From: Patescibacteria group bacterium
Lineage (GTDB): Bacteria; Patescibacteriota; Doudnabacteria; UBA920
NCBI GenBank assembly: GCA_023484515.1
Contig: JAMDAY010000019.1
Coordinates: forward strand, 30,483-94,482
DNA: 64,000 nt
Direction of reading: 5' to 3'
Shown: one piece after another, positions 1 to 64,000 of the stretch
Numbering within the stretch: position 1 is the stretch's first letter
Layout of the letters: every line of letters begins with the position of its first letter
Program-made: the position numbers and the translations under genes
The notes under the pieces: generated by a model
Told to the model about the DNA's origin: nothing
What the model saw: the letters and a program-made list of their open reading frames with translations, nothing else
Databases searched by the model: none

Positions 1-221
1 CCACGCGGCAGTCTTCCATTTTGTTCCAGGTGGCATTTAAGGCGGCAGTGGCCTTGCAGGCGGCGCGCATCCGCACCGGCCTGGAAGAAAACCGCGACCA
101 GCTTTACGACACCGCCCTGGAATTTTACGACTGGATGGCCGCGCACATTGGCGAAGAGCCGGAACACGGAGGCCATGGTAGGCGGGACCAGCCTGAGGAG
201 GACGAAATCTTGGAGGCTTGA
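1..221 (+). CDS. 3' fragment of an unidentified gene, open to the window start, GC-rich (~60%)
   Basis: Frame is open from position 3 and the track start at 21 is a TTG. No recognisable motif. GC clearly exceeds the window average. Confidence 0.3.
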   Translation, partial: TRQSSILFQVAFKAAVALQAARIRTGLEENRDQLYDTALEFYDWMAAHIGEEPEHGGHGRRDQPEEDEILEA

Positions 222-252
222 ATAGCGCTCGGCCTAGTGGTAAAATTGGCTT

Positions 253-516
253 ATGGCCGAACCAATTGAATTTTATAAAGAAATAAAAATCATCAAAGAA
301 CGCAATAAGCGCGTGGAAGCGGACAAGGCTTGGGAAATTAGCTGGACCAGGCGTATTTTTATTGCCATAATTACTTACGTAGTTGCTGGCATATGGCTGA
401 TGATAATCCACGAATCCACAGCTTGGCTAAAAGCCCTTGTCCCTGTCGCCGGCTACATACTTTCCACCCTTTCACTCCCGGCAATAAAAAAATGGTGGAT
501 ATCCAAAAACTTGTAA
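253..516 (+). CDS. small hydrophobic (2-TM-like) hypothetical protein
   Basis: 87 aa with hydrophobic stretches. A hairpin followed by a T-run lies just downstream. Confidence 0.4.
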   Translation: MAEPIEFYKEIKIIKERNKRVEADKAWEISWTRRIFIAIITYVVAGIWLMIIHESTAWLKALVPVAGYILSTLSLPAIKKWWISKNL

Positions 517-524
517 AAAGTTAA

Positions 525-559
525 CCGGACCAGCAGCGCACGCGCCGGTCCGGTTTTTT
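525..559 (+). terminator. rho-independent terminator-like hairpin (ccggacc..ggtccgg followed by a T-run)
   Basis: GC stem followed by tttttt, read directly from the sequence. Confidence 0.5.
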
Positions 560-572
560 GACGCCGCAAAGG

Positions 573-1427
573 TCACTCCTTTCCCTTTGCAAGCTTTTTT
601 TCTCTGGGAGCGGCCGACGGTTTCCTCGGCGGCTGCCAATACATCACGCCGTCGCGGAACGCCTGGCCCATTTCCTGTTCGCTGCACTGGCCGGGTGGAA
701 GCAAGCGCAACGACATTCCCGGGTCATATACCGGTATCCCGTTTTTGTCAACAATAATCGCCGTCCCCGGTTTCAAATAAAACGGGTAGTAGCGGTAAGT
801 CTCGGCGCTAAACCTGAGAAGCCACATCGGCTCGCCCTTATACGTTGTTTCCCGAAGCGGTGGATGCAGACGGTCTTTGCCGATAAACGGCTGGCCGTCC
901 AGATACTCCGGATATTTGTCTACCTGGAAACAGGCTGGCCGTGGCGGTAAAGGTTTGGCCAGATTATGCTCAACCAAAAATTTCCAAAGGCTTCGCGCGG
1001 CGTCTGGCACTACATCGCTAACGTTAATTATACCCAACTGCTGTTGCCAGACAATCTCCGGCTTGAGCTGACGCCCCTCAGCGGGACTACAGGCCAATAC
1101 CAGATTGATGTTGACCGCATTCCCTTCCCCATAATTGAGTACTGATACCACATCATAAAGGCCAGGGACAATTGTTACTGGCTTGCCGTCTTTTTTCGCC
1201 GAAAACGCGTTCCTTAACTGATCCACAAAAGCCAGATTTAGATAGAGATAATTTTCCATCCCCTGCGGCCATTTTGACCAGTCTTCAGAACGCGAAAGAT
1301 CCGGCAAGGTTAAATACCGGAATACTGTAGGCTGGACAAACTCCTTTTCCAACGTTAAGGTTTGGGCCGGGCTGGCAACCAACACCAACAAGGCCAGAAT
1401 GAACAGAGATGCTAAACTTTTCGTCAT
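573..1427 (-). CDS. secreted hypothetical protein with an N-terminal signal peptide, GC-rich
   Basis: N-terminus MTKSLASLFILALLVLVASPAQT is signal-like. No conserved motif recognised. Confidence 0.5.
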   Translation of the reverse strand: MTKSLASLFILALLVLVASPAQTLTLEKEFVQPTVFRYLTLPDLSRSEDWSKWPQGMENYLYLNLAFVDQLRNAFSAKKDGKPVTIVPGLYDVVSVLNYGEGNAVNINLVLACSPAEGRQLKPEIVWQQQLGIINVSDVVPDAARSLWKFLVEHNLAKPLPPRPACFQVDKYPEYLDGQPFIGKDRLHPPLRETTYKGEPMWLLRFSAETYRYYPFYLKPGTAIIVDKNGIPVYDPGMSLRLLPPGQCSEQEMGQAFRDGVMYWQPPRKPSAAPREKKLAKGKE

Positions 1428-1609
1428 TTTTTCTTCCTCCGGTTCTGTGATCTGGCTTAGTTATAGCAGTAATTTGTGTTTGGGTCAATTTTAATAAGGC
1501 GCCTGTTTTCCGGCTATTATAAATCTCCGCAAAATCAGTTGAACAAATTTGGGCTTACTGAAAACAAAAATTATTTAAGATAATATGCGGGCTCTAATAG
1601 GAGTAAACC

Positions 1610-1639
1610 TGAACACCTCAACCGGTGTTGAGGCGTTCA
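1610..1639. repeat. 28-30 bp palindrome family C (TGAACGCCTCAAC-n2-4-GTTGAGGCGTTCA), copy 1, imperfect
   Basis: The same palindrome recurs at 15040, 23146 and 48728. Confidence 0.7.
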
Positions 1640-1655
1640 AACGGTAAAATTTAGT

Positions 1656-2114
1656 TTAATATTTAAACTCTATCTTGCCGATTTTTGAATTTGGGGAGGA
1701 ATTATTTTGTTTTTGTAAAATTTCGGGACACAAGGCGTCCAAAGTTTGGACCGCTGATTGGCCAGCAGGCGAAGCCGGGTTAACGGTTACGTAAATATTT
1801 TGCAGATACGATTCCGCGCTGCCAAAGGAACAGGCAAGTTGCAGGACTTCCAGAAACCCCTGGTTGCCATTTATTATATTCGGTGCTTCAATTTCGGATG
1901 CGGGATCTTTTTTTTCATCGTTCGCTCGTATTTCTGGCGTACCGGTTGCGGCGCTAACAATAGAACCATTGCTGACATTCCAATTGCCGGAAACACTTGG
2001 ACTTTTGTTGTCCCCTGCCCTCTGCATAACGGTTTTAAAAATATATCCCAAACCAAACCCCGCCCCGATCAAAATGGCTAAAATAAACAATGTTAACGCA
2101 GTAGTCTTATTCAT
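1656..2114 (-). CDS. membrane-anchored hypothetical protein
   Basis: N-terminal TM helix; the rest is Ser/Asn/Gly-rich. Confidence 0.45.
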   Translation of the reverse strand: MNKTTALTLFILAILIGAGFGLGYIFKTVMQRAGDNKSPSVSGNWNVSNGSIVSAATGTPEIRANDEKKDPASEIEAPNIINGNQGFLEVLQLACSFGSAESYLQNIYVTVNPASPAGQSAVQTLDALCPEILQKQNNSSPNSKIGKIEFKY

Positions 2115-2323
2115 GTCTTCAAATATTTTTGAAATTTGCTGTAATGACGGCTAAAAACAACATCCATTACCGCGTAACCTGAAACTGTTTTATTTAACAA
2201 AATTTTTCTGTTATAATTCAGATGCATAAAATTAAACCTTTAATCTTAAGGGAAGGAGGCAATTTATACATAAATTTTAAGAAACAAAACTTATAAATTA
2301 ATTAAATTTCAACACAAATAAAT

Positions 2324-2896
2324 ATGTTTAAAAAACGACCGAAATCACTAGCGGCCATTATTGTCTTGGCGGTTATATTAGTCTTAGCCGTTGCCTATGC
2401 AGGGAAACTGGAAACCCGCAGAGTCGTAAACCTAAGCGACAAACAAATCCAAGCGGTTAAAATCCAAAACCAGGACAGTCTGATCAAGAGCGAAACCCAA
2501 ACTGCAATTTCCATGCTGCAGGCCGTATATGACAAATCCGCCAAAGGCGAATACTCATTATCTAAAGCTAAGACTTTAGGCGCTGACTTGCTAAGAAACT
2601 TGCGTTACGGCCCCAGCAACCAAAGGTATTTTTTTGCCGATACCTTGGATGGAATTAACGTGGTACTTTACGGCAATAAAGATGTAGAAGGCAAAAACCG
2701 GCTAAACGACACGGTTAACGGCATAAGTTACATAAAAGACATAATAGCCAAGTCCCAAGCCGGAGGCGGTTATACCGATTATTTTTATCCTAAAATTACG
2801 GGCGGCGAACCTTTGGCCAAACGCGCTTACAGTATGGAATTCCAGCCCTTTGGCTGGTCCGTAGGCACGGGTTATTATTTGGAAGACGTAAAATAA
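2324..2896 (+). CDS. membrane-anchored single Cache (sCache_2-like) extracellular sensor domain protein with no output domain
   Basis: Pattern YFFADTLDG..G..GGGYTDYFYPK..GGEPLAKRAYSMEFQPFGWSVGTGYYLEDV matches the Cache_2 signature. A single N-terminal TM precedes it. Confidence 0.6.
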   Translation: MFKKRPKSLAAIIVLAVILVLAVAYAGKLETRRVVNLSDKQIQAVKIQNQDSLIKSETQTAISMLQAVYDKSAKGEYSLSKAKTLGADLLRNLRYGPSNQRYFFADTLDGINVVLYGNKDVEGKNRLNDTVNGISYIKDIIAKSQAGGGYTDYFYPKITGGEPLAKRAYSMEFQPFGWSVGTGYYLEDVK

Positions 2897-2904
2897 CATT
2901 TTTA

Positions 2905-2937
2905 GACGGTCCGGCCTTTTGGCCGGGCCGTTTTTTT
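2905..2937 (+). terminator. terminator-like GC hairpin followed by a T-run
   Basis: ccggcc tttt ggccgg followed by ttttttt. Confidence 0.4.
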
Positions 2938-2973
2938 GTTATGATTAATCAAAGGAGGGTCATCCGAATTTAA

Positions 2974-3474
2974 ATGAAACAAAACAAATTTCAACACGGT
3001 TTTTCTTTGATTGAACTTTTGGTGGTTATTACCATTATTGGGCTGCTGGCTTCAATAGTATTTTTGGCTACTGCCGGCGCTAGGGTAAAGGCGCGAGACA
3101 CCAAACGCAAAACCGACCTGGCGCAAATGGGCAGGATGCTATACGCGGGTTCTTGCTTTATGCCCGGTTCCGGAGCCGGGGACTACGATTTGGCGGATTT
3201 AATGGGCGAGTTGGAAACGAAGTACCCGCAATACGCGCAATATGCTTCGCTGCTGCCTAAAGACCCCAAAACCGGCAGCGGCAGCAAGGCCAATTACCGG
3301 TATGCAATTACGGCTAACGGACACTGTGCCTTATACGCCAACCTGGAAAACGAAGAAGAACAAATTACTTTGCCAAACTTGTCCGCCGTAACCCCTGGTG
3401 CCGGAACGGGGATACTAAAAACGACGGTTATCGGCTGGAATGGCACAAATATTTTTTACCAAGTGGGAAAATAG
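2974..3474 (+). CDS. type IV pilin / pseudopilin-like protein (prepilin N-terminal methylation motif)
   Basis: N-terminus GFSLIELLVVITIIGLLASIV is a class III signal peptide with G-F cleavage and the E5 residue. Confidence 0.75.
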   Translation: MKQNKFQHGFSLIELLVVITIIGLLASIVFLATAGARVKARDTKRKTDLAQMGRMLYAGSCFMPGSGAGDYDLADLMGELETKYPQYAQYASLLPKDPKTGSGSKANYRYAITANGHCALYANLENEEEQITLPNLSAVTPGAGTGILKTTVIGWNGTNIFYQVGK

Positions 3475-3690
3475 CCAATGTTCGGGAAAATTTTAAGGTC
3501 CGGTATTGACTGATGACATATAAGCTATGGAAAGCAGCCTGATTAAAACCTTCCAAAAAATAGCAAAAGATGCTTACCCTTGAAAATCCGCTTCGGTCTG
3601 CTGATAAACTTCCAGCGGCCGGAAAGACGGGAGAAAAAACCAGGCTGGAAATTGCGGAAGTTTGGGTGTAAAATGGAAGCGTAAGGAAGT

Positions 3691-3758
3691 GTTACCGAAT
3701 GCGCTTTTAAGGCGAAAATTGAAATTTTCAATTTGCGGTTAAAATATCATCCGGTAAC
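3691..3758 (+). repeat. family A repeat element, truncated copy (A4)
   Basis: Shares ccgaatgcgcttttaaggcgaaa with copy A3 and is closed by a gttaccg/cggtaac stem. Confidence 0.55.
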
Positions 3759-3775
3759 AGTCCAAGTGGAGAATT

Positions 3776-4081
3776 ATGACCATCAGGCTGGTAAAAAAAT
3801 GCGCCAGCAGCCAGGCCGCCGCAGACCCTTTGGCCGCCATTGGCCACTTCCATTGGGTGGAAGACCGGACCGATTACCGCGGAACTTATACCCGGGAAGA
3901 GCTTTACGATTTTATTAAAAGCGGCAACGAAGTTTACGTCCGCGACCCGGCCGATCCGTTCGGCAAAACCAGGGTAAAAGTATTGGCCGCCGTGTCCCAA
4001 CAAGGCGAAAAGTGCGTTTACACCGCCATAAACGGCCAGCAAACCGACCACCTGTTAAACTTGCCTGACTGCGAACAATAA
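3776..4081 (+). CDS. small hypothetical protein
   Basis: SD-like GGAGAA lies 5 nt upstream of the ATG. No motif recognised. Confidence 0.4.
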   Translation: MTIRLVKKCASSQAAADPLAAIGHFHWVEDRTDYRGTYTREELYDFIKSGNEVYVRDPADPFGKTRVKVLAAVSQQGEKCVYTAINGQQTDHLLNLPDCEQ

Positions 4082-4145
4082 GGCTAGTTTTTTCAATTTT
4101 AGTCTGCGACTAAAACTTATTTTAGATGCGGTTAATTTTTTTCAG

Positions 4146-4179
4146 CATTTCTTGCACGCTATATAGCGTGCAAGAAATG
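4146..4179. repeat. 34-bp perfect palindrome, family E (CATTTCTTGCACGCTATATAGCGTGCAAGAAATG)
   Basis: Perfect inverted repeat. A near-identical copy sits at 46942-46975. Confidence 0.7.
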
Positions 4180-4186
4180 TTTAAAT

Positions 4187-5920
4187 TTATTTCCTGGTCG
4201 GCGGAATATGCAGGTAGTCCAAAATGAACTGGGCCATTTGGCCGAATACGGGGGCGGCCGTGGTTTCGGCAAAGGTTACGTCGCGCGGATGGTCAATGCG
4301 GACCAACATTAAAAATTGGGGGTTCTCCACCGGCCCAAAGCCTATGAAAGAGCCGATGTTGTTGTTTGGCTCATATCCTGGCTTGCCGTCTTTCCTGGCA
4401 ACCTGCGCCGTGCCGGTCTTGCCGCCAATATAATATCCAGGCACTGCGGCCTTTTTGCCGTGCCCCTTTTCCACCACATTGACCAGCATGGCGGAAACCA
4501 TATTGGCGGTTGCGGCGCTTATCACCTGCCCTACTTCCTGCGGCTGCGCGGTCACGGCTTTCCCGTCGGGATTAATTTCCGCTTCCACCAAATAAGGCTT
4601 CATCATTCTGCCGTTATTGGCAATGGTGGAGTAAGCCTGGATCATCTGGAGAGGCGTTACCATAATGCCTTGGCCGAAGCTGGCCGTATCGTAATTTACC
4701 GCGATATTGGCTTTCAGGTTGTCCAAATTTCCTTTGGCTTCCGGCACTTCAATGCCTGTCGGCCGGCCAAACCCGAATTTTTTAACGTATTCGTAAAATT
4801 TGTCGTTGCCAATCTGGTCTTTGGCGAAAATAGCGCCGGTATTCAACGACAATTCCAAAACTTGGTCCATAGTTTGCACGCCATGGGCCTTGCTGTCGGA
4901 ATTTTTTATGGTATAGCCGTCAATAACCACAGACCCGGTATCCGTATAAGTGCTGTCGGGCGTGACTTTGCCTTCGTTAATGGCTGCGGCCATGGTTATC
5001 GCCTTAAAAATTGAACCGGGCTCGTAACTGCCGGTTGCCGCTTCATTGGAATACAGCGACGGATCTTCCACTTTATTATATTCATTCGGATTAAAATCCG
5101 GATAGCCGGCCATGGCCATTATGGCGCCGGTTTTAGGATTGGCCACAATAATACAACCGCTGTCCGCCCCATTGTTGGCCACCGCGTCTTTAAGCAAGCT
5201 TTCGGCTTTAAACTGGATGGTCTTGTCTACGGTTAAAACCAAATTTATTCCGTCCCGGGCGGGCGTAATGTCCCTTTGCGAACCGAAAATCCAGGCTCCG
5301 GCCGTATCTTTTTCTTCTTTTAAAATTCCCGGACTTCCCGCCAAATCCGTCTCAAAAAACCGTTCCAAACCGTAAAGTCCCGCCTTGTCGTCTCCTTTAT
5401 ACCCCACAAACCCCAAAGTCTGGCTAAGCAGGCTATGCTCCGGATAATACCTGGCGCCTTCGGAGTCCAAATATATGCCGCTAAGCTTTAAATTTGTAAT
5501 TTTTTGCTGTTCATCTTCCTTCAATTCTTTTTTTATCGGCACATATTTTTTTTCCGTATTGGTAATTTTATCCAAAATATCCTTGCTGTCCATGCCTAAA
5601 ACCGAAGCCAAAGTTTCGGCAGCGCTTTTTTTGTCCTGGATGTCCTGGGGCACGGCATAAACCAAATATTTTTTTATGTTCGTGGCTACTGGAAAGGTTT
5701 CCCCGGTCTGCCGGTCCATTAACTTAATCTCTCCCCGCTCGGGCAAAAGTTTGCGGAGCACGCTGTGCTGGGCCTCCGCCACCTGCCTGGTCTCCTTGCC
5801 TTTGACTACCTGGAAATAAAACAACCTGGCCGCAATAACGGCAAAGACCAGTAATAAAAAAACAGTCACTATAACTGTTCTTTGTTCAAAGGTTTGGCTG
5901 GTTCGCGGCTTGGTAGGCAT
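4187..5920 (-). CDS. ftsI: penicillin-binding protein 2 / FtsI-type peptidoglycan D,D-transpeptidase
   Basis: N-terminal TM, SXXK-like GSIFK, and KTGT within GGKTGTAQV. It lies downstream of mraZ-rsmH-ftsL. Confidence 0.85.
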   Translation of the reverse strand: MPTKPRTSQTFEQRTVIVTVFLLLVFAVIAARLFYFQVVKGKETRQVAEAQHSVLRKLLPERGEIKLMDRQTGETFPVATNIKKYLVYAVPQDIQDKKSAAETLASVLGMDSKDILDKITNTEKKYVPIKKELKEDEQQKITNLKLSGIYLDSEGARYYPEHSLLSQTLGFVGYKGDDKAGLYGLERFFETDLAGSPGILKEEKDTAGAWIFGSQRDITPARDGINLVLTVDKTIQFKAESLLKDAVANNGADSGCIIVANPKTGAIMAMAGYPDFNPNEYNKVEDPSLYSNEAATGSYEPGSIFKAITMAAAINEGKVTPDSTYTDTGSVVIDGYTIKNSDSKAHGVQTMDQVLELSLNTGAIFAKDQIGNDKFYEYVKKFGFGRPTGIEVPEAKGNLDNLKANIAVNYDTASFGQGIMVTPLQMIQAYSTIANNGRMMKPYLVEAEINPDGKAVTAQPQEVGQVISAATANMVSAMLVNVVEKGHGKKAAVPGYYIGGKTGTAQVARKDGKPGYEPNNNIGSFIGFGPVENPQFLMLVRIDHPRDVTFAETTAAPVFGQMAQFILDYLHIPPTRK

Positions 5921-6050
5921 TGGTGTTTGAATTTTTTATAGCCAAATTTAGGTTGCAACCATTGTCATTTATGGCGTGAGGATCCTTTGTGATTGACCGG
6001 AATCAATTAACCTAATTATTCTAATTAGAATAATTTAAACATCTTTTCCA

Positions 6051-6458
6051 TTAATTCATCCCGCTGTTCATGGCTGTGGACACCGGACTTGCCTGGAGGA
6101 ATTTAACCCCCGTAACCGGCACGTAATGGGTATTGGCAAAGTCATTCTGGATGCTGACCATGGAAGAAACCTCCGAAACTTTTAAATTAATCTTGTCATT
6201 TTCTTCGGTCAAAGCAGCAAGCTTGGATTGCAGGGATTTAATTTCATAACCGCGGGAAGCGTAATTGTTAACCCCCGCCAAAAAATTGAAAAGCAAGGCC
6301 ATATTTAAAACCGCTAAAGCCAGGGACGCTCCCAGCCATTTGCGCGAAACCGGTTTTGCATTTGCGGCTTCCCTTGCGGATTTCCTTACGGACAAAACCC
6401 TGGCCGGCCTTGCGTCTGCGGAAAAAAATAAATTTGGCAAAATAAAAGTCCTGGACAT
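6051..6458 (-). CDS. ftsL: FtsL-like cell division protein (septum formation initiator family)
   Basis: Small bitopic coiled-coil protein sitting between rsmH and ftsI. Confidence 0.5.
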   Translation of the reverse strand: MSRTFILPNLFFSADARPARVLSVRKSAREAANAKPVSRKWLGASLALAVLNMALLFNFLAGVNNYASRGYEIKSLQSKLAALTEENDKINLKVSEVSSMVSIQNDFANTHYVPVTGVKFLQASPVSTAMNSGMN

Positions 6459-6633
6459 TGTTTTATTGTTTAATCTTTATTTTAATTTTCTTCTTTTTGC
6501 CGTTCTTGTTTTGAATTTTTATTTTCATATACCGCTGATATAACGCTGATTATTACGCAGACCAACCGCTGATTAGATAACCAATAAGAATTAATTTTTT
6601 GTCGCTAATTTTTCGCTGGGGGAATCCAACCAA

Positions 6634-7575
6634 TCATAATTTTTCCACAGCCCGCAGCTTGGCGGGCTTGCTTCTGGGATTATTTTTTATTTCTTCAGGC
6701 GAAGCTGTTATGGGCTTTTTATTTAATAGCCTGGCTTGCGGATTCCTTCCGCACCGACAGATGGGAAAGTCCGGCGGACAAACGCAACCTTTACTCAATC
6801 CGGTAAAATATTTTTTTACTAAGCGGTCTTCCAGCGAATGGAAGGACACAACGGCCAGCCTGCCTCCCGGAGCCAGCAAACCAAAGGCTTTGGGCAGGAA
6901 TTCTTGCAAATTTTCCAGTTCATGGTTTACCGCAATCCTTAAAGCCTGGAACACCCTTCTGGCGCTGTCATCCGCGCGGTGCTTAAGCGGCTTGGGCAAG
7001 GCGTCTTTTATAACCTGGTATAGGTCGCTTGTGAATTTTATTTGGTTCTTGGTTCTTGTTTCCTGGACTTTCCGCGCGATTTGCGCGGCGAACTTTTCTT
7101 CCCCGTATTCTTTAAAAATTTTAATTAATTGGTCAATACTGTAATTATTTAAAATAAATTTGGCGTCTTCCTGTTCTTGGCTTTGGTCAAAACGCATGTC
7201 CAGCAGCTCTTTTTTTTGGAAGGAAATGCCTCTCTCCGACTGGTCCAGCTGATAGGATGACAACCCCAAGTCTGCCACAATTCCGTTCGGCACGGGAAAT
7301 TTATGACGGACAACAGCCTTGTCTATGTCGCGGAAATTCCCGTGAACAATCTGCCAATTTTTGATATTTGATATTTGGAATTTGATATTTTCTAAGGCAA
7401 CAAGATCAAGGTCTATAGATAGTAACTTCCCGTTAGGTTTAACTTTTTCAATAATTGCCTTACTGTATCCCCCGCCGCCCAAAGTCGCGTCCACAAAATT
7501 CTGCCCGGCCTGGGGATTTAAAATTTCCAAAACCTCTTTTAATAATACTGGGATGTGCTTGTAATCCATAATCAC
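6634..7575 (-). CDS. rsmH: 16S rRNA (cytosine1402-N4)-methyltransferase
   Basis: N-terminus HIPVLLKEVLE..DATLGGGGYS; follows mraZ. Confidence 0.9.
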   Translation of the reverse strand: MIMDYKHIPVLLKEVLEILNPQAGQNFVDATLGGGGYSKAIIEKVKPNGKLLSIDLDLVALENIKFQISNIKNWQIVHGNFRDIDKAVVRHKFPVPNGIVADLGLSSYQLDQSERGISFQKKELLDMRFDQSQEQEDAKFILNNYSIDQLIKIFKEYGEEKFAAQIARKVQETRTKNQIKFTSDLYQVIKDALPKPLKHRADDSARRVFQALRIAVNHELENLQEFLPKAFGLLAPGGRLAVVSFHSLEDRLVKKYFTGLSKGCVCPPDFPICRCGRNPQARLLNKKPITASPEEIKNNPRSKPAKLRAVEKL

Positions 7576-7650
7576 AAAGGGCGTCTTTCCGGGTATGCAG
7601 GCATTAGATTATTAGATGTTATCCATTACAGTAATACTCATTATTCAGTA

Positions 7651-7749
7651 TGAAGGCCGCCCTCTGGGATAATCTGTCTTAAGATTGATAATAGATGATG
7701 ATCATAGACTGATAATCTAAAGTTCGTTATTCCCAGAGGGCGGCCTTCA
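7651..7749. repeat. family B inverted-repeat element, copy B1 (19-bp perfect GC-rich arms TGAAGGCCGCCCTCTGGGA, AT-rich ~60-nt centre)
   Basis: Perfect terminal inverted repeat. Related copies at 15100, 48771 and 50849. A degenerate partial copy sits at 7578-7650. Confidence 0.75.
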
Positions 7750-7769
7750 AAACTCAGGCCTGTTGTAAT

Positions 7770-8222
7770 TTACACGCCCAGGGACCCTAACTGTTCCGCA
7801 ATGGCATTGCTTTGCTGTTCGGTTTGCTGCTTGTAGGCGGACCATAATTCTTCACTCCAGACTTCTATGCGGTTAAACAGGCCGGCAAAGACAATCTTCT
7901 TATTAATTTTGGCAAACTCCTTTAGGTAAGACGGCAAAATTATGCGCCCCTGCTTGTCCACTTCGCAGTCCATGGCGCCGGCTAGCATCAAGCGGGAAAA
8001 GGCGCGGGTATTGGCAGTGGAAATTGGCAGGCTGGCCAGCTTTTCCGCCAGCTTTTTCCATTCGTCCAAAGTGTATAAAAACAAGGAGTTATCCAATCCC
8101 CGGGTAACTACGACTTTGGCTTCCAATTGCGACCTAAACTTGGCCGGGATGGATATCCTGCCTTTGTCGTCTATGGTGCCTTGGTATTCGCCAATGAACA
8201 TAAAATTTTGAACAACGAACAA
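7770..8222 (-). CDS. mraZ: transcriptional regulator MraZ
   Basis: Duplicated DxxGR motifs (DDKGRISIP, DKQGRIILP). Confidence 0.9.
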   Translation of the reverse strand: MFVVQNFMFIGEYQGTIDDKGRISIPAKFRSQLEAKVVVTRGLDNSLFLYTLDEWKKLAEKLASLPISTANTRAFSRLMLAGAMDCEVDKQGRIILPSYLKEFAKINKKIVFAGLFNRIEVWSEELWSAYKQQTEQQSNAIAEQLGSLGV

Positions 8223-8434
8223 CTCCCCTAAATTTTCCTTTTAAATACGGGGAGAAGATTAATATACTGGATTTTGATTAAATCTCTAAAGCCATTAAAT
8301 TTTGTTTTAACTTGGGCATTCCGGTTTTAAAAACCCCATTTTTAGGAAGACTAGCGTTTTTAAGCTGATTTTGGCTTAAAAATTTGGGGATTTACAAACC
8401 CGGTGGGGAAAATGCCCAAGTTAGATTAAATTGA

Positions 8435-8475
8435 TTATCCACAAACTTTACCACTTATCCCCACTTTTATCCACT
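8435..8475 (+). promoter_or_regulatory. cluster of three co-oriented DnaA-box-like 9-mers (TTATCCACA perfect, TTATCCCCA, TTATCCACT) ~220-260 nt upstream of mraZ; a fourth (cTATCCACA) sits at 8603-8611
   Basis: Exact consensus 9-mer at 8435-8443. Lies in a ~700-bp AT-rich non-coding region. Confidence 0.4.
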
Positions 8476-8692
8476 TTTTACCATTACTCTGGTATTATAT
8501 ACCACTTTAAAACACCGGTCAAAGCAGTTTATATTAACCATTGTTAATATTATTCCTTATAATTAAAGTAAATATTTACTTAAATATTTAAGTAAATAAA
8601 AACTATCCACAAGTTTTCTCTAAAAAGTTTCCTTAACATAAATTTGTGCTTTATTACGACATATTTAAAATAAATAGTCCATTTTACAAGCA

Positions 8693-8722
8693 AAATAAAA
8701 AAACATCCTTGTTTAAGGATGT
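8693..8722 (-). terminator. rho-independent terminator (acatcctt..aaggatgt hairpin plus U-run on the minus strand)
   Basis: Perfect 8-bp stem with an A10 run on the plus side. Sits downstream of the SpoU methyltransferase gene. Confidence 0.55.
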
Positions 8723-8917
8723 TTGCCAGAATAAATAAAACTTCCTGGGATTAAGAGTAACGACAGCCACATTGCAACAGATCCAGCAAAGGAGGACGCC
8801 CCGGACTATCTGCTTAAAGATTGACAGATTGCTATCATTATCCGGTGATTAACAAATTACGGTCATAATCCGGTGATTAAAAGAGCACCATCGTTTGGAT
8901 GCGTCCGGTTAAAACCA

Positions 8918-9436
8918 TTACTGCAATTGCTGGGTTTTAAACCTGCTTCCGGAAAGCCAAAAGGCCGCAATACCGAAAGCCACGGAAACGTTAAGGCTTT
9001 CTTTTTGGCCGGACATGGGGATTTCTATAATCTGGTCGCAGAGCTTTAAAATGGGTTTGGGGATGCCTCTGGTTTCTTCGCCAAGGATTAAAGCCATCGG
9101 GAGTTTCGGTTTAGATTTATTTAATTCGACTGGGCGGCTGAAGCCTGCCCCTACATTGTTTTCCAGCGCTACGGTTCGCATTCCCCTATTTTTCAATTTT
9201 TTGATCAACCGTGAAACGGATTTGCAATATTCCCAAGGCACGAATTTTTCCGCGCCCAAAGCCACTTTGGCTATCTTTTTCCCGTTTAAATACTGGTCCG
9301 GGCGGCCGGTGTAGCCGGTCAAATAAATTTTTGTAACGCCAAATGCGTCCGCAATCCGAAAAATTGACCCCACATTGTAAAGCGAACGGATATTGTGGGC
9401 TATTACAAAAAAATCACGCGACTTTTTTAAGGCCAT
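8918..9436 (-). CDS. SpoU/TrmH-family RNA 2'-O-methyltransferase
   Basis: C-terminal LILGEETRGIP...SLNVSVAFGIA is the SPOUT knot motif. Confidence 0.75.
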   Translation of the reverse strand: MALKKSRDFFVIAHNIRSLYNVGSIFRIADAFGVTKIYLTGYTGRPDQYLNGKKIAKVALGAEKFVPWEYCKSVSRLIKKLKNRGMRTVALENNVGAGFSRPVELNKSKPKLPMALILGEETRGIPKPILKLCDQIIEIPMSGQKESLNVSVAFGIAAFWLSGSRFKTQQLQ

Positions 9437-9932
9437 ATCTTTTCCTGAAAAAGAAAAACCAAATTATATATATTATTGCCAGCAAGCCGTAATTTACAAT
9501 CATGGGAACCGTGTCGGCCCAGGAGACGGCGTAAGGGTTGTGGAAATTGGACAAGGGATAAAAGATAGGAGTGGAAAAATGGACTTTGTGCGTAAACACG
9601 TCCAAAAATATATGCAGCGGCCAGCCCCACATTGGCCAGTACATTTTTCCCCGGCGCAGCGCCAAAACAACCAGCAAAACCGCGGCAAATACCGCCAGGC
9701 TGTGGGTATAATTATAGCCGTAAACCGCAAAACCATAGGTCCAGGAATTTATTCCTTCCAAATGGCGGTGAATAGCGGCTGGATGGAAAATTAAGTAAGC
9801 GGACAGAGGGATAAATACCGACAAATCCGGCAGCAGCCCGAACAATACGGCAACAAACCGCCGCCTTTTTTCCGTACGGTATTTGTCATAAAAAGCCGCG
9901 TTAGTCCACAACGCGTGCGCAAAAACATCCAT
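9414..9932 (-). CDS. membrane-bound metal-dependent hydrolase-like (DUF457/YdjM-like) protein
   Basis: Polytopic, His-rich, with a generally similar pattern. Weak call. Confidence 0.4.
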   Translation of the reverse strand: MDVFAHALWTNAAFYDKYRTEKRRRFVAVLFGLLPDLSVFIPLSAYLIFHPAAIHRHLEGINSWTYGFAVYGYNYTHSLAVFAAVLLVVLALRRGKMYWPMWGWPLHIFLDVFTHKVHFSTPIFYPLSNFHNPYAVSWADTVPMIVNYGLLAIIYIIWFFFFRKRYGLKKVA

Positions 9933-9938
9933 AGTAAA

Positions 9939-10358
9939 TTAAGCGAGCAAATTTAGATTAAAGTCCTGGCTATGCTCCCGCTTTGCCTCCCCGTCCAGCT
10001 TGATCAAAAAAATTTCGCAAGTGGCGCCTACGGCCAGCTTGAACACATGGCCGCTAATGGAAGTAAAGTCGTTCCTGCCGAACACGCCATGCATGTGCAC
10101 TGCCGGTTTTCCGTCCAGCAAAGCCGCATTTCCGTTTAAGGAAACTATTTCAAAATTTTCCATATACGGTTTTTTCCGGTAGTCCTTTAAAAAAGCGTTA
10201 TAGTAACCTATCTCCAGGCTGGAGCACGACCCAATGCCGGAAAATCCGGCAGCCTGGATATTATTCTGCTCCAAAAAGCCGGTCAGGGACGAAACCAGTT
10301 CTTCGTCTTTGTCAAACCGCAGCAAAAACCTTCTATCATCTTGGAGGATAATTTTCAT
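9939..10358 (-). CDS. PPC (DUF296) domain protein; start moved to MKIILQDD
   Basis: ~140-aa PPC-like pattern with AGGA 4-5 nt upstream of the internal ATG. The ORF-track N-terminus looks non-coding. Confidence 0.5.
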   Translation of the reverse strand: MKIILQDDRRFLLRFDKDEELVSSLTGFLEQNNIQAAGFSGIGSCSSLEIGYYNAFLKDYRKKPYMENFEIVSLNGNAALLDGKPAVHMHGVFGRNDFTSISGHVFKLAVGATCEIFLIKLDGEAKREHSQDFNLNLLA

Positions 10359-10527
10359 ATTCCTTGGTTTTATCGCAAACAAAAGCCTCCCTGGCAACAC
10401 TTGTTTAAAGTAGCATCTATTTATATCAAGCTTTGTCTTAGCCAAATGTAAACTGGCGGGCGGGCATTGATGGACCGCTGGTCAGTCAAATATTACAATC
10501 CGACATCCTGCCCAACGGATGACGGGC

Positions 10528-10911
10528 TTACGCCAATTTTACGCTGCGCGCCAATACGTCCTTGACTTTCTGCATAATGTCGTCTACCGACTGGTCGCTC
10601 TTGAGCAAATAGTCGGTCGCCCCGGCTTCCAGGATTTTGCTGATGGTTTCCACGTCGCCCAAATTGGTAAGGACAATTACGGCTATCTTTGCGGTTTCGG
10701 GGTTAGCCTTAAGCTCCCACAGCACGGAAATGCCGTCCAGCTTGGGCATCATAATGTCCAAAAGCAGCAGGTCCGGCGCTATTTCCTTGGCCTTGGCCAC
10801 GGCATCTTCCCCGTCGTAGGCAGGGACCGGCTCATGCCCCGCGGCTTTTAACGCGTCGCAAAGGGAGTTGGAAATTAATTTGTCGTCCTCCGCGACCAAT
10901 ATTTTCGCCAT
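10528..10911 (-). CDS. single-domain response regulator (CheY-like receiver)
   Basis: ILVAEDD acidic pocket, LLLDIMMPKLDG phosphoacceptor region, and conserved T and K. Confidence 0.85.
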   Translation of the reverse strand: MAKILVAEDDKLISNSLCDALKAAGHEPVPAYDGEDAVAKAKEIAPDLLLLDIMMPKLDGISVLWELKANPETAKIAVIVLTNLGDVETISKILEAGATDYLLKSDQSVDDIMQKVKDVLARSVKLA

Positions 10912-10990
10912 ATTATAAAAAGTTAATTTTTAAAATTATGCATTTTCTTGCCACTTTATTATAGCAAATTAGCCAAGAAAATGCATAATT

Positions 10991-12676
10991 TTAAATTGGC
11001 AAGCTAAAATAAAACGTGCTTCCCAGGCTCTCTCCGGCGCTTTCCGCCCAAATCCGGCCGCCATGCGCTTCCACTATCCCCTTGCTGACCACCAGCCCCA
11101 AGCCCGTGCCTTTGCGTGAGCGGTCCGCGCTCTTAAGCTGCTTAAACTTGGAAAACAACTGGCTTAAGTCTTCCCTGGCCACCCCTATTCCCGAATCTTT
11201 CACCGATACTACGGCTTCTTTTTTCTCGGCGTTTGCCGCCAAATTTACTTCCACCTGGCCGCTGTCCGTATATTTTATGGCATTACTGATTAAATTTCCC
11301 AAGACTTGCCCTATCCTGACGCGGTCAAACTTTAACAGATACTTTTCCGGGGACGTCACGTTAAGCGTTAAATGCTTCTGCTCCGCCTGCGGCCTGAAAA
11401 CCTTAGCCTGTTCCTGGATTAATCCCACAAGGTCGTATTCCTGGACGTTCAGTTCAAACTTCCCCGCTTCCAGCTTGGCCACGTCAAGCAAGTCATTTAC
11501 CAGCTCCAGCATGTTGTTGGAAGCGGTTTCAATGGTGACTACCGTATCCTTGACTTTAGCCTGGTCGGCCCCGTTGGCGACGCTTAAATTCTTCAGCAGC
11601 GACTCCGAGGACCAGCGCACCGCGGTAAGCGGCGCCCGCAGTTCGTGGACCATCATGGCCGTAAAGTCCTGCCGCAGCTTGTCCAAAGATTTTTCCGTGG
11701 TAATGTCGTGGAAAACCACGCTGGAACCAAGTTTTTCCCCTTGGCTGTTTTTGACCGGAGAAATAGTCAGTTCCAAGGCCTTGTCCTTTAAAATTACCTC
11801 GTGGACAAAAATGGGCTTGTCCTCGGCCAGCGACTGCTCAATTTTTGTCCTTATGTCAACTTTGCCGGCCAAGCCGTCCACCACGTCAAACATGGTTAAA
11901 GCTTTGTCCTGCTCCAGCCCTAAAATCTTTTTAATGGCCGGATTGGACACTAGCAATTGGTTGTTTGTATTCACCATAACTACGCCGTCGGCCAAAGAAT
12001 AAATAATGGCGGCCAGCTTGCCTTTTTCGCTTTCCAGCACCGCTTGCAATTTGGATACCGCCATTGCCGCTTGGTTGGTAATGGTATATAAAATGGAGGC
12101 CTGCCCTTCCCCGAACCTGCCTTTTTCCACGGACGCCACATTAATTATGCCGACCAGTTTTTCCGAAATGACCACCGGCAGGTTAAAGAATGACTCCACT
12201 TCGGCCTTTAAATTGTCGTCCAAAATATTGCCCGTCACGCTTTCATCCACTACAGAAGGCTTTATTTCCCGGTTTAAAATGGCCGAATAAGACAGCAGCA
12301 TTTTTTCCTTCACCTGTTCTACAAACTCGTGATTGACCGTATTTTCCACATGGCATTTAAAAATAACTTTGCCGCTTTCTTCCAGCACCATATACGAAAC
12401 CGTGTCATACTCCAGCAAGTTCCCCAGGGAACTGGTAATGATGTCCACAATCTTGCCGGTATCCAGGGAGTAGCCGATGCGCTCGTTAATCTCTTTAAGC
12501 ACCTGGGCTTGGTAGACTTTTTGCTGCAATTCCAGGGACTGGCTGGCCTGCCGCCTTAAATATCGGCGTTCCTGCAAAGAAGAATACACGTAGCCGATTA
12601 TTACCACGGCCAGCATTACGAAATCTATAAATAAGAGAATATTGATTATCATTTTTGTTTTTAACTGCGGACTCAA
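10991..12676 (-). CDS. sensor histidine kinase (TM-GAF-PAS-HisKA-HATPase_c)
   Basis: H-box HELRAPLTAV, N-box NLISNAIKYT, G-boxes DSGIGV and GTGLGL. Confidence 0.85.
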   Translation of the reverse strand: MSPQLKTKMIINILLFIDFVMLAVVIIGYVYSSLQERRYLRRQASQSLELQQKVYQAQVLKEINERIGYSLDTGKIVDIITSSLGNLLEYDTVSYMVLEESGKVIFKCHVENTVNHEFVEQVKEKMLLSYSAILNREIKPSVVDESVTGNILDDNLKAEVESFFNLPVVISEKLVGIINVASVEKGRFGEGQASILYTITNQAAMAVSKLQAVLESEKGKLAAIIYSLADGVVMVNTNNQLLVSNPAIKKILGLEQDKALTMFDVVDGLAGKVDIRTKIEQSLAEDKPIFVHEVILKDKALELTISPVKNSQGEKLGSSVVFHDITTEKSLDKLRQDFTAMMVHELRAPLTAVRWSSESLLKNLSVANGADQAKVKDTVVTIETASNNMLELVNDLLDVAKLEAGKFELNVQEYDLVGLIQEQAKVFRPQAEQKHLTLNVTSPEKYLLKFDRVRIGQVLGNLISNAIKYTDSGQVEVNLAANAEKKEAVVSVKDSGIGVAREDLSQLFSKFKQLKSADRSRKGTGLGLVVSKGIVEAHGGRIWAESAGESLGSTFYFSLPI

Positions 12677-12860
12677 CGCGGATCCGCCAACTGGCGGACT
12701 ACGCAGATTTTTGCTGATTTGATAGCAAATAAGAATATCTTTTATTTACCGCGAATCTTAAAGCTTGCCCGAATTCAAATCTATAAGACAAAAATGCCGT
12801 TCTTTATGGTAATAATTTCCGCGAGAAATCCGCGTCGCTATCCGCGTTTATGTCCGCGAT

Positions 12861-13127
12861 TTACAGGCCTTTTACCGCCGGATATTTTTCCAGTAAAGTA
12901 TTTAGGGTCATCTGGGCAATCTGTCCGGAAAGCGTCATATATTCATTGGCCACGCCTTTTAACACCATTTGCGGGTCACCGTCCACATCCATAACCGTGC
13001 CGTCGTCCTGGACCACCAAACCGGGAATTTTCCTGGCCTTGTCCAGGGCAATGTTCGGCCCCAGCACCACCATTTGCTTTTGGATCAAGTCCGTCAGCAT
13101 TTTTTTATATTCTTCATGGTCAGGCAT
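12861..13127 (-). CDS. small hypothetical protein
   Basis: Open frame only; no motif. Confidence 0.3.
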   Translation of the reverse strand: MPDHEEYKKMLTDLIQKQMVVLGPNIALDKARKIPGLVVQDDGTVMDVDGDPQMVLKGVANEYMTLSGQIAQMTLNTLLEKYPAVKGL

Positions 13128-13424
13128 ATTTTTATGTATTTTTAATTCTAAATTTTTGATATTAATAAGATACGATAATTATAACATATAACGGCGGTTG
13201 TTCAAAATTGGGCGCTGCTGGCAGCGAATTCGCCTTTTCGGAAGAGGCCTGTTAATGGCAGGCTGATTATCAACTTTGGGCGACGGTGCCCATCTGGGAC
13301 AATTTTGCTTAAGTTTGGTTGATGATGATTATTATCCGGTAATCTTAAAAACATTTATCCCAGATGGGCACCGTCACTGCCATATACCTTTGCCCTATTT
13401 GGCCAAGGATACCCATCTCACTCC

Positions 13425-14792
13425 CTAATTTTCCCTTAGCCTCCCGAAGCCGATGGAATCCTTAAACACATTAGCAGCCTTAAGCACTGGAGCGCGGCAA
13501 AGGGTAAAGTCCCCGTATTTGGCATTAATTTTGTCCAAGGCCTTAGCCACGCGTTGCTGCCGCTCCACGCCGCCAAACAAACTAAGCTGGCCCGATGCCG
13601 GGCGCAGGCTCCCCACGGTAATGCCGATTAACCTGACCTCCGCGCTTTTTCTGTTTAACTCTTCCCAGATATTCAGCGCTTCTGAAAAAATTTCCTTGCC
13701 TTCGGAAACTGGATAGCCCAGCCTCTTGCTGCGGCCAAAACCCTGACGGCCGTCGTATTCGTAAAAACAAAGCACGCCTCCTTCCAAATTCGCGCGGCGG
13801 AGCCGCGCGGCCACCATCTCGGAGAGCTTGTATAGCACCGGCGCAAAATATTCCGGCTTGCGGAACTCCTTTGGCAAAGTGTACATGTGGCCCATGGATT
13901 TTATATCCTCGTCTTCTTCCACTTCCGGCTTGAACGACCCTTCCAACTGTCCCAAATTGTAAAGATGGTGGCCGGGCAGGCCGAACAAGGCCACCAGCCT
14001 GCTTTTGGGATAATTTTTCAAATCCAGCAAGGTCTTTATTCCCAGCCCGTTCAGCCGTTTTTCCATGCGGCTGCCAATGCCCGGAACGTCGGTAAGCCGC
14101 AACAGATTGTATAGTTGATGTTTTGATAAAAATACGCAGGCGTAACCATTTTTGTCATTTTTATTATTTTTGTCATTTATCACCGCCAGCCCGTCGGGCT
14201 TTTTTAAGTCTGAAGCGATTTTTGCCTGCAGCTTGTTCTCCGCAATGCCTATGGAGCAGGTTAAATAGTCCCCCACTTCGCTGGTTATGCGCCGCTTAAT
14301 TTCTTTTGCGATTTTTACGGCTTCCATGAACGGGTCCGCTTGCGGCATTATTTCTTTACCTAAGATGTAGGTCGGACGCAATAATTTTTGAAATTTTATA
14401 TTTGATATTTGGAATTTATTTGGAAATTGGAAATGGGAAATTGGAATTTTAACATTGCAGCTTGCCGTAACATCCAAGAATACCTCGTCTATGCTGTATC
14501 TTTCCACCTTGTCCGTGTAGTCGCCAACCACCTTAACGAACCGCTGGCTGTAATGCCGGTAGCGGTCAGGGTGAGTTTGGGTCAAAATGATTTTCGGATA
14601 CAGTTTGACCGCTTCCCAAACCGGCGTGCCTGTCTTAATGCCCCATTTTTTGGCCTGCACGCTGGCCGCGATGATAATGCCGCCCAAATGCTCGCACACG
14701 CCCACCGGCTTTCCCCGCCACGCCAAATTCTCCTGCTGCTCAACAGAGGCAAAATAACTATTCATGTCTATGTGCATAATAACGCTTTGCAT
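13425..14792 (-). CDS. dinB: DNA polymerase IV (Y-family, DinB); start moved to MQSVIMHIDMNSYFASVE
   Basis: DMNSYFASVE and SIDEVFLDVT motifs. Contains low-complexity inserts (DKNNKNDKN; FQISNIKFQ). Confidence 0.8.
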   Translation of the reverse strand: MQSVIMHIDMNSYFASVEQQENLAWRGKPVGVCEHLGGIIIAASVQAKKWGIKTGTPVWEAVKLYPKIILTQTHPDRYRHYSQRFVKVVGDYTDKVERYSIDEVFLDVTASCNVKIPISHFQFPNKFQISNIKFQKLLRPTYILGKEIMPQADPFMEAVKIAKEIKRRITSEVGDYLTCSIGIAENKLQAKIASDLKKPDGLAVINDKNNKNDKNGYACVFLSKHQLYNLLRLTDVPGIGSRMEKRLNGLGIKTLLDLKNYPKSRLVALFGLPGHHLYNLGQLEGSFKPEVEEDEDIKSMGHMYTLPKEFRKPEYFAPVLYKLSEMVAARLRRANLEGGVLCFYEYDGRQGFGRSKRLGYPVSEGKEIFSEALNIWEELNRKSAEVRLIGITVGSLRPASGQLSLFGGVERQQRVAKALDKINAKYGDFTLCRAPVLKAANVFKDSIGFGRLREN

Positions 14793-14841
14793 AGCCGCTG
14801 AATTAATGCTGATAGGGACGCTGAATGGACGCTGATGGGGA

Positions 14842-14860
14842 GGGCGGATAGTATCCGCCC
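14842..14860. repeat. family D hairpin GGGCGGATAGTATCCGCCC, copy 1
   Basis: Identical copy at 14918-14936. A copy with longer arms sits inside the transposase gene at 26723-26749. Confidence 0.65.
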
Positions 14861-14917
14861 ATACAAAATGGCAGCGAACTGATATAGGGCGTCTGTGGCG
14901 GATTGGATGGATGTAGG

Positions 14918-14936
14918 GGGCGGATAGTATCCGCCC
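14918..14936. repeat. family D hairpin GGGCGGATAGTATCCGCCC, copy 2
   Basis: See copy 1. Confidence 0.65.
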
Positions 14937-15039
14937 GTACCAAAGATTACCAATGACAATACCAGCCCATTGAGCGGCCCTTTCAGGCGTCATTCCGGAT
15001 ACCCCGACGTTATGTCGGGGTATCCGGAATCTTGTTCTC

Positions 15040-15069
15040 TGAACGCCTCAACCGGCGTTGAGGCGTTCA
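15040..15069. repeat. family C palindrome, copy 2 (perfect 13-bp arms)
   Basis: TGAACGCCTCAACCGGCGTTGAGGCGTTCA. Confidence 0.75.
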
Positions 15070-15099
15070 GCCAACTAACCCAACCGCTCCTACTGGCTA

Positions 15100-15195
15100 T
15101 GAAGGCGCCCTTCCGGGATCAGCCTGCTTAAGTTAGATTAACAATGATCAACATCCAATTATCTAAAGTTAGTTTATCCCGGAAGGGCGCCTTCA
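15100..15195. repeat. family B inverted-repeat element, copy B2 (arms TGAAGGCGCCCTTCCGGGA)
   Basis: 19-bp perfect inverted terminal arms, AT-rich centre with ttagatta..atctaaag. Confidence 0.75.
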
Positions 15196-15393
15196 CAACC
15201 CCATCGCCTCCTTGCGCAATGGGTACCCTTGAGCCCTTTCCGTATATCCGCAGATATCCGTATTCCGTAAAAATTCAGCCTTGCCAAAGCCGAATTTTCT
15301 TGATAAAATAAAGGTATACGAACGTATACCATATTAAAATAATACCCCTTAACAACTATTTCAGTAAAGCCCGGTTATCCACAATAAAAAACG

Positions 15394-15430
15394 CGCCGCA
15401 GTCTAGTAAACCGACTGCGGCGCTTTCCTA
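15394..15430 (-). terminator. terminator hairpin (gcgccgcagtc..gactgcggcgc plus U-run on the minus strand)
   Basis: 11-bp GC stem with an A-run on the plus side, directly after the stop of the 15438-15803 gene. Confidence 0.55.
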
Positions 15431-15437
15431 AAACGAG

Positions 15438-15803
15438 CTACAATGCAGGATCTGCCGAATTCAGCGCTTCTTTAATTCCGGCTTGGAAGGCAGGAATGTT
15501 GAGCTTGGCTATCCGCAGCGTCTCGTATGCCCCTGCTTCCAAGAAACCTTCAATGTCTCCAACGGAGAGGATTGTTCTGGAAATAATGACAACCTTACAG
15601 CGGCCATCTCCCAAGCGGTGCTTGCACTCCCGCACGAATTCCTCCCCCCAACTCTGCCAGACTAACAATAAGTCCGGCGGTTGTTCGCAAAGCTTTTGCA
15701 AAGCGCCGTCTCTCTGTTGGGCATCCCATAAAACAGTGGCGCCCACCTCTTTGAATGCCTTTCTAAACCATAGCCCGTACCAACCGCAAATCCCTACTGT
15801 CAT
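15438..15803 (-). CDS. receiver/flavodoxin-like fold protein lacking the phosphoacceptor Asp (pseudo-receiver), GC-rich
   Basis: PDLLLV-W..KVVIISR..GAYETL parallels receiver topology, but the acidic pocket and Asp are absent. Confidence 0.3.
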   Translation of the reverse strand: MTVGICGWYGLWFRKAFKEVGATVLWDAQQRDGALQKLCEQPPDLLLVWQSWGEEFVRECKHRLGDGRCKVVIISRTILSVGDIEGFLEAGAYETLRIAKLNIPAFQAGIKEALNSADPAL

Positions 15804-15929
15804 TACATTTCTCCTCTTTTTAAGTAAACTATAGTGTGCCCATTCATTGGATTATTGTGCCATTATGAGGAACGATGACATAAAATAATTATGGCCGATA
15901 AATCGGCACACTACATAGCTTATAAATTG

Positions 15930-16322
15930 TTATTTTGATCTTAATACCCTCAGCAGCGCGAATTTTTCCCGGTGGAAGGTGCTAAAACCTTGTTTATTGA
16001 ACAGCTTAACCGCGCTGGTGATGCTTAGGACTTCGCGGATTTTAAGCTTGGCCGCGCGCTCCAGGCATAAGTTGATCAGATGCGTGGCTATCCCCTGCTT
16101 CCGAAAATTCGCGTCCACTACCAAACTGCGAATCTCGGCGATCCGTTTTGAGTAAACTTCCAAGGCGCAGCAGCCGATAATTTTACCTTGCGATGCGGCA
16201 ACAAAAAAGTCCTTGGCCTTTGGCACCATGACTTGCATCAACTGCTGCGGGTGGCTGCGGATTAACTTTTTAATTGCAGGCATGTCAGCTAATCTGGCCT
16301 GCCGAAAAATTATTCCTTGCAT
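15930..16322 (-). CDS. GNAT-family N-acetyltransferase; start moved to MQGIIFRQA
   Basis: VDANFRKQGIATHLI is the acetyl-CoA-binding Q/RxxGxG/A motif. Confidence 0.65.
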   Translation of the reverse strand: MQGIIFRQARLADMPAIKKLIRSHPQQLMQVMVPKAKDFFVAASQGKIIGCCALEVYSKRIAEIRSLVVDANFRKQGIATHLINLCLERAAKLKIREVLSITSAVKLFNKQGFSTFHREKFALLRVLRSK

Positions 16323-16724
16323 ATTCCAAAATTCAGGATTACCCTTAATATTTACAGGCAATTTTGCGCTTCGCATAAAAATTTTATTGCAACCAATCTT
16401 CATCTTTGGACGCCCTATCTTTTAAAAACGTACCACTGGCGCAAAATTGCCTGTAAATATAACAAAGCCCGTCCCTGAAAATAATAAAATTACTTCCAAG
16501 GACGGGCTTGCCGCGGTACCACCTTGATTCCCGGCTGGCTGAAATTTAAGCTTCTTGATCAGGCAGCCGGACGCTCAATATCCATTTATACGGCTGGACT
16601 TCCGTTCCTATTTTAGGACAGCTCCCGGAGCGCGACTTCCGGTAGATGCTTTATAATATGCAATTGTAGGACTAATTGTAGCATAAGCAAGCACCCTGTC
16701 AATTGTGGATAAATATGCAACAAA

Positions 16725-16891
16725 CTAGAGCTGGTCTCATAACCTGCTTTTAAAGCGAAAATTCAGAATTTCGAGCAGATTGGCGCAAATAAATTTTGAC
16801 GTTTAACTGAAGTTAAGCGGAAAAATTTTTTGCGGCAAGATGCCGAAATTGTGAAATTGCAGCCAAAATGAGGTTATGAGACCAGCTCTAG
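16725..16891 (+). repeat. family A repeat element, copy A1 (~125-nt conserved core flanked by 21-bp copy-specific inverted repeats)
   Basis: Core gcttttaaagcgaaa...cagccaaaatg. Flanks ctagagctggtctcataacct / aggttatgagaccagctctag. Confidence 0.75.
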
Positions 16892-16934
16892 CCACCAGCC
16901 AACGCTTGGGGTTTATTTGATTAATCATAATAAT

Positions 16935-16972
16935 TAAAAAACACGGGCTTAATGGTGCCCGTGGTGTTTGGC
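16935..16972 (-). terminator. terminator hairpin (cacgggc..gcccgtg plus U-run on the minus strand) overlapping the stop of the 16949-17416 gene
   Basis: Seen in sequence. Confidence 0.4.
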
Positions 16973-17416
16973 TTGCTCGTGCCGGATGGCAATATGTCTT
17001 TTTTTGTGGGCCAGAAATATCATTACAAGAAAAACAAAATATCCGGTCCAAAACTGGTAATAACTAAATAAGGCAAAACCGGTAAAAAGCGAAGTTATGA
17101 GCAGGTCAAAAAACAAATCCAGCAAAAACCAAAAAATCGCCACAAACATTGATTCCAGGAAATTTATTACCCCCAACCGGCGCACTGCGGCCGCAGTGAT
17201 TACCATTACCGCTATCCAATAATAAAAACTGAACAGGGAATTGTTAAAACCCCAGTATTTGAAAAATAACACTTTCAGCGCAATCAGCAGGAACAACTGC
17301 CAGAACGTATAAATTGCCAATTTTTTAAAAGTCATATTAAACTGCCGCTCCTTGAAGAGTTTCTCCCCGGATAAATTTTCTTTAATATGGATTTGATAAT
17401 AATCATCAATCAACAA
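16949..17416 (-). CDS. polytopic membrane hypothetical protein
   Basis: Several TM helices; His-rich C-terminus. Confidence 0.4.
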   Translation of the reverse strand: MLIDDYYQIHIKENLSGEKLFKERQFNMTFKKLAIYTFWQLFLLIALKVLFFKYWGFNNSLFSFYYWIAVMVITAAAVRRLGVINFLESMFVAIFWFLLDLFFDLLITSLFTGFALFSYYQFWTGYFVFLVMIFLAHKKRHIAIRHEQAKHHGHH

Positions 17417-17471
17417 TCTAAAGATCGCTTGCCCCGGAAGAGACCCTTCAAGGAGATGCGCATTAGGTAAA

Positions 17472-17942
17472 TTATGGCCTGTTTTTTACCGCAGCCTTTG
17501 GCGCGCTTTTCCTTGCCATCTTCCTTTTAATCGGCTGCGGGGAAACCGGCAGCTCGCCTGCCAATTTTTCCAAATTCCCCAAATCTTTTTCCAGTTTCTG
17601 TTTTACGGAGGCGATTTTTTCTTCCAAATTATAATTACCCGAAGCCTTGGCCCGCCAGCGCTGGGCCAGATGATTCAGCATGCCTTTATGCGAACCTGCC
17701 TCGTAGACCAAACCATACCAATAATTTCCCAGCCACACGCCGTACCATGCCCCCAACATTAAGGCTAGAACCAAAGTAACATAATCCAGGGCCGCGAACT
17801 CCATATAGGACAGGCCGAAATTGAAATCCCGGTAATCCACTATTTGCAGCGCCAGGAAAAAAAACGCAATAATCCGGTGCAGCGTTAAAAACAGCAAAAC
17901 CCCAAGCAGGCTGCTTAAAAATATGTATAATGATTTTTTCAT
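17472..17942 (-). CDS. membrane hypothetical protein
   Basis: N-terminal TM helices followed by a coiled-coil C-terminus. Confidence 0.4.
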   Translation of the reverse strand: MKKSLYIFLSSLLGVLLFLTLHRIIAFFFLALQIVDYRDFNFGLSYMEFAALDYVTLVLALMLGAWYGVWLGNYWYGLVYEAGSHKGMLNHLAQRWRAKASGNYNLEEKIASVKQKLEKDLGNLEKLAGELPVSPQPIKRKMARKSAPKAAVKNRP

Positions 17943-18078
17943 GTTTGTTTCCTTAGGCTTTTGGTAATTTTATTATACCACAATTAAAAACGGCTACCAA
18001 GCGCATTACTTCCCTGGCCGCCTGCGCTTTACAGGCCAGGTTATAGGTTACCAGTTATTAAGTTATCTGCCATGCCGC

Positions 18079-19086
18079 CTATCTCGTGCTTAAGATGCTT
18101 TTCTTGTAGCTTTCCAAATTATCCAAAGCCACGCCAGTGCCTTTGGCCACGCAGAGCAAGGGATCTTCGGCTACGAAACACGATACGCCTAAACTTTGCG
18201 AAATATAATGGTCCAAATTCCTAAGCAAAGAAGTGCCGCCCGTCATAACCATGCCTTTGTCAATAATGTCGCTGGCCAGCTCCGGCGGCGTTTCCTGCAG
18301 CACGGTCTTAACAGCCTTGACTATTTCCAGCAATTCGTCGTTAATGGCGTCTACCGCCTCGTTAGTGGAAACGGTCACGGTTTTCGGCAGGCCGGTTATC
18401 ATGTCGCGGCCCTTTACTTCCATGACTTCCTCTTCTCCCAGGCGCATGGCGCTGCCAATGGTAATTTTTATCTCTTCGGCCGTCCGGTCGCCAATGGCAA
18501 TACCGTGCCTTCTCCTCATAAAATCTATTACGGCCTGGTCCAGCTTGTTGCCCGCCACCCGCACCGAAGTAGAATTGACAATGCCCCCCAAGGACAATAC
18601 GGCCACGTCAGTCGTGCCGCCGCCAATATCAATGACCAAATTTCCCGAAGCCGAGGCTATGGGAATTCCCGCGCCAATGGCCGCGGCCACGGTTTCCTTA
18701 ATCACATAAGCCGTTTTGGCGCCGGCGGCCTGCGCGGCGTCCACTACGGCGCGGCGTTCCGTGGAAGTAATGCCGCCGGGGACGGAGATCATCACCTCGG
18801 GCCGGAAAAATCGCACGTTACCCAAAGCTTTGTTTATAAAATAACGCAGCATGGCCTCGGTTACGCGGTAGTCGGCTATTACCCCGTCTTTCATGGGCCG
18901 GCTGGCCACTATGGTTTCCGGGGTGCGGCCCAGCATTTCCTTGGCCTCCTGCCCCACTGCCATTACTTTATTGTCATACAGGGAAATGGCTACCACAGTC
19001 GGTTCGTTTATAATAATTCCCCGCTTGGGCAGGTAAACCAAAGTATTTGCCGTGCCTAAATCTATACCGATCTTGTTTTCAAACAT
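18079..19086 (-). CDS. mreB: rod-shape determining protein MreB (ATG start at 19086; the track start at 19101 is a TTG)
   Basis: GIDLGTANT phosphate-1 motif and actin-fold motifs throughout. Confidence 0.9.
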   Translation of the reverse strand: MFENKIGIDLGTANTLVYLPKRGIIINEPTVVAISLYDNKVMAVGQEAKEMLGRTPETIVASRPMKDGVIADYRVTEAMLRYFINKALGNVRFFRPEVMISVPGGITSTERRAVVDAAQAAGAKTAYVIKETVAAAIGAGIPIASASGNLVIDIGGGTTDVAVLSLGGIVNSTSVRVAGNKLDQAVIDFMRRRHGIAIGDRTAEEIKITIGSAMRLGEEEVMEVKGRDMITGLPKTVTVSTNEAVDAINDELLEIVKAVKTVLQETPPELASDIIDKGMVMTGGTSLLRNLDHYISQSLGVSCFVAEDPLLCVAKGTGVALDNLESYKKSILSTR

Positions 19087-19268
19087 ATAGTCCGTTGCCA
19101 ATAAATTTTCAGCTGATTAATCTTGAATACGCGGATTAACCAAATGCGATAGATTTTACTTTTTAACGCTTATCGTTAAAAATTTATTGCCAACGAACTA
19201 ATTATAACAAAAATTACGGTTTCAAGGAATTTGCCAAACCGGGTTAATTTTAGGTATAATAAATTACT

Positions 19269-20570
19269 ATGAGAAAAAGGACCAGATATTTGCTAATTGC
19301 AGCGGGTTTTACCGTTTTCCTAATACTTACCCCGTTAATTCTAATGTATGTGCGGGGAATCAGTTACGATTTTAGCACCCATAAATTCGTCCAGACCGGA
19401 ATTTTAGCCGTCAGGACCGACCCGAAAAATGTTAAGATAATTTTTAACGGCCAAACAAAGCGCAGCAGTTCCGGCGATATAAAATTCCTGAAACCCGGAG
19501 AATATGAAGTGAAAGTCGAAAAAGACGGATATTCCGCCTGGACCAAACGGCTGGCCGTTTATTCCGGACAAGTAACCTGGGCCAATCCGGTCGGCAATAA
19601 GATTTACCTGTTCGCTAAACAGCCTGCGGTTACGGACATCTCTTCCGGCGTCAAGGACTTCTACCTGCAGGACAACGCTTTGTTGTATTTATCCGGGCAA
19701 AATTTAACGGTTTCCAAGGCGGACAACCCGGGAGAAAACCAAAACTACGGATTGCCAAAACCGGCCGATAAAATTTTAGCCGCTCCGAACAATAAAACTT
19801 TTGCGCTTTATTCCGAAACCGCGACATCCGCAACCTCGTCGGTTATGGTTTTTTCCCTGGACGCGGGAAAAGTGACGGACATAAGTAATTTATTTTCCGC
19901 CGCGCCGGTCCTTAATTTTTCCGGGCAGAACGACTTATACGCCCTGGAAAACGGCGCGCTTTATCGCGTGGATTTAAACAAACCCGCGTTGATTCCTATT
20001 TTAACAGGCATTAAGTCCTTTACGTTTTTAGGCGATACCTTATATTTTATCAAGCAGGACGGGCCAAACCTATCCCTTTTTGCAACGCAGAATCCAGGCC
20101 AAGGCACGGACACTTTGCTGCAAAATCTCCCCAATTTCAGCCAAGGGACAATCAAAGTTAATTTTGAAAAACAAGTATTCCTGCTGTTGGACAACAACCT
20201 TTACGAAGTCGGTTCTGACTTGAAAAAAATTGCCGGCAATGTCACTGACTGGCATTTTAACCCGGCCGAATCCACCATGTCGTTCTTGCACTCCGGAGAA
20301 ATGGATTATTACAACCCTTTCCAGAAGGACATAGATTTCATTACCAGAAGCGGCTCCGGCCTTTCCAATCCCCTGGTAAGCCTGGAATTAAATTACGCGT
20401 TTGTGCTTAAGGACAACCAACTGACCGCCATAGAGCTGGACTCGCGCGACCGGCAAAATGAATATGCGCTTTACAGCGCGGCTAACGGCGGCAAATTCGC
20501 GTTGGACACCGCCGCCCAAAACATTTTCCTGCTGGACAACGGCAACCTGAAAAAAATTAAGATTCGCTAA
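19269..20570 (+). CDS. membrane-anchored PEGA-domain protein with a large extracytoplasmic region
   Basis: N-terminal TM; PEGA-like KPGEYEVKVEKDGYSAW. Confidence 0.55.
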   Translation: MRKRTRYLLIAAGFTVFLILTPLILMYVRGISYDFSTHKFVQTGILAVRTDPKNVKIIFNGQTKRSSSGDIKFLKPGEYEVKVEKDGYSAWTKRLAVYSGQVTWANPVGNKIYLFAKQPAVTDISSGVKDFYLQDNALLYLSGQNLTVSKADNPGENQNYGLPKPADKILAAPNNKTFALYSETATSATSSVMVFSLDAGKVTDISNLFSAAPVLNFSGQNDLYALENGALYRVDLNKPALIPILTGIKSFTFLGDTLYFIKQDGPNLSLFATQNPGQGTDTLLQNLPNFSQGTIKVNFEKQVFLLLDNNLYEVGSDLKKIAGNVTDWHFNPAESTMSFLHSGEMDYYNPFQKDIDFITRSGSGLSNPLVSLELNYAFVLKDNQLTAIELDSRDRQNEYALYSAANGGKFALDTAAQNIFLLDNGNLKKIKIR

Positions 20571-20583
20571 AAATATTTTATGT

Positions 20584-20745
20584 GAGGTGGTCTAAAAACT
20601 CGCTTTGTAGGCGAAATTGCAAAATTTCGAGGCAGTTGGGACAAATAAATTTTGATGTTTAGCCGTAGGCTAAGCGGAGAAATTTTTTGGCCCAAATGGC
20701 CGAAATTTTGCAATTGCAGCCCAAATGGAGTTTTTAGACAGCCTC
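20584..20745 (+). repeat. family A repeat element, copy A2
   Basis: Conserved core with 18-bp copy-specific flanking inverted repeats gaggtggtctaaaaactc / gagtttttagacagcctc. Confidence 0.75.
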
Positions 20746-20807
20746 TGTCTATTAAATACTGCATTACGGTCCGGTAATGCAGTGTTTTAAATCTGTGCCA
20801 TCCTCGG

Positions 20808-21248
20808 TTATAAGCGTATCTGCGGATACAATGCCTCGTCTATGGCCTGGTTCACCAGGCGGTCGGCTTCTTTGTTCTGCTCGCGCGGGACATGTTTGAA
20901 TTCTAAAGATTGGAAATTTCTGGATAATTTAAAGACTTCCGCTGCCAAAATTTTTAAGTTCGGGTCTTTTATTTTATATTTGCCCTGCATTTGCCGCACA
21001 ATTAATTCCGAATCCATCCTAATTTGGAGATTGGAGATTGGAGATTGGGAATTGGAAAGCTTGGCCGCTTCTTTAAGCGCGAGGATTAAGGCCTTATACT
21101 CGGCACAGTTGTTTGTAGCTTCGCCGATGTATTGTTGGTATTGGCCGACAATGTTGTTTTGCCCGTCGCGGATTACCACGCCAATTCCCGCCGGCCCCGG
21201 ATTTCCCCTGGCCCCGCCGTCGGTGTTGATAATAAGTTTGAATGTCAT
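20808..21248 (-). CDS. rnhA: ribonuclease HI
   Basis: INTDGGARGNPGPAG and CAEYKAL active-site regions. An in-frame SNSQSPISNLQI insert is encoded by a (ttggaga)n repeat. Confidence 0.85.
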   Translation of the reverse strand: MTFKLIINTDGGARGNPGPAGIGVVIRDGQNNIVGQYQQYIGEATNNCAEYKALILALKEAAKLSNSQSPISNLQIRMDSELIVRQMQGKYKIKDPNLKILAAEVFKLSRNFQSLEFKHVPREQNKEADRLVNQAIDEALYPQIRL

Positions 21249-22972
21249 AATTTTAATTTTTGTTCATTTTTAACATCAATTATGCGCAGCTTGATATCGC
21301 GCCGCCCGTTCCATCCATCCTCTATTAGTTCCGCTGCCACGTCTATAGTATCGCTAATTTTTAAAGTTTTGGCAAAATAACCCAGGCCGAACCCGATGGC
21401 GGAAATTGTTTTGCCGCCTTTTTGCAACTGCAATTGCAAGTGCTTTTGTTCCGCGCCGACCGCGCGCAAAGACCGCACCTGCAATTCGGAAATTAAAAAC
21501 TTCGGCCTGGAGTTGCCTACGCCAAAGGGCTCAAAATGCGAAAGCAATTCCAAAGTTTCCAGGCGCAAATCGCTTTCCGCCAATTCCGCGTCCAATTCCA
21601 AAGCGCGGTTCAAGTCTTCTTCGGACAAATTCTTTTCCGCGTATTCCAGAATCTTTCGGTAAAATTTTTCAAACTCCGAAACTTTCAGCGTCAGCCCGGC
21701 TGCCTGCCGGTGGCCGCCGAACCGGACAAGATGTTCAGAAGAAAATTTTAACGCTTCCACAATGTTAAATTCTCCCACAGTGCGGGCCGAGCCTACGGCA
21801 GTTTCCCCGTTTTTGGAAAGGACAATGGCCGGGCGGTTAAACTCTTCGGTAATCCTGCCTGCTACCAGGCCGACCACTCCCGGATGCCAATCTTCTTTCA
21901 TTAAGACCAGTATTTTGCGGTCTTCCAACAGTAAAGCCTGTTCGCGAGCCTCGCTTAACATTCTTAAAGTCGTATCCTGGCGGCTTTTGTTTAAAGTTTC
22001 CAAAGCCATGGCACGCTGCTGGGCAGCCACCAAATCCCCTTCCAGCAGCAAATTTAAAGCCGTGGTAGCCAGCTCCAGCCGCCCTGCGGCATTCAGGCGG
22101 GGCGCCAAAATAAAACCCAAGGTATAGGTGTCGGGAAGTTTCTGGTTAAAATTTAGCCCCGCAGTCTGGCATAAAATTTTTAAGCCCGGCCACCTGGTTT
22201 TTGGCAATACCTTTAACCCGAATTTCACCAGTACGCGGTTTTCCCCGAGCAGGGAATGGCAATCCGCCACCGTGCCAATAGCTACTAAATCTAAGAGCCA
22301 TTTTTCCCATCCGCTGATAAATTTTGGTTCTTGATTTTTGGATCTTGGGTCTTGCAAAATTCCCTGCGCCAACTTAAACGCCACGCCCACGCCGGTAATT
22401 TCGCGGCAAGGATAGGTCTCGCCGGGATTTTTTGGGTTGATTAAAGCAAAGGCGCCGGGCGTTGGACCTAAAACTTCGTGGTGGTCGGTAATGATAAAAT
22501 CCATCCCGTTGTTTTTGCAAAACTCCGCGGCTTCCGCGGAATTGGCGCCGCAATCAACAGTAATGACCAGTTTTGTGCCCTGATTGCGGATTTTTGTTAA
22601 AGCGTCCAAATTTACGCCGTATCCTTCGGTAAACCTGCTGGGGATGTAACTTTCCGTTTCCACTCCCAAATAACGGAAAGTTTGCTGCAGCACAGCATTG
22701 GCCGTAACCGCGTCCGCGTCGTAATCGCTGTAAATGCATATTTTTTCGCGGTTTTCAATGGCTTGCCAAATCCTGCCTGCGGCTTTTTTCATGTCTTTGA
22801 ACAAAAAAGGGCTGTGCAAGTCCTGGTATTGCGGCTCCATAAATTTTTTCACCCGGTCCAAGTCCGTAATCCCGCGATTATAGAGCAACTGCACGGTTAA
22901 AGACGAATACCCGTCCAGCTTGCGGAAAATTTCCTCCGGCGCTTCCGGTTTTAATTTCCATTGTTTAGGCAT
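21245..22972 (-). CDS. recJ: single-stranded-DNA-specific exonuclease RecJ
   Basis: DHH motifs (ITDHHE) and the DHHA1 region GGHRQAAG. Confidence 0.85.
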   Translation of the reverse strand: MPKQWKLKPEAPEEIFRKLDGYSSLTVQLLYNRGITDLDRVKKFMEPQYQDLHSPFLFKDMKKAAGRIWQAIENREKICIYSDYDADAVTANAVLQQTFRYLGVETESYIPSRFTEGYGVNLDALTKIRNQGTKLVITVDCGANSAEAAEFCKNNGMDFIITDHHEVLGPTPGAFALINPKNPGETYPCREITGVGVAFKLAQGILQDPRSKNQEPKFISGWEKWLLDLVAIGTVADCHSLLGENRVLVKFGLKVLPKTRWPGLKILCQTAGLNFNQKLPDTYTLGFILAPRLNAAGRLELATTALNLLLEGDLVAAQQRAMALETLNKSRQDTTLRMLSEAREQALLLEDRKILVLMKEDWHPGVVGLVAGRITEEFNRPAIVLSKNGETAVGSARTVGEFNIVEALKFSSEHLVRFGGHRQAAGLTLKVSEFEKFYRKILEYAEKNLSEEDLNRALELDAELAESDLRLETLELLSHFEPFGVGNSRPKFLISELQVRSLRAVGAEQKHLQLQLQKGGKTISAIGFGLGYFAKTLKISDTIDVAAELIEDGWNGRRDIKLRIIDVKNEQKLKL

Positions 22973-23145
22973 AGGCTAATTTTACCAAATTTAGCCAATA
23001 TAAAAAAGTGCAATCTTATTAATTTTAAGATTGTAAGATTGCGACGAATCGCTGCAAATTATGAGGAACACCTGCTGGGATTATTCATCCGATGACCAAC
23101 GAACATTAGTTGCGGGCTGATAGCTTGGCGAGGACATACGCCTCC

Positions 23146-23174
23146 TGAACGCCTCAACCGCGGTTGAGGCGTTC
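23146..23174. repeat. family C palindrome, copy 3
   Basis: TGAACGCCTCAACCGCGGTTGAGGCGTTC. A second palindrome cggctcaacgcgttgagccg lies ~160 bp downstream. Confidence 0.7.
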
Positions 23175-23414
23175 CCGCCATATAGGCCAGGCGGGTCTGT
23201 AGTTGCCTGATTCATCAGGCCCCTTTGCAAAGCTGAGTGAACTAAGCGACTGCTAGCTTAAGGGACAAGCCATGCTGCTGCGCGAACAATCATGGCAGGC
23301 CGCGACCGCTTGTGATCCGTTCGGCTATCTTTTAACGGCTCAACGCGTTGAGCCGTTGGAAACTATGCTGCCTGGCATTGGCTTTTAAACATTCCATGGG
23401 GTCCTGCAAAATAA

Positions 23415-25061
23415 TCAGCCGTTCATTGTTCGCATTATAGCTCCCCCCTTTTCATCCGCAGCATCTTTAACCATGTTCATCAGGCTAATACCGGTCATTT
23501 CCGGAGGCTTGGGCAGGCCGAACAGGTCCAGCACTGTGGGCGCTATGTCGCATATTGCGCCCGCGGGAATTTTGGCGGACAGGGATTGGTAGGTTATATT
23601 GGCCGGCGGCTTAAGCCTGTTGTCATTGGATAAAAACAAAAACGGGACCGGATTGGTAGTATGGTCTTTGTCTATCCCGCCGGTCTTGGGGCTTATCATT
23701 TGTTCCACGTTGCCGTGGTCCGCGGTAATTATTACGGCGGCATCTGCCAGCAAAGCCGCGTCCGTCACCCTTTTTAAGCAGCCGTCAATAAATTCCACTG
23801 CCGCAATTGCCGCCTTTAAATTTCCCGTATGGCCTACCATGTCGGTATTGGCGTAATTCGCCACAAAAAAATTTGTTTCAGTGGAAGAAATCTTTTTAAT
23901 TAATATATCCGTCAGTTCCTTAGCCGACATTTCCGGATGGTCCGAATAATTCCTGCTGTTTTCCGGGCTGGTCACAATTATGCGGTCTTCCCCGGGATAT
24001 TTTTCCACGCGGCCGCAATTAAAAAAAGACGTGACATGGGCGTATTTTTCGCTTTCCGCAATGTGGAATTGGGCCAGTTTGGAACGGGACAGGCATTCGG
24101 CCAGGCTGTCTTTTAAATCCAAAGGCGGGAAAGCCGCATGCACCGGCAAGCCCGGGGCGTATTCGGTCATGGTTACGAAAAAAAGATTTTGCAGCGGACT
24201 TTGGCGGAACTGCTCCGGCACGTCTTCCGGCTTGGCGAACATGCGCGTCAACTGCAGGGTCCGGTCCTGGCGGAAGTTTAAAAAAATGACCGCGTCATTG
24301 TCGGAAATTTTGGCAACCGGCTGCCCTTCGGCGTTTACAATTACCGTGGGCTTGATCATTTCGTCAAAAATTTGCCGGCTGTAATTGCCCATAATTGCTT
24401 CTTCCGCGGAAAGCGCGGTTTCGCCCTCGCCTGCCACCAATGCCCGGTAAGCCAACAAAGTTTGCCCCCAATGGCCTCCGCGGTCCATGGCGTAAAACCG
24501 GCCGGCAATAGTCGCAATCTTTCCTGTTCCGGCGCGGTTAATCCGCTCGCGCAATTTGCCGACGGAATCCAGGGCGACTTTGGGTTCGGTATCGCGCCCG
24601 TCCGTAAACATGTGCACGAAAACTTTTTGCAAACCCGCTTCGGCGGCCATGCCCACCAAAGCATAAGCGTGTTCGTCCAAACTATGCACGCCGCCGGGAC
24701 TGATCATACCCATTATGTGCAAACTGGAATTATTTTTCCGGACATGATCCATGGCTTCCAAAAACGCCCGGTTCTTGAAAAACTGGCCGTTTTGGATAGC
24801 CGTAGTAATGCGGGGCAGGTCCTGTCCCACTATCCTGCCGGCACCGATGTTCAGGTGCCCCACTTCGGAATTTCCCATTTCTCCCCAGGGCAAACCCACC
24901 AGCGGGCCGCTGGCCTGCAAAGTCAGGCTGGGAAAATTGGACACAATATGGTTTAAGGCGGGTATTTTGGCCACGGAAATCGCGTTGCCGCGCCCTGCGG
25001 AGGCCACGCCGAAACCGTCCAGGATAATAAGTACGACTTTTTTGTAATATCTATGCTGCAT
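23415..25061 (-). CDS. gpmI: 2,3-bisphosphoglycerate-independent phosphoglycerate mutase
   Basis: N-terminus VVLIILDGFG and iPGM motifs throughout. Confidence 0.9.
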   Translation of the reverse strand: MQHRYYKKVVLIILDGFGVASAGRGNAISVAKIPALNHIVSNFPSLTLQASGPLVGLPWGEMGNSEVGHLNIGAGRIVGQDLPRITTAIQNGQFFKNRAFLEAMDHVRKNNSSLHIMGMISPGGVHSLDEHAYALVGMAAEAGLQKVFVHMFTDGRDTEPKVALDSVGKLRERINRAGTGKIATIAGRFYAMDRGGHWGQTLLAYRALVAGEGETALSAEEAIMGNYSRQIFDEMIKPTVIVNAEGQPVAKISDNDAVIFLNFRQDRTLQLTRMFAKPEDVPEQFRQSPLQNLFFVTMTEYAPGLPVHAAFPPLDLKDSLAECLSRSKLAQFHIAESEKYAHVTSFFNCGRVEKYPGEDRIIVTSPENSRNYSDHPEMSAKELTDILIKKISSTETNFFVANYANTDMVGHTGNLKAAIAAVEFIDGCLKRVTDAALLADAAVIITADHGNVEQMISPKTGGIDKDHTTNPVPFLFLSNDNRLKPPANITYQSLSAKIPAGAICDIAPTVLDLFGLPKPPEMTGISLMNMVKDAADEKGGAIMRTMNG

Positions 25062-25187
25062 GGAATTTCAAAAGCAAAAGAATGGACCTTTTGGGATAAA
25101 CAATCTTTAGATTATTTAACTAGCGATCATTATTAATCAATCTTAAGGAAAACAGTCTCAAAAAAGTCGCTCTTTTGCAACAATATT

Positions 25188-26441
25188 TTATCCAGCCTGC
25201 CCTTCAATTTCTAATAACCTGTTGTACTTCGCCACCCGCTCTCCCCTGCTCGGCGCGCCGGATTTGATAAAATCCGCGTTAGTGGCCACGGCCAAATCCG
25301 CAATAAAATCGTCGCTCGTTTCGCCGCTGCGGTGGGAAATGACGGTTTTGTAACCGCGGTCCTTGGAGATTTTTATGGCCTGCATGGTCTCGGTCAGCGT
25401 GCCAATCTGGTTGACCTTGATTAAAACCGCATTAGCAATCCCCTGCGCCATGCCATACTTAATGCGCTGGGGATTGGTCACGAACAAGTCGTCGCCAACC
25501 AGGATTAATTTTTTCCCCAGCATCTTGGTAAACATTTTCCAGCCCACGAAATCGTCTTCCGCGCAGCCGTCTTCTATAATCTGCAAATGGTACTTGGTAA
25601 TCCATTGCTGGTAAAACCGGTAAATTTCACTGGGCTGCAATTTGGCGTTGGAAGCCTTAAGCGCGTATTGTTTTGCTTTGCCGTCAAAAAATTCGCTCGC
25701 CGCCGCGTCCATCCCCAATTTAAAATCCGCGCCCAATTTGTATTTGGCCTTTTTAACGGCATTGGCGAGCTGGGCCAGGGCTTCTTCGTTGGATTTTAGC
25801 TTGGGCGCAAAACCGCCTTCGTCCCCCACGGCCGTGGTCAGGCCTTGCTGGGCCAGGGAAAATTTTAAAGCGTGGAAAACTTCCGCGCCTTTGCGCAGCT
25901 TCTCGGCGAACGTGCCTCTTTGCGGAATAATAAAAAATTCCTGAATATCCAGCCCGCTGTCCGCGTGCCTGCCGCCGTTAATTACGTTAAACAAGGGCGT
26001 AGGCATGTCTTTAATTTTGTAGTGATACTGTTTGGCGAGATATTGATAAAGATCCTGGCCGGCCAGTTTGGCGGCCACGCGGATGCAAGCTAACGACACG
26101 GACAAAATGGCGTTGGCGCCCAGGCGCGACTTATTGGGCGTGCCGTCTAAATCTGCCATTTTCTGGTCTATGTCCTGCTGGTGCGAAACGTCCATGCCTT
26201 TCAGCGCGCGGAAAATTTCCCCGTTGGCGTTCTTGCAGGCCTTAAGCACTCCCTTGCCGCCATACCGCTTTTTGTCGTTGTCGCGCAGCTCCCAGGCTTC
26301 GTGGATGCCCGTGGAAGCCCCGCTCGGCACCGCCGCTTTGGCGCCCGTCTCCCCCGCCCATACTGTTGTTTCTACCGTCGGGTTCCCCCTGCTGTCCAAA
26401 ATTTCCCTCGCCGCAATTTTAGTGATTTTCATTGGTTTCAT
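25188..26441 (-). CDS. eno: enolase
   Basis: ILDSRGNPTVE and SHRSGETED-like motif. Confidence 0.95.
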   Translation of the reverse strand: MKPMKITKIAAREILDSRGNPTVETTVWAGETGAKAAVPSGASTGIHEAWELRDNDKKRYGGKGVLKACKNANGEIFRALKGMDVSHQQDIDQKMADLDGTPNKSRLGANAILSVSLACIRVAAKLAGQDLYQYLAKQYHYKIKDMPTPLFNVINGGRHADSGLDIQEFFIIPQRGTFAEKLRKGAEVFHALKFSLAQQGLTTAVGDEGGFAPKLKSNEEALAQLANAVKKAKYKLGADFKLGMDAAASEFFDGKAKQYALKASNAKLQPSEIYRFYQQWITKYHLQIIEDGCAEDDFVGWKMFTKMLGKKLILVGDDLFVTNPQRIKYGMAQGIANAVLIKVNQIGTLTETMQAIKISKDRGYKTVISHRSGETSDDFIADLAVATNADFIKSGAPSRGERVAKYNRLLEIEGQAG

Positions 26442-26479
26442 TAATTAGTTCTATGCATAAGTATTATACCATATTTAAT

Positions 26480-26503
26480 TGCAGGGGCAGGTTTCCAAAC
26501 CTG
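26480..26503. repeat. perfect hairpin palindrome AGGGGCAGGTTTCCAAACCTGCCCCT abutting the 3' end of the transposase gene
   Basis: 11-bp perfect stem, read directly. Confidence 0.6.
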
Positions 26504-26506
26504 CCC

Positions 26507-27010
26507 CTAACGGATAATGGTATTTTTCGGATGATATTTATCCAATTTCCACTTTAAAGGATTGTTGATAATATATTCACGGATTTTATCCAAAGATTCT
26601 TCCTTACGGATAACATGGTCGTAAAAAGATTTGTGCCAAGCGAAATTATTATCCGTAATATGTATTGCTTTAGAAGAAACTCTTTTAAACGATCCTACCA
26701 TTTGTGATATCGACGGCCTCTTGTAGGGGCGGATAATATCCGCCCCTACATCGCCTATTACGATTATGCCATGCACGTGATTCGGCATCACCCTGAACAC
26801 ATCCAAACTTATGCCTTTATAATACTTCGGAATTTCTTTCCAAAACTTTTCCGCGATTTTTCCCCATTCGTTTAAAATCATTTCTCCTTTTATTACCTCG
26901 CCAAAACAACACCGCATATCCTTCGCGCAAACCGTGACAAAATAAAATCCCGGCCGGGAATAGTCGTATTGCTTTAAACGATTTGCTTTCCTTTGCGGCA
27001 ATCCCTCCAT
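26507..27010 (-). CDS. IS200-like Y1 (HUH) transposase / REP-associated tyrosine transposase-like protein
   Basis: HUH motif MPNHVHGIIVI and C-terminal catalytic-Tyr region WHKSFYDHVIRKEESLDKIREYIINNP. A 27-bp perfect palindrome lies inside the CDS at 26723-26749. Confidence 0.65.
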   Translation of the reverse strand: MEGLPQRKANRLKQYDYSRPGFYFVTVCAKDMRCCFGEVIKGEMILNEWGKIAEKFWKEIPKYYKGISLDVFRVMPNHVHGIIVIGDVGADIIRPYKRPSISQMVGSFKRVSSKAIHITDNNFAWHKSFYDHVIRKEESLDKIREYIINNPLKWKLDKYHPKNTIIR

Positions 27011-27022
27011 TATTCCTCAATT

Positions 27023-27703
27023 TTATCCTTTTAATAACTTCCTATGTTTTACGAATTCATAAAGAGGGCCAATAAACATACCTGTTAAAAAGTACCAGAT
27101 ATATTCCCCAAATGGTATCCCAAAATACAACCTTGCATACCATTGATGGGGCAAAAACCAAAAGCGCTGGATATATCCCGGGAAGAATAAAAAAAGCAAA
27201 AGATAAATTCCAATACCTATAAAAAGCACCCATAAACCGCTATAAATCGCGTTTCTAATTAGATCTTTACGGGCATACAACATATAACCAATAAACAGTA
27301 AATAAGAAATGGATGTAGAATAAAATGAACTCAAATTAAAAAAGTAAAAAAGAACTAAACAAAGTAAAATAAATCCCAATAAAAAAGCCAGCGGTTCGCT
27401 TGGAGGGAAGGTTTTTGACTTTTTCCTACTTAGATGCATTTTATAAACTTCCTCATAAATTACCGCCGCGACCCCCCCAATACTAAAACCAATGATAAAA
27501 TCCTCAACACCAATGCGAGTATGAGTAATTGTTAAAGGACGCCACCAATCAATAACGTAAATTTTCTCACTGGCAAGGCCGCCTATTCCAAACAAGCAGC
27601 TGATCAACAACATTTCGTGCCTGATGCTTTTCCTCGTCAAAAAAACAACCAGCCAAACTACAAAGAATAGCAAAGACCAAATAAGATAAAAATATTCCTT
27701 CAT
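27023..27703 (-). CDS. polytopic membrane hypothetical protein, AT-rich codon usage
   Basis: 6-7 TM helices; no motif recognised. Confidence 0.4.
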   Translation of the reverse strand: MKEYFYLIWSLLFFVVWLVVFLTRKSIRHEMLLISCLFGIGGLASEKIYVIDWWRPLTITHTRIGVEDFIIGFSIGGVAAVIYEEVYKMHLSRKKSKTFPPSEPLAFLLGFILLCLVLFYFFNLSSFYSTSISYLLFIGYMLYARKDLIRNAIYSGLWVLFIGIGIYLLLFLFFPGYIQRFWFLPHQWYARLYFGIPFGEYIWYFLTGMFIGPLYEFVKHRKLLKG

Positions 27704-27707
27704 TTTT

Positions 27708-28952
27708 TTAACTCAACGCCTCAATGCCGGGGAGTTTGGCGCCGGCGAGGTATTCCAGCATGGCGCCGCCGCCGGTGGAAACGTGGTCAATATGGTCCAG
27801 TTGGTGGGCCATGCGGACGGCGTCTACGGTTTCCCCGCCGCCGACCACGCCAAAGGCTTTGCGCCTGGAAACCGCGCCGACAATGCGCGCCAAAGCCATG
27901 GTCGCGGTGTGGAAGGGTTTTACCTCAAACAACCCCAGCGGCCCGTTCCAGACAATCGTCCTGGCCAATTTTAATTCCGCGGCGTATTTTAAAATGGTTT
28001 TCGGCCCAATGTCGTAAATTGTTTCGTTCTTCCCTATCTCGTGCGGCCGGGCCACGCGAATGGTGCTGCGGTCCATCTGTTCGTCAGCCACCACCACGTC
28101 CGCGGGCAGCAATATCTTTCCTTTAAAATTCTTTTCCAAATGCCAGGCAATTTTTTCCGCGTCTTTTTCCACTTTAGACTTACCAATTTCATATCCTTTA
28201 GAAAGAAAAAACAAATTAGCCAATCCTCCGGCCAGCAAAATTTTGTCCGCTTTTTCCCCCAAATTTTCTATGGTCTGAACTTTGTCCGAAATTTTAATTC
28301 CGCCCATCATTACCACAAACGGGCTTTGGCTTTTGTGCAGGACAATATCCAATGACTTTATTTCCTTTTCCAAGAGCAGTCCGGCGTAAGAAGGCAAATA
28401 TTTAGTAATGGCCGAGACCGATGCTGCCTGGCGGTGATCCACGCCAAAGGCGTCATTGACATAAACTTCAGCCAGGCCGGCCAATTTCTTGGCGAACATG
28501 GCGTCATTTTCTTCCTCGCCTTTGTAAAACCTGAGATTCTCCAACAATACCACGTCCTTAACCGGCACGCTGTCCAATTGCTTCCTATGCTTGTCTTCCG
28601 CAAAATTGCCGGTATAAAAAATTAAGTGGCTTAATGGGTAGTTCGGCAAGGCGTGGTCGGTTTCTAAAAATTTAAACTGCAAAAGTTCGGCCATTTTTTC
28701 CGCTACCGGCCGCAGACTTAAGCTTTTGTCAGGCTTGCCGCCGGGCCTGCCCAAGTGGCCGCATAAGACTACCCGATTATTGCCCTTTTGCAGATATTTG
28801 ATTGTCGGCACAATTTCCTCAATGCGAAAAGCGTCCGCCACTTTGCCGGTTTGTTTGTCTATAGGCACATTCACGTCAACGCGCACCAACGCTGTCTTAT
28901 TTTGAATTTTTGACGTTCGCAAATATTTGATTGCCACAAAAATAATGAGCAA
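27708..28952 (-). CDS. pgk: phosphoglycerate kinase
   Basis: LVRVDVNVPI N-terminal motif and the C-terminal GGGA...G motif. Confidence 0.9.
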   Translation of the reverse strand: MLIIFVAIKYLRTSKIQNKTALVRVDVNVPIDKQTGKVADAFRIEEIVPTIKYLQKGNNRVVLCGHLGRPGGKPDKSLSLRPVAEKMAELLQFKFLETDHALPNYPLSHLIFYTGNFAEDKHRKQLDSVPVKDVVLLENLRFYKGEEENDAMFAKKLAGLAEVYVNDAFGVDHRQAASVSAITKYLPSYAGLLLEKEIKSLDIVLHKSQSPFVVMMGGIKISDKVQTIENLGEKADKILLAGGLANLFFLSKGYEIGKSKVEKDAEKIAWHLEKNFKGKILLPADVVVADEQMDRSTIRVARPHEIGKNETIYDIGPKTILKYAAELKLARTIVWNGPLGLFEVKPFHTATMALARIVGAVSRRKAFGVVGGGETVDAVRMAHQLDHIDHVSTGGGAMLEYLAGAKLPGIEALS

Positions 28953-28983
28953 AAATTAACAAACTTGACAAAAATGAACAAAA

Positions 28984-30054
28984 TTAGCCTGCGTTCATTT
29001 CCGTCGTTTTTGTCATTTTTTTAATTTTTTCATTCCCTACCATTATCACTTCTTCCACTAGCCGGTTACTATACCCAAATTCATTGTCATACCAGGCCAC
29101 GACTTTCACGAAATTGCCGTCCACTACCTGGGTTAAAGAAAGGTCAATAATAGTTGAGGCGGGATTCCCTACTATATCCTGTTGGACAATCGGTTCAGCC
29201 GTGACCTCAATTATGCCCTTATACTTTTCTTCTTTTGATGCGTCAATAAAAGCCTGGTTAATTTCTTCCTTGGTGGTATTTTTTGACATTAAAATTACAA
29301 AATCCGAAAGTGAGCCGACTGGCGTGGGCACGCGGAAAGAAACGCCGTCAAACTTGCCTTTCAGGGAAGGGATGGCCTGCGTGGCCGAAATTGCCGCGCC
29401 GGTCGTGGTTGGAATAATGTTGACTGCGGCTGCGCGGGCCCTTCTTAGGTCGTTCGATTTTCCTCCCGGCGGCGGCCCGTCCACCAGGTTCTGCTCCGCG
29501 GTATAGCTGTGGATAGTGGACATAAAAGCCTTTTCCACCCCGAATTTTTGCTGCAATACGTCCAAAACCGGCGCAATGCAGTTGGTGGTGCAGGAAGCGT
29601 TGCTGATTATTGGCTGGCCCTTATAAGTTTCCTGGTTTACTCCCAATACGATGGTAGGCGTTACGCCTTCGTCCTTGGCCGGCGCGGAAATTACGACTTT
29701 TTTTGCGCCGGCTTTCAAATGAGCCGAGGATTTTTCGCTGTCTGTAAACCTGCCGGTTGCCTCTATTACGACATCAACTCCCAATTTTCCCCACGGCAGC
29801 GCTGCGGGATCTTTCTCCGCGAATACGGGATATTTTTTTTCATCCACTATGATATTCTTTTCGTCAGATTCTACCCGGCGGGGGTAAGTGCGATAAACGC
29901 TGTCATATTTCAACAAATGCGCCAAGACCGCCGTTGAACTCAGGTCGTTAATCCCGACAATTTCAATTTCCGGCTTTTCCAGCGCGACTTTAAACGCCTG
30001 CCGCCCTATGCGGCCAAACCCGTTAATTGCGACTTTGATTGTTGGCATAAGCAC
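28984..30054 (-). CDS. gap: glyceraldehyde-3-phosphate dehydrogenase
   Basis: INGFGRIGR and the ASCTTNC active site. Confidence 0.95.
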   Translation of the reverse strand: MLMPTIKVAINGFGRIGRQAFKVALEKPEIEIVGINDLSSTAVLAHLLKYDSVYRTYPRRVESDEKNIIVDEKKYPVFAEKDPAALPWGKLGVDVVIEATGRFTDSEKSSAHLKAGAKKVVISAPAKDEGVTPTIVLGVNQETYKGQPIISNASCTTNCIAPVLDVLQQKFGVEKAFMSTIHSYTAEQNLVDGPPPGGKSNDLRRARAAAVNIIPTTTGAAISATQAIPSLKGKFDGVSFRVPTPVGSLSDFVILMSKNTTKEEINQAFIDASKEEKYKGIIEVTAEPIVQQDIVGNPASTIIDLSLTQVVDGNFVKVVAWYDNEFGYSNRLVEEVIMVGNEKIKKMTKTTEMNAG

Positions 30055-30086
30055 CCTTTCTCATTTACTTAATTAATTAAAATAAA

Positions 30087-30422
30087 TTATTCTTCCGCTT
30101 GCTCATCCGCCGGCTGGCCGGCTCCTTGCTGCATGGGAAGAGATTTGTTTTTCGGCTGCTTTAAATGCCTGGCAGCAGGGACCTCTACGTATTCCGCGGA
30201 CAGCATCAGCTTACTGCGCCAGAACAAGACCGCGCCAAAGGCCATCACGCTCATTACCGTAATAATCATCAGCCTTAAGCTGAAATTGGGGTCTTTTACT
30301 CCGGCGCCTGTTAATCCGGCAAAAGTTCTGTTTTGGCCGTAGTTGGTAACCACGGGATCCTGGCCGCTTAGGCTTTCCGCTTCGCTTAAGATTTCGTCTA
30401 CCTGGGATTGGATATTTTGCAT
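30087..30422 (-). CDS. small membrane hypothetical protein
   Basis: One TM. Its start abuts the stop of the upstream kinase gene. Confidence 0.35.
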   Translation of the reverse strand: MQNIQSQVDEILSEAESLSGQDPVVTNYGQNRTFAGLTGAGVKDPNFSLRLMIITVMSVMAFGAVLFWRSKLMLSAEYVEVPAARHLKQPKNKSLPMQQGAGQPADEQAEE

Positions 30423-30424
30423 TT

Positions 30425-31438
30425 TTAATCCTGTTTGCCTGCCACAATTTTTGCCACCTGGCTTTTAATTGTATCGTTTGTAATTTTTATTGGCTGAAAT
30501 TTTTTAATTTTTTCCAGCCTTAATTCCAATTCGCGCCTGGTAAGCAAGCCCGCTTGCGGGCCGATCTTCTGGACAACGCTGCCGGCATTAACCGGCCCCC
30601 AGCGCAAGGCTTCTGCATGAGGCAGGCCGTAAATTAACGCGGCAATATACGCGGTGGTAAAGGCGTCGCCCGCGCCGGTAGATTCCACCCTCGGCCCGGG
30701 GAACTCTTCAATGTAATAAAATCCTTCTTCGCTGTAACTGTATGCCCCGCGCCTGCCGTCGGTCAAGGCCACGGCTTTGGGCCCCAACCGCAAAAGCCTG
30801 CTGCAAAGCTCTTCCGGGTCTTCAACATTCCCTACCCAGCTTTGGGCCTCTTGCACGTTTAAAGACAAAATGTCGGTGCGCTGCAGCATTTCCTGGTTTG
30901 CCTTTAGCCCCTTCCTCAACTGGAAAGTGCCTGGGTTAAAACCTAACTTAGCCTTGTATTTGTCTAAATATTTTCCCAAATCCTTATAAATTTTTTCAAA
31001 CCCCACGCCCATGCTGGTCAGATACACCCAATGGCTGGCCGGAAAATTGGGCAAGCTGTATTTGCGGTGTTCATGGTAGACAAAAATGGTGCGCTCGCCC
31101 TGATAGCTTATGACCGTAGACGCATTGGTCGGATGGCTGTCATTTTTAATGATAAACCTGGTGGACACGCCTTCTTTTTCCATTTTGTGCGCTATTTCGC
31201 GGCCGCCGCTGTCATGGGCCAAAACCGTATAAAAACCGGTGCTTAACCCCAAACGGGAACTGCCTACGGCGTTGTTTGCCGCATTGCCGGCCACGGACCG
31301 GTAATACTGGTCCACCGGCAGCTTGTCGCCCCAATTTAAAATTGCCTTTTTGCAGCCTTCAACGTTCTTAATCTCCACGTCATGTATAAGCAAAAAAGTG
31401 TCTATAGTCGCGTCGCCGATTGAAATAATGTCAAACAT
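30425..31438 (-). CDS. PfkB-family carbohydrate kinase (ribokinase-like)
   Basis: GAGDAFTTAYIAAL PfkB signature 2 and an N-terminal GG-like motif. Confidence 0.75.
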   Translation of the reverse strand: MFDIISIGDATIDTFLLIHDVEIKNVEGCKKAILNWGDKLPVDQYYRSVAGNAANNAVGSSRLGLSTGFYTVLAHDSGGREIAHKMEKEGVSTRFIIKNDSHPTNASTVISYQGERTIFVYHEHRKYSLPNFPASHWVYLTSMGVGFEKIYKDLGKYLDKYKAKLGFNPGTFQLRKGLKANQEMLQRTDILSLNVQEAQSWVGNVEDPEELCSRLLRLGPKAVALTDGRRGAYSYSEEGFYYIEEFPGPRVESTGAGDAFTTAYIAALIYGLPHAEALRWGPVNAGSVVQKIGPQAGLLTRRELELRLEKIKKFQPIKITNDTIKSQVAKIVAGKQD

Positions 31439-31451
31439 AAAAATTTGATTT

Positions 31452-31787
31452 TTATTTTTCCGGATTAGGCAAACCTTCTATTATTAACGATCCTTGGTAC
31501 CATAATTCATAATTCCTCAATGTTTCCAGGTCCAGGTCAATCTTCTTTTCTAACTCCAATTCTTGAGCCAGGTCTACGCACCCTTTTGTATTATTGTTTT
31601 GCAGGCAATCCCGCAACTGATCGCCATACTTGATCTGTTGCTGCTCCGGCATGAGCCGGATAAAACCAGCCAAATAATTTTTTAGTGTCCACTCCCGGAC
31701 AGCCAAAAAAGCCTTGGAATTTTCCTGCTTAGTCCTGTTTAACCTTTCCTCAAAATTAAAGAATCCTTCTCTCCCTTGACCGTCCAT
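31452..31787 (-). CDS. hypothetical protein
   Basis: Open frame only. Confidence 0.3.
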   Translation of the reverse strand: MDGQGREGFFNFEERLNRTKQENSKAFLAVREWTLKNYLAGFIRLMPEQQQIKYGDQLRDCLQNNNTKGCVDLAQELELEKKIDLDLETLRNYELWYQGSLIIEGLPNPEK

Positions 31788-31801
31788 TCGTTTTCCTTTC
31801 C

Positions 31802-32458
31802 TTAGGCCTTAATATTATTTATTTCTGAATTTAATTTCTCGTAAGCCTCGGCCGGGTTGGGCGCTTTGACTATGCTGGAGCCGCAAATTATCAAGTCCGC
31901 GCCGGCCCGGGCAATTTTCTTAATGTTTGCCAAATTCGCGCCGCCGTCCACTTCTATTATAGCATTAGGGGTTATTTTCCTTAACTCCCCAATCCTCTCA
32001 TAAGTATTTTCAATAAATGATTGCCCCTGATAACCGGGATAAACGCTCATAAGCTGGAAATGGTCTGTGTCGCCGGCAAACTCTTTTAACGCCTTTATGG
32101 GAGTGTCCGGATTAACGCAAAGTCCGGGCTTTATGCCTTGCTGCCTAATGGTTAGCAAAGCCCGGCGGATGTCGCCAGCGTTGGCATAAGCCTCATAATG
32201 GACGACTATGGTCTTAAAGCCGCAAATCTCGTAGTCCAAAAAATCCGTGGGATTTTTTACCATCAAATGGGCTTCCCAATGGTAAGCGGGGTTAAGCGTA
32301 TCCATTTCCGCTACCGGCAAGATTTCCTGGGGCACGAAAACGCCGTCCTCAAAATCCACCTGTATCCTTTCCACCCCAGGCAGCTTTAAAATAACGGACT
32401 GCTTGTCCAAAAAACCTTCCTTTGTCTTTTCCAATATTGCCGGCACTATCTGAGCCAT
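31802..32458 (-). CDS. rpe: ribulose-phosphate 3-epimerase
   Basis: VDFEDGVFVP and DGGAN...GADLIICGSSIV motifs. Confidence 0.75.
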   Translation of the reverse strand: MAQIVPAILEKTKEGFLDKQSVILKLPGVERIQVDFEDGVFVPQEILPVAEMDTLNPAYHWEAHLMVKNPTDFLDYEICGFKTIVVHYEAYANAGDIRRALLTIRQQGIKPGLCVNPDTPIKALKEFAGDTDHFQLMSVYPGYQGQSFIENTYERIGELRKITPNAIIEVDGGANLANIKKIARAGADLIICGSSIVKAPNPAEAYEKLNSEINNIKA

Positions 32459-32510
32459 AAAATAATTTGAAGATTAAAAGATTTAAGGATTGAAGGATTC
32501 ATAATTCTTG

Positions 32511-32960
32511 TCATTTTTGTTCAATCTTGGCAATCTTGCCAATCCTTCTCTGGTGGCGGCCGCCTTCAAAGGGAGTGGCCAGCCACAGATCTATCGCTGT
32601 TTTCAAGTGGCCCATGCTTACGAATTTCGCACCGAGAGACAGGACGTTCGCGTCATTGTGCTGCCGCGAAAGTTTTATAATTTCCAAATTCTCGCAATTA
32701 TAAACCACAGCCCTTATCCCCTTAGCCTTGTTGGCTACAATGGCTTCGCCTTGCCCGCTCATGCCCAAAATAATACCCTTGGCTTCCGGTCCTCCCCCTG
32801 CGACTTTGGCCGCGCAAGGGTATATTAAGTCCGGATAGTCGTCGTCTTTGTCGTAACTGAAAGGGCCGCAATCCTCCACTTCCAGGCCTTTGGATTTTAA
32901 ATATTCCGCAATTTGGTTTTTTAATTCAAACCCCGCATGATCGGTTGCAATGTATATCAT
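32511..32960 (-). CDS. rpiB: ribose-5-phosphate isomerase B
   Basis: IYIATDHAGFELK N-terminus. Confidence 0.85.
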   Translation of the reverse strand: MIYIATDHAGFELKNQIAEYLKSKGLEVEDCGPFSYDKDDDYPDLIYPCAAKVAGGGPEAKGIILGMSGQGEAIVANKAKGIRAVVYNCENLEIIKLSRQHNDANVLSLGAKFVSMGHLKTAIDLWLATPFEGGRHQRRIGKIAKIEQK

Positions 32961-33025
32961 ACTTTAGGTTTTAGGTGTTAACTTTTAGGGATTAGGGCTA
33001 AAACCTAACGCCTAATATCTAATAC

Positions 33026-33709
33026 CTAGAAATTAATTATTTGGTTAAAATGTCCCGGTATCAAGCTTTCGCCGCCGACCAGCAGGCCGCTAATGTTCGG
33101 CTGCTGCAAAAACCCTTTGGCGTTGGCCGCGTTTACGCTGCCGCCATACAAAATTTTTTTTATGCCGTATTTTGACTTTATAAACAGGGCAATTTTTTCC
33201 GCGTGTTCCGGCGAGGCATTCTTGCCGGTGCCAATGGCCCAGACCGGTTCGTAAGCGGCAATAACTTTTAAAGGATCAATTCCGGCCAAACCGGCACCCA
33301 ACTGCTGTTTTAACACGTCTGTCACCTCTAAGTCATCCTGCTCCACTGTGGTGCCAAAACCCACGCACAAAATTGGCGTAATTTTATGCTCCAATAGCGC
33401 ATTAAGCTTGGCGTTAACCATTTCGTCCGTATCCCCTACCGCGCGCCTTTCGCTGTGGCCGGCAATGCAATATTTTACGCCGAGCGATTTTAACTGGAGC
33501 GGCGAGGTCTGCCCGGTAAACGCGCCTTTTTCCTGCCAAAAGCAGTCCTGCGCGCCCAGACGCGGAAAATTTATCCGCGATAAAAAGACGGTTGGCGGGC
33601 ATAATACCGCAGTATTTTTAGCTGCTTGATTGATTGATGCGGCCAATTTTTGCGCGTCATCCGCAGTGGCAGGATTAAGTTTCCAATTGGCAATTATTAG
33701 TTTCTTCAT
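33026..33709 (-). CDS. tpiA: triosephosphate isomerase
   Basis: ANWKLN, AGHSERR and AYEPVWAIGTG motifs. Confidence 0.9.
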   Translation of the reverse strand: MKKLIIANWKLNPATADDAQKLAASINQAAKNTAVLCPPTVFLSRINFPRLGAQDCFWQEKGAFTGQTSPLQLKSLGVKYCIAGHSERRAVGDTDEMVNAKLNALLEHKITPILCVGFGTTVEQDDLEVTDVLKQQLGAGLAGIDPLKVIAAYEPVWAIGTGKNASPEHAEKIALFIKSKYGIKKILYGGSVNAANAKGFLQQPNISGLLVGGESLIPGHFNQIINF

Positions 33710-33860
33710 ACTGCTGTTTCTGTTCTATGCCTATTTTTAAAATATTTCGAAATTTAAACTTTGATTTTTTCATTTTGCATTAACCAGCGAATAGGACGAA
33801 TGGGGCTAATAAGACGAAAAGGATTAAGGAGGATTAAAAGGTAAAAAAGGAATAAGGGGG

Positions 33861-34859
33861 TCAAGAATCTCCACGCAAAAATTTGGCTGTTACCTCCGGC
33901 GGCATGGGGTTTACGGGAATGCCGGTGGCGTATTCAAACCCGGCCCAAATGGTGATCCTTGGAAAAATTGTCAAATGCCAGTGGTAAGCGTTCTCTTCGC
34001 CAATGCTCAACTGGCTGTCATGCCTTTTTATGGGCATGGTATGCACGTAAAAATTCAAAGGAGGGTCTGACAATTTGGTATAAAGCTGACCTAACATCAC
34101 TTTCAGGACGAAAGACAAGTGCCTCAACTGCCCCTGGTCCATCTCTTCAAACCGCGCGCCGTGCTTTTTGGGAAGTATCCAGGTTTCAAAAGGCTTGCGC
34201 GAGGCATAAGCGGATAGCACCACAAAATGCTCGTCTTCGTAAACCAAACGGTCCCTGACCAGCCGTTCTTCTTTTATAATATCACAATAAACGCATTTTT
34301 TGTTATTTTGATAATAATGATAGCAGCCCATTATTTCGTTATGGATGTGCGGCGGCACAATGGGTGTGGCTAAAAGCTGATAGTGGGGATGCACGAGCGA
34401 CGCGCCCGCGTCGCGCCCGTGGTTATGGAAAATCTGCACATAAGCCAAGTCGGGCCGCTTGCTCAGGTTGCGATACCGCTCAATGAAAGTTTTTAAGGAC
34501 AATTCCACGGTCGCAATGGATTGCAAAGCCACCGGCTCGTTATGCTTGCGCGTAACAATGACTTCGTGGTCGCCGTCGCCGGCGTAAGAAACGTAAAATT
34601 CCTTATGGCGGTAAATTGCGGTCTGCTCCAGGGCGGCAAACTTATTGGGGATAACGCGAACCTCCCAATCGCCGTATTTCGGCGTACGCCAAAGCTCCGG
34701 GTTTAAATGCTCATTGCCCGGGCAAAACACGCACTTAGGGTCTTCTTCCGGCACGCCATGCATAACCGAATAAGTCTTGTATTCGTCCGGCCGCTTATTC
34801 CTGGCCGGCGCGACCAGCACCCACGATTTGTTAATTGGATTTTGGCGGAATTCGCTCAT
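33861..34859 (-). CDS. galT: galactose-1-phosphate uridylyltransferase (HIT superfamily)
   Basis: CVFCPGNEH zinc motif and HPHYQ active-site His-Pro-His. Confidence 0.75.
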   Translation of the reverse strand: MSEFRQNPINKSWVLVAPARNKRPDEYKTYSVMHGVPEEDPKCVFCPGNEHLNPELWRTPKYGDWEVRVIPNKFAALEQTAIYRHKEFYVSYAGDGDHEVIVTRKHNEPVALQSIATVELSLKTFIERYRNLSKRPDLAYVQIFHNHGRDAGASLVHPHYQLLATPIVPPHIHNEIMGCYHYYQNNKKCVYCDIIKEERLVRDRLVYEDEHFVVLSAYASRKPFETWILPKKHGARFEEMDQGQLRHLSFVLKVMLGQLYTKLSDPPLNFYVHTMPIKRHDSQLSIGEENAYHWHLTIFPRITIWAGFEYATGIPVNPMPPEVTAKFLRGDS

Positions 34860-34948
34860 TATAGGAATTTATAGTTTTATTTCAAACTCGCCTTAAATTT
34901 TTGCCTCATCATTTTTTCTCTTTTTCCCTAATTCATAATTCCAGATTC

Positions 34949-35332
34949 CTAATTTCTTTTCTGCTTGTCCAGGTAATTCTGCAGCAGAATCTGCGCGGCC
35001 AGGCTGTCCAGATTCTTTTTTTCGCCGGTTAAGTGCTGCGCCATTACGGACGACAGCCTTTCGTCGCCAATGCCAACCGGGATTTCTACCAATTTCTCCA
35101 ATTTTTCTTTGAACTTTCTGACTTCTTCAGTCTTTTTTGTTTCCTGGCCGCTTAAGTTCAAAGGCCAGCCGATTATAATGCGCCCGATGGAATAATTTAA
35201 AATTAAAAGATTTAAGGATTTCCAAAATTCTTTTGGCGACAATATATCCAATTCGCGCGCGAGCGTTTGCGTTTCGTCGCTAATTGCCAAACCAATCCTC
35301 TTTTCGCCATAGTCAATTCCTAAAATCCGCAT
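34949..35332 (-). CDS. ruvX: Holliday junction resolvase-like protein YqgF/RuvX
   Basis: ILGIDYGEKRIGLAISD N-terminus. Carries a low-complexity insert encoded by aaagatttaaggattt. Confidence 0.8.
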   Translation of the reverse strand: MRILGIDYGEKRIGLAISDETQTLARELDILSPKEFWKSLNLLILNYSIGRIIIGWPLNLSGQETKKTEEVRKFKEKLEKLVEIPVGIGDERLSSVMAQHLTGEKKNLDSLAAQILLQNYLDKQKRN

Positions 35333-35337
35333 AATCC

Positions 35338-36642
35338 TTAATTAGCCTCGCCTAATGTCAAATTCACGGTTTTTTCCTGCCCTTTATGATAAACTTTCAA
35401 GCTCACGGTATCGCCAATATTGTGCTTTTGCACCAGAGATGACAAGGTGTTGCTGCCGTCCACTTTGGTGCCGTTGACTTCCAAAATAATGTCATTTTCC
35501 GCCAGCCCGGCTTTATCCGCGGGACTGCCGGGAACAACGGCAAAGTCAGTCATATTCTGGCCGCGCAGGATTAGCGCACCGTAATCCGTGGGCAATTTTT
35601 CCTGGCTGGCAATATCCTTGGTGATCATTACGTAGCGGACGCCAATGAACGGCTGGGTAATTTTTCCGCTTTTTTGGTAGCTGGCCAGCGCCCGGGCCGC
35701 GTCATTGGACGGCAAAGCAAACCCCACCAACTGCCCTTGTTGGTCAATGGCGGTATTAATGCCAATAACCTGGCCAGCCGCGTCCAGCAGCGGACCGCCG
35801 CTGTTGCCGGGATTAATGGCCACGTCAGTCTGAATGACGCCGGAAAGCTGCTCGCTGCTGTCGCTGGAGCCCGCGGTAATGCTGCGGCCAATGCCGGAGA
35901 CTATGCCGCTGGTCACGGTATTCTGGTATTCGCCCAAAGAATTGCCAATGGCAACCACGCGCTGCCCAATTTGGATTTTGGAAGAATCGGCCAAGCTTAA
36001 ATACGGCGCATTGCTAATCTTGATCTTTAAAACAGCCAGATCGTTTACTGGATCGCGCGCCTCAACCACCGCATCGTACTTGGTGCCGTCGCTGGTGATT
36101 ACGGTATAGCTGGCTTGCGTATCTTCCACCACGTGCTTATTTGTCAGGATCAATCCGTCGGATGACACGAAAAACCCGCTGCCTGCCCCCACTTGCTGGA
36201 CATTGGGGGTATTGGAACTGTTGTTAGATGGTGATCCGCCGCCAAAAAAATTAAAAGGATCAAAATTAAACGGATTTATCCCGTAGCCGGGAATTTTGCT
36301 TAAATCCTTTGAGATAACCACCGAAACCACGGCCGGGCTGGCTTTTTTAACCACGTCTATTATAGCCGAATCTTCCGTTAAGGTGATGTTTTGGCCTGAA
36401 GAATTGGCGACTACCGGATTATTACCGAGCAATTTCCGCACGGAAGCGGAATCTGCCATTAGCTTTATCCCCAGCGCTCCGCCTACTAAGCCCGCCACCA
36501 GGCTGACTGCCGCTAGTATGGCAATAACCCTGGCGCTGATATTTGAAATAACATTTTTATTTTGATCAAAATTTTGTTTTACATCTTGCGCCGGAATGGA
36601 AATGTCCGGCTTTAATTCTTTATTATTGTCTTCATTTAACAT
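35338..36642 (-). CDS. htrA: HtrA/DegP-family serine protease with a PDZ domain
   Basis: GNSGGPLLD catalytic Ser motif, TNKHVV His region, and a C-terminal PDZ domain. Confidence 0.85.
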   Translation of the reverse strand: MLNEDNNKELKPDISIPAQDVKQNFDQNKNVISNISARVIAILAAVSLVAGLVGGALGIKLMADSASVRKLLGNNPVVANSSGQNITLTEDSAIIDVVKKASPAVVSVVISKDLSKIPGYGINPFNFDPFNFFGGGSPSNNSSNTPNVQQVGAGSGFFVSSDGLILTNKHVVEDTQASYTVITSDGTKYDAVVEARDPVNDLAVLKIKISNAPYLSLADSSKIQIGQRVVAIGNSLGEYQNTVTSGIVSGIGRSITAGSSDSSEQLSGVIQTDVAINPGNSGGPLLDAAGQVIGINTAIDQQGQLVGFALPSNDAARALASYQKSGKITQPFIGVRYVMITKDIASQEKLPTDYGALILRGQNMTDFAVVPGSPADKAGLAENDIILEVNGTKVDGSNTLSSLVQKHNIGDTVSLKVYHKGQEKTVNLTLGEAN

Positions 36643-36796
36643 TGGATGATTCCTTTAAGGTATGGCAGGCAAAAGGAAAAAACGTTTTCCAAAAACTTAG
36701 AGCTCCATCCAAAGCCCTAAAGCCCTTTAATCCTGCCAAAATTAGCTTATATTTACAGTAAACTGTATAAATTATATCATAATTTTACTAAAAACC

Positions 36797-36833
36797 AAAG
36801 CCGGCGGCATTTACCGCCGGCTTTGGTTTGCGG
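36797..36833 (-). terminator. rho-independent terminator (15-bp perfect stem aaccaaagccggcgg/ccgccggctttggtt plus U-run on the minus strand)
   Basis: Directly downstream of the 36837 stop. Confidence 0.6.
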
Positions 36834-36836
36834 CGG

Positions 36837-38660
36837 TTAATATCCCCGCGGCGAACTGCTATTTACCGTGGACTGAAAATCCTGGAGCTGCCGGCAAAGA
36901 GCGTCGGAAGATGCTATCTGTCCGCACTTTGCCTGCTTTTTGTCAAATTTTTTTACGCAGGTCAGCCTGTCGGAATAAGACAAATCGTCCCAATGGCTTA
37001 TGCACTGCCTGACTTCTTCGTCCAATGTCAAATCCTCGGCGCTGGGAGCAGGCGGCGGTTCCTGGTATTGGGTGGAAGCTGCCGGCAAAACCACTTGCAG
37101 TTGGGCTGCCGCCAGGCAGGTAGATTGCTCTTTCAGCACGCCAAGGGAGCCGTTTTGCGCCACAGCCCCGCGAAACACAAACTTGTTTACCATAGTCTCC
37201 GTAACCTGCGCCACAAACTTGCTAATAAAGTCCTTCGCGTTATTAACCCCCAATTGCATAATGGCGTTTAAACCGGCGCGTTGCGCGCTGACAATGTTGT
37301 TTATGGAAACGCTGATGGAATTCTTAAGCGTGTCGCGCGGCGTTTTTAGCCCTGGGCTGGTTAATTCCTGTTCTGCGGCTTTCTCCGCCGCGCTTTCTGC
37401 CTGGCTGGCTAGATCCTGGTAATACAGGGCCCAACCGTTGGGTGAGGCCAGAAAATCGCCCACTCTGGCCATCTTTTCATAATAATTCGGGTCTTTAGGG
37501 TCCATGCTGGCAGGATTGAATCCCAAATACTGTGCCGCTTTGGCCTGGAATACCGGCTGCAGGTCCCGGTTCTGCTGGCCGCAGGAAAATTGGGGGATAA
37601 ATTCCTTAATAATCTGCCGGTCTAAATTTTCAGAAACATACTTATTTAAATAATCATCCACATATTGCCCGCTGACCAGCGCGTCGGAATAATACAAAAA
37701 ATTGGCGATTAAATAGTTCTGCTCAATCTTGTCAACCAGTTTGCCAATGAACGATGCCATAAACTGGGAAAAGGAAGACTGCAACCCTTGCTGCACCGCA
37801 TCCATTACCATTCTTGGTATATCCCCTACGGTAATAGATACATCGCCCAAGCCCAAAAAAGCATTGGCGGTTGGGATTAAAGCAAATTTGGAATCTTTTG
37901 CATTATCTTGTGCGTAAGATTGATAGTGAATTGTTAAAGACGCAAGTTGGTATTTGTCGGAAATTTTTTTTAATTCGCTGCTAAAATTTTTGGCGCTGTC
38001 GTTAATAACAGCGTAATCCCGATAAACCTTTGGCCAGGGATTTTGATCTTGCTGCGACGAATATTGCTTGGAAATTTCCAGCAGCTCGCCATAGGCCGCG
38101 TAAGCGGTCAATAAGGATTTTTGCAAGTCTTCGGCATCCTTGGGAACCGCGGCCTGGGAAATTTTTTGGAAGACCGCATTGTATTCGTCCTTAACCTGGT
38201 CCGCAACGCCCGGATCCCCGCCAAACAAGCTGTTATTCAAACCGGCGGTCTTGCCGTTAAAATCCGCTATCGGCCCCACGGTATCGGTTAAATAGCCAAT
38301 CATGGCTTGTTGGGAATCATTTCCGGAATCGGCCAGATTTAACGCCGGGATGGCAGGAGTTGTTATGACTTGATCGGTTTGCAAAGCCTGCTCCACTTCC
38401 TCTTGGACGTCTTTTTGCGTTAAAATTTCCTGAAACAAGGCTTTGCTGGCATTGGGGTCTATTTTTAAGCTGTCCAGGTATTTTAAATAAACGGCAGGGT
38501 CAAGTTGTGCCTGTTGGTTTTGATTATAATTTGTGGTATCATGGTATGATAAATTCGGCCGTTTCCATAAGGATACGGCCGTTAAAATTACGACCAAAAC
38601 CATGGCCGCCGCAAAATATTGTTTTTGTTCTTTGGTTTCTAACATAAAGGCCGCAAACAC
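36837..38660 (-). CDS. large membrane-anchored extracytoplasmic hypothetical protein with a Cys-rich C-terminus
   Basis: N-terminal TM and a 600-aa Q/N/A-rich body. Six Cys residues in the last 60 aa. Confidence 0.45.
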   Translation of the reverse strand: MFAAFMLETKEQKQYFAAAMVLVVILTAVSLWKRPNLSYHDTTNYNQNQQAQLDPAVYLKYLDSLKIDPNASKALFQEILTQKDVQEEVEQALQTDQVITTPAIPALNLADSGNDSQQAMIGYLTDTVGPIADFNGKTAGLNNSLFGGDPGVADQVKDEYNAVFQKISQAAVPKDAEDLQKSLLTAYAAYGELLEISKQYSSQQDQNPWPKVYRDYAVINDSAKNFSSELKKISDKYQLASLTIHYQSYAQDNAKDSKFALIPTANAFLGLGDVSITVGDIPRMVMDAVQQGLQSSFSQFMASFIGKLVDKIEQNYLIANFLYYSDALVSGQYVDDYLNKYVSENLDRQIIKEFIPQFSCGQQNRDLQPVFQAKAAQYLGFNPASMDPKDPNYYEKMARVGDFLASPNGWALYYQDLASQAESAAEKAAEQELTSPGLKTPRDTLKNSISVSINNIVSAQRAGLNAIMQLGVNNAKDFISKFVAQVTETMVNKFVFRGAVAQNGSLGVLKEQSTCLAAAQLQVVLPAASTQYQEPPPAPSAEDLTLDEEVRQCISHWDDLSYSDRLTCVKKFDKKQAKCGQIASSDALCRQLQDFQSTVNSSSPRGY

Positions 38661-38784
38661 GCCGATAACTGCAAAATTACGCAGATATTTACGCGTATAA
38701 ATTAAGTTTGCCTATTTTTATTTCAGGATTCGCTTTTGAATACTATAATTTTGTCAATTTTGCTTAATTTTGTCAATTTTGTCA

Positions 38785-40383
38785 TTATTCTATCAACTCT
38801 CCCCCGAAAATCTTAAGCGCGTCGGTTATAGCCGAGGCCGGAGAAGCTGTTTCCTCGCTGCTTTCCTTGGCCACTTGGGACAATATGTTAATTTTTTTGC
38901 CCAGAACTTCTTCCAGGGCTTGGCAAATTATGGCGCGGTTTTTCGCGTTTTCCAAATTCTGCTTATGGAATAAGAACTTTACTCCCAAGACCGCCGCGTT
39001 TCCCCGGACATCTATAGCGGGAGAATTCTTTACCAAATTGGCTAAGGGGCTATTAATGGCTTTTATTTTTTCCACGACCTGAGGCCAAACTTGCTGTAAT
39101 TCTTCCAAACTTGCCGGAGGACCCCCAACGCGCGAAACTGTTTCTTCTGCAAAACTGTTAGATAAATTTTGGACTTCCAGGGTGGCGCTGGAAACCTTAG
39201 GCGGCGCGGTATTTGCCTGGTATTTTACCGAAGCGGATTCCGCAACTATTTCTTGGGGCCGGGCAGGCGCAACGGCTGAAGTCTTTTTATAAACCGCCTC
39301 CAGGCCGGCCAGCAACAGCGGAATATCCGGCCGCGGGGACGCGGCCAAATCTTTAAACGACTTTAAAAAGAGCCTGACCGTAAATATCAGTTCATTGGCG
39401 GAAAATTTTCCAGCTAAATCCTGCAATTTGCTTTCCGCCGCAGCCGAAGGCAGCCCGGCCGCCGCTCCGCTGACCTTAAAAATTAAGGCCTTCCTTAAAT
39501 ATTCCAAAAAATCCTTGTTTAAAATTTGGAAATCCAAGCCCTTTTCCAGTAAGGAGTCAAAAAACGCGGGAATGTCCCCGGCTTTTCCCAGGGCAATCAG
39601 TTCCAACAGATTTTCGCAAACCGCAATATCCGTAATTCCCAGCAATTGCTGGCAGTCAGCCAGGGTGCAATCGCCGCCCAAGGTTGCTATTTTATCCAAC
39701 AGGGATAAAGAGTCGCGGACGCTGCCTTCGGCGTTTTGCGCTACCAGTTTTATGGCTTCTTCAGGCAGTTTTATATTTTCCGCCTTGAGGATTTTAGCCA
39801 AATGACTTTCCAAATCTTCCGAAGCCAGCCTTTTAAAATCGAAACGCTGAGTGCGGGATACAATGGTAGCGGGAACTTTGTTAACTTCCGTAGTGGCCAA
39901 AATAAAAATAGCATGGCTGGGCGGTTCTTCCAGGGTCTTAAGCAGCGCGTTAAACGCACCCTTGGACAGCATATGCACTTCGTCTATAATGAACACCTTA
40001 TATTTTCCCGCAGCCGGATTAAATTTTACGTGCTCTATGAGGTCGCGGATATTGTCCACGCCGGTGTTGGAGGCCGCATCTATCTCCACCAAATCCAAAA
40101 AATTTCCCTCTTCAATCTGCTTGCAAACCTGGCATTGACCGCAGGCGTCACCATTGTTTTTTTTGGATCTTAAATCTTGGTTCTTGGATCTTTCAACACA
40201 ATTCACCGCTTTTGCCAAAATCCTGGCAACCGACGTCTTCCCTACCCCGCGCGTGCCGGTGAACAAATAAGCATGGCTAACCTGCTCGCTTTCCACCTGG
40301 TTCTTAAGCGTTCGGATGATATATTTTTGGTTTAAGACCTCGGCAAAATTTCGCGGCCGGTATTTGCGGTATAAAACTGCCAT
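38785..40383 (-). CDS. dnaX: DNA polymerase III subunit gamma/tau
   Basis: Walker A GTRGVGKTS and the Zn module CGQCQVC. An in-frame insert ERSKNQDLRSKKNN is encoded by a (ttggatctt)-type repeat. Confidence 0.9.
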   Translation of the reverse strand: MAVLYRKYRPRNFAEVLNQKYIIRTLKNQVESEQVSHAYLFTGTRGVGKTSVARILAKAVNCVERSKNQDLRSKKNNGDACGQCQVCKQIEEGNFLDLVEIDAASNTGVDNIRDLIEHVKFNPAAGKYKVFIIDEVHMLSKGAFNALLKTLEEPPSHAIFILATTEVNKVPATIVSRTQRFDFKRLASEDLESHLAKILKAENIKLPEEAIKLVAQNAEGSVRDSLSLLDKIATLGGDCTLADCQQLLGITDIAVCENLLELIALGKAGDIPAFFDSLLEKGLDFQILNKDFLEYLRKALIFKVSGAAAGLPSAAAESKLQDLAGKFSANELIFTVRLFLKSFKDLAASPRPDIPLLLAGLEAVYKKTSAVAPARPQEIVAESASVKYQANTAPPKVSSATLEVQNLSNSFAEETVSRVGGPPASLEELQQVWPQVVEKIKAINSPLANLVKNSPAIDVRGNAAVLGVKFLFHKQNLENAKNRAIICQALEEVLGKKINILSQVAKESSEETASPASAITDALKIFGGELIE

Positions 40384-40859
40384 TTTTTGATATCTAATAA
40401 TTCATGAATAGCCAATACATTATAGCATAAATATAAATTTTATAATATTGCAAAGTTTGCCAAAAATAATAAAAATCCAAAGAATATGCAAGAAAGGAGC
40501 AGGAGGATGCTAAAGGCCGCGCTTTATTATGAAGCCCGCAGCCATAATCGGCGGACTAATTGTCATGCTTGTGGTTGGGATTTTTTCCCTCAAATACGAA
40601 GTCCGCAATGAATGAAACAAGAGGGCTCGCCGCCAAAACACACTTACCCAAAGCCGCGAGCCTCTACACTTATTATGGCCTTATGTGCTTGGAAGCGATT
40701 ACCTCTCCCCATTCAGGGACTAAGAATTACAAAAGGCGGCCTCCGGGACAAGCAAGCTTCAGATCGCAAAGCGCTGACCGCCATTCGCCTATCTTAAGGC
40801 GGGCGATCCCGGAAGGAGCCCTTCATCTGCGGCATTGATTAACAACCAATTTATTTAAC

Positions 40860-41021
40860 GGGTCTGTTGCCGAATGCGCTTTTAAGGCGAAATTTCAGAA
40901 TTCCGAACAGATTGGCCAAAATAATTTTTGATGTTTAGCCGCAGGCTAAGAAGAAAAAATTTTTTGGCCAGGATGCCGAAATTCTGAAATTGCAGCCAAA
41001 ATGGCATTTGGCAACAGACCC
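40860..41021 (+). repeat. family A repeat element, copy A3
   Basis: Conserved core with flanking inverted repeats gggtctgttgccgaatgc / gcatttggcaacagaccc. Confidence 0.75.
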
Positions 41022-41083
41022 TTAACAGTCCCAAAAACCGTCCCCCACAATGCGGGGACGGTTTTTGGTTGAAATTAAATAAT

Positions 41084-41554
41084 TTATTTTTTCCTTAATC
41101 TCGGCACGAACATGGGGACGCGTTTTTTGTAGGCGCGATAGTCTTCCATAAATTTTTCTTCCAAAAGCCGCTCTTCCAGGTTTGCCCAGAACACCAAGAC
41201 CAGGGTCAGCCAGATAACTATCGCCAAAACTTTATATGACGGCTGCCAAACAAATATGCACCAGGCTAATACAATATCCGTTGCATACAACGGATGGCGC
41301 ACTACGGCATACGCCCCTTCGGTTACCAGTTGGTTAATGCTATGCACGCTGGCCGGAGCCTTGCGGTGCTTGTTATAAGCAAAAAGCGAAACGCCTATGA
41401 AATTAATAATACCTAAAGCCAAAACCACTGAGCCTATCCAGCCGCTTGTGAACATCTGGCCCGGTTTGACAATTTTCCATAAAATGGCGCTGCCGAAGGC
41501 GACAATAACCCACATTAATAGCGGGCTGGCCAGGCGATATTTTAAATTAGGCAT
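41084..41554 (-). CDS. isoprenylcysteine carboxyl methyltransferase (ICMT)-family membrane methyltransferase
   Basis: RHPLY motif and C-terminal EE..L...F..Y..Y pattern. Confidence 0.65.
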   Translation of the reverse strand: MPNLKYRLASPLLMWVIVAFGSAILWKIVKPGQMFTSGWIGSVVLALGIINFIGVSLFAYNKHRKAPASVHSINQLVTEGAYAVVRHPLYATDIVLAWCIFVWQPSYKVLAIVIWLTLVLVFWANLEERLLEEKFMEDYRAYKKRVPMFVPRLRKK

Positions 41555-41561
41555 GTTTTGT

Positions 41562-42224
41562 TTATTTTTTAAACACTACCATTTTATAGCCGACAAAATT
41601 CCAAATCATAGACACGGCGGTAGCGGCAACCAAGGCTAAATTTTTATTCAAATCGCCGTTGCCGGTCAAATGGACGGCTACGGAAAACCGGGAAGCTATA
41701 AAAAAATTGATAAAAAACCCTACCAGGCTGACTATGAAAAAAGAAATAAAGGGGTTACCAGGCCTTGTTTCTCCTCCCAATCCGAAGCTGTGCCATAATG
41801 CCAATTGGGCGATAAGGAAAATTGCCAAAAGTATAAGGTAGTAATAATAAGGGGCGGTCGCCTGCGAGCCCAAATATACAAACCCCAGCGCCAAAACCCC
41901 AAGCAAGCCCACCCAGACCAGATGCAGGAAATTCTTGAACAAGCCGGAAGACTGCTGCCCGAAAGCCCAATATTTGTTCCAATAATAGCTTTGCAGCGTA
42001 GCCAGCAAAAAACCGGCCCCACTGCTGGCGCCAAGCCCGTTTCCCTGGACAATGCCAAAATATTTGGAGACCAAATTAGCCACCACAAAGCTTAGGCCCG
42101 TGTTTAAAAATCCTACTGCGGCGAACCTTAATACTTGCGTGATCACAGGGTTCTTTTGCAAAATCCCTTCAATTCTGCCATTCCCTATCCCCTGTCCGGG
42201 AGCTGCCCGCTGGGTTGTTTCCAT
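41562..42224 (-). CDS. GtrA-like polytopic membrane protein
   Basis: N-terminal LRFAAVGFLNTGLSF..YYWNKYWAF and C-terminal IWNFVGYKMVVFKK both fit the GtrA pattern. Confidence 0.5.
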   Translation of the reverse strand: METTQRAAPGQGIGNGRIEGILQKNPVITQVLRFAAVGFLNTGLSFVVANLVSKYFGIVQGNGLGASSGAGFLLATLQSYYWNKYWAFGQQSSGLFKNFLHLVWVGLLGVLALGFVYLGSQATAPYYYYLILLAIFLIAQLALWHSFGLGGETRPGNPFISFFIVSLVGFFINFFIASRFSVAVHLTGNGDLNKNLALVAATAVSMIWNFVGYKMVVFKK

Positions 42225-42235
42225 AAAATTAAAAA

Positions 42236-42865
42236 TTACAATTCTTCGTCCTCGTCCATTATGACCTTGTTTCCGCCGCCTTCCTCGTCGCCGCCGCCCA
42301 TTTCCATATCAGTATGCGCGGAACCGGAATTTTTCTTAATCACATTTTCCACGGCCGCCCATTCCGAAGGAGTGTCCTTGGGCACGACCAAAGTTACCTC
42401 ATCGCCGGGTTCCGCTTTAAAATAAGTGAGCGAAGCCAGCAAGACTTTATAAGTATTGCCTTCGGCCACCACCCGGAAATCGCCTTTTTCGTCCACTGTC
42501 AATATACCCAGCATCTTTTTGCGCTCCACCGGGCCGATCTGCTTGTAAATGAACGAACCGTCGTCGGCAATGGTCAGCTTTAACACATCGCCTTCCACCA
42601 ACTTTGATTTGGAAGCGTAGTTTGCCGGCACCGGATACTGTTTTTTGTCAGGCCCGATCATATTCTGCCCGTCAAACACGCCTTCAATTATTTTACCGCC
42701 TTCGGATACGGTAAAACTGCTGGCTTTTTCCGCTAACTGGCTGGCGCTGCTTTTTGCGGCCGGTCCGCCCATCATCTCCCGCAAAAGCTGCTTTGCCGAT
42801 TGAATGTTCTTTTCGGCGGAATCTATCATTTGGGCAATCAAGGCAAGGTTGGAAAGTTTATCCAT
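42236..42865 (-). CDS. hypothetical protein with an acidic Gly-rich C-terminal tail
   Basis: Open frame. A promoter-like TTGCCT-17-TGcTATAAT sits ~170 nt upstream on the minus strand (~43030-43065). Confidence 0.4.
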   Translation of the reverse strand: MDKLSNLALIAQMIDSAEKNIQSAKQLLREMMGGPAAKSSASQLAEKASSFTVSEGGKIIEGVFDGQNMIGPDKKQYPVPANYASKSKLVEGDVLKLTIADDGSFIYKQIGPVERKKMLGILTVDEKGDFRVVAEGNTYKVLLASLTYFKAEPGDEVTLVVPKDTPSEWAAVENVIKKNSGSAHTDMEMGGGDEEGGGNKVIMDEDEEL

Positions 42866-43145
42866 ATATTTTTTATTTTTTGGCCAATATAAAATTATGG
42901 CTTAAAAATTAGTTAATTTTAATTTTGACATGCTTTTTGTTTCTAAATTTTCCAAACCCCGGCAAAAAAGGGAAAATTTGCGTCCCCTGGGTTTAAAAAA
43001 TACGCTGGATTGAAGTAATGTCATTATAGCAATAAATAAAAAATAAGGCAAATTACGTGATAAACGACGGGAAAAATGCCACTGTCTTACCCTTGGCATC
43101 CTCTTGGTTAAGCCATTATTTTTAATAAATTGCTTGATTGTTGAG

Positions 43146-43346
43146 CTAATGGGCATGTGTCTTTTTCGCGCCTGCCTTTTTACCGGTAGCCAGAATATCC
43201 TCAAAAATACCGGTGCTTTCCACAGCCATTCCCGCCCCTGTTTTCATTGCCAAATCGGCAAAGCCCTCCAATAATTTCGCACCTTCCGCATGCCCTCCGC
43301 CATGATGCCTGCTAGTTTCTGCGCGGCCTCCCCCGTGATCTGACAT
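43146..43346 (-). CDS. small His/Gly-rich protein (66 aa)
   Basis: Strong SD AAAGGAG 6 nt upstream of the ATG. Lies immediately downstream of the ATPase gene. Confidence 0.45.
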   Translation of the reverse strand: MSDHGGGRAETSRHHGGGHAEGAKLLEGFADLAMKTGAGMAVESTGIFEDILATGKKAGAKKTHAH

Positions 43347-43392
43347 AATGCTCCTTTCTAATATTATTCCTATTACTGTTAAAAAAATAAAT

Positions 43393-45951
43393 TTACAGGC
43401 CTCTTTCCACGTCCCCCACGCCGGCGCTCATCATTTCCGCCACTTCGCCGGCTTCCAAAATTTCCGATTCCACTTCGGCGCGCGGCCGGCCGTGCTTAAG
43501 GCGGGAAAGCTGGCGGATAGCCTGGGCTAATTCGTCATTTTTCTCCGCAGACAATGGAATAGTGTTCATGTTAAACGGCTTGCTGGCCGTACCGTTGATC
43601 ATTAATCTCACATAAGTGCTGAACCGTTCAATATTCACCAGGTCAAACTGGTTGAAAGTCGGCGCGAATTCCTTGGCCAGGACTTCCGCGTCTTCCGCGC
43701 CTGTCCGGAATATTACCATGGTGCCGGCATTGCCGAATACCGCATCCCTTAAGTCTTTTGACCCCGCGCCCTGCGCTCCGGCCTGCTGCTCCAACTGCCC
43801 CAAATATTGGTGCGCAATTACCAGATTTAACTTATACTTTCTTGCTTCGGACAAAATGGAGGAAAATGCGTCAGTAATAAAATTCTGGAACTCGTCCACA
43901 TACAGGTAAAAATCCTTCCTCTGGTCTTCGGGAATGTCGGCCCGCGACATGGCCGCAATCTGGATTTTACTGACCAGGATCAAACCGAGCAGCTTGGCAT
44001 TAATTTCCCCGGTCCTTCCCTTGGATAAATTTACCAGCAGCACCTTGCCTTCATCCATTATCTTGCGGAAATTAAACCCGCTTTTGGGCTGGCCGACAAT
44101 ATTGCGCATCATGCTGTTTTCCACAAACCGGCCGACTTTGGAAATTAAGTATCCCAGCATCTCCGACTTATGGAAGTCCGAGGTCTTGGCCATTTCCTTT
44201 TCCCAAAACAGCCGCACTACCGGGTCGCGAACTTTGCCAATTTTGTATTTTTGGAAATCTGTATCCGTAAAAATTCGCGGAATGTCCGTAATGGTGCCGG
44301 GATGCTCCTCGTCCGCCATCAGCGTCAGCATGGCATTGCGCATATTATGCTCAAACATGGGCCCCAACATGGCCGGATCGGTTACCAGCTTGTAAAAAAT
44401 CTGGATCATTTCCTGAACCGCGAAATCTTTCTGCTCTTCGCTGTCCACTTCCAGCATGTTCAGCCCAATGGGCCGCTCCATGTCAAAGGGCTCAAATACA
44501 ATAATATCTTCAGCCCTTTCCTTGGGACAGCGGCTTAAAATATCCTGGACCAGGTCGCCGTGCGGGTCAATAACGCACAGGCCTTCGCCGTTTTTAATGT
44601 CCTGGATGGCCATATTGGCCAAAAGCCAGGACTTGCCTCCGCCGGTCCGGCCAAGGATGTAAGTATGACGCCTGCGGTCGCTGCGCGTCATGTAGATGGG
44701 CGTTTCCACGCCGCGGTAAATATTTTTTCCCAGCAGCAGACCTTCCGCCGGCGCATTCAGCGGCGGCGGCGCTTTTTTTGCGGTCAACCACTTAATGTTC
44801 GGCGTTTCTATGTAGGGAGTGGGCAAATGCCACAGCGACGACAATTCTTCGGTGTTTAAAATATCTTTCCTGCCATAATCCCGAAACACGCGAAAAATGT
44901 AATCTTTTAAGATGTCAGTCTTGTCGCGCTTGCGGGCATGCAGGCCGTTGAACGGCGGCATATTAAATTGCAAAAATGACGCCAATAAATTCCGCATGTG
45001 CATTTGCGCGTTCCCCGGAACGGCAGAGGATGTTACCAGGCGAATGTTGGCTTTGTAGCCCGGCCGGCTGGATTTTTCTTCCAGCTTTTTGACTATTTCC
45101 TGCTGCATCGGCGTTAATTGGATTGGCGAAGCGTATCCGGACAGGTCTTTGTGCGCGTGCGAAGGCTGGAAGTTCCTGTCGCCGCGGCCAAGGCCGGCCA
45201 AGGCGCGCCCCAACGACCGCATAAACCCGACTAAAAGGCGGTAGGCATGACCGCGTTCTATCAGTTCCGGATTTTTCCCCTGCTGGATTTCCAAAGCCAT
45301 GCGGCGCGGGCCGTATTGCCAGGAAGTCCCCGCAGGGCAGATAATAAATTGCACGGCAGCGCCTTCGTTTTCCCCAAGCTTGCTCATGGCATTGGTCAGG
45401 GAATTCAGCGGATCACTTTCCATGTTTTTGTAAGTACGGATAGGGTAGACGTATTTTTTACTGAGCCGCAACTCTTCCACTTCCAAAGTCCCTTGTTTCT
45501 GGAACGGGTTGTAGCCCTTTATTTGCTCAATAAAGGCATGGGGATACTGGGCCTGGATTTGTTTTTCCACCAATTCCTGCAAATGCTTGGGACAGTTGAC
45601 GTAAAAAGAAATTTTTTTGTCGGTGCAGGCAATCTCAAAGCTGTAGTAATCTTTGCCCTGCAGCCAGCCCTTGCTATGCCCCGATTCGGACAGCGTGGCA
45701 AACAACTGCTCGGCCACGGCAATCATCTGTTTTTTTTCCTCAATGCTTTTTACCCGCTGCTGGTCTTTTTCTTCCGAGTTGTCCTTGGGCATCTGAATTT
45801 CCAAAAAAACCCAGTCCTTGATCCTTGGAATAATATGTTTGGTGTGGTAAACGTGCCGCTTAAAGTAATAAAAAAAGACAGCGACAAATACTGCCGTCAA
45901 TCCCAGCAAAACTAAAACCGCAAAGCTAATTGTGTTTAATTCCGGAAACAT
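43393..45951 (-). CDS. TraD/VirD4-like (HerA-FtsK superfamily) P-loop ATPase with an N-terminal TM anchor (DUF87/TraG-D_C-like)
   Basis: N-terminal TM, Walker A GRTGGGKS, Walker B-like LYVDEF and LVIAHQ. The ~850-aa architecture resembles T4SS coupling-type ATPases. Confidence 0.55.
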   Translation of the reverse strand: MFPELNTISFAVLVLLGLTAVFVAVFFYYFKRHVYHTKHIIPRIKDWVFLEIQMPKDNSEEKDQQRVKSIEEKKQMIAVAEQLFATLSESGHSKGWLQGKDYYSFEIACTDKKISFYVNCPKHLQELVEKQIQAQYPHAFIEQIKGYNPFQKQGTLEVEELRLSKKYVYPIRTYKNMESDPLNSLTNAMSKLGENEGAAVQFIICPAGTSWQYGPRRMALEIQQGKNPELIERGHAYRLLVGFMRSLGRALAGLGRGDRNFQPSHAHKDLSGYASPIQLTPMQQEIVKKLEEKSSRPGYKANIRLVTSSAVPGNAQMHMRNLLASFLQFNMPPFNGLHARKRDKTDILKDYIFRVFRDYGRKDILNTEELSSLWHLPTPYIETPNIKWLTAKKAPPPLNAPAEGLLLGKNIYRGVETPIYMTRSDRRRHTYILGRTGGGKSWLLANMAIQDIKNGEGLCVIDPHGDLVQDILSRCPKERAEDIIVFEPFDMERPIGLNMLEVDSEEQKDFAVQEMIQIFYKLVTDPAMLGPMFEHNMRNAMLTLMADEEHPGTITDIPRIFTDTDFQKYKIGKVRDPVVRLFWEKEMAKTSDFHKSEMLGYLISKVGRFVENSMMRNIVGQPKSGFNFRKIMDEGKVLLVNLSKGRTGEINAKLLGLILVSKIQIAAMSRADIPEDQRKDFYLYVDEFQNFITDAFSSILSEARKYKLNLVIAHQYLGQLEQQAGAQGAGSKDLRDAVFGNAGTMVIFRTGAEDAEVLAKEFAPTFNQFDLVNIERFSTYVRLMINGTASKPFNMNTIPLSAEKNDELAQAIRQLSRLKHGRPRAEVESEILEAGEVAEMMSAGVGDVERGL

Positions 45952-46081
45952 TTGTTTTTATTTTTATTCGGGATAAACAGACTTTAGATTATAAGATTAT
46001 GATTATCACCAGCCGATGTTTAGATAAGCAACACGGAAAGGATAACCCTTGTGCAACACGCCTGTAAATAACCGGCTATGA

Positions 46082-46474
46082 TTATTCCCTGGCGTCGCCA
46101 AGTTCTTCCAAAGCCGCTGTAATATCGTGCGCCGGACCGGAATCTTTTTCGTGCGTGCCTTCGTGGAGCTTTTGGTCTCCTTGTAAAATTCTCAAAGCTG
46201 CATTTAAAATTTTCTTATATTTTTCTCCCGCGGAAGAATCGGCTAAAATATCTTTTCTAAATTCTGTATTACCCGACCCTAAATCACCCATGGTTGAAGC
46301 ATTATCCCCTTCAGCTCCCGCTTGGGATTCTTCTTTCTCCACTTCCGTCCTTGCTTGCCTTAAAGCGTCCTCCGCCTTTTCTTTTCCGTACCGCTGGAGT
46401 TCCTTAGGCAGAGGGGCGGATTCAAAATTTTTCCTTAATGGCTGTTCAGATTTATAACGAGGGTCTATAAGCAT
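46082..46474 (-). CDS. acidic hypothetical protein
   Basis: Open frame only. Confidence 0.35.
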   Translation of the reverse strand: MLIDPRYKSEQPLRKNFESAPLPKELQRYGKEKAEDALRQARTEVEKEESQAGAEGDNASTMGDLGSGNTEFRKDILADSSAGEKYKKILNAALRILQGDQKLHEGTHEKDSGPAHDITAALEELGDARE

Positions 46475-46552
46475 AAATTGGCCTTTAGTTTAGATAAATT
46501 ATACCACACTTTGCATATTAACTCCAAATTATAATCATTTTTATACTTTATG

Positions 46553-46918
46553 TCAAACCCTGCCTTGCTGACGCCATTTTTCTTCCAGCTTGCGGATTTC
46601 TTCCTCGTTAAAACCAAAATGATGGCCAATTTCGTGCCAAACCACACGCCGGATTAGATTTGGGATTAGATTTTCCGAACCGGCAAAACGCTCTATGGTG
46701 CCTTTCCAAATGGTAATCTTGTCCGGCAAAACCGGATTATACCCGTATGTCGAGCCGCGATGCAACTGCGAAACGCCATGATACAACCCGAACAGGCTGT
46801 TATTGGGCGACTCGCCGTCTTCCAGCACAATTTCCACGTTATCCATCTTTTCCTTAATGGATTCCGGCAGCGCCTCTACCGCCCGGTTAATATGTTGTTC
46901 AAATTCTTCCCTGGTCAT
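46553..46918 (-). CDS. small zincin-like metallopeptidase (HEIGHH motif)
   Basis: VVWHEIGHHFGFNEEEI contains HExxH. Confidence 0.6.
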   Translation of the reverse strand: MTREEFEQHINRAVEALPESIKEKMDNVEIVLEDGESPNNSLFGLYHGVSQLHRGSTYGYNPVLPDKITIWKGTIERFAGSENLIPNLIRRVVWHEIGHHFGFNEEEIRKLEEKWRQQGRV

Positions 46919-46941
46919 CTTTTTATTCTTTAAAACTTAGG

Positions 46942-46975
46942 CATTTCTTGCATGCTATATAGCATGCAACAAATG
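46942..46975. repeat. family E palindrome, copy 2 (CATTTCTTGCATGCTATATAGCATGCAAcAAATG)
   Basis: Near-identical to 4146-4179. Confidence 0.7.
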
Positions 46976-46985
46976 TCTAAAAAAT

Positions 46986-47537
46986 TCATAATTGGGATTT
47001 TATCCCGAATTTTTGCACGTAAAGAACATCGTAACCGACCATCTCCCGTTGTGACGTATCTATTCCGCAAGATTGCAGGAAGCCCAACATCTTCTTTTGC
47101 GCTTGATTAGGATCTTTGTCGGTCAGATGCTCTATCTCCAGGAAATCCCCAAGCTCTTTGACCTTATCCGCGCAAATTTCATACTCCCCGACCTTCCCCT
47201 TCCTTCGGATTTTGGTAATGTCGGCAATAACCTTAAACTCCAGCAATTTAATGATTTCGTGCATTTGTTTCTTATTAAAAATTTCCACTTCGCGCTCCAA
47301 TTTGGAAAGATGGTTTCCTTGGTCGCTCCGCTTTAAGGTGAAAATGCTTTTCCCCACCTGCTGCCTTATCCTTAAGACGTTTGTGCCCGCCGGGACGGGA
47401 ACGTCAGGGATTTCGTTGGGTATATAAACAATGTCGCGCTGCTTAACCGGCGCGCCCAAAACGCAGCCGTGATCCTTTAATATCCGGATAGCCTTATTTA
47501 TGTCCGCAACCTTAATTTTTACTTCCACTTCCTTCAT
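46986..47537 (-). CDS. CYTH-domain protein (class IV adenylyl cyclase / triphosphatase-like); start at MKEVEVKIKV
   Basis: Alternating charged EVEVKIKV N-terminal pattern and matching beta-strand motifs. Confidence 0.65.
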   Translation of the reverse strand: MKEVEVKIKVADINKAIRILKDHGCVLGAPVKQRDIVYIPNEIPDVPVPAGTNVLRIRQQVGKSIFTLKRSDQGNHLSKLEREVEIFNKKQMHEIIKLLEFKVIADITKIRRKGKVGEYEICADKVKELGDFLEIEHLTDKDPNQAQKKMLGFLQSCGIDTSQREMVGYDVLYVQKFGIKSQL

Positions 47538-47541
47538 AGTG

Positions 47542-48144
47542 TCAGGCTTCAATAAGCCGGCCCATGACAATTTTATAATCCCTAAATGTTTTGTATGCTT
47601 CCGCCCTCAAGCCCACGGATTGCGCCGCAGCCAGGCATTTTAAATCGTCGTCCCAGACGACAATTTCATCCTTTTTGCATCCGGGCAAGCCAAGGCAAGC
47701 TTTTTCCCAATATTCCGGCTGGCGCTTTAAATACCCGACTTCGCAGGAAGAAAATTTCCCGTCAAAATTATGTTTTAAGCCTACCGTATCCCAAAGATAC
47801 GCCATGCGGTATTTTTCCTGGTCAGTAGTTAAAAAACACTTAACTCCTTGCCGGCGCATCTGCTGAAGGTTTTCCATCATGTCCGGATCCGTAAGCGTTT
47901 CCCCGGAAAACCAAAAGTCCAGCAATTCTTCCAAAGTCTTGTTCCATCCCCAATCTTTAATGCGCAATGGCAGTTCCTGCTTTAAATCCGCCCTGCCGGT
48001 TTCGCACAACAAAAATTCATTCTGGAAAAATTCGTCAACTTGAGCCTTTTTAATAGGAATCCCCAAATCCAAAAGCCTTAAAGAAAAATACTTATCCCTC
48101 TTTACTACCGACCCATCGCAATCCATTAAAATTGTTTTTATCAT
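47542..48144 (-). CDS. HAD-superfamily hydrolase
   Basis: Motif I DCDG, motif II TTD, and a C-terminal DDD. Confidence 0.6.
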   Translation of the reverse strand: MIKTILMDCDGSVVKRDKYFSLRLLDLGIPIKKAQVDEFFQNEFLLCETGRADLKQELPLRIKDWGWNKTLEELLDFWFSGETLTDPDMMENLQQMRRQGVKCFLTTDQEKYRMAYLWDTVGLKHNFDGKFSSCEVGYLKRQPEYWEKACLGLPGCKKDEIVVWDDDLKCLAAAQSVGLRAEAYKTFRDYKIVMGRLIEA

Positions 48145-48671
48145 AATAAATGTAAATAATCTAAAGCAAGATAACCAGTAGCAATGTCGGTTAACTGGCC
48201 TTTACGCAAGCGTTCACGGAAATCAGTTAAAGTTAAAATCTGCGGTTCCAGAAATTCAAATTGGTCAGGTTTTATTTCCGCCACCTCAATACATTCTTTG
48301 GCTATAAAATTATACCTGACTATACTTTCATACGCTGTTCCCAAACTTTCTCCAATTAATACCAGTTTTCCTTTATATCCGGTTTCTTCCAGGAGTTCCC
48401 TGGCTGCGGCTTGTTCCGGCGTTTCGTTTTCTTCGCAGCTTCCGCCAGGCAGTTCAAACAAAACCCTTTCCGGTCCTGGACGGAATTGCTTGGCTACCAC
48501 TACCTGATTACTGATAGTTAGGGGGAAAATACAAACCGTTTTGTTGCGCCCCAGCACGTCAAAGTCTACCAATTCCCCATTAGGCATCAGGAAAGTTTTC
48601 CGTAACATTTTTCGGTAACCGGCATTATAACCTTGCTCTTTGATCTTTTTCCATTCAATTTTATTATTCAT
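48141..48671 (-). CDS. NUDIX hydrolase
   Basis: Nudix box GGSCEENETPEQAAARELLEETG. Confidence 0.8.
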   Translation of the reverse strand: MNNKIEWKKIKEQGYNAGYRKMLRKTFLMPNGELVDFDVLGRNKTVCIFPLTISNQVVVAKQFRPGPERVLFELPGGSCEENETPEQAAARELLEETGYKGKLVLIGESLGTAYESIVRYNFIAKECIEVAEIKPDQFEFLEPQILTLTDFRERLRKGQLTDIATGYLALDYLHLL

Positions 48672-48727
48672 GCTGTTATTATGGCAGATTTTGGGGAAAA
48701 ATAAAACTGCTTTAAATAAGGCGGTTT

Positions 48728-48754
48728 GAACGCCACAACACGTGTTGAGGCGTT
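48728..48754. repeat. family C palindrome, copy 4 (one arm mismatch)
   Basis: GAACGCCaCAACACGTGTTGAGGCGTT. Confidence 0.6.
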
Positions 48755-48770
48755 GGGATTTTTGGCAGTA

Positions 48771-48862
48771 AAGACGCCCTTCCGGGACCAGCCTTTTAAA
48801 GTCAGATTAATTATGATTAATATCTGATAATCTAAAGTTTGTATATACCGGAAGACCGTCTT
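48771..48862. repeat. family B inverted-repeat element, copy B3 (arms 13/15 matched)
   Basis: aagacgcccttccgg ... ccggaagaccgtctt with an AT-rich centre containing gataatctaaag. Confidence 0.6.
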
Positions 48863-49006
48863 CACCCCGGAGACGCCGGCTTTGGCTATTTTTGCCGGGA
48901 TGGACCGCGACCGACGCGGCCCGCACTACATTTGATGCATGAATAAAAGCGGCCAGTGGCCGCTTTTGAAATCTTTTAATCTTTCAATTTTCAATTCTTA
49001 AATTTG

Positions 49007-50296
49007 CTAAAACCCTTCATAGTCATGCATAGTCAACTGCGCTTCTATTTTCTTTATGACTTCAATGACCACGGCCACTACTATAAGCAAGCTGGTCCCG
49101 CCAATGGCAAAGGTGCCGGGAATACTGAGGAGCTTGGGCAGGTATAGCGGCAAAATGGCAATGACCGCCAAAAAGAAAGCGCCGGCCAAAGTGATGCGAT
49201 TTAACACCGTGCTTAAGAAATCCGCAGTCTGGGCTCCGGGACGCAGCCCCGGCACGAACCCGCCGTTCTTTTGCACGTTTTCCGCAATTTCCTGCGGATT
49301 GAAAATTACAGCCGTATAGAAATAAGTAAAAGCCATAACCATTATAAAATAGGCAATCCCGTAAAACCATCCTTGGGAATTAAATAGTGATATAACCTTT
49401 TGCGCGGTATTGGCTAAAGCGGCAGATTTTGCGTTTACGAAAAATTGGGCAATCATAGCCGGAAACAGCATTACGGAAATGGCAAAGATAATGGGAATAA
49501 CGCCGGCCTGGTTTAAGCGCAGCGGCAAGTGGGTATTAACTCCGCCGAACAATTTATTGCCGCGCACGCGCTTGGCGTAAGCAATCGGGATGTTTCGCTG
49601 CGCCTCGGTCACAAGCACTACGCCGGCTATTACCACCAGCACAATCGCTACCAAAGCTATCACTGTGGAAATGGCATTGGCATTGCCTTTATACAATTCA
49701 TAGCCGCGGGTAAAAGCAGAAGGCAGCCTGGCCACTATCCCCGCAAAAATAATCAAGGAGATGCCATTACCCACGTCAAACTCCGACATAATTTCCCCAA
49801 TCCACATTACCAGCATGGTGCCGGCGGTAATGGAAAGCAGGGTAATAAACCACTGAAACGGGGTAAAAAGCCCCAAAATACTAGCACCGCCCTGGCTCTG
49901 CAGCAGCCTGATGGTCCCAAATCCCTGGACAGCGGTTAAAGGAATAGTCAAGTATCTTGTATACTGGTTAATCTGTGCGCGGCCGGCTTCGCCGCCTTCT
50001 TTCTGCATTTCCGCCAAAGAAGGGACAACCACGGTCAATAATTGCATAATAATGGAAGCCGTAATATAAGGCCCCACGCTTAACATGGCAATGGAAAAAT
50101 TGGTCAGGCCGCCGCCGGAAAAGATATCCAGCAAGCTGTAAAACTGGCTTTGGGCAAAAACCTGCTTTAACCCTTCGGTATTAATTCCCGGAATGGGCAC
50201 GTGCGCCAAAACCCGGGTGAGCAAAAGCAAGCCCAACACAATTAAAATTTTGTTGCGCAAATCCTTGGTTTTCCAAATTAAGGCAAACTTGTTCAT
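49007..50296 (-). CDS. secY: preprotein translocase subunit SecY
   Basis: 10-TM topology and conserved SecY motifs. Confidence 0.95.
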   Translation of the reverse strand: MNKFALIWKTKDLRNKILIVLGLLLLTRVLAHVPIPGINTEGLKQVFAQSQFYSLLDIFSGGGLTNFSIAMLSVGPYITASIIMQLLTVVVPSLAEMQKEGGEAGRAQINQYTRYLTIPLTAVQGFGTIRLLQSQGGASILGLFTPFQWFITLLSITAGTMLVMWIGEIMSEFDVGNGISLIIFAGIVARLPSAFTRGYELYKGNANAISTVIALVAIVLVVIAGVVLVTEAQRNIPIAYAKRVRGNKLFGGVNTHLPLRLNQAGVIPIIFAISVMLFPAMIAQFFVNAKSAALANTAQKVISLFNSQGWFYGIAYFIMVMAFTYFYTAVIFNPQEIAENVQKNGGFVPGLRPGAQTADFLSTVLNRITLAGAFFLAVIAILPLYLPKLLSIPGTFAIGGTSLLIVVAVVIEVIKKIEAQLTMHDYEGF

Positions 50297-50297
50297 A

Positions 50298-50732
50298 TTA
50301 TAAAACTTGGCCGCCGGCTTTTTCCACGGCTTCGCGCGCGGACTGGGAGACCGGCAATTTTACGTTTAATTTCTTTTTTATTTCACCTTGGAGGATTTTA
50401 ACCTTTTTTACCCCCATGTCAACAATCCCTTTTTCCTGCAAAGATTTCAAATTTACGGTCTGGCCGTCGGCAAATGCGTTCAGTTTGGACAAGCTGATTG
50501 CCATGGGCTTCTGATTTAACGATTTAAACCCGCGTAATTTGGGCAACTGGCGAACAAGCGGCTGGCGGCCGCCTTCAAAACCAACTGGCATTTTAGAGTG
50601 CCCGGTCCTGGCAGTCTGTCCTTTGCCGCCGCGCGTGCTGTAAGTGCCGTGTCCGCTGCCCAAACCGCGCCCGACAACCTTGCGGCGGTGGACGGATTTG
50701 GGATTCTTTTTGATGGTATGGAGTTTTAACAT
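50298..50732 (-). CDS. rplO: 50S ribosomal protein L15
   Basis: GRGLGSGHGTYSTRGGKGQ. Confidence 0.9.
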   Translation of the reverse strand: MLKLHTIKKNPKSVHRRKVVGRGLGSGHGTYSTRGGKGQTARTGHSKMPVGFEGGRQPLVRQLPKLRGFKSLNQKPMAISLSKLNAFADGQTVNLKSLQEKGIVDMGVKKVKILQGEIKKKLNVKLPVSQSAREAVEKAGGQVL

Positions 50733-50848
50733 ATATATTTTGCTAGAACTTTAGGGAATACGGATCCGTCAGCCGCGTAAATTCATCCTGCGTGGCTATC
50801 TGGCGGAGTACGAATATACGGATGTAGAATCCTTGATCCTTTCCGGCA

Positions 50849-50945
50849 GTGAAGGCGCCCTTCCGGGATAAGTGATTTTAAATTGTTAGATGTTGATTAC
50901 TATCAAACTTACTTTAGAAGGCTTGTTCCGGAAGGGCGCCTTCAC
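50849..50945. repeat. family B inverted-repeat element, copy B4, in the rpsE-rplO spacer where rpmD (L30) normally sits
   Basis: 18-bp perfect arms GTGAAGGCGCCCTTCCGG. Confidence 0.75.
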
Positions 50946-50989
50946 CCTCTATCCGTATATCCGTATTAATCCGTATTCCGTAAAAATAA

Positions 50990-51493
50990 TTATTTTCTCA
51001 ACCTGGCCAATTCTTCCTTGCTTTTCATCCGCTGGAACGCGGCAAACACGGCTTTAATGTTATTGACCTTGTTATTGCTGCCCAACATTTTGCTGACCAC
51101 GTTCTTCACTCCGGCCAGTTCCATTACGCTGCGGACCGCGCCGCCGGCTATTACGCCGGTCCCGGCCTTGGCCGGATGCAGCATCAGGCTGCTGGACTTA
51201 TATTTAATATTCAATTCGTGGGGAATGGTGTCGTTGACCAGCGGCAGGGTGATCATATTTTTCTTAGCCGCGTTAACCGCCTTGTTCACGCTTTCGGAAA
51301 CGTCAGACCCTTTTTTCAAGCCCATGCCGACCCTGCCTTTATGGTCGCCAATCACCACCAAAGCCCGAAAACGCATGCGTTTGCCGCCTGCTACCACGCG
51401 GGTAACCCTTTTTACTTCCACGACTTTCTGGTCAAACTCGCTGCGTTCGCGTTCGCCCTCTTGCGATTGTCTCCGTCTTTTTTCAAATGCCAT
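50990..51493 (-). CDS. rpsE: 30S ribosomal protein S5
   Basis: VKRVTRVVAGGKRMRFRALVVIGD. Confidence 0.9.
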   Translation of the reverse strand: MAFEKRRRQSQEGERERSEFDQKVVEVKRVTRVVAGGKRMRFRALVVIGDHKGRVGMGLKKGSDVSESVNKAVNAAKKNMITLPLVNDTIPHELNIKYKSSSLMLHPAKAGTGVIAGGAVRSVMELAGVKNVVSKMLGSNNKVNNIKAVFAAFQRMKSKEELARLRK

Positions 51494-51539
51494 AGCTTAT
51501 ATGTCTTATAAGTCCTATATGTCCTATAGGATTGATTAA

Positions 51540-51893
51540 TTAAAATTCCAGTCCGCCTTCCCTGGCGCCTTCGGCCAAGGCCTGAACCCTGCCGTGGTAA
51601 GCGAATCCGCCGCGGTCAAACACGGCCTTCTTTATATTAGCAGCCAAAGCCTTTTCTGCCAATAACTTTCCCACTTCCTGGGCAATCTTGATTTTTTTAT
51701 CCTTAGCCTTCAGTTTTAAGCTGGATGCCTGGGCCAAAGTTTTACCCGAACCGTCGTCTACCAATTGGGCGTAAATGTGGCTGTTGGCCCGGAAAACCGA
51801 AAGCCTGGGCCTTTGGGCAGTCCCAAAAACCACGCTGCGCACGCGCCTGTGGCGGATTTGCCTCTTTATTCTCTTTTGCTTATTGCTGTTCAT
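51540..51893 (-). CDS. rplR: 50S ribosomal protein L18
   Basis: [10 protein letters not shown]-like motif; position in the operon. Confidence 0.9.
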
Positions 51894-51987
51894 ATGACCG
51901 ATAATCTTAAAGCTAATTTTTATGCGGGCCTGCCGCGGACCTGCTCTTAGATCCGCGCCGCCATCTGCATTTGGATCCGCGATTTAA

Positions 51988-52542
51988 TTATTTGCCTCCG
52001 CCTACCACCTTAACCACCTTTCCGGCTTTGCGCAGGATGACCTCGTCAGAATACTTAATCCCCTTGCCTTTGTAAGGTTCCGGTTTTTTCAGTTCCCTGA
52101 CTTCCGCCGCAAACTGCCCCACCTTCTGTTTGTCCGCGCCGGTTATGGTAATTACATTCTTGTCCGCGGTAACGGTTAAATCCTTGGGCACAACCACTTC
52201 TACCGGATGGGAGAATCCCAGGGACATGGTCAGTTTACCGGGAACCGCTGCCACTTTAAATCCCACTCCGTTAACTTCCAGTTTTTTCTCAAAACCCTTA
52301 ACCACGCCATCCACCATGTTTTGGACCAAAGAGCGGAACAGTCCCCACAGCGCCCTTTCTTTCTTGTTTTCCTTTTTGTCAACGTCCACCAAGATTTCTT
52401 TGTCTGACACGCTGACCCGCACCTTGGGATGAACGGCCAAGGTCAAATTACCCTTAGGACCGCTCACGGCCAAAGTTGCGTCTTTCATTTCCGCTTTTAC
52501 CCCGCTGGGGATAACAACTGGTTTTTTTCCAATTCTAGACAT
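51988..52542 (-). CDS. rplF: 50S ribosomal protein L6
   Basis: MSRIGKKPV; position in the operon. Confidence 0.9.
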   Translation of the reverse strand: MSRIGKKPVVIPSGVKAEMKDATLAVSGPKGNLTLAVHPKVRVSVSDKEILVDVDKKENKKERALWGLFRSLVQNMVDGVVKGFEKKLEVNGVGFKVAAVPGKLTMSLGFSHPVEVVVPKDLTVTADKNVITITGADKQKVGQFAAEVRELKKPEPYKGKGIKYSDEVILRKAGKVVKVVGGGK

Positions 52543-52593
52543 AAAATTACTTTAATAACAAATTCATTCTTTCATTCAATCTTGCCAATTAGC

Positions 52594-52986
52594 TTACCAC
52601 ACTTGGCACACAATCTCCCCGCCCACTTTCGCCTTCCTGGCCTGCGCGTCGGTCAGCAGCCCTTTGGATGTGGACACAACCGTAATCCCGTATCCGCTGT
52701 TGGTGCGGGGCAGCCTGTCAGCCGGCAAATAAATCCTTTGCCCCGGCTTGCTGACGCGCCTGATTCCCGAAATAACCGGCTCGCCTTTCGGCCCGTATTT
52801 CAAATTTATCTGCAAAACCTTATGCTCGCCTATCAATTCGGCATGGCCGGAAATAAACCCTTCTTGCTTGAGCAGTTCCGCCAAGTGCGCTTTAAACTTG
52901 GAATACGGCAAAACCAGCTCGGCTTTGCGTGCCTGCACGGCGTTCTTGATTCTGGTTAACATGTCGGCGATTGGATCGGTATACAT
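52594..52986 (-). CDS. rpsH: 30S ribosomal protein S8
   Basis: DPIADMLTRIKNA. Confidence 0.9.
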   Translation of the reverse strand: MYTDPIADMLTRIKNAVQARKAELVLPYSKFKAHLAELLKQEGFISGHAELIGEHKVLQINLKYGPKGEPVISGIRRVSKPGQRIYLPADRLPRTNSGYGITVVSTSKGLLTDAQARKAKVGGEIVCQVW

Positions 52987-53091
52987 AAGATTAATTGAAC
53001 AAAAATTAAAAAAATTAAATAAATGACAAAAATAAGGATTCTTTATTGTTTTTATTATTTTTGTTCACTTTTGCCATTTTTGTCATTATTG

Positions 53092-53286
53092 TTACCAAGA
53101 AGCCTTCACCACTCCCGGAATTTCTCCCCTGCTGGCCAGTTCCCTAAAACAGATCCTGCACAAATTAAAGTCCCGCATGTAACCGGCTTTCCTGCCGCAC
53201 TTCCAACACCGCCTGATCTTCCTGGTGGAAAATTTGGGATTCTTTAAGCTTCTCTTGGCTTTTGCAATATGCGCTTGTGTGGCCAT
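53092..53286 (-). CDS. rpsN: 30S ribosomal protein S14 type Z (zinc-binding); start moved to [11 protein letters not shown]
   Basis: [38 protein letters not shown]. Confidence 0.85.
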
Positions 53287-53380
53287 AAATCTTTTTACGA
53301 AGTACGGATATTTACGAACATACGAATCCCGCAAAAACTTCTTTCGCAAGTTCGTACCGGTTCGTATTTCGCAAAGTTAA

Positions 53381-53920
53381 TTACTTTTTAAAAGGAAAAT
53401 TCATTAATTTTAACAGCTCCCTGGCCGGTTCGTCTTTTTTGGCGTTGGTAACTACGGATACTTCCATGCCGAACACGTTTTCCAGGGCCGAGGCGGAAAT
53501 TTCCGGAAATACCAGATGCTCCTTCAGGCCCAAATGGTAATTTCCCCGGCCGTCAAAACCGGCGGGCGAAACTCCCTGGAAATCGCGCACGCGGGGCAGC
53601 GCCACGTTAATCAATTTGTCCAAAAAGCTGTACATCCTGCTGCCGCGCAAAGTTACGGTTAGCCCGACCACCTGGTTTTCCCTGACTTTAAACCCGGAAA
53701 TGGACTTGCGGGCCAGCGTCTTAACCGGAGCCTGTCCGGCAATTTTGGCCAAATCTTCGGCCACGGCGTCTACTTTTTTCCGGTCTTCCTTGAACTTCCC
53801 CACGCCCGCGTTGATTACCACTTTAGTGATCTTTGGAACCTGCATTATGTTCTTATAGCCGAACTTTTCCCTCAAGGCAGCAACCATGCGCTTATTATAT
53901 TGTTCCTGTAATCTTTCCAT
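53381..53920 (-). CDS. rplE: 50S ribosomal protein L5
   Basis: Sequence and operon position. Confidence 0.9.
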   Translation of the reverse strand: MERLQEQYNKRMVAALREKFGYKNIMQVPKITKVVINAGVGKFKEDRKKVDAVAEDLAKIAGQAPVKTLARKSISGFKVRENQVVGLTVTLRGSRMYSFLDKLINVALPRVRDFQGVSPAGFDGRGNYHLGLKEHLVFPEISASALENVFGMEVSVVTNAKKDEPARELLKLMNFPFKK

Positions 53921-54007
53921 AAAAATAGCTTTTAGCTGTTAGTTATTAGCTTTTAGATTCTTGGTGTTTCCTCTCCTAGACACCTATAAGCTAAAGCCTA
54001 TTATCTA

Positions 54008-54328
54008 TTAAACTGCCTTCCCGCTTGCCTTGCCTACCCGCTGCTTGTTCCCGTTTTCCAAAAACTTGTAGCCTATCCTGGTGGGGGTGCCGCTATTGCT
54101 GTCTATCAGCATAACTTTGGAAATTGGCATGCCTGCGGAAAATTCTATCTTTTTTCCGCCTTCCCTGGCTTTCTTGGGGCGCTCAAACCTGGTGTGCATA
54201 TTGGCGTTTTCCACTACTACCTTGCCTTGCCTGGGCAGCACCTGCAATACCTTGCCGGTCTTGCCGCGGTCCTTTCCGGACAGAATCTTTACCGTATCGC
54301 CTTTCTTAATTTTGGGCTTAATCATCAT
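54008..54328 (-). CDS. rplX: 50S ribosomal protein L24
   Basis: KIKKGDTVKILSGKDRGKTGKV KOW motif. Confidence 0.9.
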   Translation of the reverse strand: MMIKPKIKKGDTVKILSGKDRGKTGKVLQVLPRQGKVVVENANMHTRFERPKKAREGGKKIEFSAGMPISKVMLIDSNSGTPTRIGYKFLENGNKQRVGKASGKAV

Positions 54329-54431
54329 AAAATTACATTTAACTATCTCTTTACGGAATATGGACTTTTGCGGATATACGGATTCCGGAGATCCTTTCCG
54401 TATATTCGTATTAATCCGTATTCCGTAAAGC

Positions 54432-54824
54432 TTAAATTACTTCCGGAGCCAGGGAAATTATTTTTTTAAAACCGTCCTCAAACTGGCCTTTGGCCCTTTC
54501 GCGGATCTCTCTGGGGACCGGGCCGAAAATGCGCGTGCCGCGCGGCTCACCGCTCTCTTTGTTCACCAATACGCCGGCATTGTCGTCAAACCTGATGTAA
54601 GAGCCGTCCTTGCGGCGCATTTCCTTGCGGGTCCGGACAATAACCGCATAAATCTTGTCGCCTTTTTTTAAGGCGGAATTCGGGGCGGCCTGCTTGACCG
54701 AGCCGGCTACAATGTCGCCGACCCGCGCAAACCGGTTGCTGTTCTTGCTGTTCACGGAAAAAACATTGACGACCTTTGCGCCGGTATTATCCGCTATTTT
54801 AATCCACGATCTTACTTGTAACAT
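54432..54824 (-). CDS. rplN: 50S ribosomal protein L14
   Basis: KIADNTGAK...IISLAPEVI. Confidence 0.9.
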
Positions 54825-54938
54825 ATTATTGTATTATTGTAAAAGCTGGTTTACACGCAGTTAATGAAACACCAATGGCAGACGCCGCTTCCGTCGTTTA
54901 CTGCGGCGTTTTGCAGTAAACAGCGCCATATGCGGCTT

Positions 54939-55190
54939 CTATGCCTTGCTTAGTACCCTGAACTTCTTTTCCTTGGACATGGGCCGGATTGACTCAATTA
55001 CCACTTTGTCGCCGGGATGGAATTCGTTATTCTCGTCGTGCGCCTTGTATCGCTTGGAAACCGTGTAGGCTTTCTTGTATTTGGGATGGCGCTTGCGGGA
55101 ATCAACCTTAACCACCACGGTCTTGGCCATCTTGTCGGATATAACGGTTCCGATCAACTGTTGTTTTTTAGAAATATTATCTTGATTCAT
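54939..55190 (-). CDS. rpsQ: 30S ribosomal protein S17
   Basis: GTVISDKMAKTVVVKV. Confidence 0.9.
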   Translation of the reverse strand: MNQDNISKKQQLIGTVISDKMAKTVVVKVDSRKRHPKYKKAYTVSKRYKAHDENNEFHPGDKVVIESIRPMSKEKKFRVLSKA

Positions 55191-55219
55191 AACCTGTAAA
55201 TTATTCTAATTAGGTTAAT

Positions 55220-55408
55220 TTACTTCTCTTTCCGCCCCATAAAAGTCATTATTCTCGCGATGTCTTTTTTTACTTGCTTCAGCTTGTGCGTGTCCTTAAG
55301 CTGGTTTAGCCTGCCTTTGACGGCCAAGTCATGAGCTTCGTCCCGCAGTTCCGCCAGCAAGTTCCTTATTTCGCCTTCGGGCTTGGTTTTTAATTCTTTG
55401 TACTTCAT
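55220..55408 (-). CDS. rpmC: 50S ribosomal protein L29
   Basis: 62 aa, ELRDEAHDL pattern; position in the operon. Confidence 0.85.
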   Translation of the reverse strand: MKYKELKTKPEGEIRNLLAELRDEAHDLAVKGRLNQLKDTHKLKQVKKDIARIMTFMGRKEK

Positions 55409-55509
55409 ACTATATATATTCGGTAATTAATCGCTGGTTGTTACGCTGGTCTGCCGCTGATAGGCTTCAGCGTCTATTCAGCGTAGCTATCAGCGTTCTT
55501 TCAGCGGCA

Positions 55510-55926
55510 TTAGCCTTGCCTCTCTTTAACTACAAACTTGCTCTTGACCGGAAGCTTGTAGCTGGCAAGCCTCATGGCTTCCTGGGCCTGGGCATGGGTC
55601 ACGCCGTCCATTTCAAACATAATCTTGCCTTTCTTGACTACGGAAACAAAGTGGTCTACCGCGCCTTTGCCGCCGCCCATGGGGCTTTCGTTGCCGTGGA
55701 CCGTGACCGGCTTGTCGGCGAACATGCGGATCCAAATTTTGCCGCCGCGCTGCACATACCTCGTCATGGCGCGCCTGGCCGCTTCTATCTGCCGGGCAGT
55801 CACCCAGGAACTCTCCATGGCTTTTAAGGCAAAAGTGCCAAAGGCTATCTTTTCCCCGGCGCTGGCCTGCCCCTTGGTATGGCCGCGGTGGTGCTTGCGG
55901 TGTTTTAATTTTTTAGGAATGAACAT
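55510..55926 (-). CDS. rplP: 50S ribosomal protein L16
   Basis: KKLKHRKHHRG N-terminus. Confidence 0.9.
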   Translation of the reverse strand: MFIPKKLKHRKHHRGHTKGQASAGEKIAFGTFALKAMESSWVTARQIEAARRAMTRYVQRGGKIWIRMFADKPVTVHGNESPMGGGKGAVDHFVSVVKKGKIMFEMDGVTHAQAQEAMRLASYKLPVKSKFVVKERQG

Positions 55927-55991
55927 AACGGTAAAATTTCAAATTATAAATATCAAATTCCAATAAATTTGCAAAGGTTATCTTTTACATT

Positions 55992-56702
55992 TTACGCGGC
56001 CTTATGCCGGGTTGTAACTTCCGCGCTTTTTTGCGTTGAATTTTGCGCGGCGCCTCGGTTATTTTTTTCCTCAAATTTGTCGCCGCGGTAAATCCAAACC
56101 TTAACCCCAACGGTGCCGTAAGTGGTAAATGCCGTGGACCTGGCAAAGTCAATGTCCGCCCTTAAAGTATGCAGCGGAATTTTCCCTAAAGACAAATGTT
56201 CGGTCCTGGCAATTTCCGCGCCGTTCAGCCTGCCGCCAATGGCCACTTTGGCTCCTTTGGCTCCCGCGTTCATAACCTGTTCTAAGGACTGCTTCATTAG
56301 CCTGCGGAACGCCACGCGCTTCTCCAACTGTTCGGCAATGTTATTGGCTATGACCAGCGCCTGCAAATTCATGTCGCGCACTTCCTCTATATTGACTTTC
56401 AATTCCTTCTTAATCCCCAGCTTGTCCTTGACTTTCTTTTTTAGCTCTTCTATTCCCGCGCCGCCCTTGCCGATAATCAGCCCCGGCTTGGTGGTTTTAA
56501 TGACAACCGTAATGGTGCCGTCGCCTTTGCGTTCAATGTCTACCCTGACCAGCCCGGCTTTTTTTAAATGGTTTTCCAAATACTGGCGGATTTTTACGTC
56601 CTCTTCCAGCAACTGCCTGTAATGCTGCTTGGAAAACCACTTGGACTTCCAGGTGTCGGTAATCTTTATGCGGAATGATGTGGGATTAATCTTATGGCCC
56701 AT
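55992..56702 (-). CDS. rpsC: 30S ribosomal protein S3 (with a C-terminal extension)
   Basis: GHKINPTSFRI; KH domain. Confidence 0.9.
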   Translation of the reverse strand: MGHKINPTSFRIKITDTWKSKWFSKQHYRQLLEEDVKIRQYLENHLKKAGLVRVDIERKGDGTITVVIKTTKPGLIIGKGGAGIEELKKKVKDKLGIKKELKVNIEEVRDMNLQALVIANNIAEQLEKRVAFRRLMKQSLEQVMNAGAKGAKVAIGGRLNGAEIARTEHLSLGKIPLHTLRADIDFARSTAFTTYGTVGVKVWIYRGDKFEEKNNRGAAQNSTQKSAEVTTRHKAA

Positions 56703-56806
56703 AAAATTGATTAAACAAGATTTAAAGATTTAAAAGATTGAGCGTAATTCGTAATTTATGATAATCTTGGCAATGTCGGCCAATCATGTCAATCTTGCCA
56801 ATTAAT

Positions 56807-57406
56807 TTACTCTCCGCCTTTCCGGTTAAACAGCCTTCTTTTATTCTGGACTTTGTTCTGCTTAACCTGGTCTTCGGCCTTAAACGCTTGCTTTTTGGCC
56901 GGCTGTTTTTCCTGGCGCTGGTTGGTCGCTTCCTTCTGGTCAATATTTTCGGCGGATGCCTGTTCGGCGGGCTTGGTTGCTTTTTTCAGGAAAGCCAGCC
57001 TTGATGCGGCGGACTTGCCGCGCTTCTTTTCGGCCAATACCACGTTTACATGGCTGGTCTTGCGGCGGATGACAAACGCACTGCCGCGGGCCCGGGGAAA
57101 ATACCGCTTCATAACCTGGCCCATATCCGCGGTAATGCTTTTAATAAATAAGTTTTCCGCTTCCAGGGAAAAATTCTGTTTGGCGTTGGCAATGGCCGAA
57201 TCCAGCACTTTTACCACCATGCCGGCCGCCTTCTTGTTGGTGTGGGCCAGTTGCGCCAAAGCGTCCGAAACGTACATGCCCTTGACCAAATTGGTTACCA
57301 GCCTGATCTTGCGCGGGGAAATGTGAAGATGCCGGGCATGTGCCGTTACCAATTTTCCGGTAGTCTCATTTTTAGCAATTTTATCGGTCATAACAATACT
57401 TGTCAT
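56807..57406 (-). CDS. rplV: 50S ribosomal protein L22 with a ~85-aa Lys/Gln-rich C-terminal extension
   Basis: AHARHLHISPRKIRLV core plus a long basic tail. Confidence 0.85.
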   Translation of the reverse strand: MTSIVMTDKIAKNETTGKLVTAHARHLHISPRKIRLVTNLVKGMYVSDALAQLAHTNKKAAGMVVKVLDSAIANAKQNFSLEAENLFIKSITADMGQVMKRYFPRARGSAFVIRRKTSHVNVVLAEKKRGKSAASRLAFLKKATKPAEQASAENIDQKEATNQRQEKQPAKKQAFKAEDQVKQNKVQNKRRLFNRKGGE

Positions 57407-57477
57407 TACGAATTACGAAGTATGAATTTGGAATTATGCACCCAGTACCTTAATTCATAATTCCGTATTCCTAATTC

Positions 57478-57810
57478 CTATTTTTTCTCCGGCTCCTTTG
57501 CCGCTGCCAGCTTGGCTTTTTCCGCCGCTGCCGCCGCCGCTTCCTGTTCCTTGGCCATCTTGCCGCCATGCCTGTTAAATTTGCGGGTCAGGGCGAATTC
57601 TCCCAGTTTGTGCCCGACCATATTTTCCGTTACGAACACCGGCACATGCGTCCTGCCGTTATGCACCAAGAAGGTGAATCCGACAAATTCCGGGGCAATG
57701 GCGCAATCGCGCGACCAGGTTTTAATCTGGTCCTTTCCGGCTTTGGACTTGGCGACCTTAGCCGCAAGCTTGGGGTCTACATATGGTCCTTTTTTAGATG
57801 ATCGTGACAT
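57478..57810 (-). CDS. rpsS: 30S ribosomal protein S19 (Ala/Lys-rich C-terminal tail)
   Basis: [20 protein letters not shown]. Confidence 0.9.
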
Positions 57811-57910
57811 AGAATCAAATCAAAATTTAAATATCAAAGTGCAAAATATAGGTATTTTTCGCTCCGCGAAAAATTCTATTCTTTTACATTTTAATTTTTA
57901 AAATTTACAT

Positions 57911-58747
57911 TTACTTGCTTCTCCTTTTAATGATCATGTGATTGCTATACTTCTTCTTCAGCCTGGTCTTTACGCCCAGGGCATGCTTGCCCCAGGGAGT
58001 TTTTGGATATTTCAAGCCAATCGGGTTTACGCCTTCACCGCCGCCATGGGGGTGGTCTACCGGGTTCATAACCTTGCCGCGCACGCTGGGGCGCCAGCCC
58101 ATCAGCCTTCTGCGCCCGGCTTTGCCCAAACGCACGTTCATCCAGTCCGCGTTGGCTAATTGCCCAACGGAAGCCGAAGCGGTTTCCTTAACGCGGCGAA
58201 TTTCCCCGCTGGGCAGCTTCAGCAGCGCATAGCCAGCTTCCAGGTTTTGCAAAATGACATAATTTCCCGCGCTCCTGGCCAGTTTGCCGCCTTGTCCGGG
58301 AATTAATTCCACGTCATGCACGAAAGTTCCGACCGGAATGTTTTTTAAAGGCATCCTGTTGCCCGGCGCAATGTCCGCAGTTTCGTCGTAAGCCACTTTG
58401 TCTCCAACTTTTACGCCTTGCGGGGTCAGAATATAGCGCTTGTCGCCGTCGCGGTAAGCCAAAAGGGAAATAAACGCGCTGCGGGTGGGGTCGTATTCTA
58501 TGGTGCGCACAATTGCCGGTACGCCTCTCTTGTCCTGCCGGAAAAAGTCCACCAGCCTGGTTTTGCGCCTGAATCCGCCGCCCTGGTGCCGCACGGTTAT
58601 TTTGCCGCTATGGTTGCGGCCGGCCGGCCTGGCTTTGCTGGAAATCAGGTTCCGGGGCGTCTTTTCGTTTTTCCGCAAAACCGAATAATCGGTCACACTG
58701 TGGATGCGCCTGCCCGCACTGGTTGGTTTGTATAATTTTACTGCCAT
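57911..58747 (-). CDS. rplB: 50S ribosomal protein L2
   Basis: GGGEG-like HPHGGGEGVNP motif. Confidence 0.95.
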   Translation of the reverse strand: MAVKLYKPTSAGRRIHSVTDYSVLRKNEKTPRNLISSKARPAGRNHSGKITVRHQGGGFRRKTRLVDFFRQDKRGVPAIVRTIEYDPTRSAFISLLAYRDGDKRYILTPQGVKVGDKVAYDETADIAPGNRMPLKNIPVGTFVHDVELIPGQGGKLARSAGNYVILQNLEAGYALLKLPSGEIRRVKETASASVGQLANADWMNVRLGKAGRRRLMGWRPSVRGKVMNPVDHPHGGGEGVNPIGLKYPKTPWGKHALGVKTRLKKKYSNHMIIKRRSK

Positions 58748-58845
58748 AAAAATTATTGAACAAAAGTTAAAAAATTGGCAAAATTGACAAAAGTTTATTG
58801 CATCCTAATTTTATTATTTTTGTCAATTTTGTTCATTTTTGTCAT

Positions 58846-59208
58846 TTAAATTGTCTCTGTCGCCCCTTCTATCTTGTCTCCCTGTTTTAGGGTTACGACC
58901 GCTTTTTTAAAACCGGAAGTTGTGCCGCTAATCCTGCCGTAATTCCTGGCCTTGCCTTTGTTGTTTATTACGTTCACCTGCGTCACCCTGACTTTATAAA
59001 CGCCTTCCACCGCTTTCTTGATTAAAATCTTATTGGCTTCTTTGCGGACCAAAAAAACGTACTTATTGCCTTGCACCAAATGGCTGGCTTTTTCCGAAAC
59101 CCTGGGCTGCACCAAAATTCCGCCAAAAGCGGCAGCCGGTTTTCCCGCGCCGCGCTTTACGGACTGCTGATTCCCCGCTTCTTCTTCTTTTTTGCTGAAT
59201 ATGGCCAT
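58846..59208 (-). CDS. rplW: 50S ribosomal protein L23 (N-terminal extension)
   Basis: L23 core; position in the operon. Confidence 0.85.
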   Translation of the reverse strand: MAIFSKKEEEAGNQQSVKRGAGKPAAAFGGILVQPRVSEKASHLVQGNKYVFLVRKEANKILIKKAVEGVYKVRVTQVNVINNKGKARNYGRISGTTSGFKKAVVTLKQGDKIEGATETI

Positions 59209-59295
59209 ATTAAATATTGAACAAAAGTTAAAAAATTGGCAAAATTGACAAAAATTTACTGCACCCGAATTTTATTATTTTTGTCATTCTATTGT

Positions 59296-59955
59296 CTAAC
59301 TCCTCGGCTTTGCATCTTTAAGGTATACTTTCTCAATTACCGGCAACGATTCTTCCAAAACGATAATACTGTCTGCTTTTAATACGTCTACAACATTCAG
59401 GCTGCTTGCCAGCACGGGATTTATCTCCGGGAGATTCCGGGAAGCCCGGGCCAGCTTGTCGTCTTTTTTCGGCATTAAGAACATCTGTTTGCCGCCTAAA
59501 TCTTTAATCTTGGCCTTTAAGTCCTTTAGCACCCCGGCAAACTCCTTGGTTTTCGGCTGGCTTAAAACAACTTCTTTTACCACAACCAGTTTGCCGTCTT
59601 TTGCCTTGTCCGAGAGGGACATAAACAGGGCCTTGGTCTTGGCTTTCTTGTTCAGCTTTAACTCCCAGTTCCGGTTGGCGCGCGGGCCGAAAGTAATGCC
59701 GCCGTGGCGCCAAATGGGGCTGCGGGTGCTGCCTGCCCTGGCCCGTCCGGTCCCTTTCTGCTTCCAGGGTTTTTTGCCGCCGCCGCTTACTTCGCCCCTG
59801 GTCTTGGTGCTGCTGGTGCCCTGGCGGCTGTTAGCCAGGCTGACCCTGACCGCTTCCGCAAGCAAATGGGCATTGGGCTTTATTCCAAAAATCTTCGGAT
59901 TAAGGTCTACTTCACCGATCACTTCGGCCTTCTGGTTGTAGATACTTGTCTTCAT
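59296..59955 (-). CDS. rplD: 50S ribosomal protein L4
   Basis: GGGKKPWKQKGTGRARAGS. Confidence 0.9.
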   Translation of the reverse strand: MKTSIYNQKAEVIGEVDLNPKIFGIKPNAHLLAEAVRVSLANSRQGTSSTKTRGEVSGGGKKPWKQKGTGRARAGSTRSPIWRHGGITFGPRANRNWELKLNKKAKTKALFMSLSDKAKDGKLVVVKEVVLSQPKTKEFAGVLKDLKAKIKDLGGKQMFLMPKKDDKLARASRNLPEINPVLASSLNVVDVLKADSIIVLEESLPVIEKVYLKDAKPRS

Positions 59956-60023
59956 AAATGTTAGCGATTAGCTTGTAGCTTTTAGCGATTAGCGGCTAAA
60001 CGCTAATGACTAAGTGCTAAATG

Positions 60024-60713
60024 CTATTTCTTTTTCTTTTCTTCCCTCACTTCCTGGAACTTGACTAAAGGCTTTACCTTGCCGGTAGATACCACTTTAA
60101 CCATGGCATTGCGATGTCCGGGAACCGCGCCTTTTAAAATTAGGAGATTTTTGGCCGCGTCCACTTCCACTACCTGCAAATTCTTAACAGTTACCTGTTC
60201 GTTCCCCATGTGTCCGGCCATTCTTAACCCTTTGCGGGTATGCTGCGGAAACCGTTGGCCAATTGACCCGACCGACCTGGGTCGGTCATGGCCGTGACTG
60301 GCCGGAAACCCGGCAAAACCGTGGCGCTTAATTGCCCCGGCAAAACCGCGGCCCTTGCTGACGCCGACGACGTTTACCATTTCCCCGGGCTTAAAGCCGG
60401 ACAGATCCAGCTTTTGGCCTTTTTGGAAATCTTTAACTTCGGCCGTGCGGACTTCCGCTAAAACGGAAAAAGTACCCAATTCCTTTAAATGTCCTTGTAA
60501 AGACTTGGATACCTTTTTCTTTTTGCCTGCCCCGTCGCGGAGCTTTACGGGGCCAATGCCAATTTGCACGGCATTGTATTTGTCCTTGCCGTCTGCGGAT
60601 TTTACCTGGGTTACGGTCATTTCCGCGCCCTGAATTACGGTTACCGGGAAAACTTCCCCGCTCGGGTCAAAATGCTGGGTCATATTCAACTTTTTGCCGA
60701 TGAGGAAATTCAT
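60024..60713 (-). CDS. rplC: 50S ribosomal protein L3; start moved to MNFLIGKKLNMTQHF
   Basis: The ORF-track N-terminal 27 aa translate the repeat spacer (gatataagat..), so the real start is the internal Met. Confidence 0.85.
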   Translation of the reverse strand: MNFLIGKKLNMTQHFDPSGEVFPVTVIQGAEMTVTQVKSADGKDKYNAVQIGIGPVKLRDGAGKKKKVSKSLQGHLKELGTFSVLAEVRTAEVKDFQKGQKLDLSGFKPGEMVNVVGVSKGRGFAGAIKRHGFAGFPASHGHDRPRSVGSIGQRFPQHTRKGLRMAGHMGNEQVTVKNLQVVEVDAAKNLLILKGAVPGHRNAMVKVVSTGKVKPLVKFQEVREEKKKK

Positions 60714-60955
60714 AAAGTAATTTAAGATATAAGATTTAGGATATAAGATGTAAGATTTGAAAATCCTAAATCTTAAATAAAAATTGCGGGACAATTTACC
60801 CGCAAAAAAATATCAAAAGATATTATTTGGAGTAAATCGTTTTCTGCCTTCTTGAGCTTAAATGCTTTGGGATGGCAGAACTAATCTACTTGCTATTGAT
60901 TTATCTGAAAATGGCCCGTGCTTGATCCGTATGGCTATTCGTATTTGGAACCGGC

Positions 60956-61282
60956 CTAGCTCATCTTGATTTCCACGTCCACGCCTGCCGGCAAATTCAG
61001 GTTGGTCAGGGCGTCTATGGTTTTGGGCGTAGCTGCCAGAATATCAATTAACCTCTTATGCACCCGCATTTCAAACTGCTCCCTGCTGTCCTTGTGCACG
61101 AACGTAGAACGCAAGACCGTATATTTACTGTGCTCCGTGGGCAGCGGGATTGGCCCGGAAATACTGGCTCCAGTCCTCTTGGCAGTATCTACAATCTGCT
61201 TGGAACTTTGGTCTATGAGCTTATGGTCGTAAGCCCGTATTTTTATGCGGATTCTTGGAGCTTTTTCTGCAACCTTTTCCAT
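60956..61282 (-). CDS. rpsJ: 30S ribosomal protein S10
   Basis: [14 protein letters not shown]... Confidence 0.95.
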
Positions 61283-61353
61283 CTAGATTTGTAAAAGAGA
61301 TTAATTTAATAAATTGGCTCTATTTACCCTGGTAAATTAGGGTCACTTGGCAT

Positions 61354-61382
61354 ATTTTATACTACCTTTCAAAATTTGTCAA
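61354..61382 (-). promoter_or_regulatory. sigma70-like promoter for the S10 operon (TTGACA-17-TAAAAT on the minus strand)
   Basis: The minus strand reads TTGACAaattttgaaaggtagtaTAAAAT about 75 nt upstream of the rpsJ start. Confidence 0.55.
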
Positions 61383-61462
61383 ATGTATTTTTTCACTTTT
61401 AATACAAAGAGGTTCTCGGAAATTAAAAATGAAAAAAATGCATAAAAATGCAAAAAATAGTA

Positions 61463-61491
61463 TTGACATTTTTCCTAAAAAGTGCTATAAT
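61463..61491 (+). promoter_or_regulatory. consensus sigma70 promoter (TTGACA-17-TGcTATAAT) on the plus strand, divergent from the S10 promoter
   Basis: Exact -35 TTGACA, 17-nt spacer, extended -10 TGCTATAAT. It sits ~185 nt upstream of the 61674 ATG. Confidence 0.65.
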
Positions 61492-61673
61492 ATGGGGTAA
61501 ATTCCAACCGAAGGGTATTTTGGAAACAATTTACTTGCGGGAAAAGATTTGGCAACGCGGAAACCGCTGCCAATTCCCTTCTCGCAAGGACTATCCGCAA
61601 GGAGGAACTTGCATTTAGGCCTATCCGGTGACGGAAATGCCGGCGTCGAAGGACGATAAACTGGAGACTAGCA

Positions 61674-62159
61674 ATGGCCATAACCGGCCACGAAAAGCGT
61701 TCAACGCTCTTGGCATATGCGGGGATAATTCCCGCCGTACCTTGCCAGGCGCAAATCTGCACCACCATCACCTGCGCCAGGCGAATCGCCAAAGCGCTGC
61801 TGTGGTACCCGCTTATGCATTACCCGCGCGGATATTCGCTCCTGTTGGATACGCGCAAAGTTCCCTGCCTGGGACTGCAACGTGACGGAGTTACAGTTGT
61901 TTTCACCGGCTGGGGAAATGTCAAATACTGGCAGGCGCAATTTTTACAAGACGACATCGTTACCGGATTTTTACAGGAACTGGTTGAGATGTTCGAAATG
62001 GAATGCGCCGCCAGCCAGAAAGACCTCCATGACCATGAACAAAGGTTTCGCAGGTCAAGTTACTACTCCAACCTGCAAAGCCAGGAACTCCGCACGCGTG
62101 TAAATGCGGCGAATAAGGCTATCAAAGAGTTGAAAAAAGAATTCGGGCTCTTGCTGTAA
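61674..62159 (+). CDS. orphan Cys-containing hypothetical protein (161 aa), GC-rich, inserted between tuf and rpsJ
   Basis: SD-like GGAGA lies 8 nt upstream. Higher GC than neighbours. No motif recognised. Confidence 0.45.
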   Translation: MAITGHEKRSTLLAYAGIIPAVPCQAQICTTITCARRIAKALLWYPLMHYPRGYSLLLDTRKVPCLGLQRDGVTVVFTGWGNVKYWQAQFLQDDIVTGFLQELVEMFEMECAASQKDLHDHEQRFRRSSYYSNLQSQELRTRVNAANKAIKELKKEFGLLL

Positions 62160-62261
62160 GCTGTAACGGGACAGGTCTTTTGGGTAAATATAAAAATTTC
62201 CTATGCGGCTAAATATATTAGCCAAAACTTAAGCCATAATGCAATCAAAACAACAAAAGCC

Positions 62262-62372
62262 GGATTTTGGATTACCGAAAAATTAAACGGTATATCCTCC
62301 GGCTTTTAAAAACTCTAATTTGATATCAAATTAAAACTCGCCCCGAGCATAGCAAGGGGCAAGTTTTGGATT
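62262..62372. terminator. two terminator hairpins between convergent genes (agccgga..tccggct+T4; ctcgcccc..ggggcaag with flanking T/A runs)
   Basis: Seen in sequence. Confidence 0.5.
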
Positions 62373-62397
62373 TAGGATATTAAATCCGTAAATATAA

Positions 62398-62652
62398 CTA
62401 TTCCAAAATTGCTTTTAAATCCAAGTTTAATTTTTCTCCCACTAACTTAATGGCTTTTTCGTATTTTTCCATCCTCGCCCGCATTACCGACATTTCTATG
62501 TTCCAGTCCTTTGTCTGTTTGGCAATTTGATCCAGTATAATGGTATGCTGTTCAAGCGTTTGTTTTAAAGGTTCAAGTTTAAAGTCCAGCTTCTCTTCAA
62601 GCTTAACATCAAGTAATTCCTCAATGGCTTTTAAAGTAATTTCTTCCGCCAT
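62398..62652 (-). CDS. small coiled-coil hypothetical protein (84 aa)
   Basis: Heptad-like charged pattern. Lies downstream of tuf. Confidence 0.4.
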   Translation of the reverse strand: MAEEITLKAIEELLDVKLEEKLDFKLEPLKQTLEQHTIILDQIAKQTKDWNIEMSVMRARMEKYEKAIKLVGEKLNLDLKAILE

Positions 62653-62722
62653 ATTTTTATTGTTAATTTCTAATTTCGGCTTTTTTATATTCTATCTCAC
62701 ATCATCGCATCTGTCAAAACAA

Positions 62723-62746
62723 AAATCCGCCATAAAAGACGGATTT
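62723..62746 (-). terminator. terminator hairpin after tuf (aaatccgtc..gacggattt plus U-run on the minus strand)
   Basis: Seen in sequence. Confidence 0.5.
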
Positions 62747-62773
62747 TTGCCAATAAACTGTCTACTGATACGT

Positions 62774-63964
62774 TTATTTTATAATCTTTGTGACAACGCC
62801 GGCGCCGACAGTGTGGCCGCCTTCTCTAATGGCGAATTTGCCTTTTTCTTCCAAGGCTACCGGGGTGATCAATTTGATGGTTAAGTCCACGGTGTCGCCC
62901 GGCATGACCATTTCCTGGCCTTCCGGCAAAGTGACTTCGCCGGTCACGTCCGTGGTGCGGACGTAAAATTGCGGCTTGTAACCCTTAAAGAACGGGGTGT
63001 GGCGGCCGCCTTCTTCCTTGGTCAGAATATACACGTTGGCGGTAAATTCGGTGTGCGGGGTAATGGATCCGGGCTTGGCCAAAACCTGCCCGCGTTCCAC
63101 TTCGTCTTTCTTGGTGCCGCGGAGCAAAATTCCGGCGTTGTCGCCTGCCATGCCGCTGTCCAACTGCTTGTTGAACATTTCAATGCCGGTAACCACGGTT
63201 TTGGTCGTGGGGCGGATACCGACAATTTCCACTTCGTCGTTCAACTTGACTTCACCGCGCTCAATACGGCCGGTCACCACGGTGCCGCGGCCCTCAATGG
63301 AGAAAATGTCTTCAATAGGCATTAAGTACGGCTTGTCAGTCTCGCGCTTGGGATCCGGGATGTAGCTGTCCAAAGTTTCCATCAACTTCATAATGGAAGG
63401 TTCGCCAATTTCCGAAGTATCCCCTTCCAGGGCCTTTAAGGCAGACCCGCGGATAATGGGAGTGTCTTTGCCCGGGAATTGGTATTTGGTCAGCAAGTCG
63501 CGAATTTCTTCTTCCACAAGGTCCAACAATTCCGCGTCCTGAACCTGGTCTACTTTATTCATGTAGACTACAATATAAGGCACGCCTACCTGACGGGCCA
63601 ACAGGATGTGTTCACGGGTCTGGGGCATGGGGCCGTCAGCGGCCGATACGACCAGGATTGCGCCATCCATCTGCGCGGCGCCGGTAATCATGTTTTTGAT
63701 GTAGTCGGCGTGGCCGGGACAGTCCACGTGCGCATAGTGGCGCTTGGGGGTTTCGTATTCTACGTGGGCGGTGTTAATGGTAATACCGCGGGCTTTTTCT
63801 TCCGGCGCGTTGTCAATACTGTCATAAGCGCGCGCCTTGGCCCCGCCGGTCTTGGAGAGCACGGTGGTAATGGCCGCGGTCAAAGTGGTTTTGCCGTGGT
63901 CAACGTGGCCAATGGTTCCCACGTTCAAGTGCGGCTTGCTGCGGTCAAACTTTCCTTCTGCCAT
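62774..63964 (-). CDS. tuf: elongation factor Tu
   Basis: [18 protein letters not shown] and NKVD GTPase motifs. Confidence 0.97.
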
Positions 63965-64000
63965 TTGCAGTTTCCTTTCCTTAGCTTATAGCTTTTAGCT

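Follow-up and report, generated by a model that had tools for sequence, protein, structure and literature searches.

The window analysed here is the whole 64-kb stretch of DNA (64,000 nucleotides). On its minus strand lies an intact gene for a 167-aa protein of the IS200/RAYT superfamily, which carries a perfect REP palindrome within its reading frame and whose stop codon overlaps a second REP-type hairpin. The gene, its motifs, the neighbouring open reading frame and the related repeats are as follows:

14834–14868, no strand assigned: first extragenic copy of the REP type found in the gene, with its core at 14842–14860 and degenerate feet; family D13
14910–14944, no strand assigned: second extragenic copy of this REP type, with its core at 14918–14936, GTAG as 5' foot and a 3' end reading GTAC; family D13
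26483–26508, no strand assigned: second REP-type hairpin, AGGGGCAGGTTT CC AAACCTGCCCCT, 12-bp stem and 2-nt loop, degenerate feet
26507–27010, minus strand: RAYT/TnpAREP gene, intact, 167 aa, TnpAY1 subclass 2.4-like (from the ORF, the PF01797 match and the fold match)
26558–26575, minus strand: Y motif YIINNP with the presumed catalytic Tyr146 (Y146, N150 and P151 nearly invariant in the alignment)
26606–26638, minus strand: W125–R135 (WHKSFYDHVIR), counterpart of the GTAG-guide contacts of E. coli TnpAREP (profile alignment to 4er8)
26722–26750, no strand assigned: in-frame "double-foot" GTAG REP, TGTAGGGGCGGATA A TATCCGCCCCTACA, a perfect 14+1+14 palindrome, 100% complementary
26771–26782, minus strand: HUH motif codons N77-H78-V79-H80 (NHVH), read from the sequence; N77, H78 and H80 invariant in a 50-sequence alignment
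27023–27703, minus strand: 226-aa membrane ORF in the low-GC island, with a weak Lycopene_cyc match below the cut-off

Read along the minus strand, the gene order is gap, pgk, the membrane ORF, the RAYT gene, eno, gpmI and recJ. The initial annotation had placed the gene directly between eno and pgk; eno does adjoin it, but the membrane ORF separates it from pgk and lies only 12 bp from the RAYT gene. A single copy of the gene was found in the window by tblastn.

The product of 26507–27010 belongs to the Y1/HUH proteins of the IS200/RAYT superfamily. A match to PF01797 (Y1_Tnp) covers residues 49–150 at 26.3 bits against a Pfam gathering score of 23. The 167-aa length and the NHVH and YIINNP motifs that had first been read from the sequence were confirmed. 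NF047646 (REP_Tyr_transpos), an equivalog model, was the sole NCBIfam match, at 54.3 bits and below its cut-off of 80, a cut-off that is no test of membership in subclass 2.4 as Quentin et al. define that subclass. An AF2 model of the protein (pLDDT 91) returned 30 fold matches at E ≤ 0.001, made up of TnpAREP and IS200/IS605-family transposase structures. The top PDB match was 4er8_A, TnpAREP with a REP hairpin (Foldseek E = 2.4e-7, TM 0.61), followed by the TnpA proteins of IS608, ISDra2 and IS200 as further strong matches. Homologues numbered 820. The exact protein is deposited as a "transposase" of a Patescibacteria MAG and forms a cluster of one member sequence from one contig; the generic label can now be corrected to the more precise RAYT.

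The columns invariant across the 50 aligned sequences (this protein included) are all intact here, N77, H78, H80, W125 and R135 among them. In E. coli TnpAREP, residues W94, Q95, E100, H101 and R104 contact the GTAG tetranucleotide (PMC6006769), and the profile alignment to 4er8 pairs them with W125, H126, D131, H132 and R135, respectively. W125, D131, H132 and R135 are kept or conservatively replaced. The counterpart of Q95 is H126, at a position where at least 90% of the homologues carry Q, giving WH instead of the usual WQ. The protein ends 16 residues past the YIINNP motif (P151 to R167), and the homologues have only variable tails at this point; a conserved C-terminal tail domain is thus absent.

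The base composition of the locus is uneven. A low-GC island is made up of the RAYT gene (GC 0.39, GC3 0.44) together with the membrane ORF (GC 0.35); for gap, pgk, eno and gpmI beside it, GC is 0.49–0.53 and GC3 is 0.54–0.67. The three closest relatives by enolase (72–78% identity) display the order PfkB, an unannotated ORF, gap, pgk, eno, gpmI, recJ and RNase H, one of them with a PDDEXK_3 gene between gap and pgk. Their pgk–eno slot contains nothing, an uncalled spacer or a Trp-repressor-family gene, and the membrane ORF is absent from it. The glycolysis cluster is thus conserved except for the variable low-GC slot that the RAYT gene and the membrane ORF occupy, so the RAYT gene is best regarded as a secondary arrival. 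REPs were sought as a landing site in the pgk–eno spacer of the three closest relatives, and none were present there. The membrane ORF may have arrived together with the RAYT gene. A conserved partnership with the RAYT is not supported, the ORF beside the closest homologue being unrelated (BLASTP E = 1.5). The closest RAYT homologues sit elsewhere, adjoining LemA and M48 peptidase genes; this different setting agrees with the patchy, transfer-like distribution published for subclass 2.4 (PMC6006769).

An island of low GC inserted in a conserved operon, a PF01797 family named "Transposase IS200 like" and strong fold matches to the IS608, ISDra2 and IS200 enzymes could all be expected of an autonomous IS200/IS605-type insertion sequence, with the 3' hairpin and the internal palindrome as its ends. 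The IS200/IS605 TnpA proteins (subclass 1.1) share the Y1 HUH fold, and their substrates, too, are single-stranded hairpins with a guide tetranucleotide on the 5' side (PMC8266576). Their own characteristics, however, are DH[VI]H and Y---Q motifs, multiple copies, left and right subterminal hairpins and often a tnpB gene, and none of these was found here. The combination of NHVH with YIINNP (Y---NP), as opposed to the DH[VI]H and Y---Q of IS200, places the protein among the class 2 TnpAREP enzymes. A profile built from the 50-sequence family had E. coli TnpAREP (4er8) as its sole match among PDB sequences, no TnpA of the IS200 family being hit at E ≤ 0.01. No hairpin or REP is present upstream of the RAYT gene, where the preceding ORF leaves only the 12-bp gap, no tnpB lies at the locus, and the gene is single in the window and its exact protein on record from a single contig. 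An insertion sequence is extremely improbable on this evidence, and the narrow "IS200-like" label of the initial annotation, with no tnpB, second copy or IS ends behind it, was replaced by class 2 TnpAREP.

Within class 2, TnpAY1 subclass 2.4 in the sense of Quentin, Siguier, Chandler & Fichant (2018; PMC6006769) is equivalent to group 4 in the RAYT scheme of Bertels et al. 2017. An 8-residue insertion at the end of αB is one criterion of the subclass. Its published traits are NH[IFV]H, WQ and YIxNNP motifs, a variable insertion between β3 and αC, the lack of a tail domain, and REPs that are "long" and "double foot" (5' GT[AG]G ... C[TC]AC 3'), with REPs inside the gene as the hallmark of the subclass (PMC6006769). 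The present protein has an NH[IFV]H-type HuH motif, a YIxNNP-type Y motif and no C-terminal tail domain. It also has the variable β3–αC insertion holding an in-frame double-foot REP, and a REP adjoining the gene. The subclass has a low copy number and is spread patchily over many phyla; one copy was found in the 64-kb window. It differs in having WH for WQ, a length of 167 aa compared to a median of 194, a single nine-codon REP insert, and a lone flanking REP of another stem type with degenerate feet. The assignment to subclass 2.4 was made by motifs and by the published description, with YIINNP excluding subclasses 2.6 (YIH[QN]NP) and 2.7 (YI[LR][NQ]NP). The published distribution of subclass 2.4 does not name Patescibacteria (CPR), and the host here is a Patescibacteria MAG, so that a Patescibacteria example is added to an already described RAYT subclass. 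No later work on subclass 2.4 came up in a literature search, nor did any biochemical test of a subclass 2.4 enzyme in the searchable literature.

The palindrome at 26722–26750 codes for nine residues, V88–Y96 (VGADIIRPY). A perfect palindrome in the coding sequence had already been noticed, and it is real and perfect, but the 27 bp and the peptide GADIIRPY then given for it were too short. As single-stranded DNA, the palindrome was predicted to fold with −16.9 kcal/mol (z = −7.0 relative to shuffles). In the structure model it sits in loop 86–100, between the strand at 78–85 and the helix at 101–117. Quentin et al. modelled the insertion loop as peripheral and of little effect (PMC6006769). 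An in-gene copy is probably tolerated because only nine residues of this peripheral loop are encoded by it.

The cognate REP has the form GTAG-GGGCGGATA-N-TATCCGCCC-CTAC. Exact matches to its core, GGGCGGATA.TATCCGCCC, lie at 14842 and 14918, as the initial annotation had reported, and nowhere else in the window, with 0 occurrences expected in shuffles. Family D13 therefore has three members in the window: the perfect in-gene REP and two decayed extragenic copies ~12 kb away. These two copies, at 14834–14868 and 14910–14944, have 9-bp stems and partly degenerate feet, and a Y-family polymerase gene probably has its true start just downstream of them. The in-gene palindrome is a REP, a DNA-level element linked to the enzyme and of the same family as the copies at 14842 and 14918. 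An in-frame hairpin of the enzyme's own target type in a RAYT gene is an already published phenomenon, of which this is a new example. Intragenic REPs had been noted earlier still by Di Nocera et al. 2013 (PMC3733652).

Matches outside the window were obtained from metagenomes, where at least 120 stretches contain an exact match to the 21-nt core of the in-gene REP. A GTA and/or TAC foot accompanied 78 of 122 such matches, and only 23% of the core matches fell in ORF-like sequence compared to 81% for random positions. Judged from these sequence matches, the survey confirms the in-gene core as belonging to a genuine, widespread and mostly extragenic GTAG REP type. Just one of the matches falls in a RAYT gene, which argues against RAYT genes as the main location of the REP type.

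Hairpins with a GT[AG]G foot were not enriched across the window (7 compared to 1–6 in shuffles), and the window's other repeat families have neither a GT[AG]G foot nor the core of the in-gene REP. Because both are absent from them, nothing ties the other palindrome families to this enzyme. The proposal that it mobilises the window's REP-like families and "family A" is not supported by these comparisons. The broader idea of the enzyme as the source of the window's many palindromes was dropped as well, there being no window-wide enrichment of footed hairpins. The other palindromes in the window include CTGAACGCCTCAACCGGCGTTGAGGCGTTCA and a 100-nt element. Scans of the whole window with Rfam (at gathering thresholds) and for tRNAs returned nothing; thus, no known RNA accounts for the hairpins.

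The second hairpin, at the 3' end of the gene, was predicted to fold with −13 kcal/mol (z = −4.8). The initial annotation had described an 11-bp stem at 26480–26503 abutting the stop codon. A hairpin is indeed present, but it lies at 26483–26508, has a 12-bp stem, and overlaps the stop instead of abutting it. The TAG stop occupies 26507–26509, and two of its three bases, the A and the G (26508 and 26507), are within the 3' arm. The feet of the hairpin, TTAG and CTGC, are each one position off the canonical form.

A GC-rich stem positioned right at the 3' end of an ORF could be a plain transcription terminator or an mRNA-stabilising stem with no relation to REPs, and REPs themselves generally follow ORFs and could function as RNA elements (PMC3733652). 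A terminator scan around the gene found no terminator-like site and no T-run on either strand, so that the hairpin is not a canonical intrinsic terminator, and eno begins ~40 bp downstream of the hairpin on the same strand. The stem differs from that of the in-gene REP, but it is identical to the in-gene REP of the homologue L016, GTAGGGGCAGGTTTAAAACCTGCCCCTAC, and in homologues the same stem sequence encodes recurrent VGAGLKPAPT peptides. Additionally, neighbouring ORFs frequently take their TAG stop codon from the end of a GTAG REP (Di Nocera et al. 2013, PMC3733652), as the RAYT gene does from this hairpin. A hairpin unrelated to REPs is thus very unlikely.

The association between palindrome and gene, on which the initial annotation had let its proposal depend, was strong across 85 homologous gene copies. 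These were surveyed in 80 genomic loci fetched from many phyla (~80 genomes). In the alignment, the loop that follows the HUH strand is hypervariable among the homologues (VGAGLKPAPT, VGNGLKPFPT, CRGGSRTAPT, VGAQHAAPL and others). In 62 of the 85 genes, this loop holds a perfect, GC-rich palindrome whose stem reaches 8 bp or more; 44 genes have stems of at least 10 bp and 32 have stems of at least 12 bp. When the GC and position filters were removed, 55 palindromes with stems of at least 10 bp were counted in RAYT genes, or 1.25/kb compared to 0.16/kb outside these genes. One or both of the GT[AG]G and C[TC]AC feet are present in at least 52 genes, most of the in-loop palindromes having the form GTAGGG(G/A)...CCCTAC. 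Two codon frames are used for the palindrome (VGA... or xRG...), and the third would introduce a TAG stop. By these counts and frames, the loop palindrome is a DNA-level element and not a protein motif. For annotation, this means that the recurrent peptides VGA...P(L/T/Y) and (C/R)RG...APT are translated REPs, not protein motifs.

Related REPs are frequently found near the genes that carry them. Among 57 genes with an in-loop REP, a related copy is located elsewhere in the locus of up to 20 kb in 30, a count that includes a few gene-boundary or paralogue artefacts, and within 400 nt of the gene ends in 21. The closest homologue, P0002 (59% identity), has an identical 26-mer, GTAGGGGCGGCCAGCGGCCGCCCGCA, both inside the gene and just upstream of its ATG. 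Typical REPtrons, in which a gene is accompanied by GT[AG]G-footed REPs within about 1 kb and also elsewhere, are present in many homologues, P0002 included. The locus described here has one degenerate 3' hairpin and none upstream, with the perfect REP inside the gene and two related copies 12 kb away. With the loop masked, protein pairs sharing a REP type are 60.6% identical compared to 47.8% for other pairs (permutation p < 0.0005); by this alignment-based measure, REP type tracks protein clade.

Taken together, the enzyme is very probably (probability roughly 0.8) a RAYT of TnpAY1 subclass 2.4 (Bertels group 4), or one closely allied to it, that would bind, cut and move its cognate GTAG REP and that reached this locus as a secondary arrival. 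Catalysis, the chemistry of cleavage and present-day mobility are expectations carried over from E. coli TnpAREP and the enzymes of group 3, for which the mechanism is established (PMC8266576). The enzyme would bind the folded single-stranded REP hairpin. The GTAG foot would then act as a guide and select a nearby CT (or CA) cleavage site, which Tyr146 would cut with formation of a 5'-phosphotyrosine link while H78 and H80 hold the metal. Rejoining or transfer of the strand could move, recombine or amplify cognate REPs in trans. A double-foot REP would present a GTAG foot and a CTAC on each strand, and CTAC contains CT.

E. coli TnpAREP (subclass 2.2, RAYT group 2; PDB 4ER8), the best structural match, shares with the 167-aa protein the HUH/Tyr core and, at 18% identity, has four of its five GTAG contacts kept or conservatively replaced there (W, D for E, H and R), Q being replaced by H. 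Particular to the E. coli enzyme are DHLH and YIHYNP motifs, a C-terminal tail and a gene with no REP inside it. The E. coli REPs are bulged and imperfect, have a single foot and number hundreds of copies.

Whether the present enzyme still acts is doubtful, because the 64 kb contain only three copies of the cognate REP type and no excess of GT[AG]G-footed hairpins. An inactive relic, a RAYT no longer acting and leaving behind a few decaying REPs, would be consistent with these three copies, two of them decayed, with the degenerate feet of the flanking hairpin and with the Q-to-H change at a GTAG-contact position. Group 4 RAYTs are, moreover, associated only with low-abundance flanking 16-mers (PMC5581495). 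The ORF, however, is full length, its alignment-invariant residues and all of its catalytic residues are intact, Y146 occupies a nearly invariant column, the structure model is confident (pLDDT 91) and the in-gene REP is perfect. A relic is therefore considered unlikely, and a RAYT linked to its cognate REP remains the preferred reading.

Seven genes, from Nitrospirae, Omnitrophota, Calditrichaeota and Chloroflexi, share the 28-mer GTAGGGGCGGTTCGCGAACCGCCCCTAC at 28 of 28 positions. Their coding cores are only ~62% identical in DNA (0.28–0.47 at third codon positions), the 30-nt flanks of the REP are 0.27–0.34 identical, and the REP is read in one frame in all seven. The chance of a 28-nt identical run at 62% identity is about 1e-6 per pair. 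Perfect double-foot REPs occur at 0.0095/kb in other ORF-like sequence of the same loci and at an estimated 0.8/kb or so in RAYT genes, a density ~80 times higher, and a single loop houses all of the in-gene REPs. Compared to related in-gene stems, 25 extragenic stems are shorter, 19 equal and 4 longer. In the window, likewise, the in-gene copy is perfect and both extragenic copies have decayed.

These observations lean towards a functional cis element that is kept by selection on DNA or RNA, either as a protected "seed" copy by which enzyme and substrate would stay co-inherited or as an expression-limiting hairpin. Several others fit repeated gain and loss of the insert. The close relatives P0005, P0007 and P0011 are without any loop insert in the alignment, the distance from the HUH motif to the insert varies from about 7 to 35 residues, and the REP type ...CACGGCATGCCGTG... 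is read in two frames among related genes, from which it follows that some re-insertion or resetting of the frame also happens. The identical 28-mers would be explained equally well if the specificity of the enzyme kept a genomic pool of REPs uniform and copies from it were repeatedly re-inserted or passed on by gene conversion, and the loop is peripheral and of little effect according to Quentin et al. (PMC6006769). A functional cis element has some chance of being correct but is the less probable outcome.

In its stronger form, in which an in-gene REP is obligatory in subclass 2.4 and selected at the DNA level as a protected master copy and/or as a hairpin limiting the enzyme's own expression, the proposal is doubtful. 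It is entertained because of the identical 28-mers, the single loop, the ~80-fold enrichment and the perfection of the in-gene copies. If it were true, recombination could not part the master copy from its enzyme, and REP populations could be re-established from it after transfer. A published but unexplained oddity is in any case sharpened by these data, in that the REP DNA is identical where the surrounding codons are saturated and the REP tracks the protein clade.

The identities of the N-terminal (HUH) and C-terminal (Tyr) halves of the homologous proteins correlate at r = 0.43. The half-to-half difference has an s.d. of 0.077, equal to the sampling noise predicted for 83 and 63 columns, and as such does not probe the idea of the insert as a recombination junction.

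Short palindromes carried in frame and tolerated in loops are also a feature of intragenic REPs and Rickettsia palindromic elements described elsewhere (PMC3733652). In those cases the host genes are unrelated and often function in DNA repair, whereas here the host gene encodes the REP's own presumed enzyme. Unlike in those cases, one loop is the recurrent insertion site throughout the subclass.

The RAYT gene lies in a low-GC island, whose slot is empty or filled with other genes in all three of the closest relatives. The conserved gap-pgk-eno-gpmI-recJ cluster encloses this island. The second gene of the island encodes a multi-pass membrane protein with a weak, below-threshold match to Lycopene_cyc.

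26450-27703: low-GC island (GC 0.32-0.39) with the RAYT gene and a 226-aa membrane ORF

Within the same cluster, the gpmI-recJ intergenic stretch (23060-23400) is GC-rich and strongly self-complementary. It holds two palindromes (23147-23174 and 23334-23357) and matched no Rfam family.

The two extragenic REPs, degenerate copies of the in-gene REP type, are both traversed by a polymerase ORF in its listed form.

14813-14993: 5' region of the Y-family DNA polymerase ORF (522 aa as listed, start 14993, IMS domains)

Residue 75 is the first of the IMS domain in this ORF, and the sequence MQSVIMHIDMNSYFASVEQQ starts near 14812; the extragenic REPs therefore probably belong to the 5' leader or promoter of the polymerase gene rather than to the protein.

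Other REP arrangements were observed outside the window. Two metagenome contigs carry the same REP core twice at a spacing of 255-312 nt (L100, 6200-6475; L120, 2614-2946), with the 5' GTA foot on the first copy only and the 3' TAC foot on the second only, an arrangement resembling a REPIN-like doublet or a small REP-bounded element. Compound in-gene REPs occur in some RAYT homologues. At locus L002 (4708-4800) a half-REP is followed by a full REP (GTAGGGAACGGTTTGGTAC GGAACGGTTTGAAACCGTTCC CTAC), while at locus L082 (6258-6307) one pair of feet encloses a REP and a second small hairpin; these structures suggest local duplication or nested insertion inside the loop.

A further repeat of the window, probably the "family A" of the initial annotation, is an element of ~100 nt found in seven copies.

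7639-7754, 13266-13381, 15085-15200, 17340-17455, 40715-40830, 48754-48869, 50835-50949: ~100-nt element
1609-1639, 15039-15069, 23145-23175, 48726-48756: 31-nt palindrome family CTGAACGCCTCAACCGGCGTTGAGGCGTTCA
15236-15274, 50949-50987, 54394-54432: CCGTAT-rich repeat CTTTCCGTATATCCGTATTAATCCGTATTCCGTAAA

The ends of the 100-nt element pair in a 21-bp stem (GAAGGCGCCCTTCCGGGAT ... ATCCCGGAAGGGCGCCTTC), and the motifs TTAAG, ATGAT and ATCTAAAG are conserved in its loops. RNAalifold analysis showed that 15 of 29 pairs are kept via two-sided changes. The element has no GTAG foot, and no Rfam match to the element was obtained across the whole window at gathering thresholds. It resembles a structured RNA or else a distinct kind of hairpin element. 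Since it lies ~25 nt downstream of the 31-nt palindrome at 15039 and 48726, the two suggest a composite unit. In two cases the element is directly followed by the CCGTAT-rich repeat, at whose third site an inverted repeat spans 54349-54430.

Additional palindromes, operator-like in appearance, occupy two intergenic positions: CATTTCTTGCACGCTATATAGCGTGCAAGAAATG, a perfect palindrome of 34 bp, at 4146-4179, and an imperfect relative of it at 46937-46980. Upstream of genes, a 9-nt unit (TTTTGTCAA/TTTTGTCAT) recurs periodically in short arrays at 38740-38798, 53041-53099 and 58799-58858.

Follow-up and report, generated by a model that had tools for sequence, protein, structure and literature searches.

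A decayed heptamer array within a patescibacterial dnaX gene and its probable membership of a clade-wide population of short imperfect repeats

The dnaX gene (DNA polymerase III gamma/tau, 38785..40383) in the 64-kb stretch of DNA that was analysed as a whole (hereafter the window) carries a decayed heptamer array, which is probably a coding member of a genome- and clade-wide population of short, imperfect arrays of 7-, 8- and 9-nt units; these would be long simple-sequence repeats of a Doudnabacteria-like Patescibacterium, made by slippage with some copying between loci, and kept in spacers and permissive protein loops. Candidate-phyla-radiation genomes are small and streamlined, so that arrays in ribosomal-operon spacers and in loops of DnaX, RecJ, DinB and RNase H are unexpected. 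All features located below are annotated on the minus strand, and positions are those of the window.

Abundance and distribution of the arrays

TRF identified 64 loci in the window, mostly of period 7-9, compared with 16.5±3.5 in block-wise dinucleotide shuffles, which keep local dinucleotide content; for period 7 the counts were 13 against 1.4 and for period 9 they were 17 against 2.4. Per kb, the window has 0.34 arrays of period 7-9 with at least three copies, and a set of unrelated bacterial loci totalling 1.26 Mb has 0.054. A genome-contig scan with the DnaX alignment relied on patterns that were too universal, and the 80 unrelated bacteria that it returned were used as a baseline only. 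Composition-driven low complexity was dropped as an explanation on the strength of the window GC content of 46-48% and the excess over shuffles preserving local dinucleotides. The repeat strings quoted in the original prediction were all found at or near the positions given for them, and the identities of the host genes dnaX, recJ, rnhA, rsmH, dinB and ruvX are backed by Pfam. Head-to-tail periods of 7-9 nt were detected by TRF at every one of these sites except recJ, where the evidence is a pattern match only, and ruvX. No known RNAs (Rfam, gathering thresholds) and no tRNAs were found in the window.

Thirty of the 64 TRF loci are intergenic, in ~15% of the window DNA. Units containing CTAA, and with it a stop, are confined to spacers and the stop-free CCAA units to ORFs; the pattern CCAAnnn x3 is matched 10 times where 0.89 are expected, each time within an ORF and on its sense strand. 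The ORF arrays are A-rich and in a stop-free orientation throughout, and they occupy only variable loops or segments of otherwise conserved proteins, where the heptamer, being read through all three frames, gives a hydrophilic peptide with a 7-residue period. They show decay: perfect copies number no more than 3.6, and TRF matches run at 73-88%.

The dnaX array

The window DnaX (Pfam DNA_pol3_delta2, AAA, DNAX_ATPase_lid and DNA_pol3_gamma3) is 100% identical to the protein of an NCBI MAG named 'Patescibacteria group bacterium', and its nearest other relative is ~60% identical. The array (40156..40196; TRF 40163-40192: period 7, 4.3 copies, 73% matches) has about four units, reads AAGATCC AAGAACC AAGATTT AAGATCC AAAAAAA on the sense strand and includes an A8 run. 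The peptide that it encodes, RSKNQDLRSKKNN, is inserted in the Zn module, where it separates Cys1 from Cys2 by 10 additional residues; it is seen as a 10-residue gap in the alignment with E. coli tau (+10 aa in the window protein) and modelled as coil with a pLDDT of 67-73, compared with 95 for the flanks. The insert had been predicted to precede the Zn module; its actual place is within the module, after the first Cys and ahead of CxxCxxC. We weighed and dropped the A8 run as the programmed frameshifting or transcriptional slippage signal of dnaX, because it lies at codons 74-76, where slippage would only truncate the protein. The array is identical to that of recJ at 29 of 36 nt, and a nonamer array (TTGACAAAA x4; 38747..38784, TRF score 60) directly follows the dnaX stop codon.

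Empty sites in two relatives (L090 and L091) read TTA AAT CCC AAA GAC GGC GAT GCC; comparison of filled with these empty sites gave no evident target-site duplication, and the boundaries of the filled site are imprecise. A local origin by slippage is suggested by the similarity of the dnaX unit, TCCAAGA, to the ancestral loop sequence CCCAAAGA.

An assembly or sequencing artefact, which the original prediction had kept open, or chance low complexity can be virtually discounted as the source of the repeats. The window does come from a metagenome-assembled genome, and short repeats are prone to mis-assembly; however, SRR10252151 as assembled independently by Logan matches the window exactly along 3105 nt, dnaX array and downstream nonamer array included, the reading frames are all intact, and relatives recovered from many independent samples have equivalent arrays in the corresponding loops. 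Chance is ruled out by the shuffles and the 1.26 Mb of control loci.

Other coding sites

In recJ, a heptamer-type run (22318..22355) below the TRF threshold matches CCAAnnnCCAAnnnCCAA with at most one mismatch; its sense strand, GACCCAA GATCCAA AAATCAA GAACCAA, encodes DPRSKNQEPK. Gaps of +6 and +7 aa were found relative to PDB 8y30, and the loop is hypervariable across the clade, with 9-59 aa in 118 relatives. The rnhA array (21020..21058; TRF 21024-21056: period 7, 4.7 copies, 88% matches, score 52) consists of TCTCCAA repeated ~4.7 times and encodes SNSQSPISNLQ, the protein being 5 aa longer than that of relative L089 but just 1 aa longer than PDB 3u3g. Arrays are also present in rnhA of relatives L088 (a perfect AATTTCC x4) and L087. 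Two loops of DinB are affected. The loop-1 arrays (14385..14452; TRF 14387-14449, period 7), composed of AATTTCC and AAATATC units and encoding PISHFQFPNKFQISNIKFQ, sit in an insert of ~50 aa after LDVT (gap relative to PDB 7yll); with conserved flanks counted, this loop spans 25-102 aa across 120 relatives, many of which contain PISNFQF. Loop 2 is a 14-aa insert relative to the same structure, carries a nonamer array of AATGACAAA type (14145..14180; TRF 14147-14178: period 9, 3.6 copies) encoding NDKNNKNDKN, and measures 15-85 aa in relatives, flanks counted.

At the sites in rsmH and ruvX, repeat words are present with no change in length. The first rsmH array (TATCAAA type, 7357..7395; TRF 7360-7390: period 7, 4.4 copies) encodes NIKFQISNIK, with DNIKSQLTNVKS at the equivalent place in the nearest relative, P0361. 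The second (GAACCAA type, 7040..7068; TRF 7042-7066 and a pattern match) encodes RTKNQ, and relatives have segments of about equal length there, e.g. GLRAKGVE in P0361. No gap was found at either site relative to Thermotoga MraW (PDB 1m6y) or 30 relatives. The ruvX patch (35188..35222), identified by a self-match to a spacer and encoding KSLNLLILN, shows no gap relative to five orthologues, and no TRF-level tandem repeat was found in ruvX at 35170-35235. The description of the repeats as inserted in frame thus holds for dnaX, both dinB sites, recJ and rnhA, each with gaps relative to structures, E. coli tau or relatives, and fails at three of the eight sites, namely the two in rsmH and the one in ruvX.

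The repeats had also been proposed as contingency or slippage loci. Their tandem, slippage-type nature was borne out. It is extremely unlikely that they are contingency loci at which gain or loss of units switches or modulates dnaX, recJ, dinB and other genes. A unit length that is not a multiple of three is shared with classical phase-variable genes, and heptamer SSRs drive phase variation at H. influenzae hmw, though in the 5'-UTR. Against this, the hosts are essential or housekeeping genes, not surface genes and not ones for which switching would be tolerable; the arrays are decayed where a contingency locus would have a long, near-perfect tract; a 7-nt change would frameshift an essential gene, with DnaX truncated at approximately residue 80; and the retrieved homologues are all full-length with intact frames.

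Spacer arrays and predicted hairpins

Arrays in spacers often form inverted pairs directly before start codons, and heptamer spacers are predicted to fold into long, imperfect hairpins with z of -2.7 to -4.5. The L3-L4 spacer (59956..60023; TRF 59961-59994 and 59995-60026) consists entirely of TTAGCnn followed by GCTAAnn units, with CTAAnnn x3 matches on both strands, and its predicted ladder-like hairpin (MFE -18.9, z -4.5) abuts the L4 start codon. Comparable heptamer hairpins are predicted for the tpiA-rpiB spacer (TTAGGnn / CCTAAnn, 32961..33025; TRF and pattern matches, z -4.0), which in relatives has arrays built from other units, for the S19-L22 spacer (GGAATTA / TAATTCC, 57407..57477; TRF 57405-57482, MFE -19.0, z -3.6) and for the spacer upstream of L5 (TAGCTTT / AGCTAAn, 53921..54007; TRF 53926-53956 and pattern matches, z -2.7). 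Further arrays were located in the rpiB-rpe spacer (octamer units AATCCTTn, 32459..32510; TRF 32470-32499), which matches the ruvX patch by self-BLAST, and in the L22-S3 spacer (GGCAAGATT and AAATCTTT arrays, 56703..56806; TRF 56717-56739 and 56763-56802).

A nonamer element made of (A)TGACAAAA and then TTTTGTCAA units occupies the L23-L2 spacer (58748..58845; TRF, z -2.7). Its second copy, in the L4-L23 spacer (59209..59295), was identified by self-comparison and family alignment, 59204-59286 being 92% identical to the first copy over 83 nt. A third lies upstream of S8 (52987..53091; TRF 53001-53092 and family alignment), and a diverged one overlaps the gene ends at the GAPDH-PGK junction (28944..29032; family alignment, and 78% identity over 92 nt to 58757-58846). 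The family thus has four copies in the window and one in relative L083, the latter being as close to them as they are to each other. For this element the consensus folding energy is weak and covariation within the family gave no support, so that we propose no conserved RNA structure. A sigma-70 scan returned an excess of weak promoter-like matches, some of them inside nonamer arrays containing TTGACA.

An array lies at most 45 nt upstream of the start codon in 12 genes, 11 of which have no SD-like sequence. By analogy with the 5'-UTR of H. influenzae hmw, a role of the inverted-array hairpins in mRNA processing or translation is possible, and at SD-less starts they represent a testable candidate for the organisation of these processes.

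Sequences shared between loci

Outside the nonamer element, most arrays have their own unit; the ORF arrays have stretches of 24-36 nt in common. The claim that the same words make up intergenic spacers was borne out: intergenic DNA has 255 occurrences of 8-mers taken from the ORF arrays, compared with 93.5±13.9 in shuffles, and specific pairs of ORF and spacer arrays match. Identity reaches 93.5% over 31 nt between ruvX 35191-35220 and the intergenic array at 32461-32491, and 91% over 33 nt between the dinB loop-2 array and the intergenic arm at 58816-58848. Between ORFs, the dinB loop-1 array is identical to that of rsmH at 23 of 24 nt. Four-residue words common to at least three loop sets number 25, compared with 2-6 in controls. 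The shared irregular sequence indicates that some stretches were also copied from one locus to another.

The same loops in relatives

Across ~120 Doudnabacteria-like relatives per protein, the DnaX, RecJ and DinB loops are hypervariable and contain 7-residue-periodic peptides drawn from a common unit set; residue identity at lag 7 in the DnaX and RecJ loops is twice background, and in nine relatives heptamer arrays were confirmed at the DNA level. In 45 of 120 relatives the DnaX loop has 8 aa, and in most others it has 9-34 aa with repetitive peptides, the corresponding DNA carrying heptamer arrays of TCGGAAG, GTTGAAA and AGAATTA types. For the RnhA loop, arrays differing in unit and length are known from three relatives. 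All homologues retrieved are full-length, and the frame is intact in every relative examined. The perfect rnhA array of L088, together with a near-perfect AAATCCG x4 in its recJ, points to recent slippage. As the metagenome-contig scan found no length variants of the dnaX array, ongoing slippage in the window genome is suggested by the relatives only.

Array-rich relatives have heptamer inserts in DnaX, and array-poor ones have an empty site or a different element. In some relatives the DnaX loop holds a GC-rich double-hairpin element, which also lies in intergenic DNA, beside DUF559 genes, and within GalT and RuvX, likewise in frame. An automated screen of the syntenic block for lineage-specific inserts recovered mainly these GC-rich hairpin inserts and missed sites common to several genomes. 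Insert types are discordant with the UPGMA clustering of DnaX, a tree so star-like that vertical inheritance with loss and recurrent gain are inseparable.

The loop peptides could in principle be selected features, such as flexible or disordered linkers or interaction surfaces, in which a 7-residue repeat is useful and the DNA periodicity is therefore kept. The presence of such peptides in the same loops of many relatives and the protein-level recurrence of the motifs ERxKNQE and NPKSEIR in distant lineages are in keeping with this, as are Borg repeats, outlined in a preprint (bioRxiv 10.1101/2022.05.18.492195) as being under selection that creates disordered regions. Such selection is nevertheless very unlikely to explain the arrays, since the 45 DnaX relatives that have no insert include the closest one, units and lengths vary freely across lineages, non-coding spacers are even richer in the same words, and identical motifs in unrelated proteins argue for an origin at the DNA level.

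Origin of the arrays

For the slippage-made population proposed at the outset, we infer that arrays would arise and change size through replication slippage, a bias towards heptamers in prokaryotes and a proposal of polymerase slippage going back to Mrazek et al. 2007, as summarised in PMC4679880. Slippage alone is opposed by two findings, the limited unit set common to different proteins and to genomes with ~60% protein identity, and the length-neutral patches in rsmH and ruvX. Since random slippage predicts neither, an added copying step is needed, in which short stretches may be transferred from one locus to another through template switching, ectopic conversion or other mobility; such copying would explain why identical irregular unit strings recur across genes and spacers. 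Selection would then purge all arrays other than those in spacers and those that sit in permissive surface loops and alter length by a net multiple of three, and the ORF arrays would be decaying passengers and not switches.

It is possible, though unlikely, that the arrays are instead foldback-type MITEs, or parts of them, with tandem heptamer or nonamer arms and an enzyme encoded elsewhere, landing in spacers and, in frame, in tolerant loops. Several observations point in this direction: the dispersed, near-identical copies of the nonamer element, with the copy in L083 equally similar, the matches of ORF arrays to spacer arms, the unit set common to proteins and genomes, and the disagreement of insert types with DnaX clustering. 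Like Rickettsia palindromic elements (RPEs), the repeats are found both in spacers and, in frame, in conserved genes that are unrelated to each other, and the GC-rich double-hairpin element in the DnaX loop, spacers, GalT and RuvX of relatives demonstrates that such genomes do place small elements in frame. However, two-armed copies are restricted to spacers, the ORF arrays being single-armed with no inverted partner, terminal inverted repeats or palindrome; filled and empty DnaX sites reveal neither evident duplications nor fixed ends; orthologous sites carry different units; three sites are length-neutral; and no transposase-like gene was found within the 64-kb window. The suggestion of mobile mini-insertions tolerated in surface loops is upheld as to loop tolerance, in view of the low-pLDDT DnaX coil and the hypervariable DnaX, RecJ and DinB loops, and as to some copying; the structure of the ORF arrays speaks against a mobile element.

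A more speculative reading, which we regard as distinctly unlikely, is that a sequence-specific process, still active in some Doudnabacteria-like genomes, seeds arrays from a small common set of 7-, 8- and 9-nt units into single-stranded DNA, through a foldback micro-transposon or enzyme-driven templated repeat addition; the spacer hairpins would then be SD-independent signals for translation or processing and the protein loops collateral sinks. The unit set in question includes AATTTCC, AAATCCG, AGTGAAA, CTAAGGG and TTGACAAAA. If true, this would constitute a new class of bacterial repeat element, sporadic also in Anaerolineae and other phyla (control loci L002, L008, L013 and L079).

The shared hot-spot loops are natural maps of insertion tolerance in these enzymes. 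Errors in annotation and alignment, such as false ORFs and spurious low-complexity "domains", are likely to stem from the arrays, which could also act as strain markers. The patchy occurrence of array-rich and array-poor relatives could expose the enzyme or repair defect behind heptamer repeats, a question as old as the noted heptamer bias of prokaryotic SSRs.

Comparison with known repeat systems

Repeats of this kind are known from other bacteria; apparently, neither their presence in this lineage nor their occurrence at common loop hot spots had been reported before. Long prokaryotic SSRs with units of 5-11 nt, among which heptamers are commonest, are lineage-specific and patchy, and those with units that are not multiples of three are mostly non-coding (Mrazek et al. 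2007, in the account given by PMC4679880). The window arrays resemble them in being head-to-tail repeats of units within this size range that exceed expectation from composition; unlike them, they are short, imperfect, frequently in inverted pairs and recurrent at the same protein loops across the clade, with a common unit set.

The STRR repeats of cyanobacteria are heptamers. In marine Beggiatoaceae and cyanobacteria, direct TAACTGA repeats lie between genes just upstream of mostly SD-less starts, including in ribosomal-protein operons; the forward orientation has stops in three frames, and only the other orientation is found in ORFs, where it encodes 7-residue repeats (PMC4679880). Likewise, window heptamers are found just upstream of SD-less starts and in ribosomal-protein operons, and are limited in orientation within ORFs. 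Unlike Beggiatoaceae, with one dominant unit in direct repetition, the window has many units, often in inverted pairs, and no TAACTGA or STRR array, tandem TAACTGA, CCCCAGT, TTGGTCA and CAACAGT all being absent from it. Furthermore, the ORF copies of Beggiatoaceae are mostly at protein ends or in hypothetical proteins, whereas those of the window are in internal loops of DnaX, RecJ and DinB.

The (ATCTTTC)n tract of H. influenzae hmw is transcribed in the 5'-UTR and there makes up one side of a long hairpin controlling expression; the case concerns a single virulence locus, the perfect units number 11 or more, the second arm is a G-rich region, and RNase III processing and phase variation were shown experimentally (PMC12721329). 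Window heptamer arrays are similarly predicted, from sequence, to form hairpin arms before genes, but their second arm is an inverted array and covariation lends no support.

RPEs are ~150 bp long, form defined families and lie both between genes and in frame in housekeeping genes, at fold-compatible positions (PMC10969869). The window repeats share with them this dual location in spacers and unrelated housekeeping genes, and the recurrence of the same peptides in different proteins; they differ in that the ORF arrays are single-armed runs of tandem 7-9-nt units, 30-70 nt in length. The GC-rich hairpin inserts of L084 and L085 are nearer to RPEs than the window arrays are. Borg repeats in ORFs are reportedly near-perfect with unit lengths divisible by three, unlike the decayed window arrays, whose units of 7 or 8 nt are read in three frames. 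What the two systems have in common is pervasive tandem repetition in spacers as well as in coding sequence, whose products thereby gain low-complexity or disordered segments (for Borgs, bioRxiv 10.1101/2022.05.18.492195).

Excess of tandem arrays in the window

Tandem arrays were located using TRF and compared with shuffles that preserved dinucleotides within 200-nt blocks. A total of 64 non-overlapping loci were found in the window against 16.5±3.5 in the shuffles, with an excess at periods 7 (13 vs 1.4), 8 (9 vs 2.5) and 9 (17 vs 2.4), and arrays with a period of 7-9 and three or more copies reached 0.34 per kb, compared with a mean of 0.054 per kb across unrelated bacterial loci totalling 1.26 Mb. 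Intergenic DNA, about 15% of the window, holds 30 of the 64 arrays. The original prediction that the spacers are built from the same words as the ORF repeats is supported, the 8-mers of the ORF arrays being enriched 2.4-2.7-fold in spacers relative to composition-matched shuffles. CTAA-containing heptamers, in which a stop codon would fall in all reading frames, were confined to spacers and present on both strands (16 matches vs 0.38 expected); CCAA-containing heptamers were confined to ORFs and to the sense strand (10 matches vs 0.89 expected).

The window has a GC content of 45-48% and carries nearly all of its genes on the minus strand. The genes form three groups: a dcw-cluster fragment (mraZ, rsmH and a PBP), a block devoted to glycolysis, the pentose-phosphate pathway and replication-repair, and the EF-Tu gene with the S10-spc ribosomal-protein operons. 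An SD-like tetramer lies upstream of 16 of the 78 genes and is strong in three, indicating an SD-poor genome. Ribosomal protein L22 (56807-57406) is 199 aa long, with a Pfam domain at residues 22-124 and a C-terminal extension of ~75 residues. DnaX, RecJ and DinB are each 100% identical to NCBI proteins of a MAG named “Patescibacteria group bacterium”; their next-nearest relatives, several labelled Candidatus Doudnabacteria, show only 60-68% identity. The possibility that the repeats are assembly artefacts was excluded by an identical independent Logan assembly and by the same phenomenon in many samples.

The dnaX array

The array at 40153-40196 reads AAGATCC AAGAACC AAGATTT AAGATCC AAAAAAA on the sense strand (TRF period 7, 4.3 copies, 73% matches). 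The encoded insert, RSKNQDLRSK, corresponds to a 10-residue gap in E. coli tau and is located between the first Cys of the Zn module and CxxCxxC. Residues 68-84 are coil in the AlphaFold model, in which the 10-residue blocks over the insert have pLDDT values of 73 and 67, compared with 95-96 upstream and 91-92 downstream. The insert contains an A8 homopolymer (40159-40166, codons 74-76), with the frame intact in both assemblies; a gamma-like product arising from this run was considered and rejected, its position being too early in dnaX.

The loop following AKAVNC has 8 residues in 45 of 120 DnaX homologues and 9-34 in most others, the longer loops being internally repetitive (for example VERTKNQEPRTKSEDGDA, QEGIKNQESGIKAGDA, LRQVESGKLKVESRGEP and ISESRKSEVGGRDKGDA). 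DNA was recovered for nine relatives. The loop DNA contains TCGGAAG x3.7 in relative L083, GTTGAAA x4 in L086 and AGAATTA-type arrays in L081 and L082 that align codon by codon to the window array; the site is empty in L091 (TTA AAT CCC AAA GAC GGC GAT GCC) and also in L090, where the sequence is similar. The resemblance of the window unit TCCAAGA to the empty-site CCCAAAGA suggests, at the level of sequence, that the array arose locally by duplication. Insert types did not track UPGMA clustering of DnaX, which is weak evidence given the star-like tree. Heptamer inserts in DnaX belong to array-rich genomes, array density across the relatives ranging from 0 to 0.74 per kb.

Arrays in other coding regions

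The original prediction placed comparable in-frame insertions in recJ, rnhA, rsmH, dinB and ruvX. Repeat-type sequence was present at all of these sites as well as in dnaX, and insertion was borne out at five of the eight sites (dnaX, two in dinB, recJ and rnhA) but not at the two in rsmH or at ruvX. DinB carries ~50 additional residues after LDVT (array 14387-14449, TRF period 7) and 14 after VINDK (14147-14178, period 9) relative to PDB 7yll. In RecJ, 6 + 7 residues are additional relative to PDB 8y30, and the DNA run (22318-22355) is under the TRF threshold and fits a CCAAnnn x3 pattern. The rnhA array (21024-21056; period 7, 4.7 copies, 88% matches) adds one residue relative to PDB 3u3g and five relative to relative L089, and occupies the same position in L087 and L088, the latter with a perfect AATTTCC x4. 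At both rsmH sites (7360-7390 and 7042-7066, TRF period 7) no gap was found against Thermotoga MraW or 30 relatives, and ENIKFQISNIKN in the window is replaced by DNIKSQLTNVKS in the nearest relative. The ruvX patch (35191-35220) contains no TRF tandem repeat, matches an intergenic octamer array (32461-32491) at 93.5% over 31 nt, and gave no gap in an alignment to five orthologues. As judged from these alignments, the rsmH and ruvX sites are length-neutral repeat-type patches in variable segments.

Flanked by GVAFKLA..IL and GWEKWLLDLV, the RecJ loop spans 9-59 residues in the 118 relatives in which it could be delimited, and includes peptides (NPKSEIRNPK, SEKCKVKSEKY, AKGLGLRAK) that are exact three-frame readings of heptamers such as AAATCCG, as confirmed at the DNA level in L087 and L088. 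The DinB loops, when their conserved flanks are counted in, span 25-102 (loop 1) and 15-85 residues (loop 2) in relatives and include PISNFQF, NPKSEIL, SEKCKVK, GLRAKG and IDKNDK. Residue identity at lag 7 in the DnaX and RecJ loops is ~2x background, and 25 four-residue words recur in three or all four of the loop sets, compared with 2-6 in control segments. The 68-residue N-terminal extension of the longest dinB ORF (14790-14993) is probably not translated (the NCBI annotation of 455 aa starts at 14789); it contains CGCTGAA-type 11/23-nt repeats (14796-14841) similar to the spacer at 55409-55509.

Origin of the arrays

We interpret the arrays as long simple-sequence repeats, for which a prokaryotic bias to 7-nt units and an origin by slippage have been proposed (Mrazek et al., 2007, as summarised in PMC4679880). 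Slippage would explain why the arrays are tandem, why their copy number varies and why some relatives have perfect arrays, and would allow periodicity at a given site to outlast drift of the unit. However, it does not account for the common unit set, the length-neutral patches or the identical irregular strings at separate loci. Strings shared between loci include dinB loop 2 and one arm of a spacer (91% identity, 33 nt), the rsmH and dinB arrays (23/24 nt identical) and the dnaX and recJ arrays (29/36 nt identical). A nonamer element, in which TGACAAAAA units precede TTTTTGTCA units, is present in four copies in the window, two of which share 92% identity over 83 nt, and a fifth copy was found in relative L083. 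For the features that slippage leaves unexplained we infer copying between loci, which might proceed by template switching, ectopic conversion or some form of mobility. Selection would then act on the products: spacers would tolerate any unit, and ORFs only stop-free orientations with hydrophilic coding, in permissive loops, with a net length change divisible by 3. A role as contingency loci, also proposed originally, is unlikely, as is phase variation, since the arrays within ORFs have degenerated (no more than 3.6 perfect copies) and lie in essential genes.

Other repeated elements

A ~100-nt element whose AT-rich core is bounded by long terminal inverted repeats (GAAGGCGCCCTTCCGGGATAA ... 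TTATCCCGGAAGGGCGCCTTC) is dispersed in the window (7576-7769, 13192-13424, 15100-15196, 48771-48865 and 50849-50944; partial copies 25062-25187 and 45952-46081), with 74-80% identity over ~95-100 nt and no Rfam match. At 50733-50989 it is nested in inverted TACGGAT arrays (MFE -91, z -6.6), and the ORF of 65 aa at 48668-48865 probably reflects this element and not a gene. A second dispersed element of ~130-165 nt (cattttggctgcaatttcagaatttcggcat...; three copies, 16728-16889, 20584-20746 and 40878-41003; 78-84% identity) probably likewise constitutes the 65-aa ORF at 20567-20764. Two families of perfect palindromic hairpins, GAACGCCTCAAC-N4-GTTGAGGCGTTC and cat ttcttgcacgctatatagcgtgcaagaaatg, recur in spacers (1609-1639, 15039-15069, 23145-23174; and 4137-4188/46933-46984) and are REP-element-like or terminator-like.

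In relatives L084 and L085, the DnaX loop is enlarged in frame by 28-34 residues, and the DNA of this insert is a GC-rich double hairpin (MFE -39 to -42 kcal/mol), exemplified by CCCGCC-AAGG-GGCGGG plus CCCCTCCTC-AAA-GAGGAGGGG. Related copies are intergenic and adjoin DUF559 endonuclease genes, to which the element may be linked (element and related copies: L084 10187-10288; L085 10187-10270 and 13403-13467; L083 17414-17466), and similar GC-rich hairpin sequences are present, in frame, in L083 GalT and L084 RuvX. A longer peptide family, ..SSDALG..GRDDT (...KGSLHSSDALxxGRDDT...), recurs among relatives in loops of both RecJ and DinB (e.g. proteins P0126, P0231, P0307, P0317, P0331, P0339, P0354 and P0355) and probably represents one more element that the clade repeats in frame. 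These hairpin and peptide-family inserts indicate that small repeated elements do occur in frame within ORFs of such genomes; the same holds for the palindromic elements of Rickettsia (PMC10969869), which the GC-rich double hairpin resembles.

Spacer hairpins

Many spacers, including those of the S10 and spc operons, are taken up almost wholly by an array and, after it, the inverted complement of that array, as in the L3-L4 (TTAGCnn/GCTAAnn), tpiA-rpiB (TTAGGnn/CCTAAnn) and S19-L22 (GGAATTA/TAATTCC) spacers. Their predicted folds are ladders of 4-6-bp helices with small internal loops (z -2.7 to -4.5); when the nonamer family was folded as a consensus, no supporting covariation was obtained, and no known Rfam family matched. 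An array lies no more than 45 nt before the start codon in 12 genes, 11 of which have no SD-like sequence. The nonamer unit conserved across genomes, AATTGACAA, contains the canonical -35 hexamer TTGACA (window 58755-58792 and 38747-38784; L083 16249-16287; L088 14419-14456; L089 7347-7391). Weak promoter-like matches in the ribosomal-protein region numbered 18 vs 9.5±2.7, a modest excess that includes some in TTGACA-containing arrays and is a lead only.

Inverted heptamer-array pairs numbered 5 in the 64 kb of the window, 8 in ~156 kb of relatives and 5 in 1264 kb of controls, and are thus ~12-20x denser in the window and relatives than in controls. Inverted heptamer or nonamer hairpins were also found in unrelated MAGs of Anaerolineae, groundwater “Deltaproteobacteria”, Acutalibacteraceae and Desulfobulbaceae (control loci L002 4590-4690; L013 2297-2378 and 6251-6322; L008 4143-4268; L079 9217-9323), and the architecture may represent a widespread, little-noticed class; the literature searched, coverage of which was incomplete, yielded no account of arrays like these from CPR bacteria. 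The L002 hairpin lies directly upstream of an SD and start codon. In Beggiatoaceae, TAACTGA arrays adjoin SD-less start codons upstream, including in ribosomal-protein operons, and contain stops in three frames in the forward orientation, with ORFs holding reverse copies only (PMC4679880). In H. influenzae, an (ATCTTTC)n array supplies one side of a long hairpin in the 5'-UTR, and this hairpin, which RNase III cleaves, determines the expression of HMW1A (PMC12721329). By analogy, the spacer hairpins described here could act like the Beggiatoaceae and hmw arrays.

Follow-up and report, generated by a model that had tools for sequence, protein, structure and literature searches.

A conserved TraD/VirD4-like ATPase of Doudnabacteria encoded apart from type IV secretion genes: a possible detached coupling protein

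Introduction

What is the role of an ATPase that resembles a type IV coupling protein (T4CP) when none of its neighbors encodes a component of a type IV secretion system (T4SS)? This question is posed by a locus that belongs to the chromosomal core of a genome from Doudnabacteria, a CPR group (GCA_023484515.1), and is contained in a stretch of 64,000 nucleotides (JAMDAY010000019.1:30483-94482, the window). A 2025 publication has already reported that Patescibacteria possess orphan T4CPs. A published survey reported T4CP homologs in 2918 of 3035 Patescibacteria genomes, exceeding the genomes with VirB4 by at least 501 (2918 vs 2417), found only 148 of 5713 T4CP homologs near virB4 and noted MOB_C relaxases beside the t4cp gene in a few Patescibacteria. 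In a portion of the survey's genome table, one Doudnabacteria genome was found; it is flagged 'Yes', a mark that may stand for presence of VirB4. The Patescibacterial T4SS has been reported as derived from monoderm MPF-FATA systems (PMC12102498), and T4SS loci of the ABY1 class include comF, recG and radA.

Gene content of the locus

The ATPase gene and the other genes considered here are as follows.

2324-2896: sCache_2 gene
2974-3474: N_methyl pilin-like gene
38785-40383: dnaX, following the acid209-GtrA-methyltransferase unit
41084-41554, minus strand: PEMT/ICMT-like methyltransferase (Pfam/NCBIfam search)
41562-42224, minus strand: GtrA-like membrane protein (Pfam/NCBIfam search)
42236-42865, minus strand: acid209, 209 aa, pI 4.74
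43146-43346, minus strand: HG66, 66 aa with 13 Gly and 6 His
43393-45951, minus strand: 852-aa ATPase
46082-46474, minus strand: acid130, 130 aa, pI 5.09
46553-46918, minus strand: Zincin_1 mini-metallopeptidase with HEIGHH motif (Pfam Zincin_1, E 3e-18)
46986-47570, minus strand: CYTH protein (Pfam CYTH, E 3e-16), also named class IV adenylate cyclase by NCBIfam

Every reading frame named in an earlier sequence-only reading was recovered on the minus strand at the same position, and its identification of the mini-zincin and the CYTH protein as well as its description of the two acidic proteins and the His/Gly-rich one agree with the Pfam matches, isoelectric points and residue counts given above. 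The frames are real genes because the ATPase and acid209 have thousands of homologs and a small His/Gly-rich frame recurs in 30 loci; with acid209 so widespread and HG66 part of a recurring positional family, the former designation of the small proteins as orphans has to be abandoned. The sCache_2 and pilin-like genes, previously given as one interval, are present as two separate genes 40 kb from the ATPase locus and show no link to it. As already remarked in the sequence-only reading, no further T4SS component is in view: none was found among 29 window ORFs scanned against Pfam, including all ORFs of at least 313 aa.

The ATPase belongs with TraD/VirD4/TrwB-like proteins

Within the ATPase the following elements were recognized.

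45862-45930, minus strand: TM helix, residues 8-30, the sole hydrophobic segment
44776-45828, minus strand: DUF8128 domain (PF26449), about residues 42-392, ~350 aa
43552-44754, minus strand: P-loop NBD, about residues 400-800
44629-44652, minus strand: Walker A GRTGGGKS, residues 434-441
VIDPHGD motif, residues 460-466
44077-44454, minus strand: helical insertion in the NBD, about residues 500-625
43888-43911, minus strand: Walker B FYLYVDEF, residues 681-688
43792-43824, minus strand: LVIAHQ motif region, residues 710-720 (LVIAHQ itself 710-715)
Helical C-terminal tail, residues 800-852

The one N-terminal TM helix proposed before is thus borne out. The PF26449 assignment (family name DUF8128) was precomputed for an identical protein, P0001, and no PDB relative of this domain was found by sequence. 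The protein passes the Pfam cut-offs of PF10412 (TrwB_AAD_bind; 34.5 bits, cut-off 20.5), PF01935 (DUF87; 32.9 bits, cut-off 23.2), PF02534 (T4SS-DNA_transf; 32.6 bits, cut-off 20.1) and PF12696 (TraG-D_C; 26.1 bits, cut-off 22), the latter three being the HMMER models that had been suggested for verification. All top NCBIfam matches are TraD/VirD4 models, with scores far below the equivalog cut-offs. TrwB is matched at E 4e-7 in a PDB search with the single sequence, and a search with the family profile places TrwB (2.6e-8) and DotL (1.3e-6) ahead of HerA (1e-3); neither VirB4 nor FtsK was detected by this profile. HerA (weakly), DotL and Cag-beta are among the sequence and fold matches. The Gly and Lys residues of Walker A, the Asp-Glu pair of Walker B and the glutamine of AHQ are invariant in 48 sequences with a mean column identity of only ~33%. 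Judged from sequence and profiles, classification as a TraD/VirD4/TrwB-like protein (T4CP), the affiliation given in the sequence-only reading, and not as FtsK, VirB4 or HerA is supported.

With TrwB (R388), TraD (F, SXT) and VirD4, its best matches in Pfam, NCBIfam and PDB, the ATPase shares a membrane-anchored NBD of the FtsK/HerA superfamily, a helical insertion that separates the two Walker motifs, and a TraG-D_C region. It differs from these proteins in possessing one TM helix and a 350-aa cytoplasmic DUF8128 domain instead of two TM helices, in the lack of adjacent relaxase or T4SS genes and in its chromosomal location combined with SecY-level conservation. VirB4/TrwK resemble the ATPase in that an N-terminal domain of ~400 aa is followed by a C-terminal NBD, and full-length TrwK provides the top Foldseek matches (E 6e-11, about 900-980 aligned columns), but TM-scores are only 0.2-0.25 for a low-confidence model of the ATPase (pLDDT 61). 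VirB4 was rejected as an identity, with no AAA_10/CagE match in Pfam, no match in the profile-based PDB search and an hhalign probability of 2.5% against Firmicutes VirB4 (AAA_10). FtsK/SpoIIIE and HerA are ring translocases of the same P-loop superfamily, and the DUF87 model matches; however, the ATPase lacks a 4-TM region, a HAS barrel, a NurA partner and the alpha, beta and gamma domains of FtsK.

Conservation and gene order

Within Doudnabacteria, conservation of the ATPase equals that of SecY: identities in 29 loci amount to 76.9% for the ATPase, 76.5% for SecY and 51.5% for DnaX. The locus resides between secY and dnaX at the same chromosomal position throughout this group, and the succession small ORF, ATPase, acid209, (0-2 genes), dnaX is preserved, as is the synteny of GtrA and dnaX. 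Zincin and CYTH genes are less consistent (syntenic in 30/80 and 6/80 loci, respectively). The same order is present in all four distant loci sampled via acid209, Falkowbacteria and Kerfeldbacteria included, although the outer flanks differ. Since the neighborhood is conserved and the ATPase does not fall into FtsK or an unrelated family, the affiliation originally proposed stands. A representative library, clustered at 50% identity, yields 6105 clusters at E<1e-30. Neither this locus nor any of the roughly 170 related ones examined has T4SS genes beside the ATPase, no relaxase or Replic_Relax gene was found in the CPR loci, and competence genes were not linked to it in any locus examined. In Saccharimonadia-like loci gyrB-gyrA lie two genes from the ATPase, and among 80 metagenome loci a Xer-like recombinase is encoded nearby in 14, DivIC in nine and a dnaE-like DNA polymerase III alpha (N-terminal sequence only) in three.

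Acid209 exhibits the following organization.

Residues 2-31: N-terminal helix, followed by a disordered linker
Residues 58-111 and 115-176: two OB/cold-shock-like beta-barrels
C-terminal tail: disordered, acidic, ending in an invariant D-x-DEEL

This tandem OB-fold protein is conserved widely, and dnaX, rather than the ATPase, is the neighbor that accompanies it most constantly. In S. epibionticum, the acid209-like SEML1_0404 stays with dnaX and adjoins neither of the two ATPases, which shows acid209 to be separable from the ATPase. While acid209 is a conserved neighbor of the ATPase, its functional tie is probably to dnaX and not to the ATPase.

Small genes beside the ATPase and transcription units

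Acid130 is probably largely disordered. It has no match in Pfam, NCBIfam or PHROG and a tblastn match in only 3/80 Doudnabacteria loci. Still, 62 of these 80 loci contain a same-strand ORF of 100-160 aa less than 100 bp upstream of the ATPase, and in about half of 80 diverse metagenome loci the ATPase gene is abutted by a small ORF on its own strand, with families that are lineage-specific. In most lineages the upstream gene abuts or overlaps the ATPase gene. Acid130 is thus the positional equivalent of a small, fast-evolving same-strand gene directly upstream of DUF8128 ATPases across Patescibacteria, and a putative partner or adaptor of the ATPase. T4CPs bound by small dedicated partners that gate or select substrates are represented by DotL (IcmO) of Legionella and by Cag-beta with CagZ of H. 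pylori; acid130 and its analogs have no detectable similarity to DotM, DotN, IcmS, IcmW or CagZ, and the likeness would be one of functional analogy only.

HG66 starts 44 nt past the ATPase stop codon behind a strong ribosome-binding site on the minus strand (GAAAGGAG) and is His/Gly-rich at both termini. Pfam, NCBIfam and PHROG hold no matching family. A small His/Gly-rich ORF occupies its position in 30 related loci, and in closer Doudnabacteria the positional family comprises His/Gly-rich proteins of 65-110 aa, four members of which have a Tat-like TRREFLF motif ahead of a hydrophobic stretch. A secretion signal shared across the small-protein families was not found.

Signals for transcription in this region are listed below.

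46528..46556, minus strand: sigma-70-type promoter TTGACA-17-TATAAT, 12/12 consensus match, -35 element overlapping the zincin stop codon
43023..43051, minus strand: promoter-like TTGCCT-17-TATAAT, TG-extended (TGcTATAAT), upstream of acid209
42969-42988: weak terminator-like hairpin in the acid209 leader
41042-41058, minus strand: intrinsic terminator-like hairpin closing the acid209 unit

Promoter-like sites number 27 in the region against 13.4 expected, and that at 46528..46556 is the only one with 12 of 12 matches; a second element, TGgTATAAT, follows ~30 nt downstream. This promoter is the likely start of an acid130-ATPase-HG66 transcription unit, and its position at the zincin stop codon places the zincin and CYTH genes outside the unit. 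The site at 43023..43051 appears to mark a separate unit, acid209-GtrA-methyltransferase. Both the ribosome-binding site of HG66 and the TGcTATAAT promoter of acid209 had been pointed out in the sequence-only reading and are indeed there, whereas the single operon that it envisaged shrinks to acid130, the ATPase and HG66.

Homologs on a Bacillus plasmid and in phages

An 885-aa protein encoded on B. subtilis plasmid NZ_CP154917, annotated as 'DUF87 domain-containing protein', matches the DUF8128 profile with an hhalign probability of 99% (E 3e-18); a tblastn alignment of the ATPase with its gene covers residues 100-793, and identity between the two is only about 24%. A complete Tcp-like T4SS cluster has this gene at its upstream end and follows the order ATPase, Replic_Relax, TcpC, TcpE, AAA_10/VirB4, TcpH-like protein, lytic transglycosylase. 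Replic_Relax (PF13814) corresponds to the MOB_C relaxase class (PMC5357655). As the plasmid protein shares the DUF8128 plus NBD architecture, both ATPases can be assigned to the same T4CP sub-lineage, but the genes for relaxase, TcpC, TcpE, VirB4, TcpH-like protein and hydrolase that follow the plasmid gene in this Tcp/Tn916-like cluster are all missing next to the window gene. VirB4 is present in the Bacillus cluster in addition to, and separate from, the DUF8128 ATPase. Conjugative coupling, with a T4CP beside a MOB_C relaxase, is thus the closest functional context found for a DUF8128 ATPase. SPO1-like lytic phages carry the same ATPase and a Replic_Relax gene and have no T4SS, and the ATPase clade can therefore act without one.

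A putative counterpart, essential in S. epibionticum

In the essential T4SS cluster of the Saccharimonadia member S. epibionticum no recognizable coupling protein was found, and transposon sequencing classed SEML1_0142, a T4CP-like protein of 1019 aa, and SEML1_0141 (139 aa), encoded 12 bp upstream of it, as essential (Wang et al., 2023, Table S1). A second homolog in strain ML1, SEML1_0293, is non-essential according to the same table. The arrangement of a small hypothetical gene closely upstream of a T4CP-like ATPase is common to both organisms, and the NBD of SEML1_0142 starts near residue 380. Differences lie in the C-terminal extension of the longer SEML1_0142, in its gyrBA neighbors as opposed to acid209 and dnaX, and in the sequence family of SEML1_0141 (fam28), which is not that of acid130. 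A connection is provided by one locus (L172) that mirrors SEML1_0137-0145 in the order infC, YifB, small ORF, ATPase, two reverse-strand genes, gyrB, gyrA and encodes an ATPase with DUF8128 that shares 42% identity with the window protein along its entire length. From synteny and the upstream small ORF, and not from a tree, we infer that the acid130-ATPase pair corresponds to SEML1_0141/0142 and that the ATPase is orthologous to SEML1_0142 rather than to SEML1_0293. With its apparent counterpart being essential in a cultured relative, the ATPase may be the missing motor of a secretion system that CPR bacteria need for life on hosts.

Possible functions

The explanation we tentatively prefer, with confidence somewhat short of even, is that of a detached coupling ATPase serving a chromosomal T4SS. 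The protein, chromosomally encoded and passed on vertically, would descend from a conjugative T4CP of Gram-positive type, held in the membrane by one helix, presumably ring-forming by analogy with TrwB and with the cytoplasmic DUF8128 domain replacing the usual second TM segment. It would work in trans as substrate receptor and translocation motor for the MPF-FATA-derived T4SS encoded elsewhere in the genome, with acid130 as an adaptor or regulator that is obligate and specific to the lineage. As a relaxase is not encoded alongside, protein, or a nucleoprotein that does not stem from a relaxase, may be a likelier cargo than single-stranded DNA of the conjugative kind. T4CP affiliation, invariant catalytic residues, the coupling context in Bacillus, core status and the abutting small gene argue for this explanation, and the S. 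epibionticum T4SS cluster without recognizable coupling protein together with the essentiality of SEML1_0141/0142 suggests that the T4SS needs such a motor. Points against it are the lack of T4SS genes beside the ATPase here and in the related loci examined, the small share of T4CP homologs near virB4, the wider distribution of T4CPs than of VirB4, the non-essential SEML1_0293, the failure to find relaxases in CPR loci, the phages with ATPase and no T4SS, the missed equivalog cut-offs, the poor structure model and a DUF8128 domain that has no PDB relative by sequence.

Some of these points would also fit a T4SS-independent housekeeping translocase, a membrane ring ATPase acting on chromosomal DNA or nucleoprotein in replication, segregation or division with the tandem OB-fold protein as partner and a genetic coupling to DnaX. 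T4CP spread beyond VirB4, phages that use the ATPase without T4SS, SecY-like conservation, the order small ORF-ATPase-acid209-dnaX in Doudnabacteria and all four distant loci, and the proximity of gyrB-gyrA, Xer-like, DivIC and dnaE-like genes all point this way. We nevertheless regard this role as unlikely: S. epibionticum possesses an essential FtsK of canonical type, gamma domain included, as well as SSB, SEML1_0404 accompanies dnaX apart from both ATPases, acid209 has its own promoter in the window, and the NBD is nearer to T4CPs than to FtsK by sequence. Moreover, information-processing genes abound in small CPR genomes, and such neighbors are therefore partly expected by chance. Distinctly improbable is T4SS-independent secretion or assembly of the adjacent small acidic or His/Gly-rich proteins, analogous to FtsK-like EssC exporting small neighboring substrates. 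A conserved ATPase flanked by lineage-specific, fast-diverging proteins without known domains would suit this idea, as would the Tat-like motif with its hydrophobic stretch, but nearby genes do not encode a membrane channel partner, a single TM helix is all that the ATPase has, the small-protein families have no secretion signal in common, and the essential SEML1_0141 is more in keeping with a subunit or adaptor than with a cargo among many.

Lower still we rate a natural-competence motor that takes in DNA arriving by way of type IV pili and ComEC; DNA uptake or translocation had been suggested, beside surface interaction, in the sequence-only reading. Patescibacteria are naturally competent and without nucleotide synthesis, the window contains a pilin-like gene and comF, recG and radA occur in ABY1-class T4SS loci; against this, the pilin-like gene is located 40 kb off on the opposite strand, competence genes are linked to the ATPase in none of the loci examined, and deletion of comEC in S. 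epibionticum abolishes competence and leaves the cells viable whereas the 0141/0142 pair is essential. Compared with these possibilities, the detached coupling ATPase remains our preferred explanation. Descent from an integrated conjugative or mobilizable element as a mere remnant is suggested by plasmids and phages as the nearest characterized contexts and by the few Patescibacteria with a MOB_C relaxase beside t4cp, but is effectively refuted: integrase, relaxase and tRNA genes were not found in the window, sequence conservation equals that of SecY, the position between secY and dnaX is fixed across Doudnabacteria, and the GC content of the locus (0.475-0.491) is similar to that of the rest of the window.

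Genomic setting and transcription units

The 64 kb around the ATPase gene have the content of an ordinary core chromosome, with genes for FtsI/PBP, MraW, MreB, RecJ, a DinB-family polymerase, a glycolysis block, HtrA, DnaX and SecY. The latter was recognized by its sequence and by 65-84% tblastn matches in related loci, and the ORFs past secY resemble, by appearance, a ribosomal-protein operon. GC content at the ATPase locus (0.475-0.491) is like that of the rest of the window, tRNA and Rfam scans of the window found nothing, and identical and near-identical proteins stem from Candidatus Doudnabacteria/Patescibacteria MAGs. All ORFs listed in the sequence-only reading are present on the minus strand where it had placed them. 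Those of main concern here are:

46082-46474, minus strand: acid130, an acidic protein of 130 aa
43393-45951, minus strand: the ATPase, a P-loop protein of 852 aa
43146-43346, minus strand: HG66, a His/Gly-rich protein of 66 aa
42236-42865, minus strand: acid209, a predicted tandem OB-fold protein of 209 aa, with genes for GtrA, a methyltransferase and then DnaX further downstream

That no other components of a type IV secretion system (T4SS) are in view, as had been stated, agrees with our scan of 29 window ORFs against Pfam, which included every ORF of at least 313 aa and revealed neither T4SS genes (VirB4, VirB6, VirB8) nor a relaxase. In 80 genome loci and 80 metagenome loci, the 8 kb flanking the ATPase gene on each side were likewise free of T4SS and relaxase genes. 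The 6.8 kb of contig adjoining the left end of the window contain cell-envelope genes only. The sCache_2 and pilin-like genes noted at 2324-3474 exist, their order being the reverse of that described:

2324-2896, plus strand: standalone sCache_2 protein
2974-3474, plus strand: pilin-like protein with an N-terminal methylation motif

Between the HtrA and DnaX genes resides a gene for a 607-aa protein (36837-38660, minus strand) with a hydrophobic N-terminal segment, a Cys-rich C-terminus and no Pfam or NCBIfam match, which is kept in 25 of 80 Doudnabacteria loci at 32-53% identity.

The ATPase gene and the small orphan genes had been proposed to form a single operon. The following sites bear on this proposal:

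46556-46528, minus strand: sigma-70 consensus TTGACA-17-TATAAT (12/12), overlapping the zincin stop codon and preceding acid130
43051-43023, minus strand: promoter-like site with extended -10, preceding acid209
42969-42988, minus strand: terminator-like hairpin with T-run, between the acid209 promoter and start codon
41058-41042, minus strand: good terminator-like hairpin after the methyltransferase gene

Genes acid130 and ATPase are 130 bp apart, and HG66 starts 44 nt past the ATPase stop codon with GAAAGGAG as its ribosome-binding site. From these promoter and terminator sites, acid130-ATPase-HG66 and acid209-GtrA-methyltransferase are the likely transcription units, called from consensus matches and not from measured transcripts; the zincin and CYTH genes would be located upstream of, and outside, both. 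The proposed operon would thus stand for acid130-ATPase-HG66, backed by the 12/12 promoter, and fall for acid209, which has its own promoter-like site, and for zincin and CYTH. The hairpin at 42969-42988 could be a leader/attenuator or a chance match; the region holds 17 terminator-like sites where 13.6 are expected.

A coupling-protein-like ATPase with a DUF8128 domain

The N-terminal anchor of type IV coupling proteins (T4CPs) typically consists of two transmembrane helices with a short external loop. While VirD4, TraG, TraD and TrwB usually follow this plan, the window ATPase has one transmembrane helix, followed by a DUF8128 domain. A hydrophobicity scan of the whole protein identified residues 8-30 as its sole hydrophobic segment, and the basic stretch that follows places the bulk of the protein in the cytoplasm. 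DUF8128 (PF26449) occupies approximately residues 42-392, the range over which family profile A4 aligns, and is assigned from precomputed annotation of the identical protein P0001 and of every homologue listed. When the DUF8128 profile was run against PDB sequences, only chance matches to designed repeat proteins appeared (E 0.3 or worse); by sequence, the domain has no detectable solved relative, and a literature search for PF26449/DUF8128 found no papers.

The P-loop domain (NBD, approximately residues 400-800) points at coupling proteins. Pfam models TrwB_AAD_bind (PF10412), T4SS-DNA_transf (PF02534), DUF87 and TraG-D_C (PF12696) all exceed their gathering cut-offs, PF02534 and PF12696 being among those that the sequence-only reading had suggested searching. 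NCBIfam matches are restricted to TraD, VirD4, CedD and TrbC models and all stay far under cut-off (SXT_TraD, 62.8 bits vs 366). A PDB search with the single sequence returned TrwB first (E 4e-7), and one with a 48-sequence family profile TrwB (2.6e-8), DotL (1.3e-6) and then HerA (about 1e-3), with VirB4 and FtsK undetected. The description of the protein as a TraD/VirD4-like ATPase is supported by the Pfam T4CP models and by TrwB and DotL as top profile matches. Walker A (GRTGGGKS) spans residues 434-441 and Walker B (FYLYVDEF) residues 681-688. Gly and Lys of Walker A, Asp-Glu of Walker B and the glutamine of the AHQ motif do not vary in the diverse alignment A3, whose mean column identity is only 33%, so the enzyme is expected to be active.

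Two other identities were considered and rejected. FtsK/SpoIIIE, whose detection would have spoken against the coupling-protein assignment, fails because Pfam reveals no PF01580 NBD, gamma domain or multi-TM N-terminus; the sole FtsK trace is a weak match to an FtsK-like PHROG (E 0.0019). VirB4 fails on Pfam (no AAA_10 or CagE match), on the PDB profile and on hhalign (probability 2.5% against a Firmicutes AAA_10 VirB4 protein), leaving a low-TM Foldseek similarity as its sole support. The AlphaFold model behind this similarity is mediocre (pLDDT 61, shallow alignment). It features an alpha/beta N-terminal domain and, between Walker A and B, an all-helical insertion of six helices (residues 505-618) with pLDDT below 50; the PF10412 alignment is limited to residues 422-516. 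Foldseek ranks full-length VirB4/TrwK as the best PDB matches of the model, ahead of TrwB, HerA and Cag-beta, with TM-scores of only 0.2-0.25, and a VirB4-like overall layout may be taken as a lead only.

The same architecture on plasmids and phages

By tblastn, the full DUF8128-NBD layout is found on Bacillus, Clostridium and haloarchaeal plasmids, in SPO1-like Bacillus phages and in phage G, and phrog_5156 matches the ATPase at E 5e-94. Plasmids from Streptomyces, Staphylococcus and Sulfolobus also yielded tblastn matches, for which coverage of the DUF8128 region was not established. The 885-aa homologue on B. subtilis plasmid NZ_CP154917 aligns with the DUF8128 profile at an hhalign probability of 99% (E 3e-18). 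Its gene is immediately followed by those for a Replic_Relax protein, TcpC, TcpE, an AAA_10 VirB4-like ATPase, a large conjugal-transfer protein and a lytic transglycosylase/C40 peptidase, together a complete Tcp/Tn916-like Gram-positive T4SS. Replic_Relax (PF13814) represents the MOB_C relaxase class (PMC5357655), and the vicinity of such a relaxase within a T4SS cluster puts the DUF8128 ATPase of Bacilli in the coupling-protein position. In contrast to the Bacillus plasmid, where the ATPase is accompanied by both Replic_Relax and a T4SS, jackhmmer found no Replic_Relax homologue in any of the CPR loci analyzed. Together, the comparisons indicate that patescibacterial T4CP homologues form a distinct DUF8128-type lineage that also serves real conjugation clusters in Bacilli. 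The T4CP of pLS20 was rejected as the Bacillus counterpart, its two transmembrane helices and IPR003688 identifying it as a canonical VirD4.

Phage SP8 (L163, 5770-9307) encodes a 906-aa homologue whose alignment starts at residue 105 and thus within the DUF8128 region. The gene is preceded by a 73-aa ORF and directly followed by a Replic_Relax (MOB_C-type) gene, and there is no T4SS. Other lytic SPO1-like Bacillus phages likewise carry the ATPase; the homologue in phage G is gp156.

Conservation of the ATPase and its neighborhood

The gene order secY ... ATPase ... acid209-GtrA-dnaX recurs across 80 genome loci, and the neighborhood, whose comparison across related genomes had been proposed, is thus conserved. 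Within Doudnabacteria the ATPase is as conserved as SecY.

Mean identity to the window proteins in 29 Doudnabacteria loci holding all relevant genes
ATPase: 76.9%
SecY: 76.5%
acid209: 76.0%
DnaX: 51.5%
GtrA: 45%

SecY-level conservation combined with a fixed chromosomal position is not expected of a gene from a conjugative element. The wider family was sampled with a consensus-anchored alignment and a subsequent scan of metagenome contigs, resulting in 80 diverse loci with ATPases 37-55% identical to that of the window. An exhaustive search of 50%-identity representatives matched 23,182 clusters at E<=1e-3, of which 6,105 are left at E<=1e-30; many matches are full-length (800-860 aa) and some are fusions (1,000-2,000 aa). 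For distant representatives, looking up cluster members provided almost no names or taxonomy.

Small genes beside the ATPase

Immediately upstream of the ATPase gene, Doudnabacteria nearly always have an acidic low-complexity ORF of 110-150 aa on the same strand, at a distance of some 25-50 bp. Its sequence changes so quickly that acid130 has a tblastn match in only three of 80 loci. About half of the 80 diverse metagenome loci have a short ORF (100-190 aa) on the ATPase strand that reaches up to or into the start of the ATPase gene, and these ORFs belong to at least four families, fam0 (n=23), fam4 (n=11), fam10 (n=6) and fam28 (n=3). Pairwise hhalign among five upstream families gave probabilities below 1% throughout; judged by sequence, the upstream proteins are best regarded as positional analogues and not as demonstrable homologues. 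Each patescibacterial homologue of this type, our data indicate, is tightly coupled to a rapidly evolving small partner gene.

Between ATPase and acid209, Doudnabacteria contain zero to four small ORFs of recurring families, the two genes being directly adjacent in about ten loci. HG66 belongs to a His/Gly-rich positional family (65-110 aa) present there in 30 loci (among L001-L038 and L080), with His/Gly-rich N- and C-termini (e.g., MSGGHGHE...GGGGHGGGHGHH). In four members, HG66 not among them, a hydrophobic stretch comes after a Tat-like TRREFLF motif, and a metal-binding or exported role is possible for the family. Two further families occupy this interval elsewhere and are absent from it in the window: a 77-aa 'MEENYI' family (13 loci among L001-L080) and one of about 145 aa with the HTH-like motif '...FLAEAIRSRRTSLxRAAEISxRV...' (23 loci, some of them from distant Doudnabacteria). 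Proteins of 60-70 aa with '...DGSFxHGLQVFIAWVK' are encoded in the same interval in L072 and L075-L078. Searches of acid130, HG66 and acid209 against Pfam, NCBIfam and PHROGs gave no match, and representatives of the recurring families (B, C, His/Gly, fam0, fam4, fam10 and fam28) gave only sub-threshold noise against Pfam.

One Doudnabacteria subclade is missing the downstream acid209-GtrA-dnaX block altogether. In its loci L031, L037, L040, L041 and L068, the two genes after the ATPase (+1, +2) encode an unrelated pair, a coiled-coil-rich protein (360-460 aa) and a shorter one of about 95 aa; the L031 pair has no match in Pfam. Of the 80 metagenome loci (L083-L162), 14 have a gene for a Xer-like tyrosine recombinase (Phage_integrase plus SAM_1) within a few genes of the ATPase, convergent and downstream in 13 of them, and nine have a DivIC/FtsB septum-formation gene nearby, both being counts with no background rate.

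The 209-aa protein acid209

The core motif of acid209, EGVFDG..M.G.DG..Y.VP.NYASKSKLV.GD.LKLT, is strongly conserved even in distant members. A DEDEEL tail ends all 27 aligned Doudnabacteria sequences and none of 11 more distant homologues, two of which have other acidic tails. The family is large (8,000 of 8,000 scored candidates matched in a single-sequence search, 4,972 of 8,000 in a profile search), spans Doudnabacteria, Falkowbacteria and Kerfeldbacteria and has no Pfam model; some of its entries wrongly carry the name '50S ribosomal protein L7/L12'. Four distant loci sampled via acid209 (L167-L170) all show the order small ORF, DUF8128 ATPase, acid209, (0-2 genes), dnaX in otherwise different flanks.

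Its probable counterpart in S. epibionticum is SEML1_0404, a 171-aa hypothetical protein with ECOD OB folds (from 7dic and 2id0) and closest AFDB matches labelled L7/L12. The gene is situated two genes upstream of dnaX, beside neither of the T4CP-like ATPase genes, and is classed essential at later Tn-seq time points (PMC10633639). SEML1_0292 had been considered as an acid209 homologue downstream of SEML1_0293 and was rejected as it is a GNAT acetyltransferase. The family adjoins dnaX in Doudnabacteria, Falkowbacteria, Kerfeldbacteria and probably Saccharimonadia, and only in some classes is it also next to the ATPase gene. We infer that acid209 is probably an essential nucleic-acid-binding protein of several patescibacterial classes with dnaX as its most constant neighbor. 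It may be a replication- or RNA-associated factor in its own right, and it stands out as a widely conserved, probably essential and uncharacterized protein.

A gene pair classed essential in S. epibionticum and possible functions of the ATPase

Patescibacteria (CPR) account for much of bacterial diversity, and cultured representatives live attached to bacterial hosts. The only genetically tractable species requires, for growth on its host, a T4SS for which neither a coupling ATPase nor a substrate has been recognized, the essential T4SS cluster lacking a recognizable coupling protein (Wang et al., 2023; PMC10633639). Table S1 of that study contains two T4CP-like genes of S. epibionticum ML1. 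SEML1_0293 (921 aa) is non-essential, while SEML1_0142 (1,019 aa) is essential at all time points; SEML1_0141 (139 aa), located 12 bp upstream of it, is likewise classed essential. Metagenome locus L172 reproduces the order of SEML1_0137-0145: infC, YifB, a small ORF 12 bp upstream of the ATPase gene, the ATPase gene itself, two reverse-strand genes, gyrB and gyrA. The L172 ATPase (P0267, 1,045 aa) is a DUF8128 protein 42% identical to the window ATPase over residues 11-833, and the upstream ORF is of fam28. On the basis of this shared synteny we assign SEML1_0141/0142 to the same family and two-gene layout as acid130 and the ATPase, the choice of SEML1_0142 over SEML1_0293 as ortholog being drawn from gene order and not from a tree.

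A survey by Quinonero-Coronel et al. (2025; PMC12102498) reports VirB4 in 2,417 of 3,035 Patescibacteria genomes and 5,713 VirD4-like T4CP homologues in 2,918 genomes, only 148 of the 5,713 near virB4, with relaxases rare. In the accessible part of its genome table, which does not include the column header, the only Doudnabacteria genome found is flagged 'Yes', read here as presence of VirB4. The same survey calls the t4cp homologue of S. epibionticum non-essential and exaptation hence possible. Set against the Tn-seq table, this statement fits SEML1_0293 only; SEML1_0142 and SEML1_0141 are classed essential.

We favor the reading, rated slightly below an even chance yet best supported, that the ATPase is the detached coupling ATPase of a monoderm-derived chromosomal T4SS with the small upstream protein as its obligate lineage-specific partner. 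Its main competitor sees in the ATPase a replication-linked translocase of DNA or nucleoprotein that works independently of a T4SS. Conserved dnaX and gyrBA neighborhoods would fit such an enzyme, as would the Xer-like recombinase and DivIC genes close to the ATPase (14/80 and 9/80 loci, no background rate computed), the wider distribution of T4CP homologues compared with VirB4 and the use of the same ATPase by phages devoid of a T4SS. Against it stand the separability of acid209 and ATPase and the presence of a canonical, essential FtsK and an SSB in S. epibionticum, for which reason a role of the ATPase as FtsK replacement was dropped. Roles as a motor for competence or as an exporter dedicated to the small proteins encoded beside it, and an origin as a mobile-element remnant, are less likely.

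A bolder proposal is that the small ORF and the DUF8128 ATPase constitute a Patescibacteria-wide essential machine, exapted from a conjugative coupling protein and now independent of conjugation. The machine could be the motor so far missing from the essential T4SS of host interaction, its lineage-specific adaptors tracking host range, or a new T4SS-independent DNA/nucleoprotein translocase genetically coupled to DnaX and an essential tandem-OB protein. Even with both versions counted together, we consider this proposal rather unlikely. Orphan T4CP homologues in Patescibacteria have been published, and NCBI names the window protein a T4SS DNA-binding domain protein. Four points were not found in the searchable literature: a sub-lineage of DUF8128 type that is linked to Tcp-like Bacillus clusters with MOB_C relaxases, a conserved small partner gene upstream, conservation of the ATPase at the level of SecY, and the correspondence of the pair with essential SEML1_0141/0142. 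What energizes and loads the essential T4SS becomes a directly testable question, and the small partner genes are named candidates for specificity factors.

Variant arrangements and taxon labels

Some lineages feature tandem pairs of DUF8128 ATPase genes (L171, 4581-9985; L097, 7959-13009; also L084 and L091). In L171, the genes for ATPases of 806 and 994 aa overlap at their stop and start codons, and the second copy in L097 (856 aa) shows no evident hydrophobic segment at its N-terminus. Such pairs suggest hetero-oligomeric rings or sub-functionalized paralogues. Giant fusions carry C- or N-terminal extensions of about 600-1,200 aa; examples are P0264-P0280 (1,400-2,000 aa), L082, and P0367-P0388, where the ATPase forms the C-terminal part of proteins of 1,400-1,500 aa. 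Two contigs with the Doudnabacteria-type ATPase-acid209-GtrA-dnaX synteny, L075 (DATJFX010000054.1) and L079 (DASPNG010000006.1), were deposited as Methylomirabilota and Binatia MAGs, and many other such contigs are labelled 'uncultured Candidatus Saccharibacteria', likely due to mis-binning or generic labelling.
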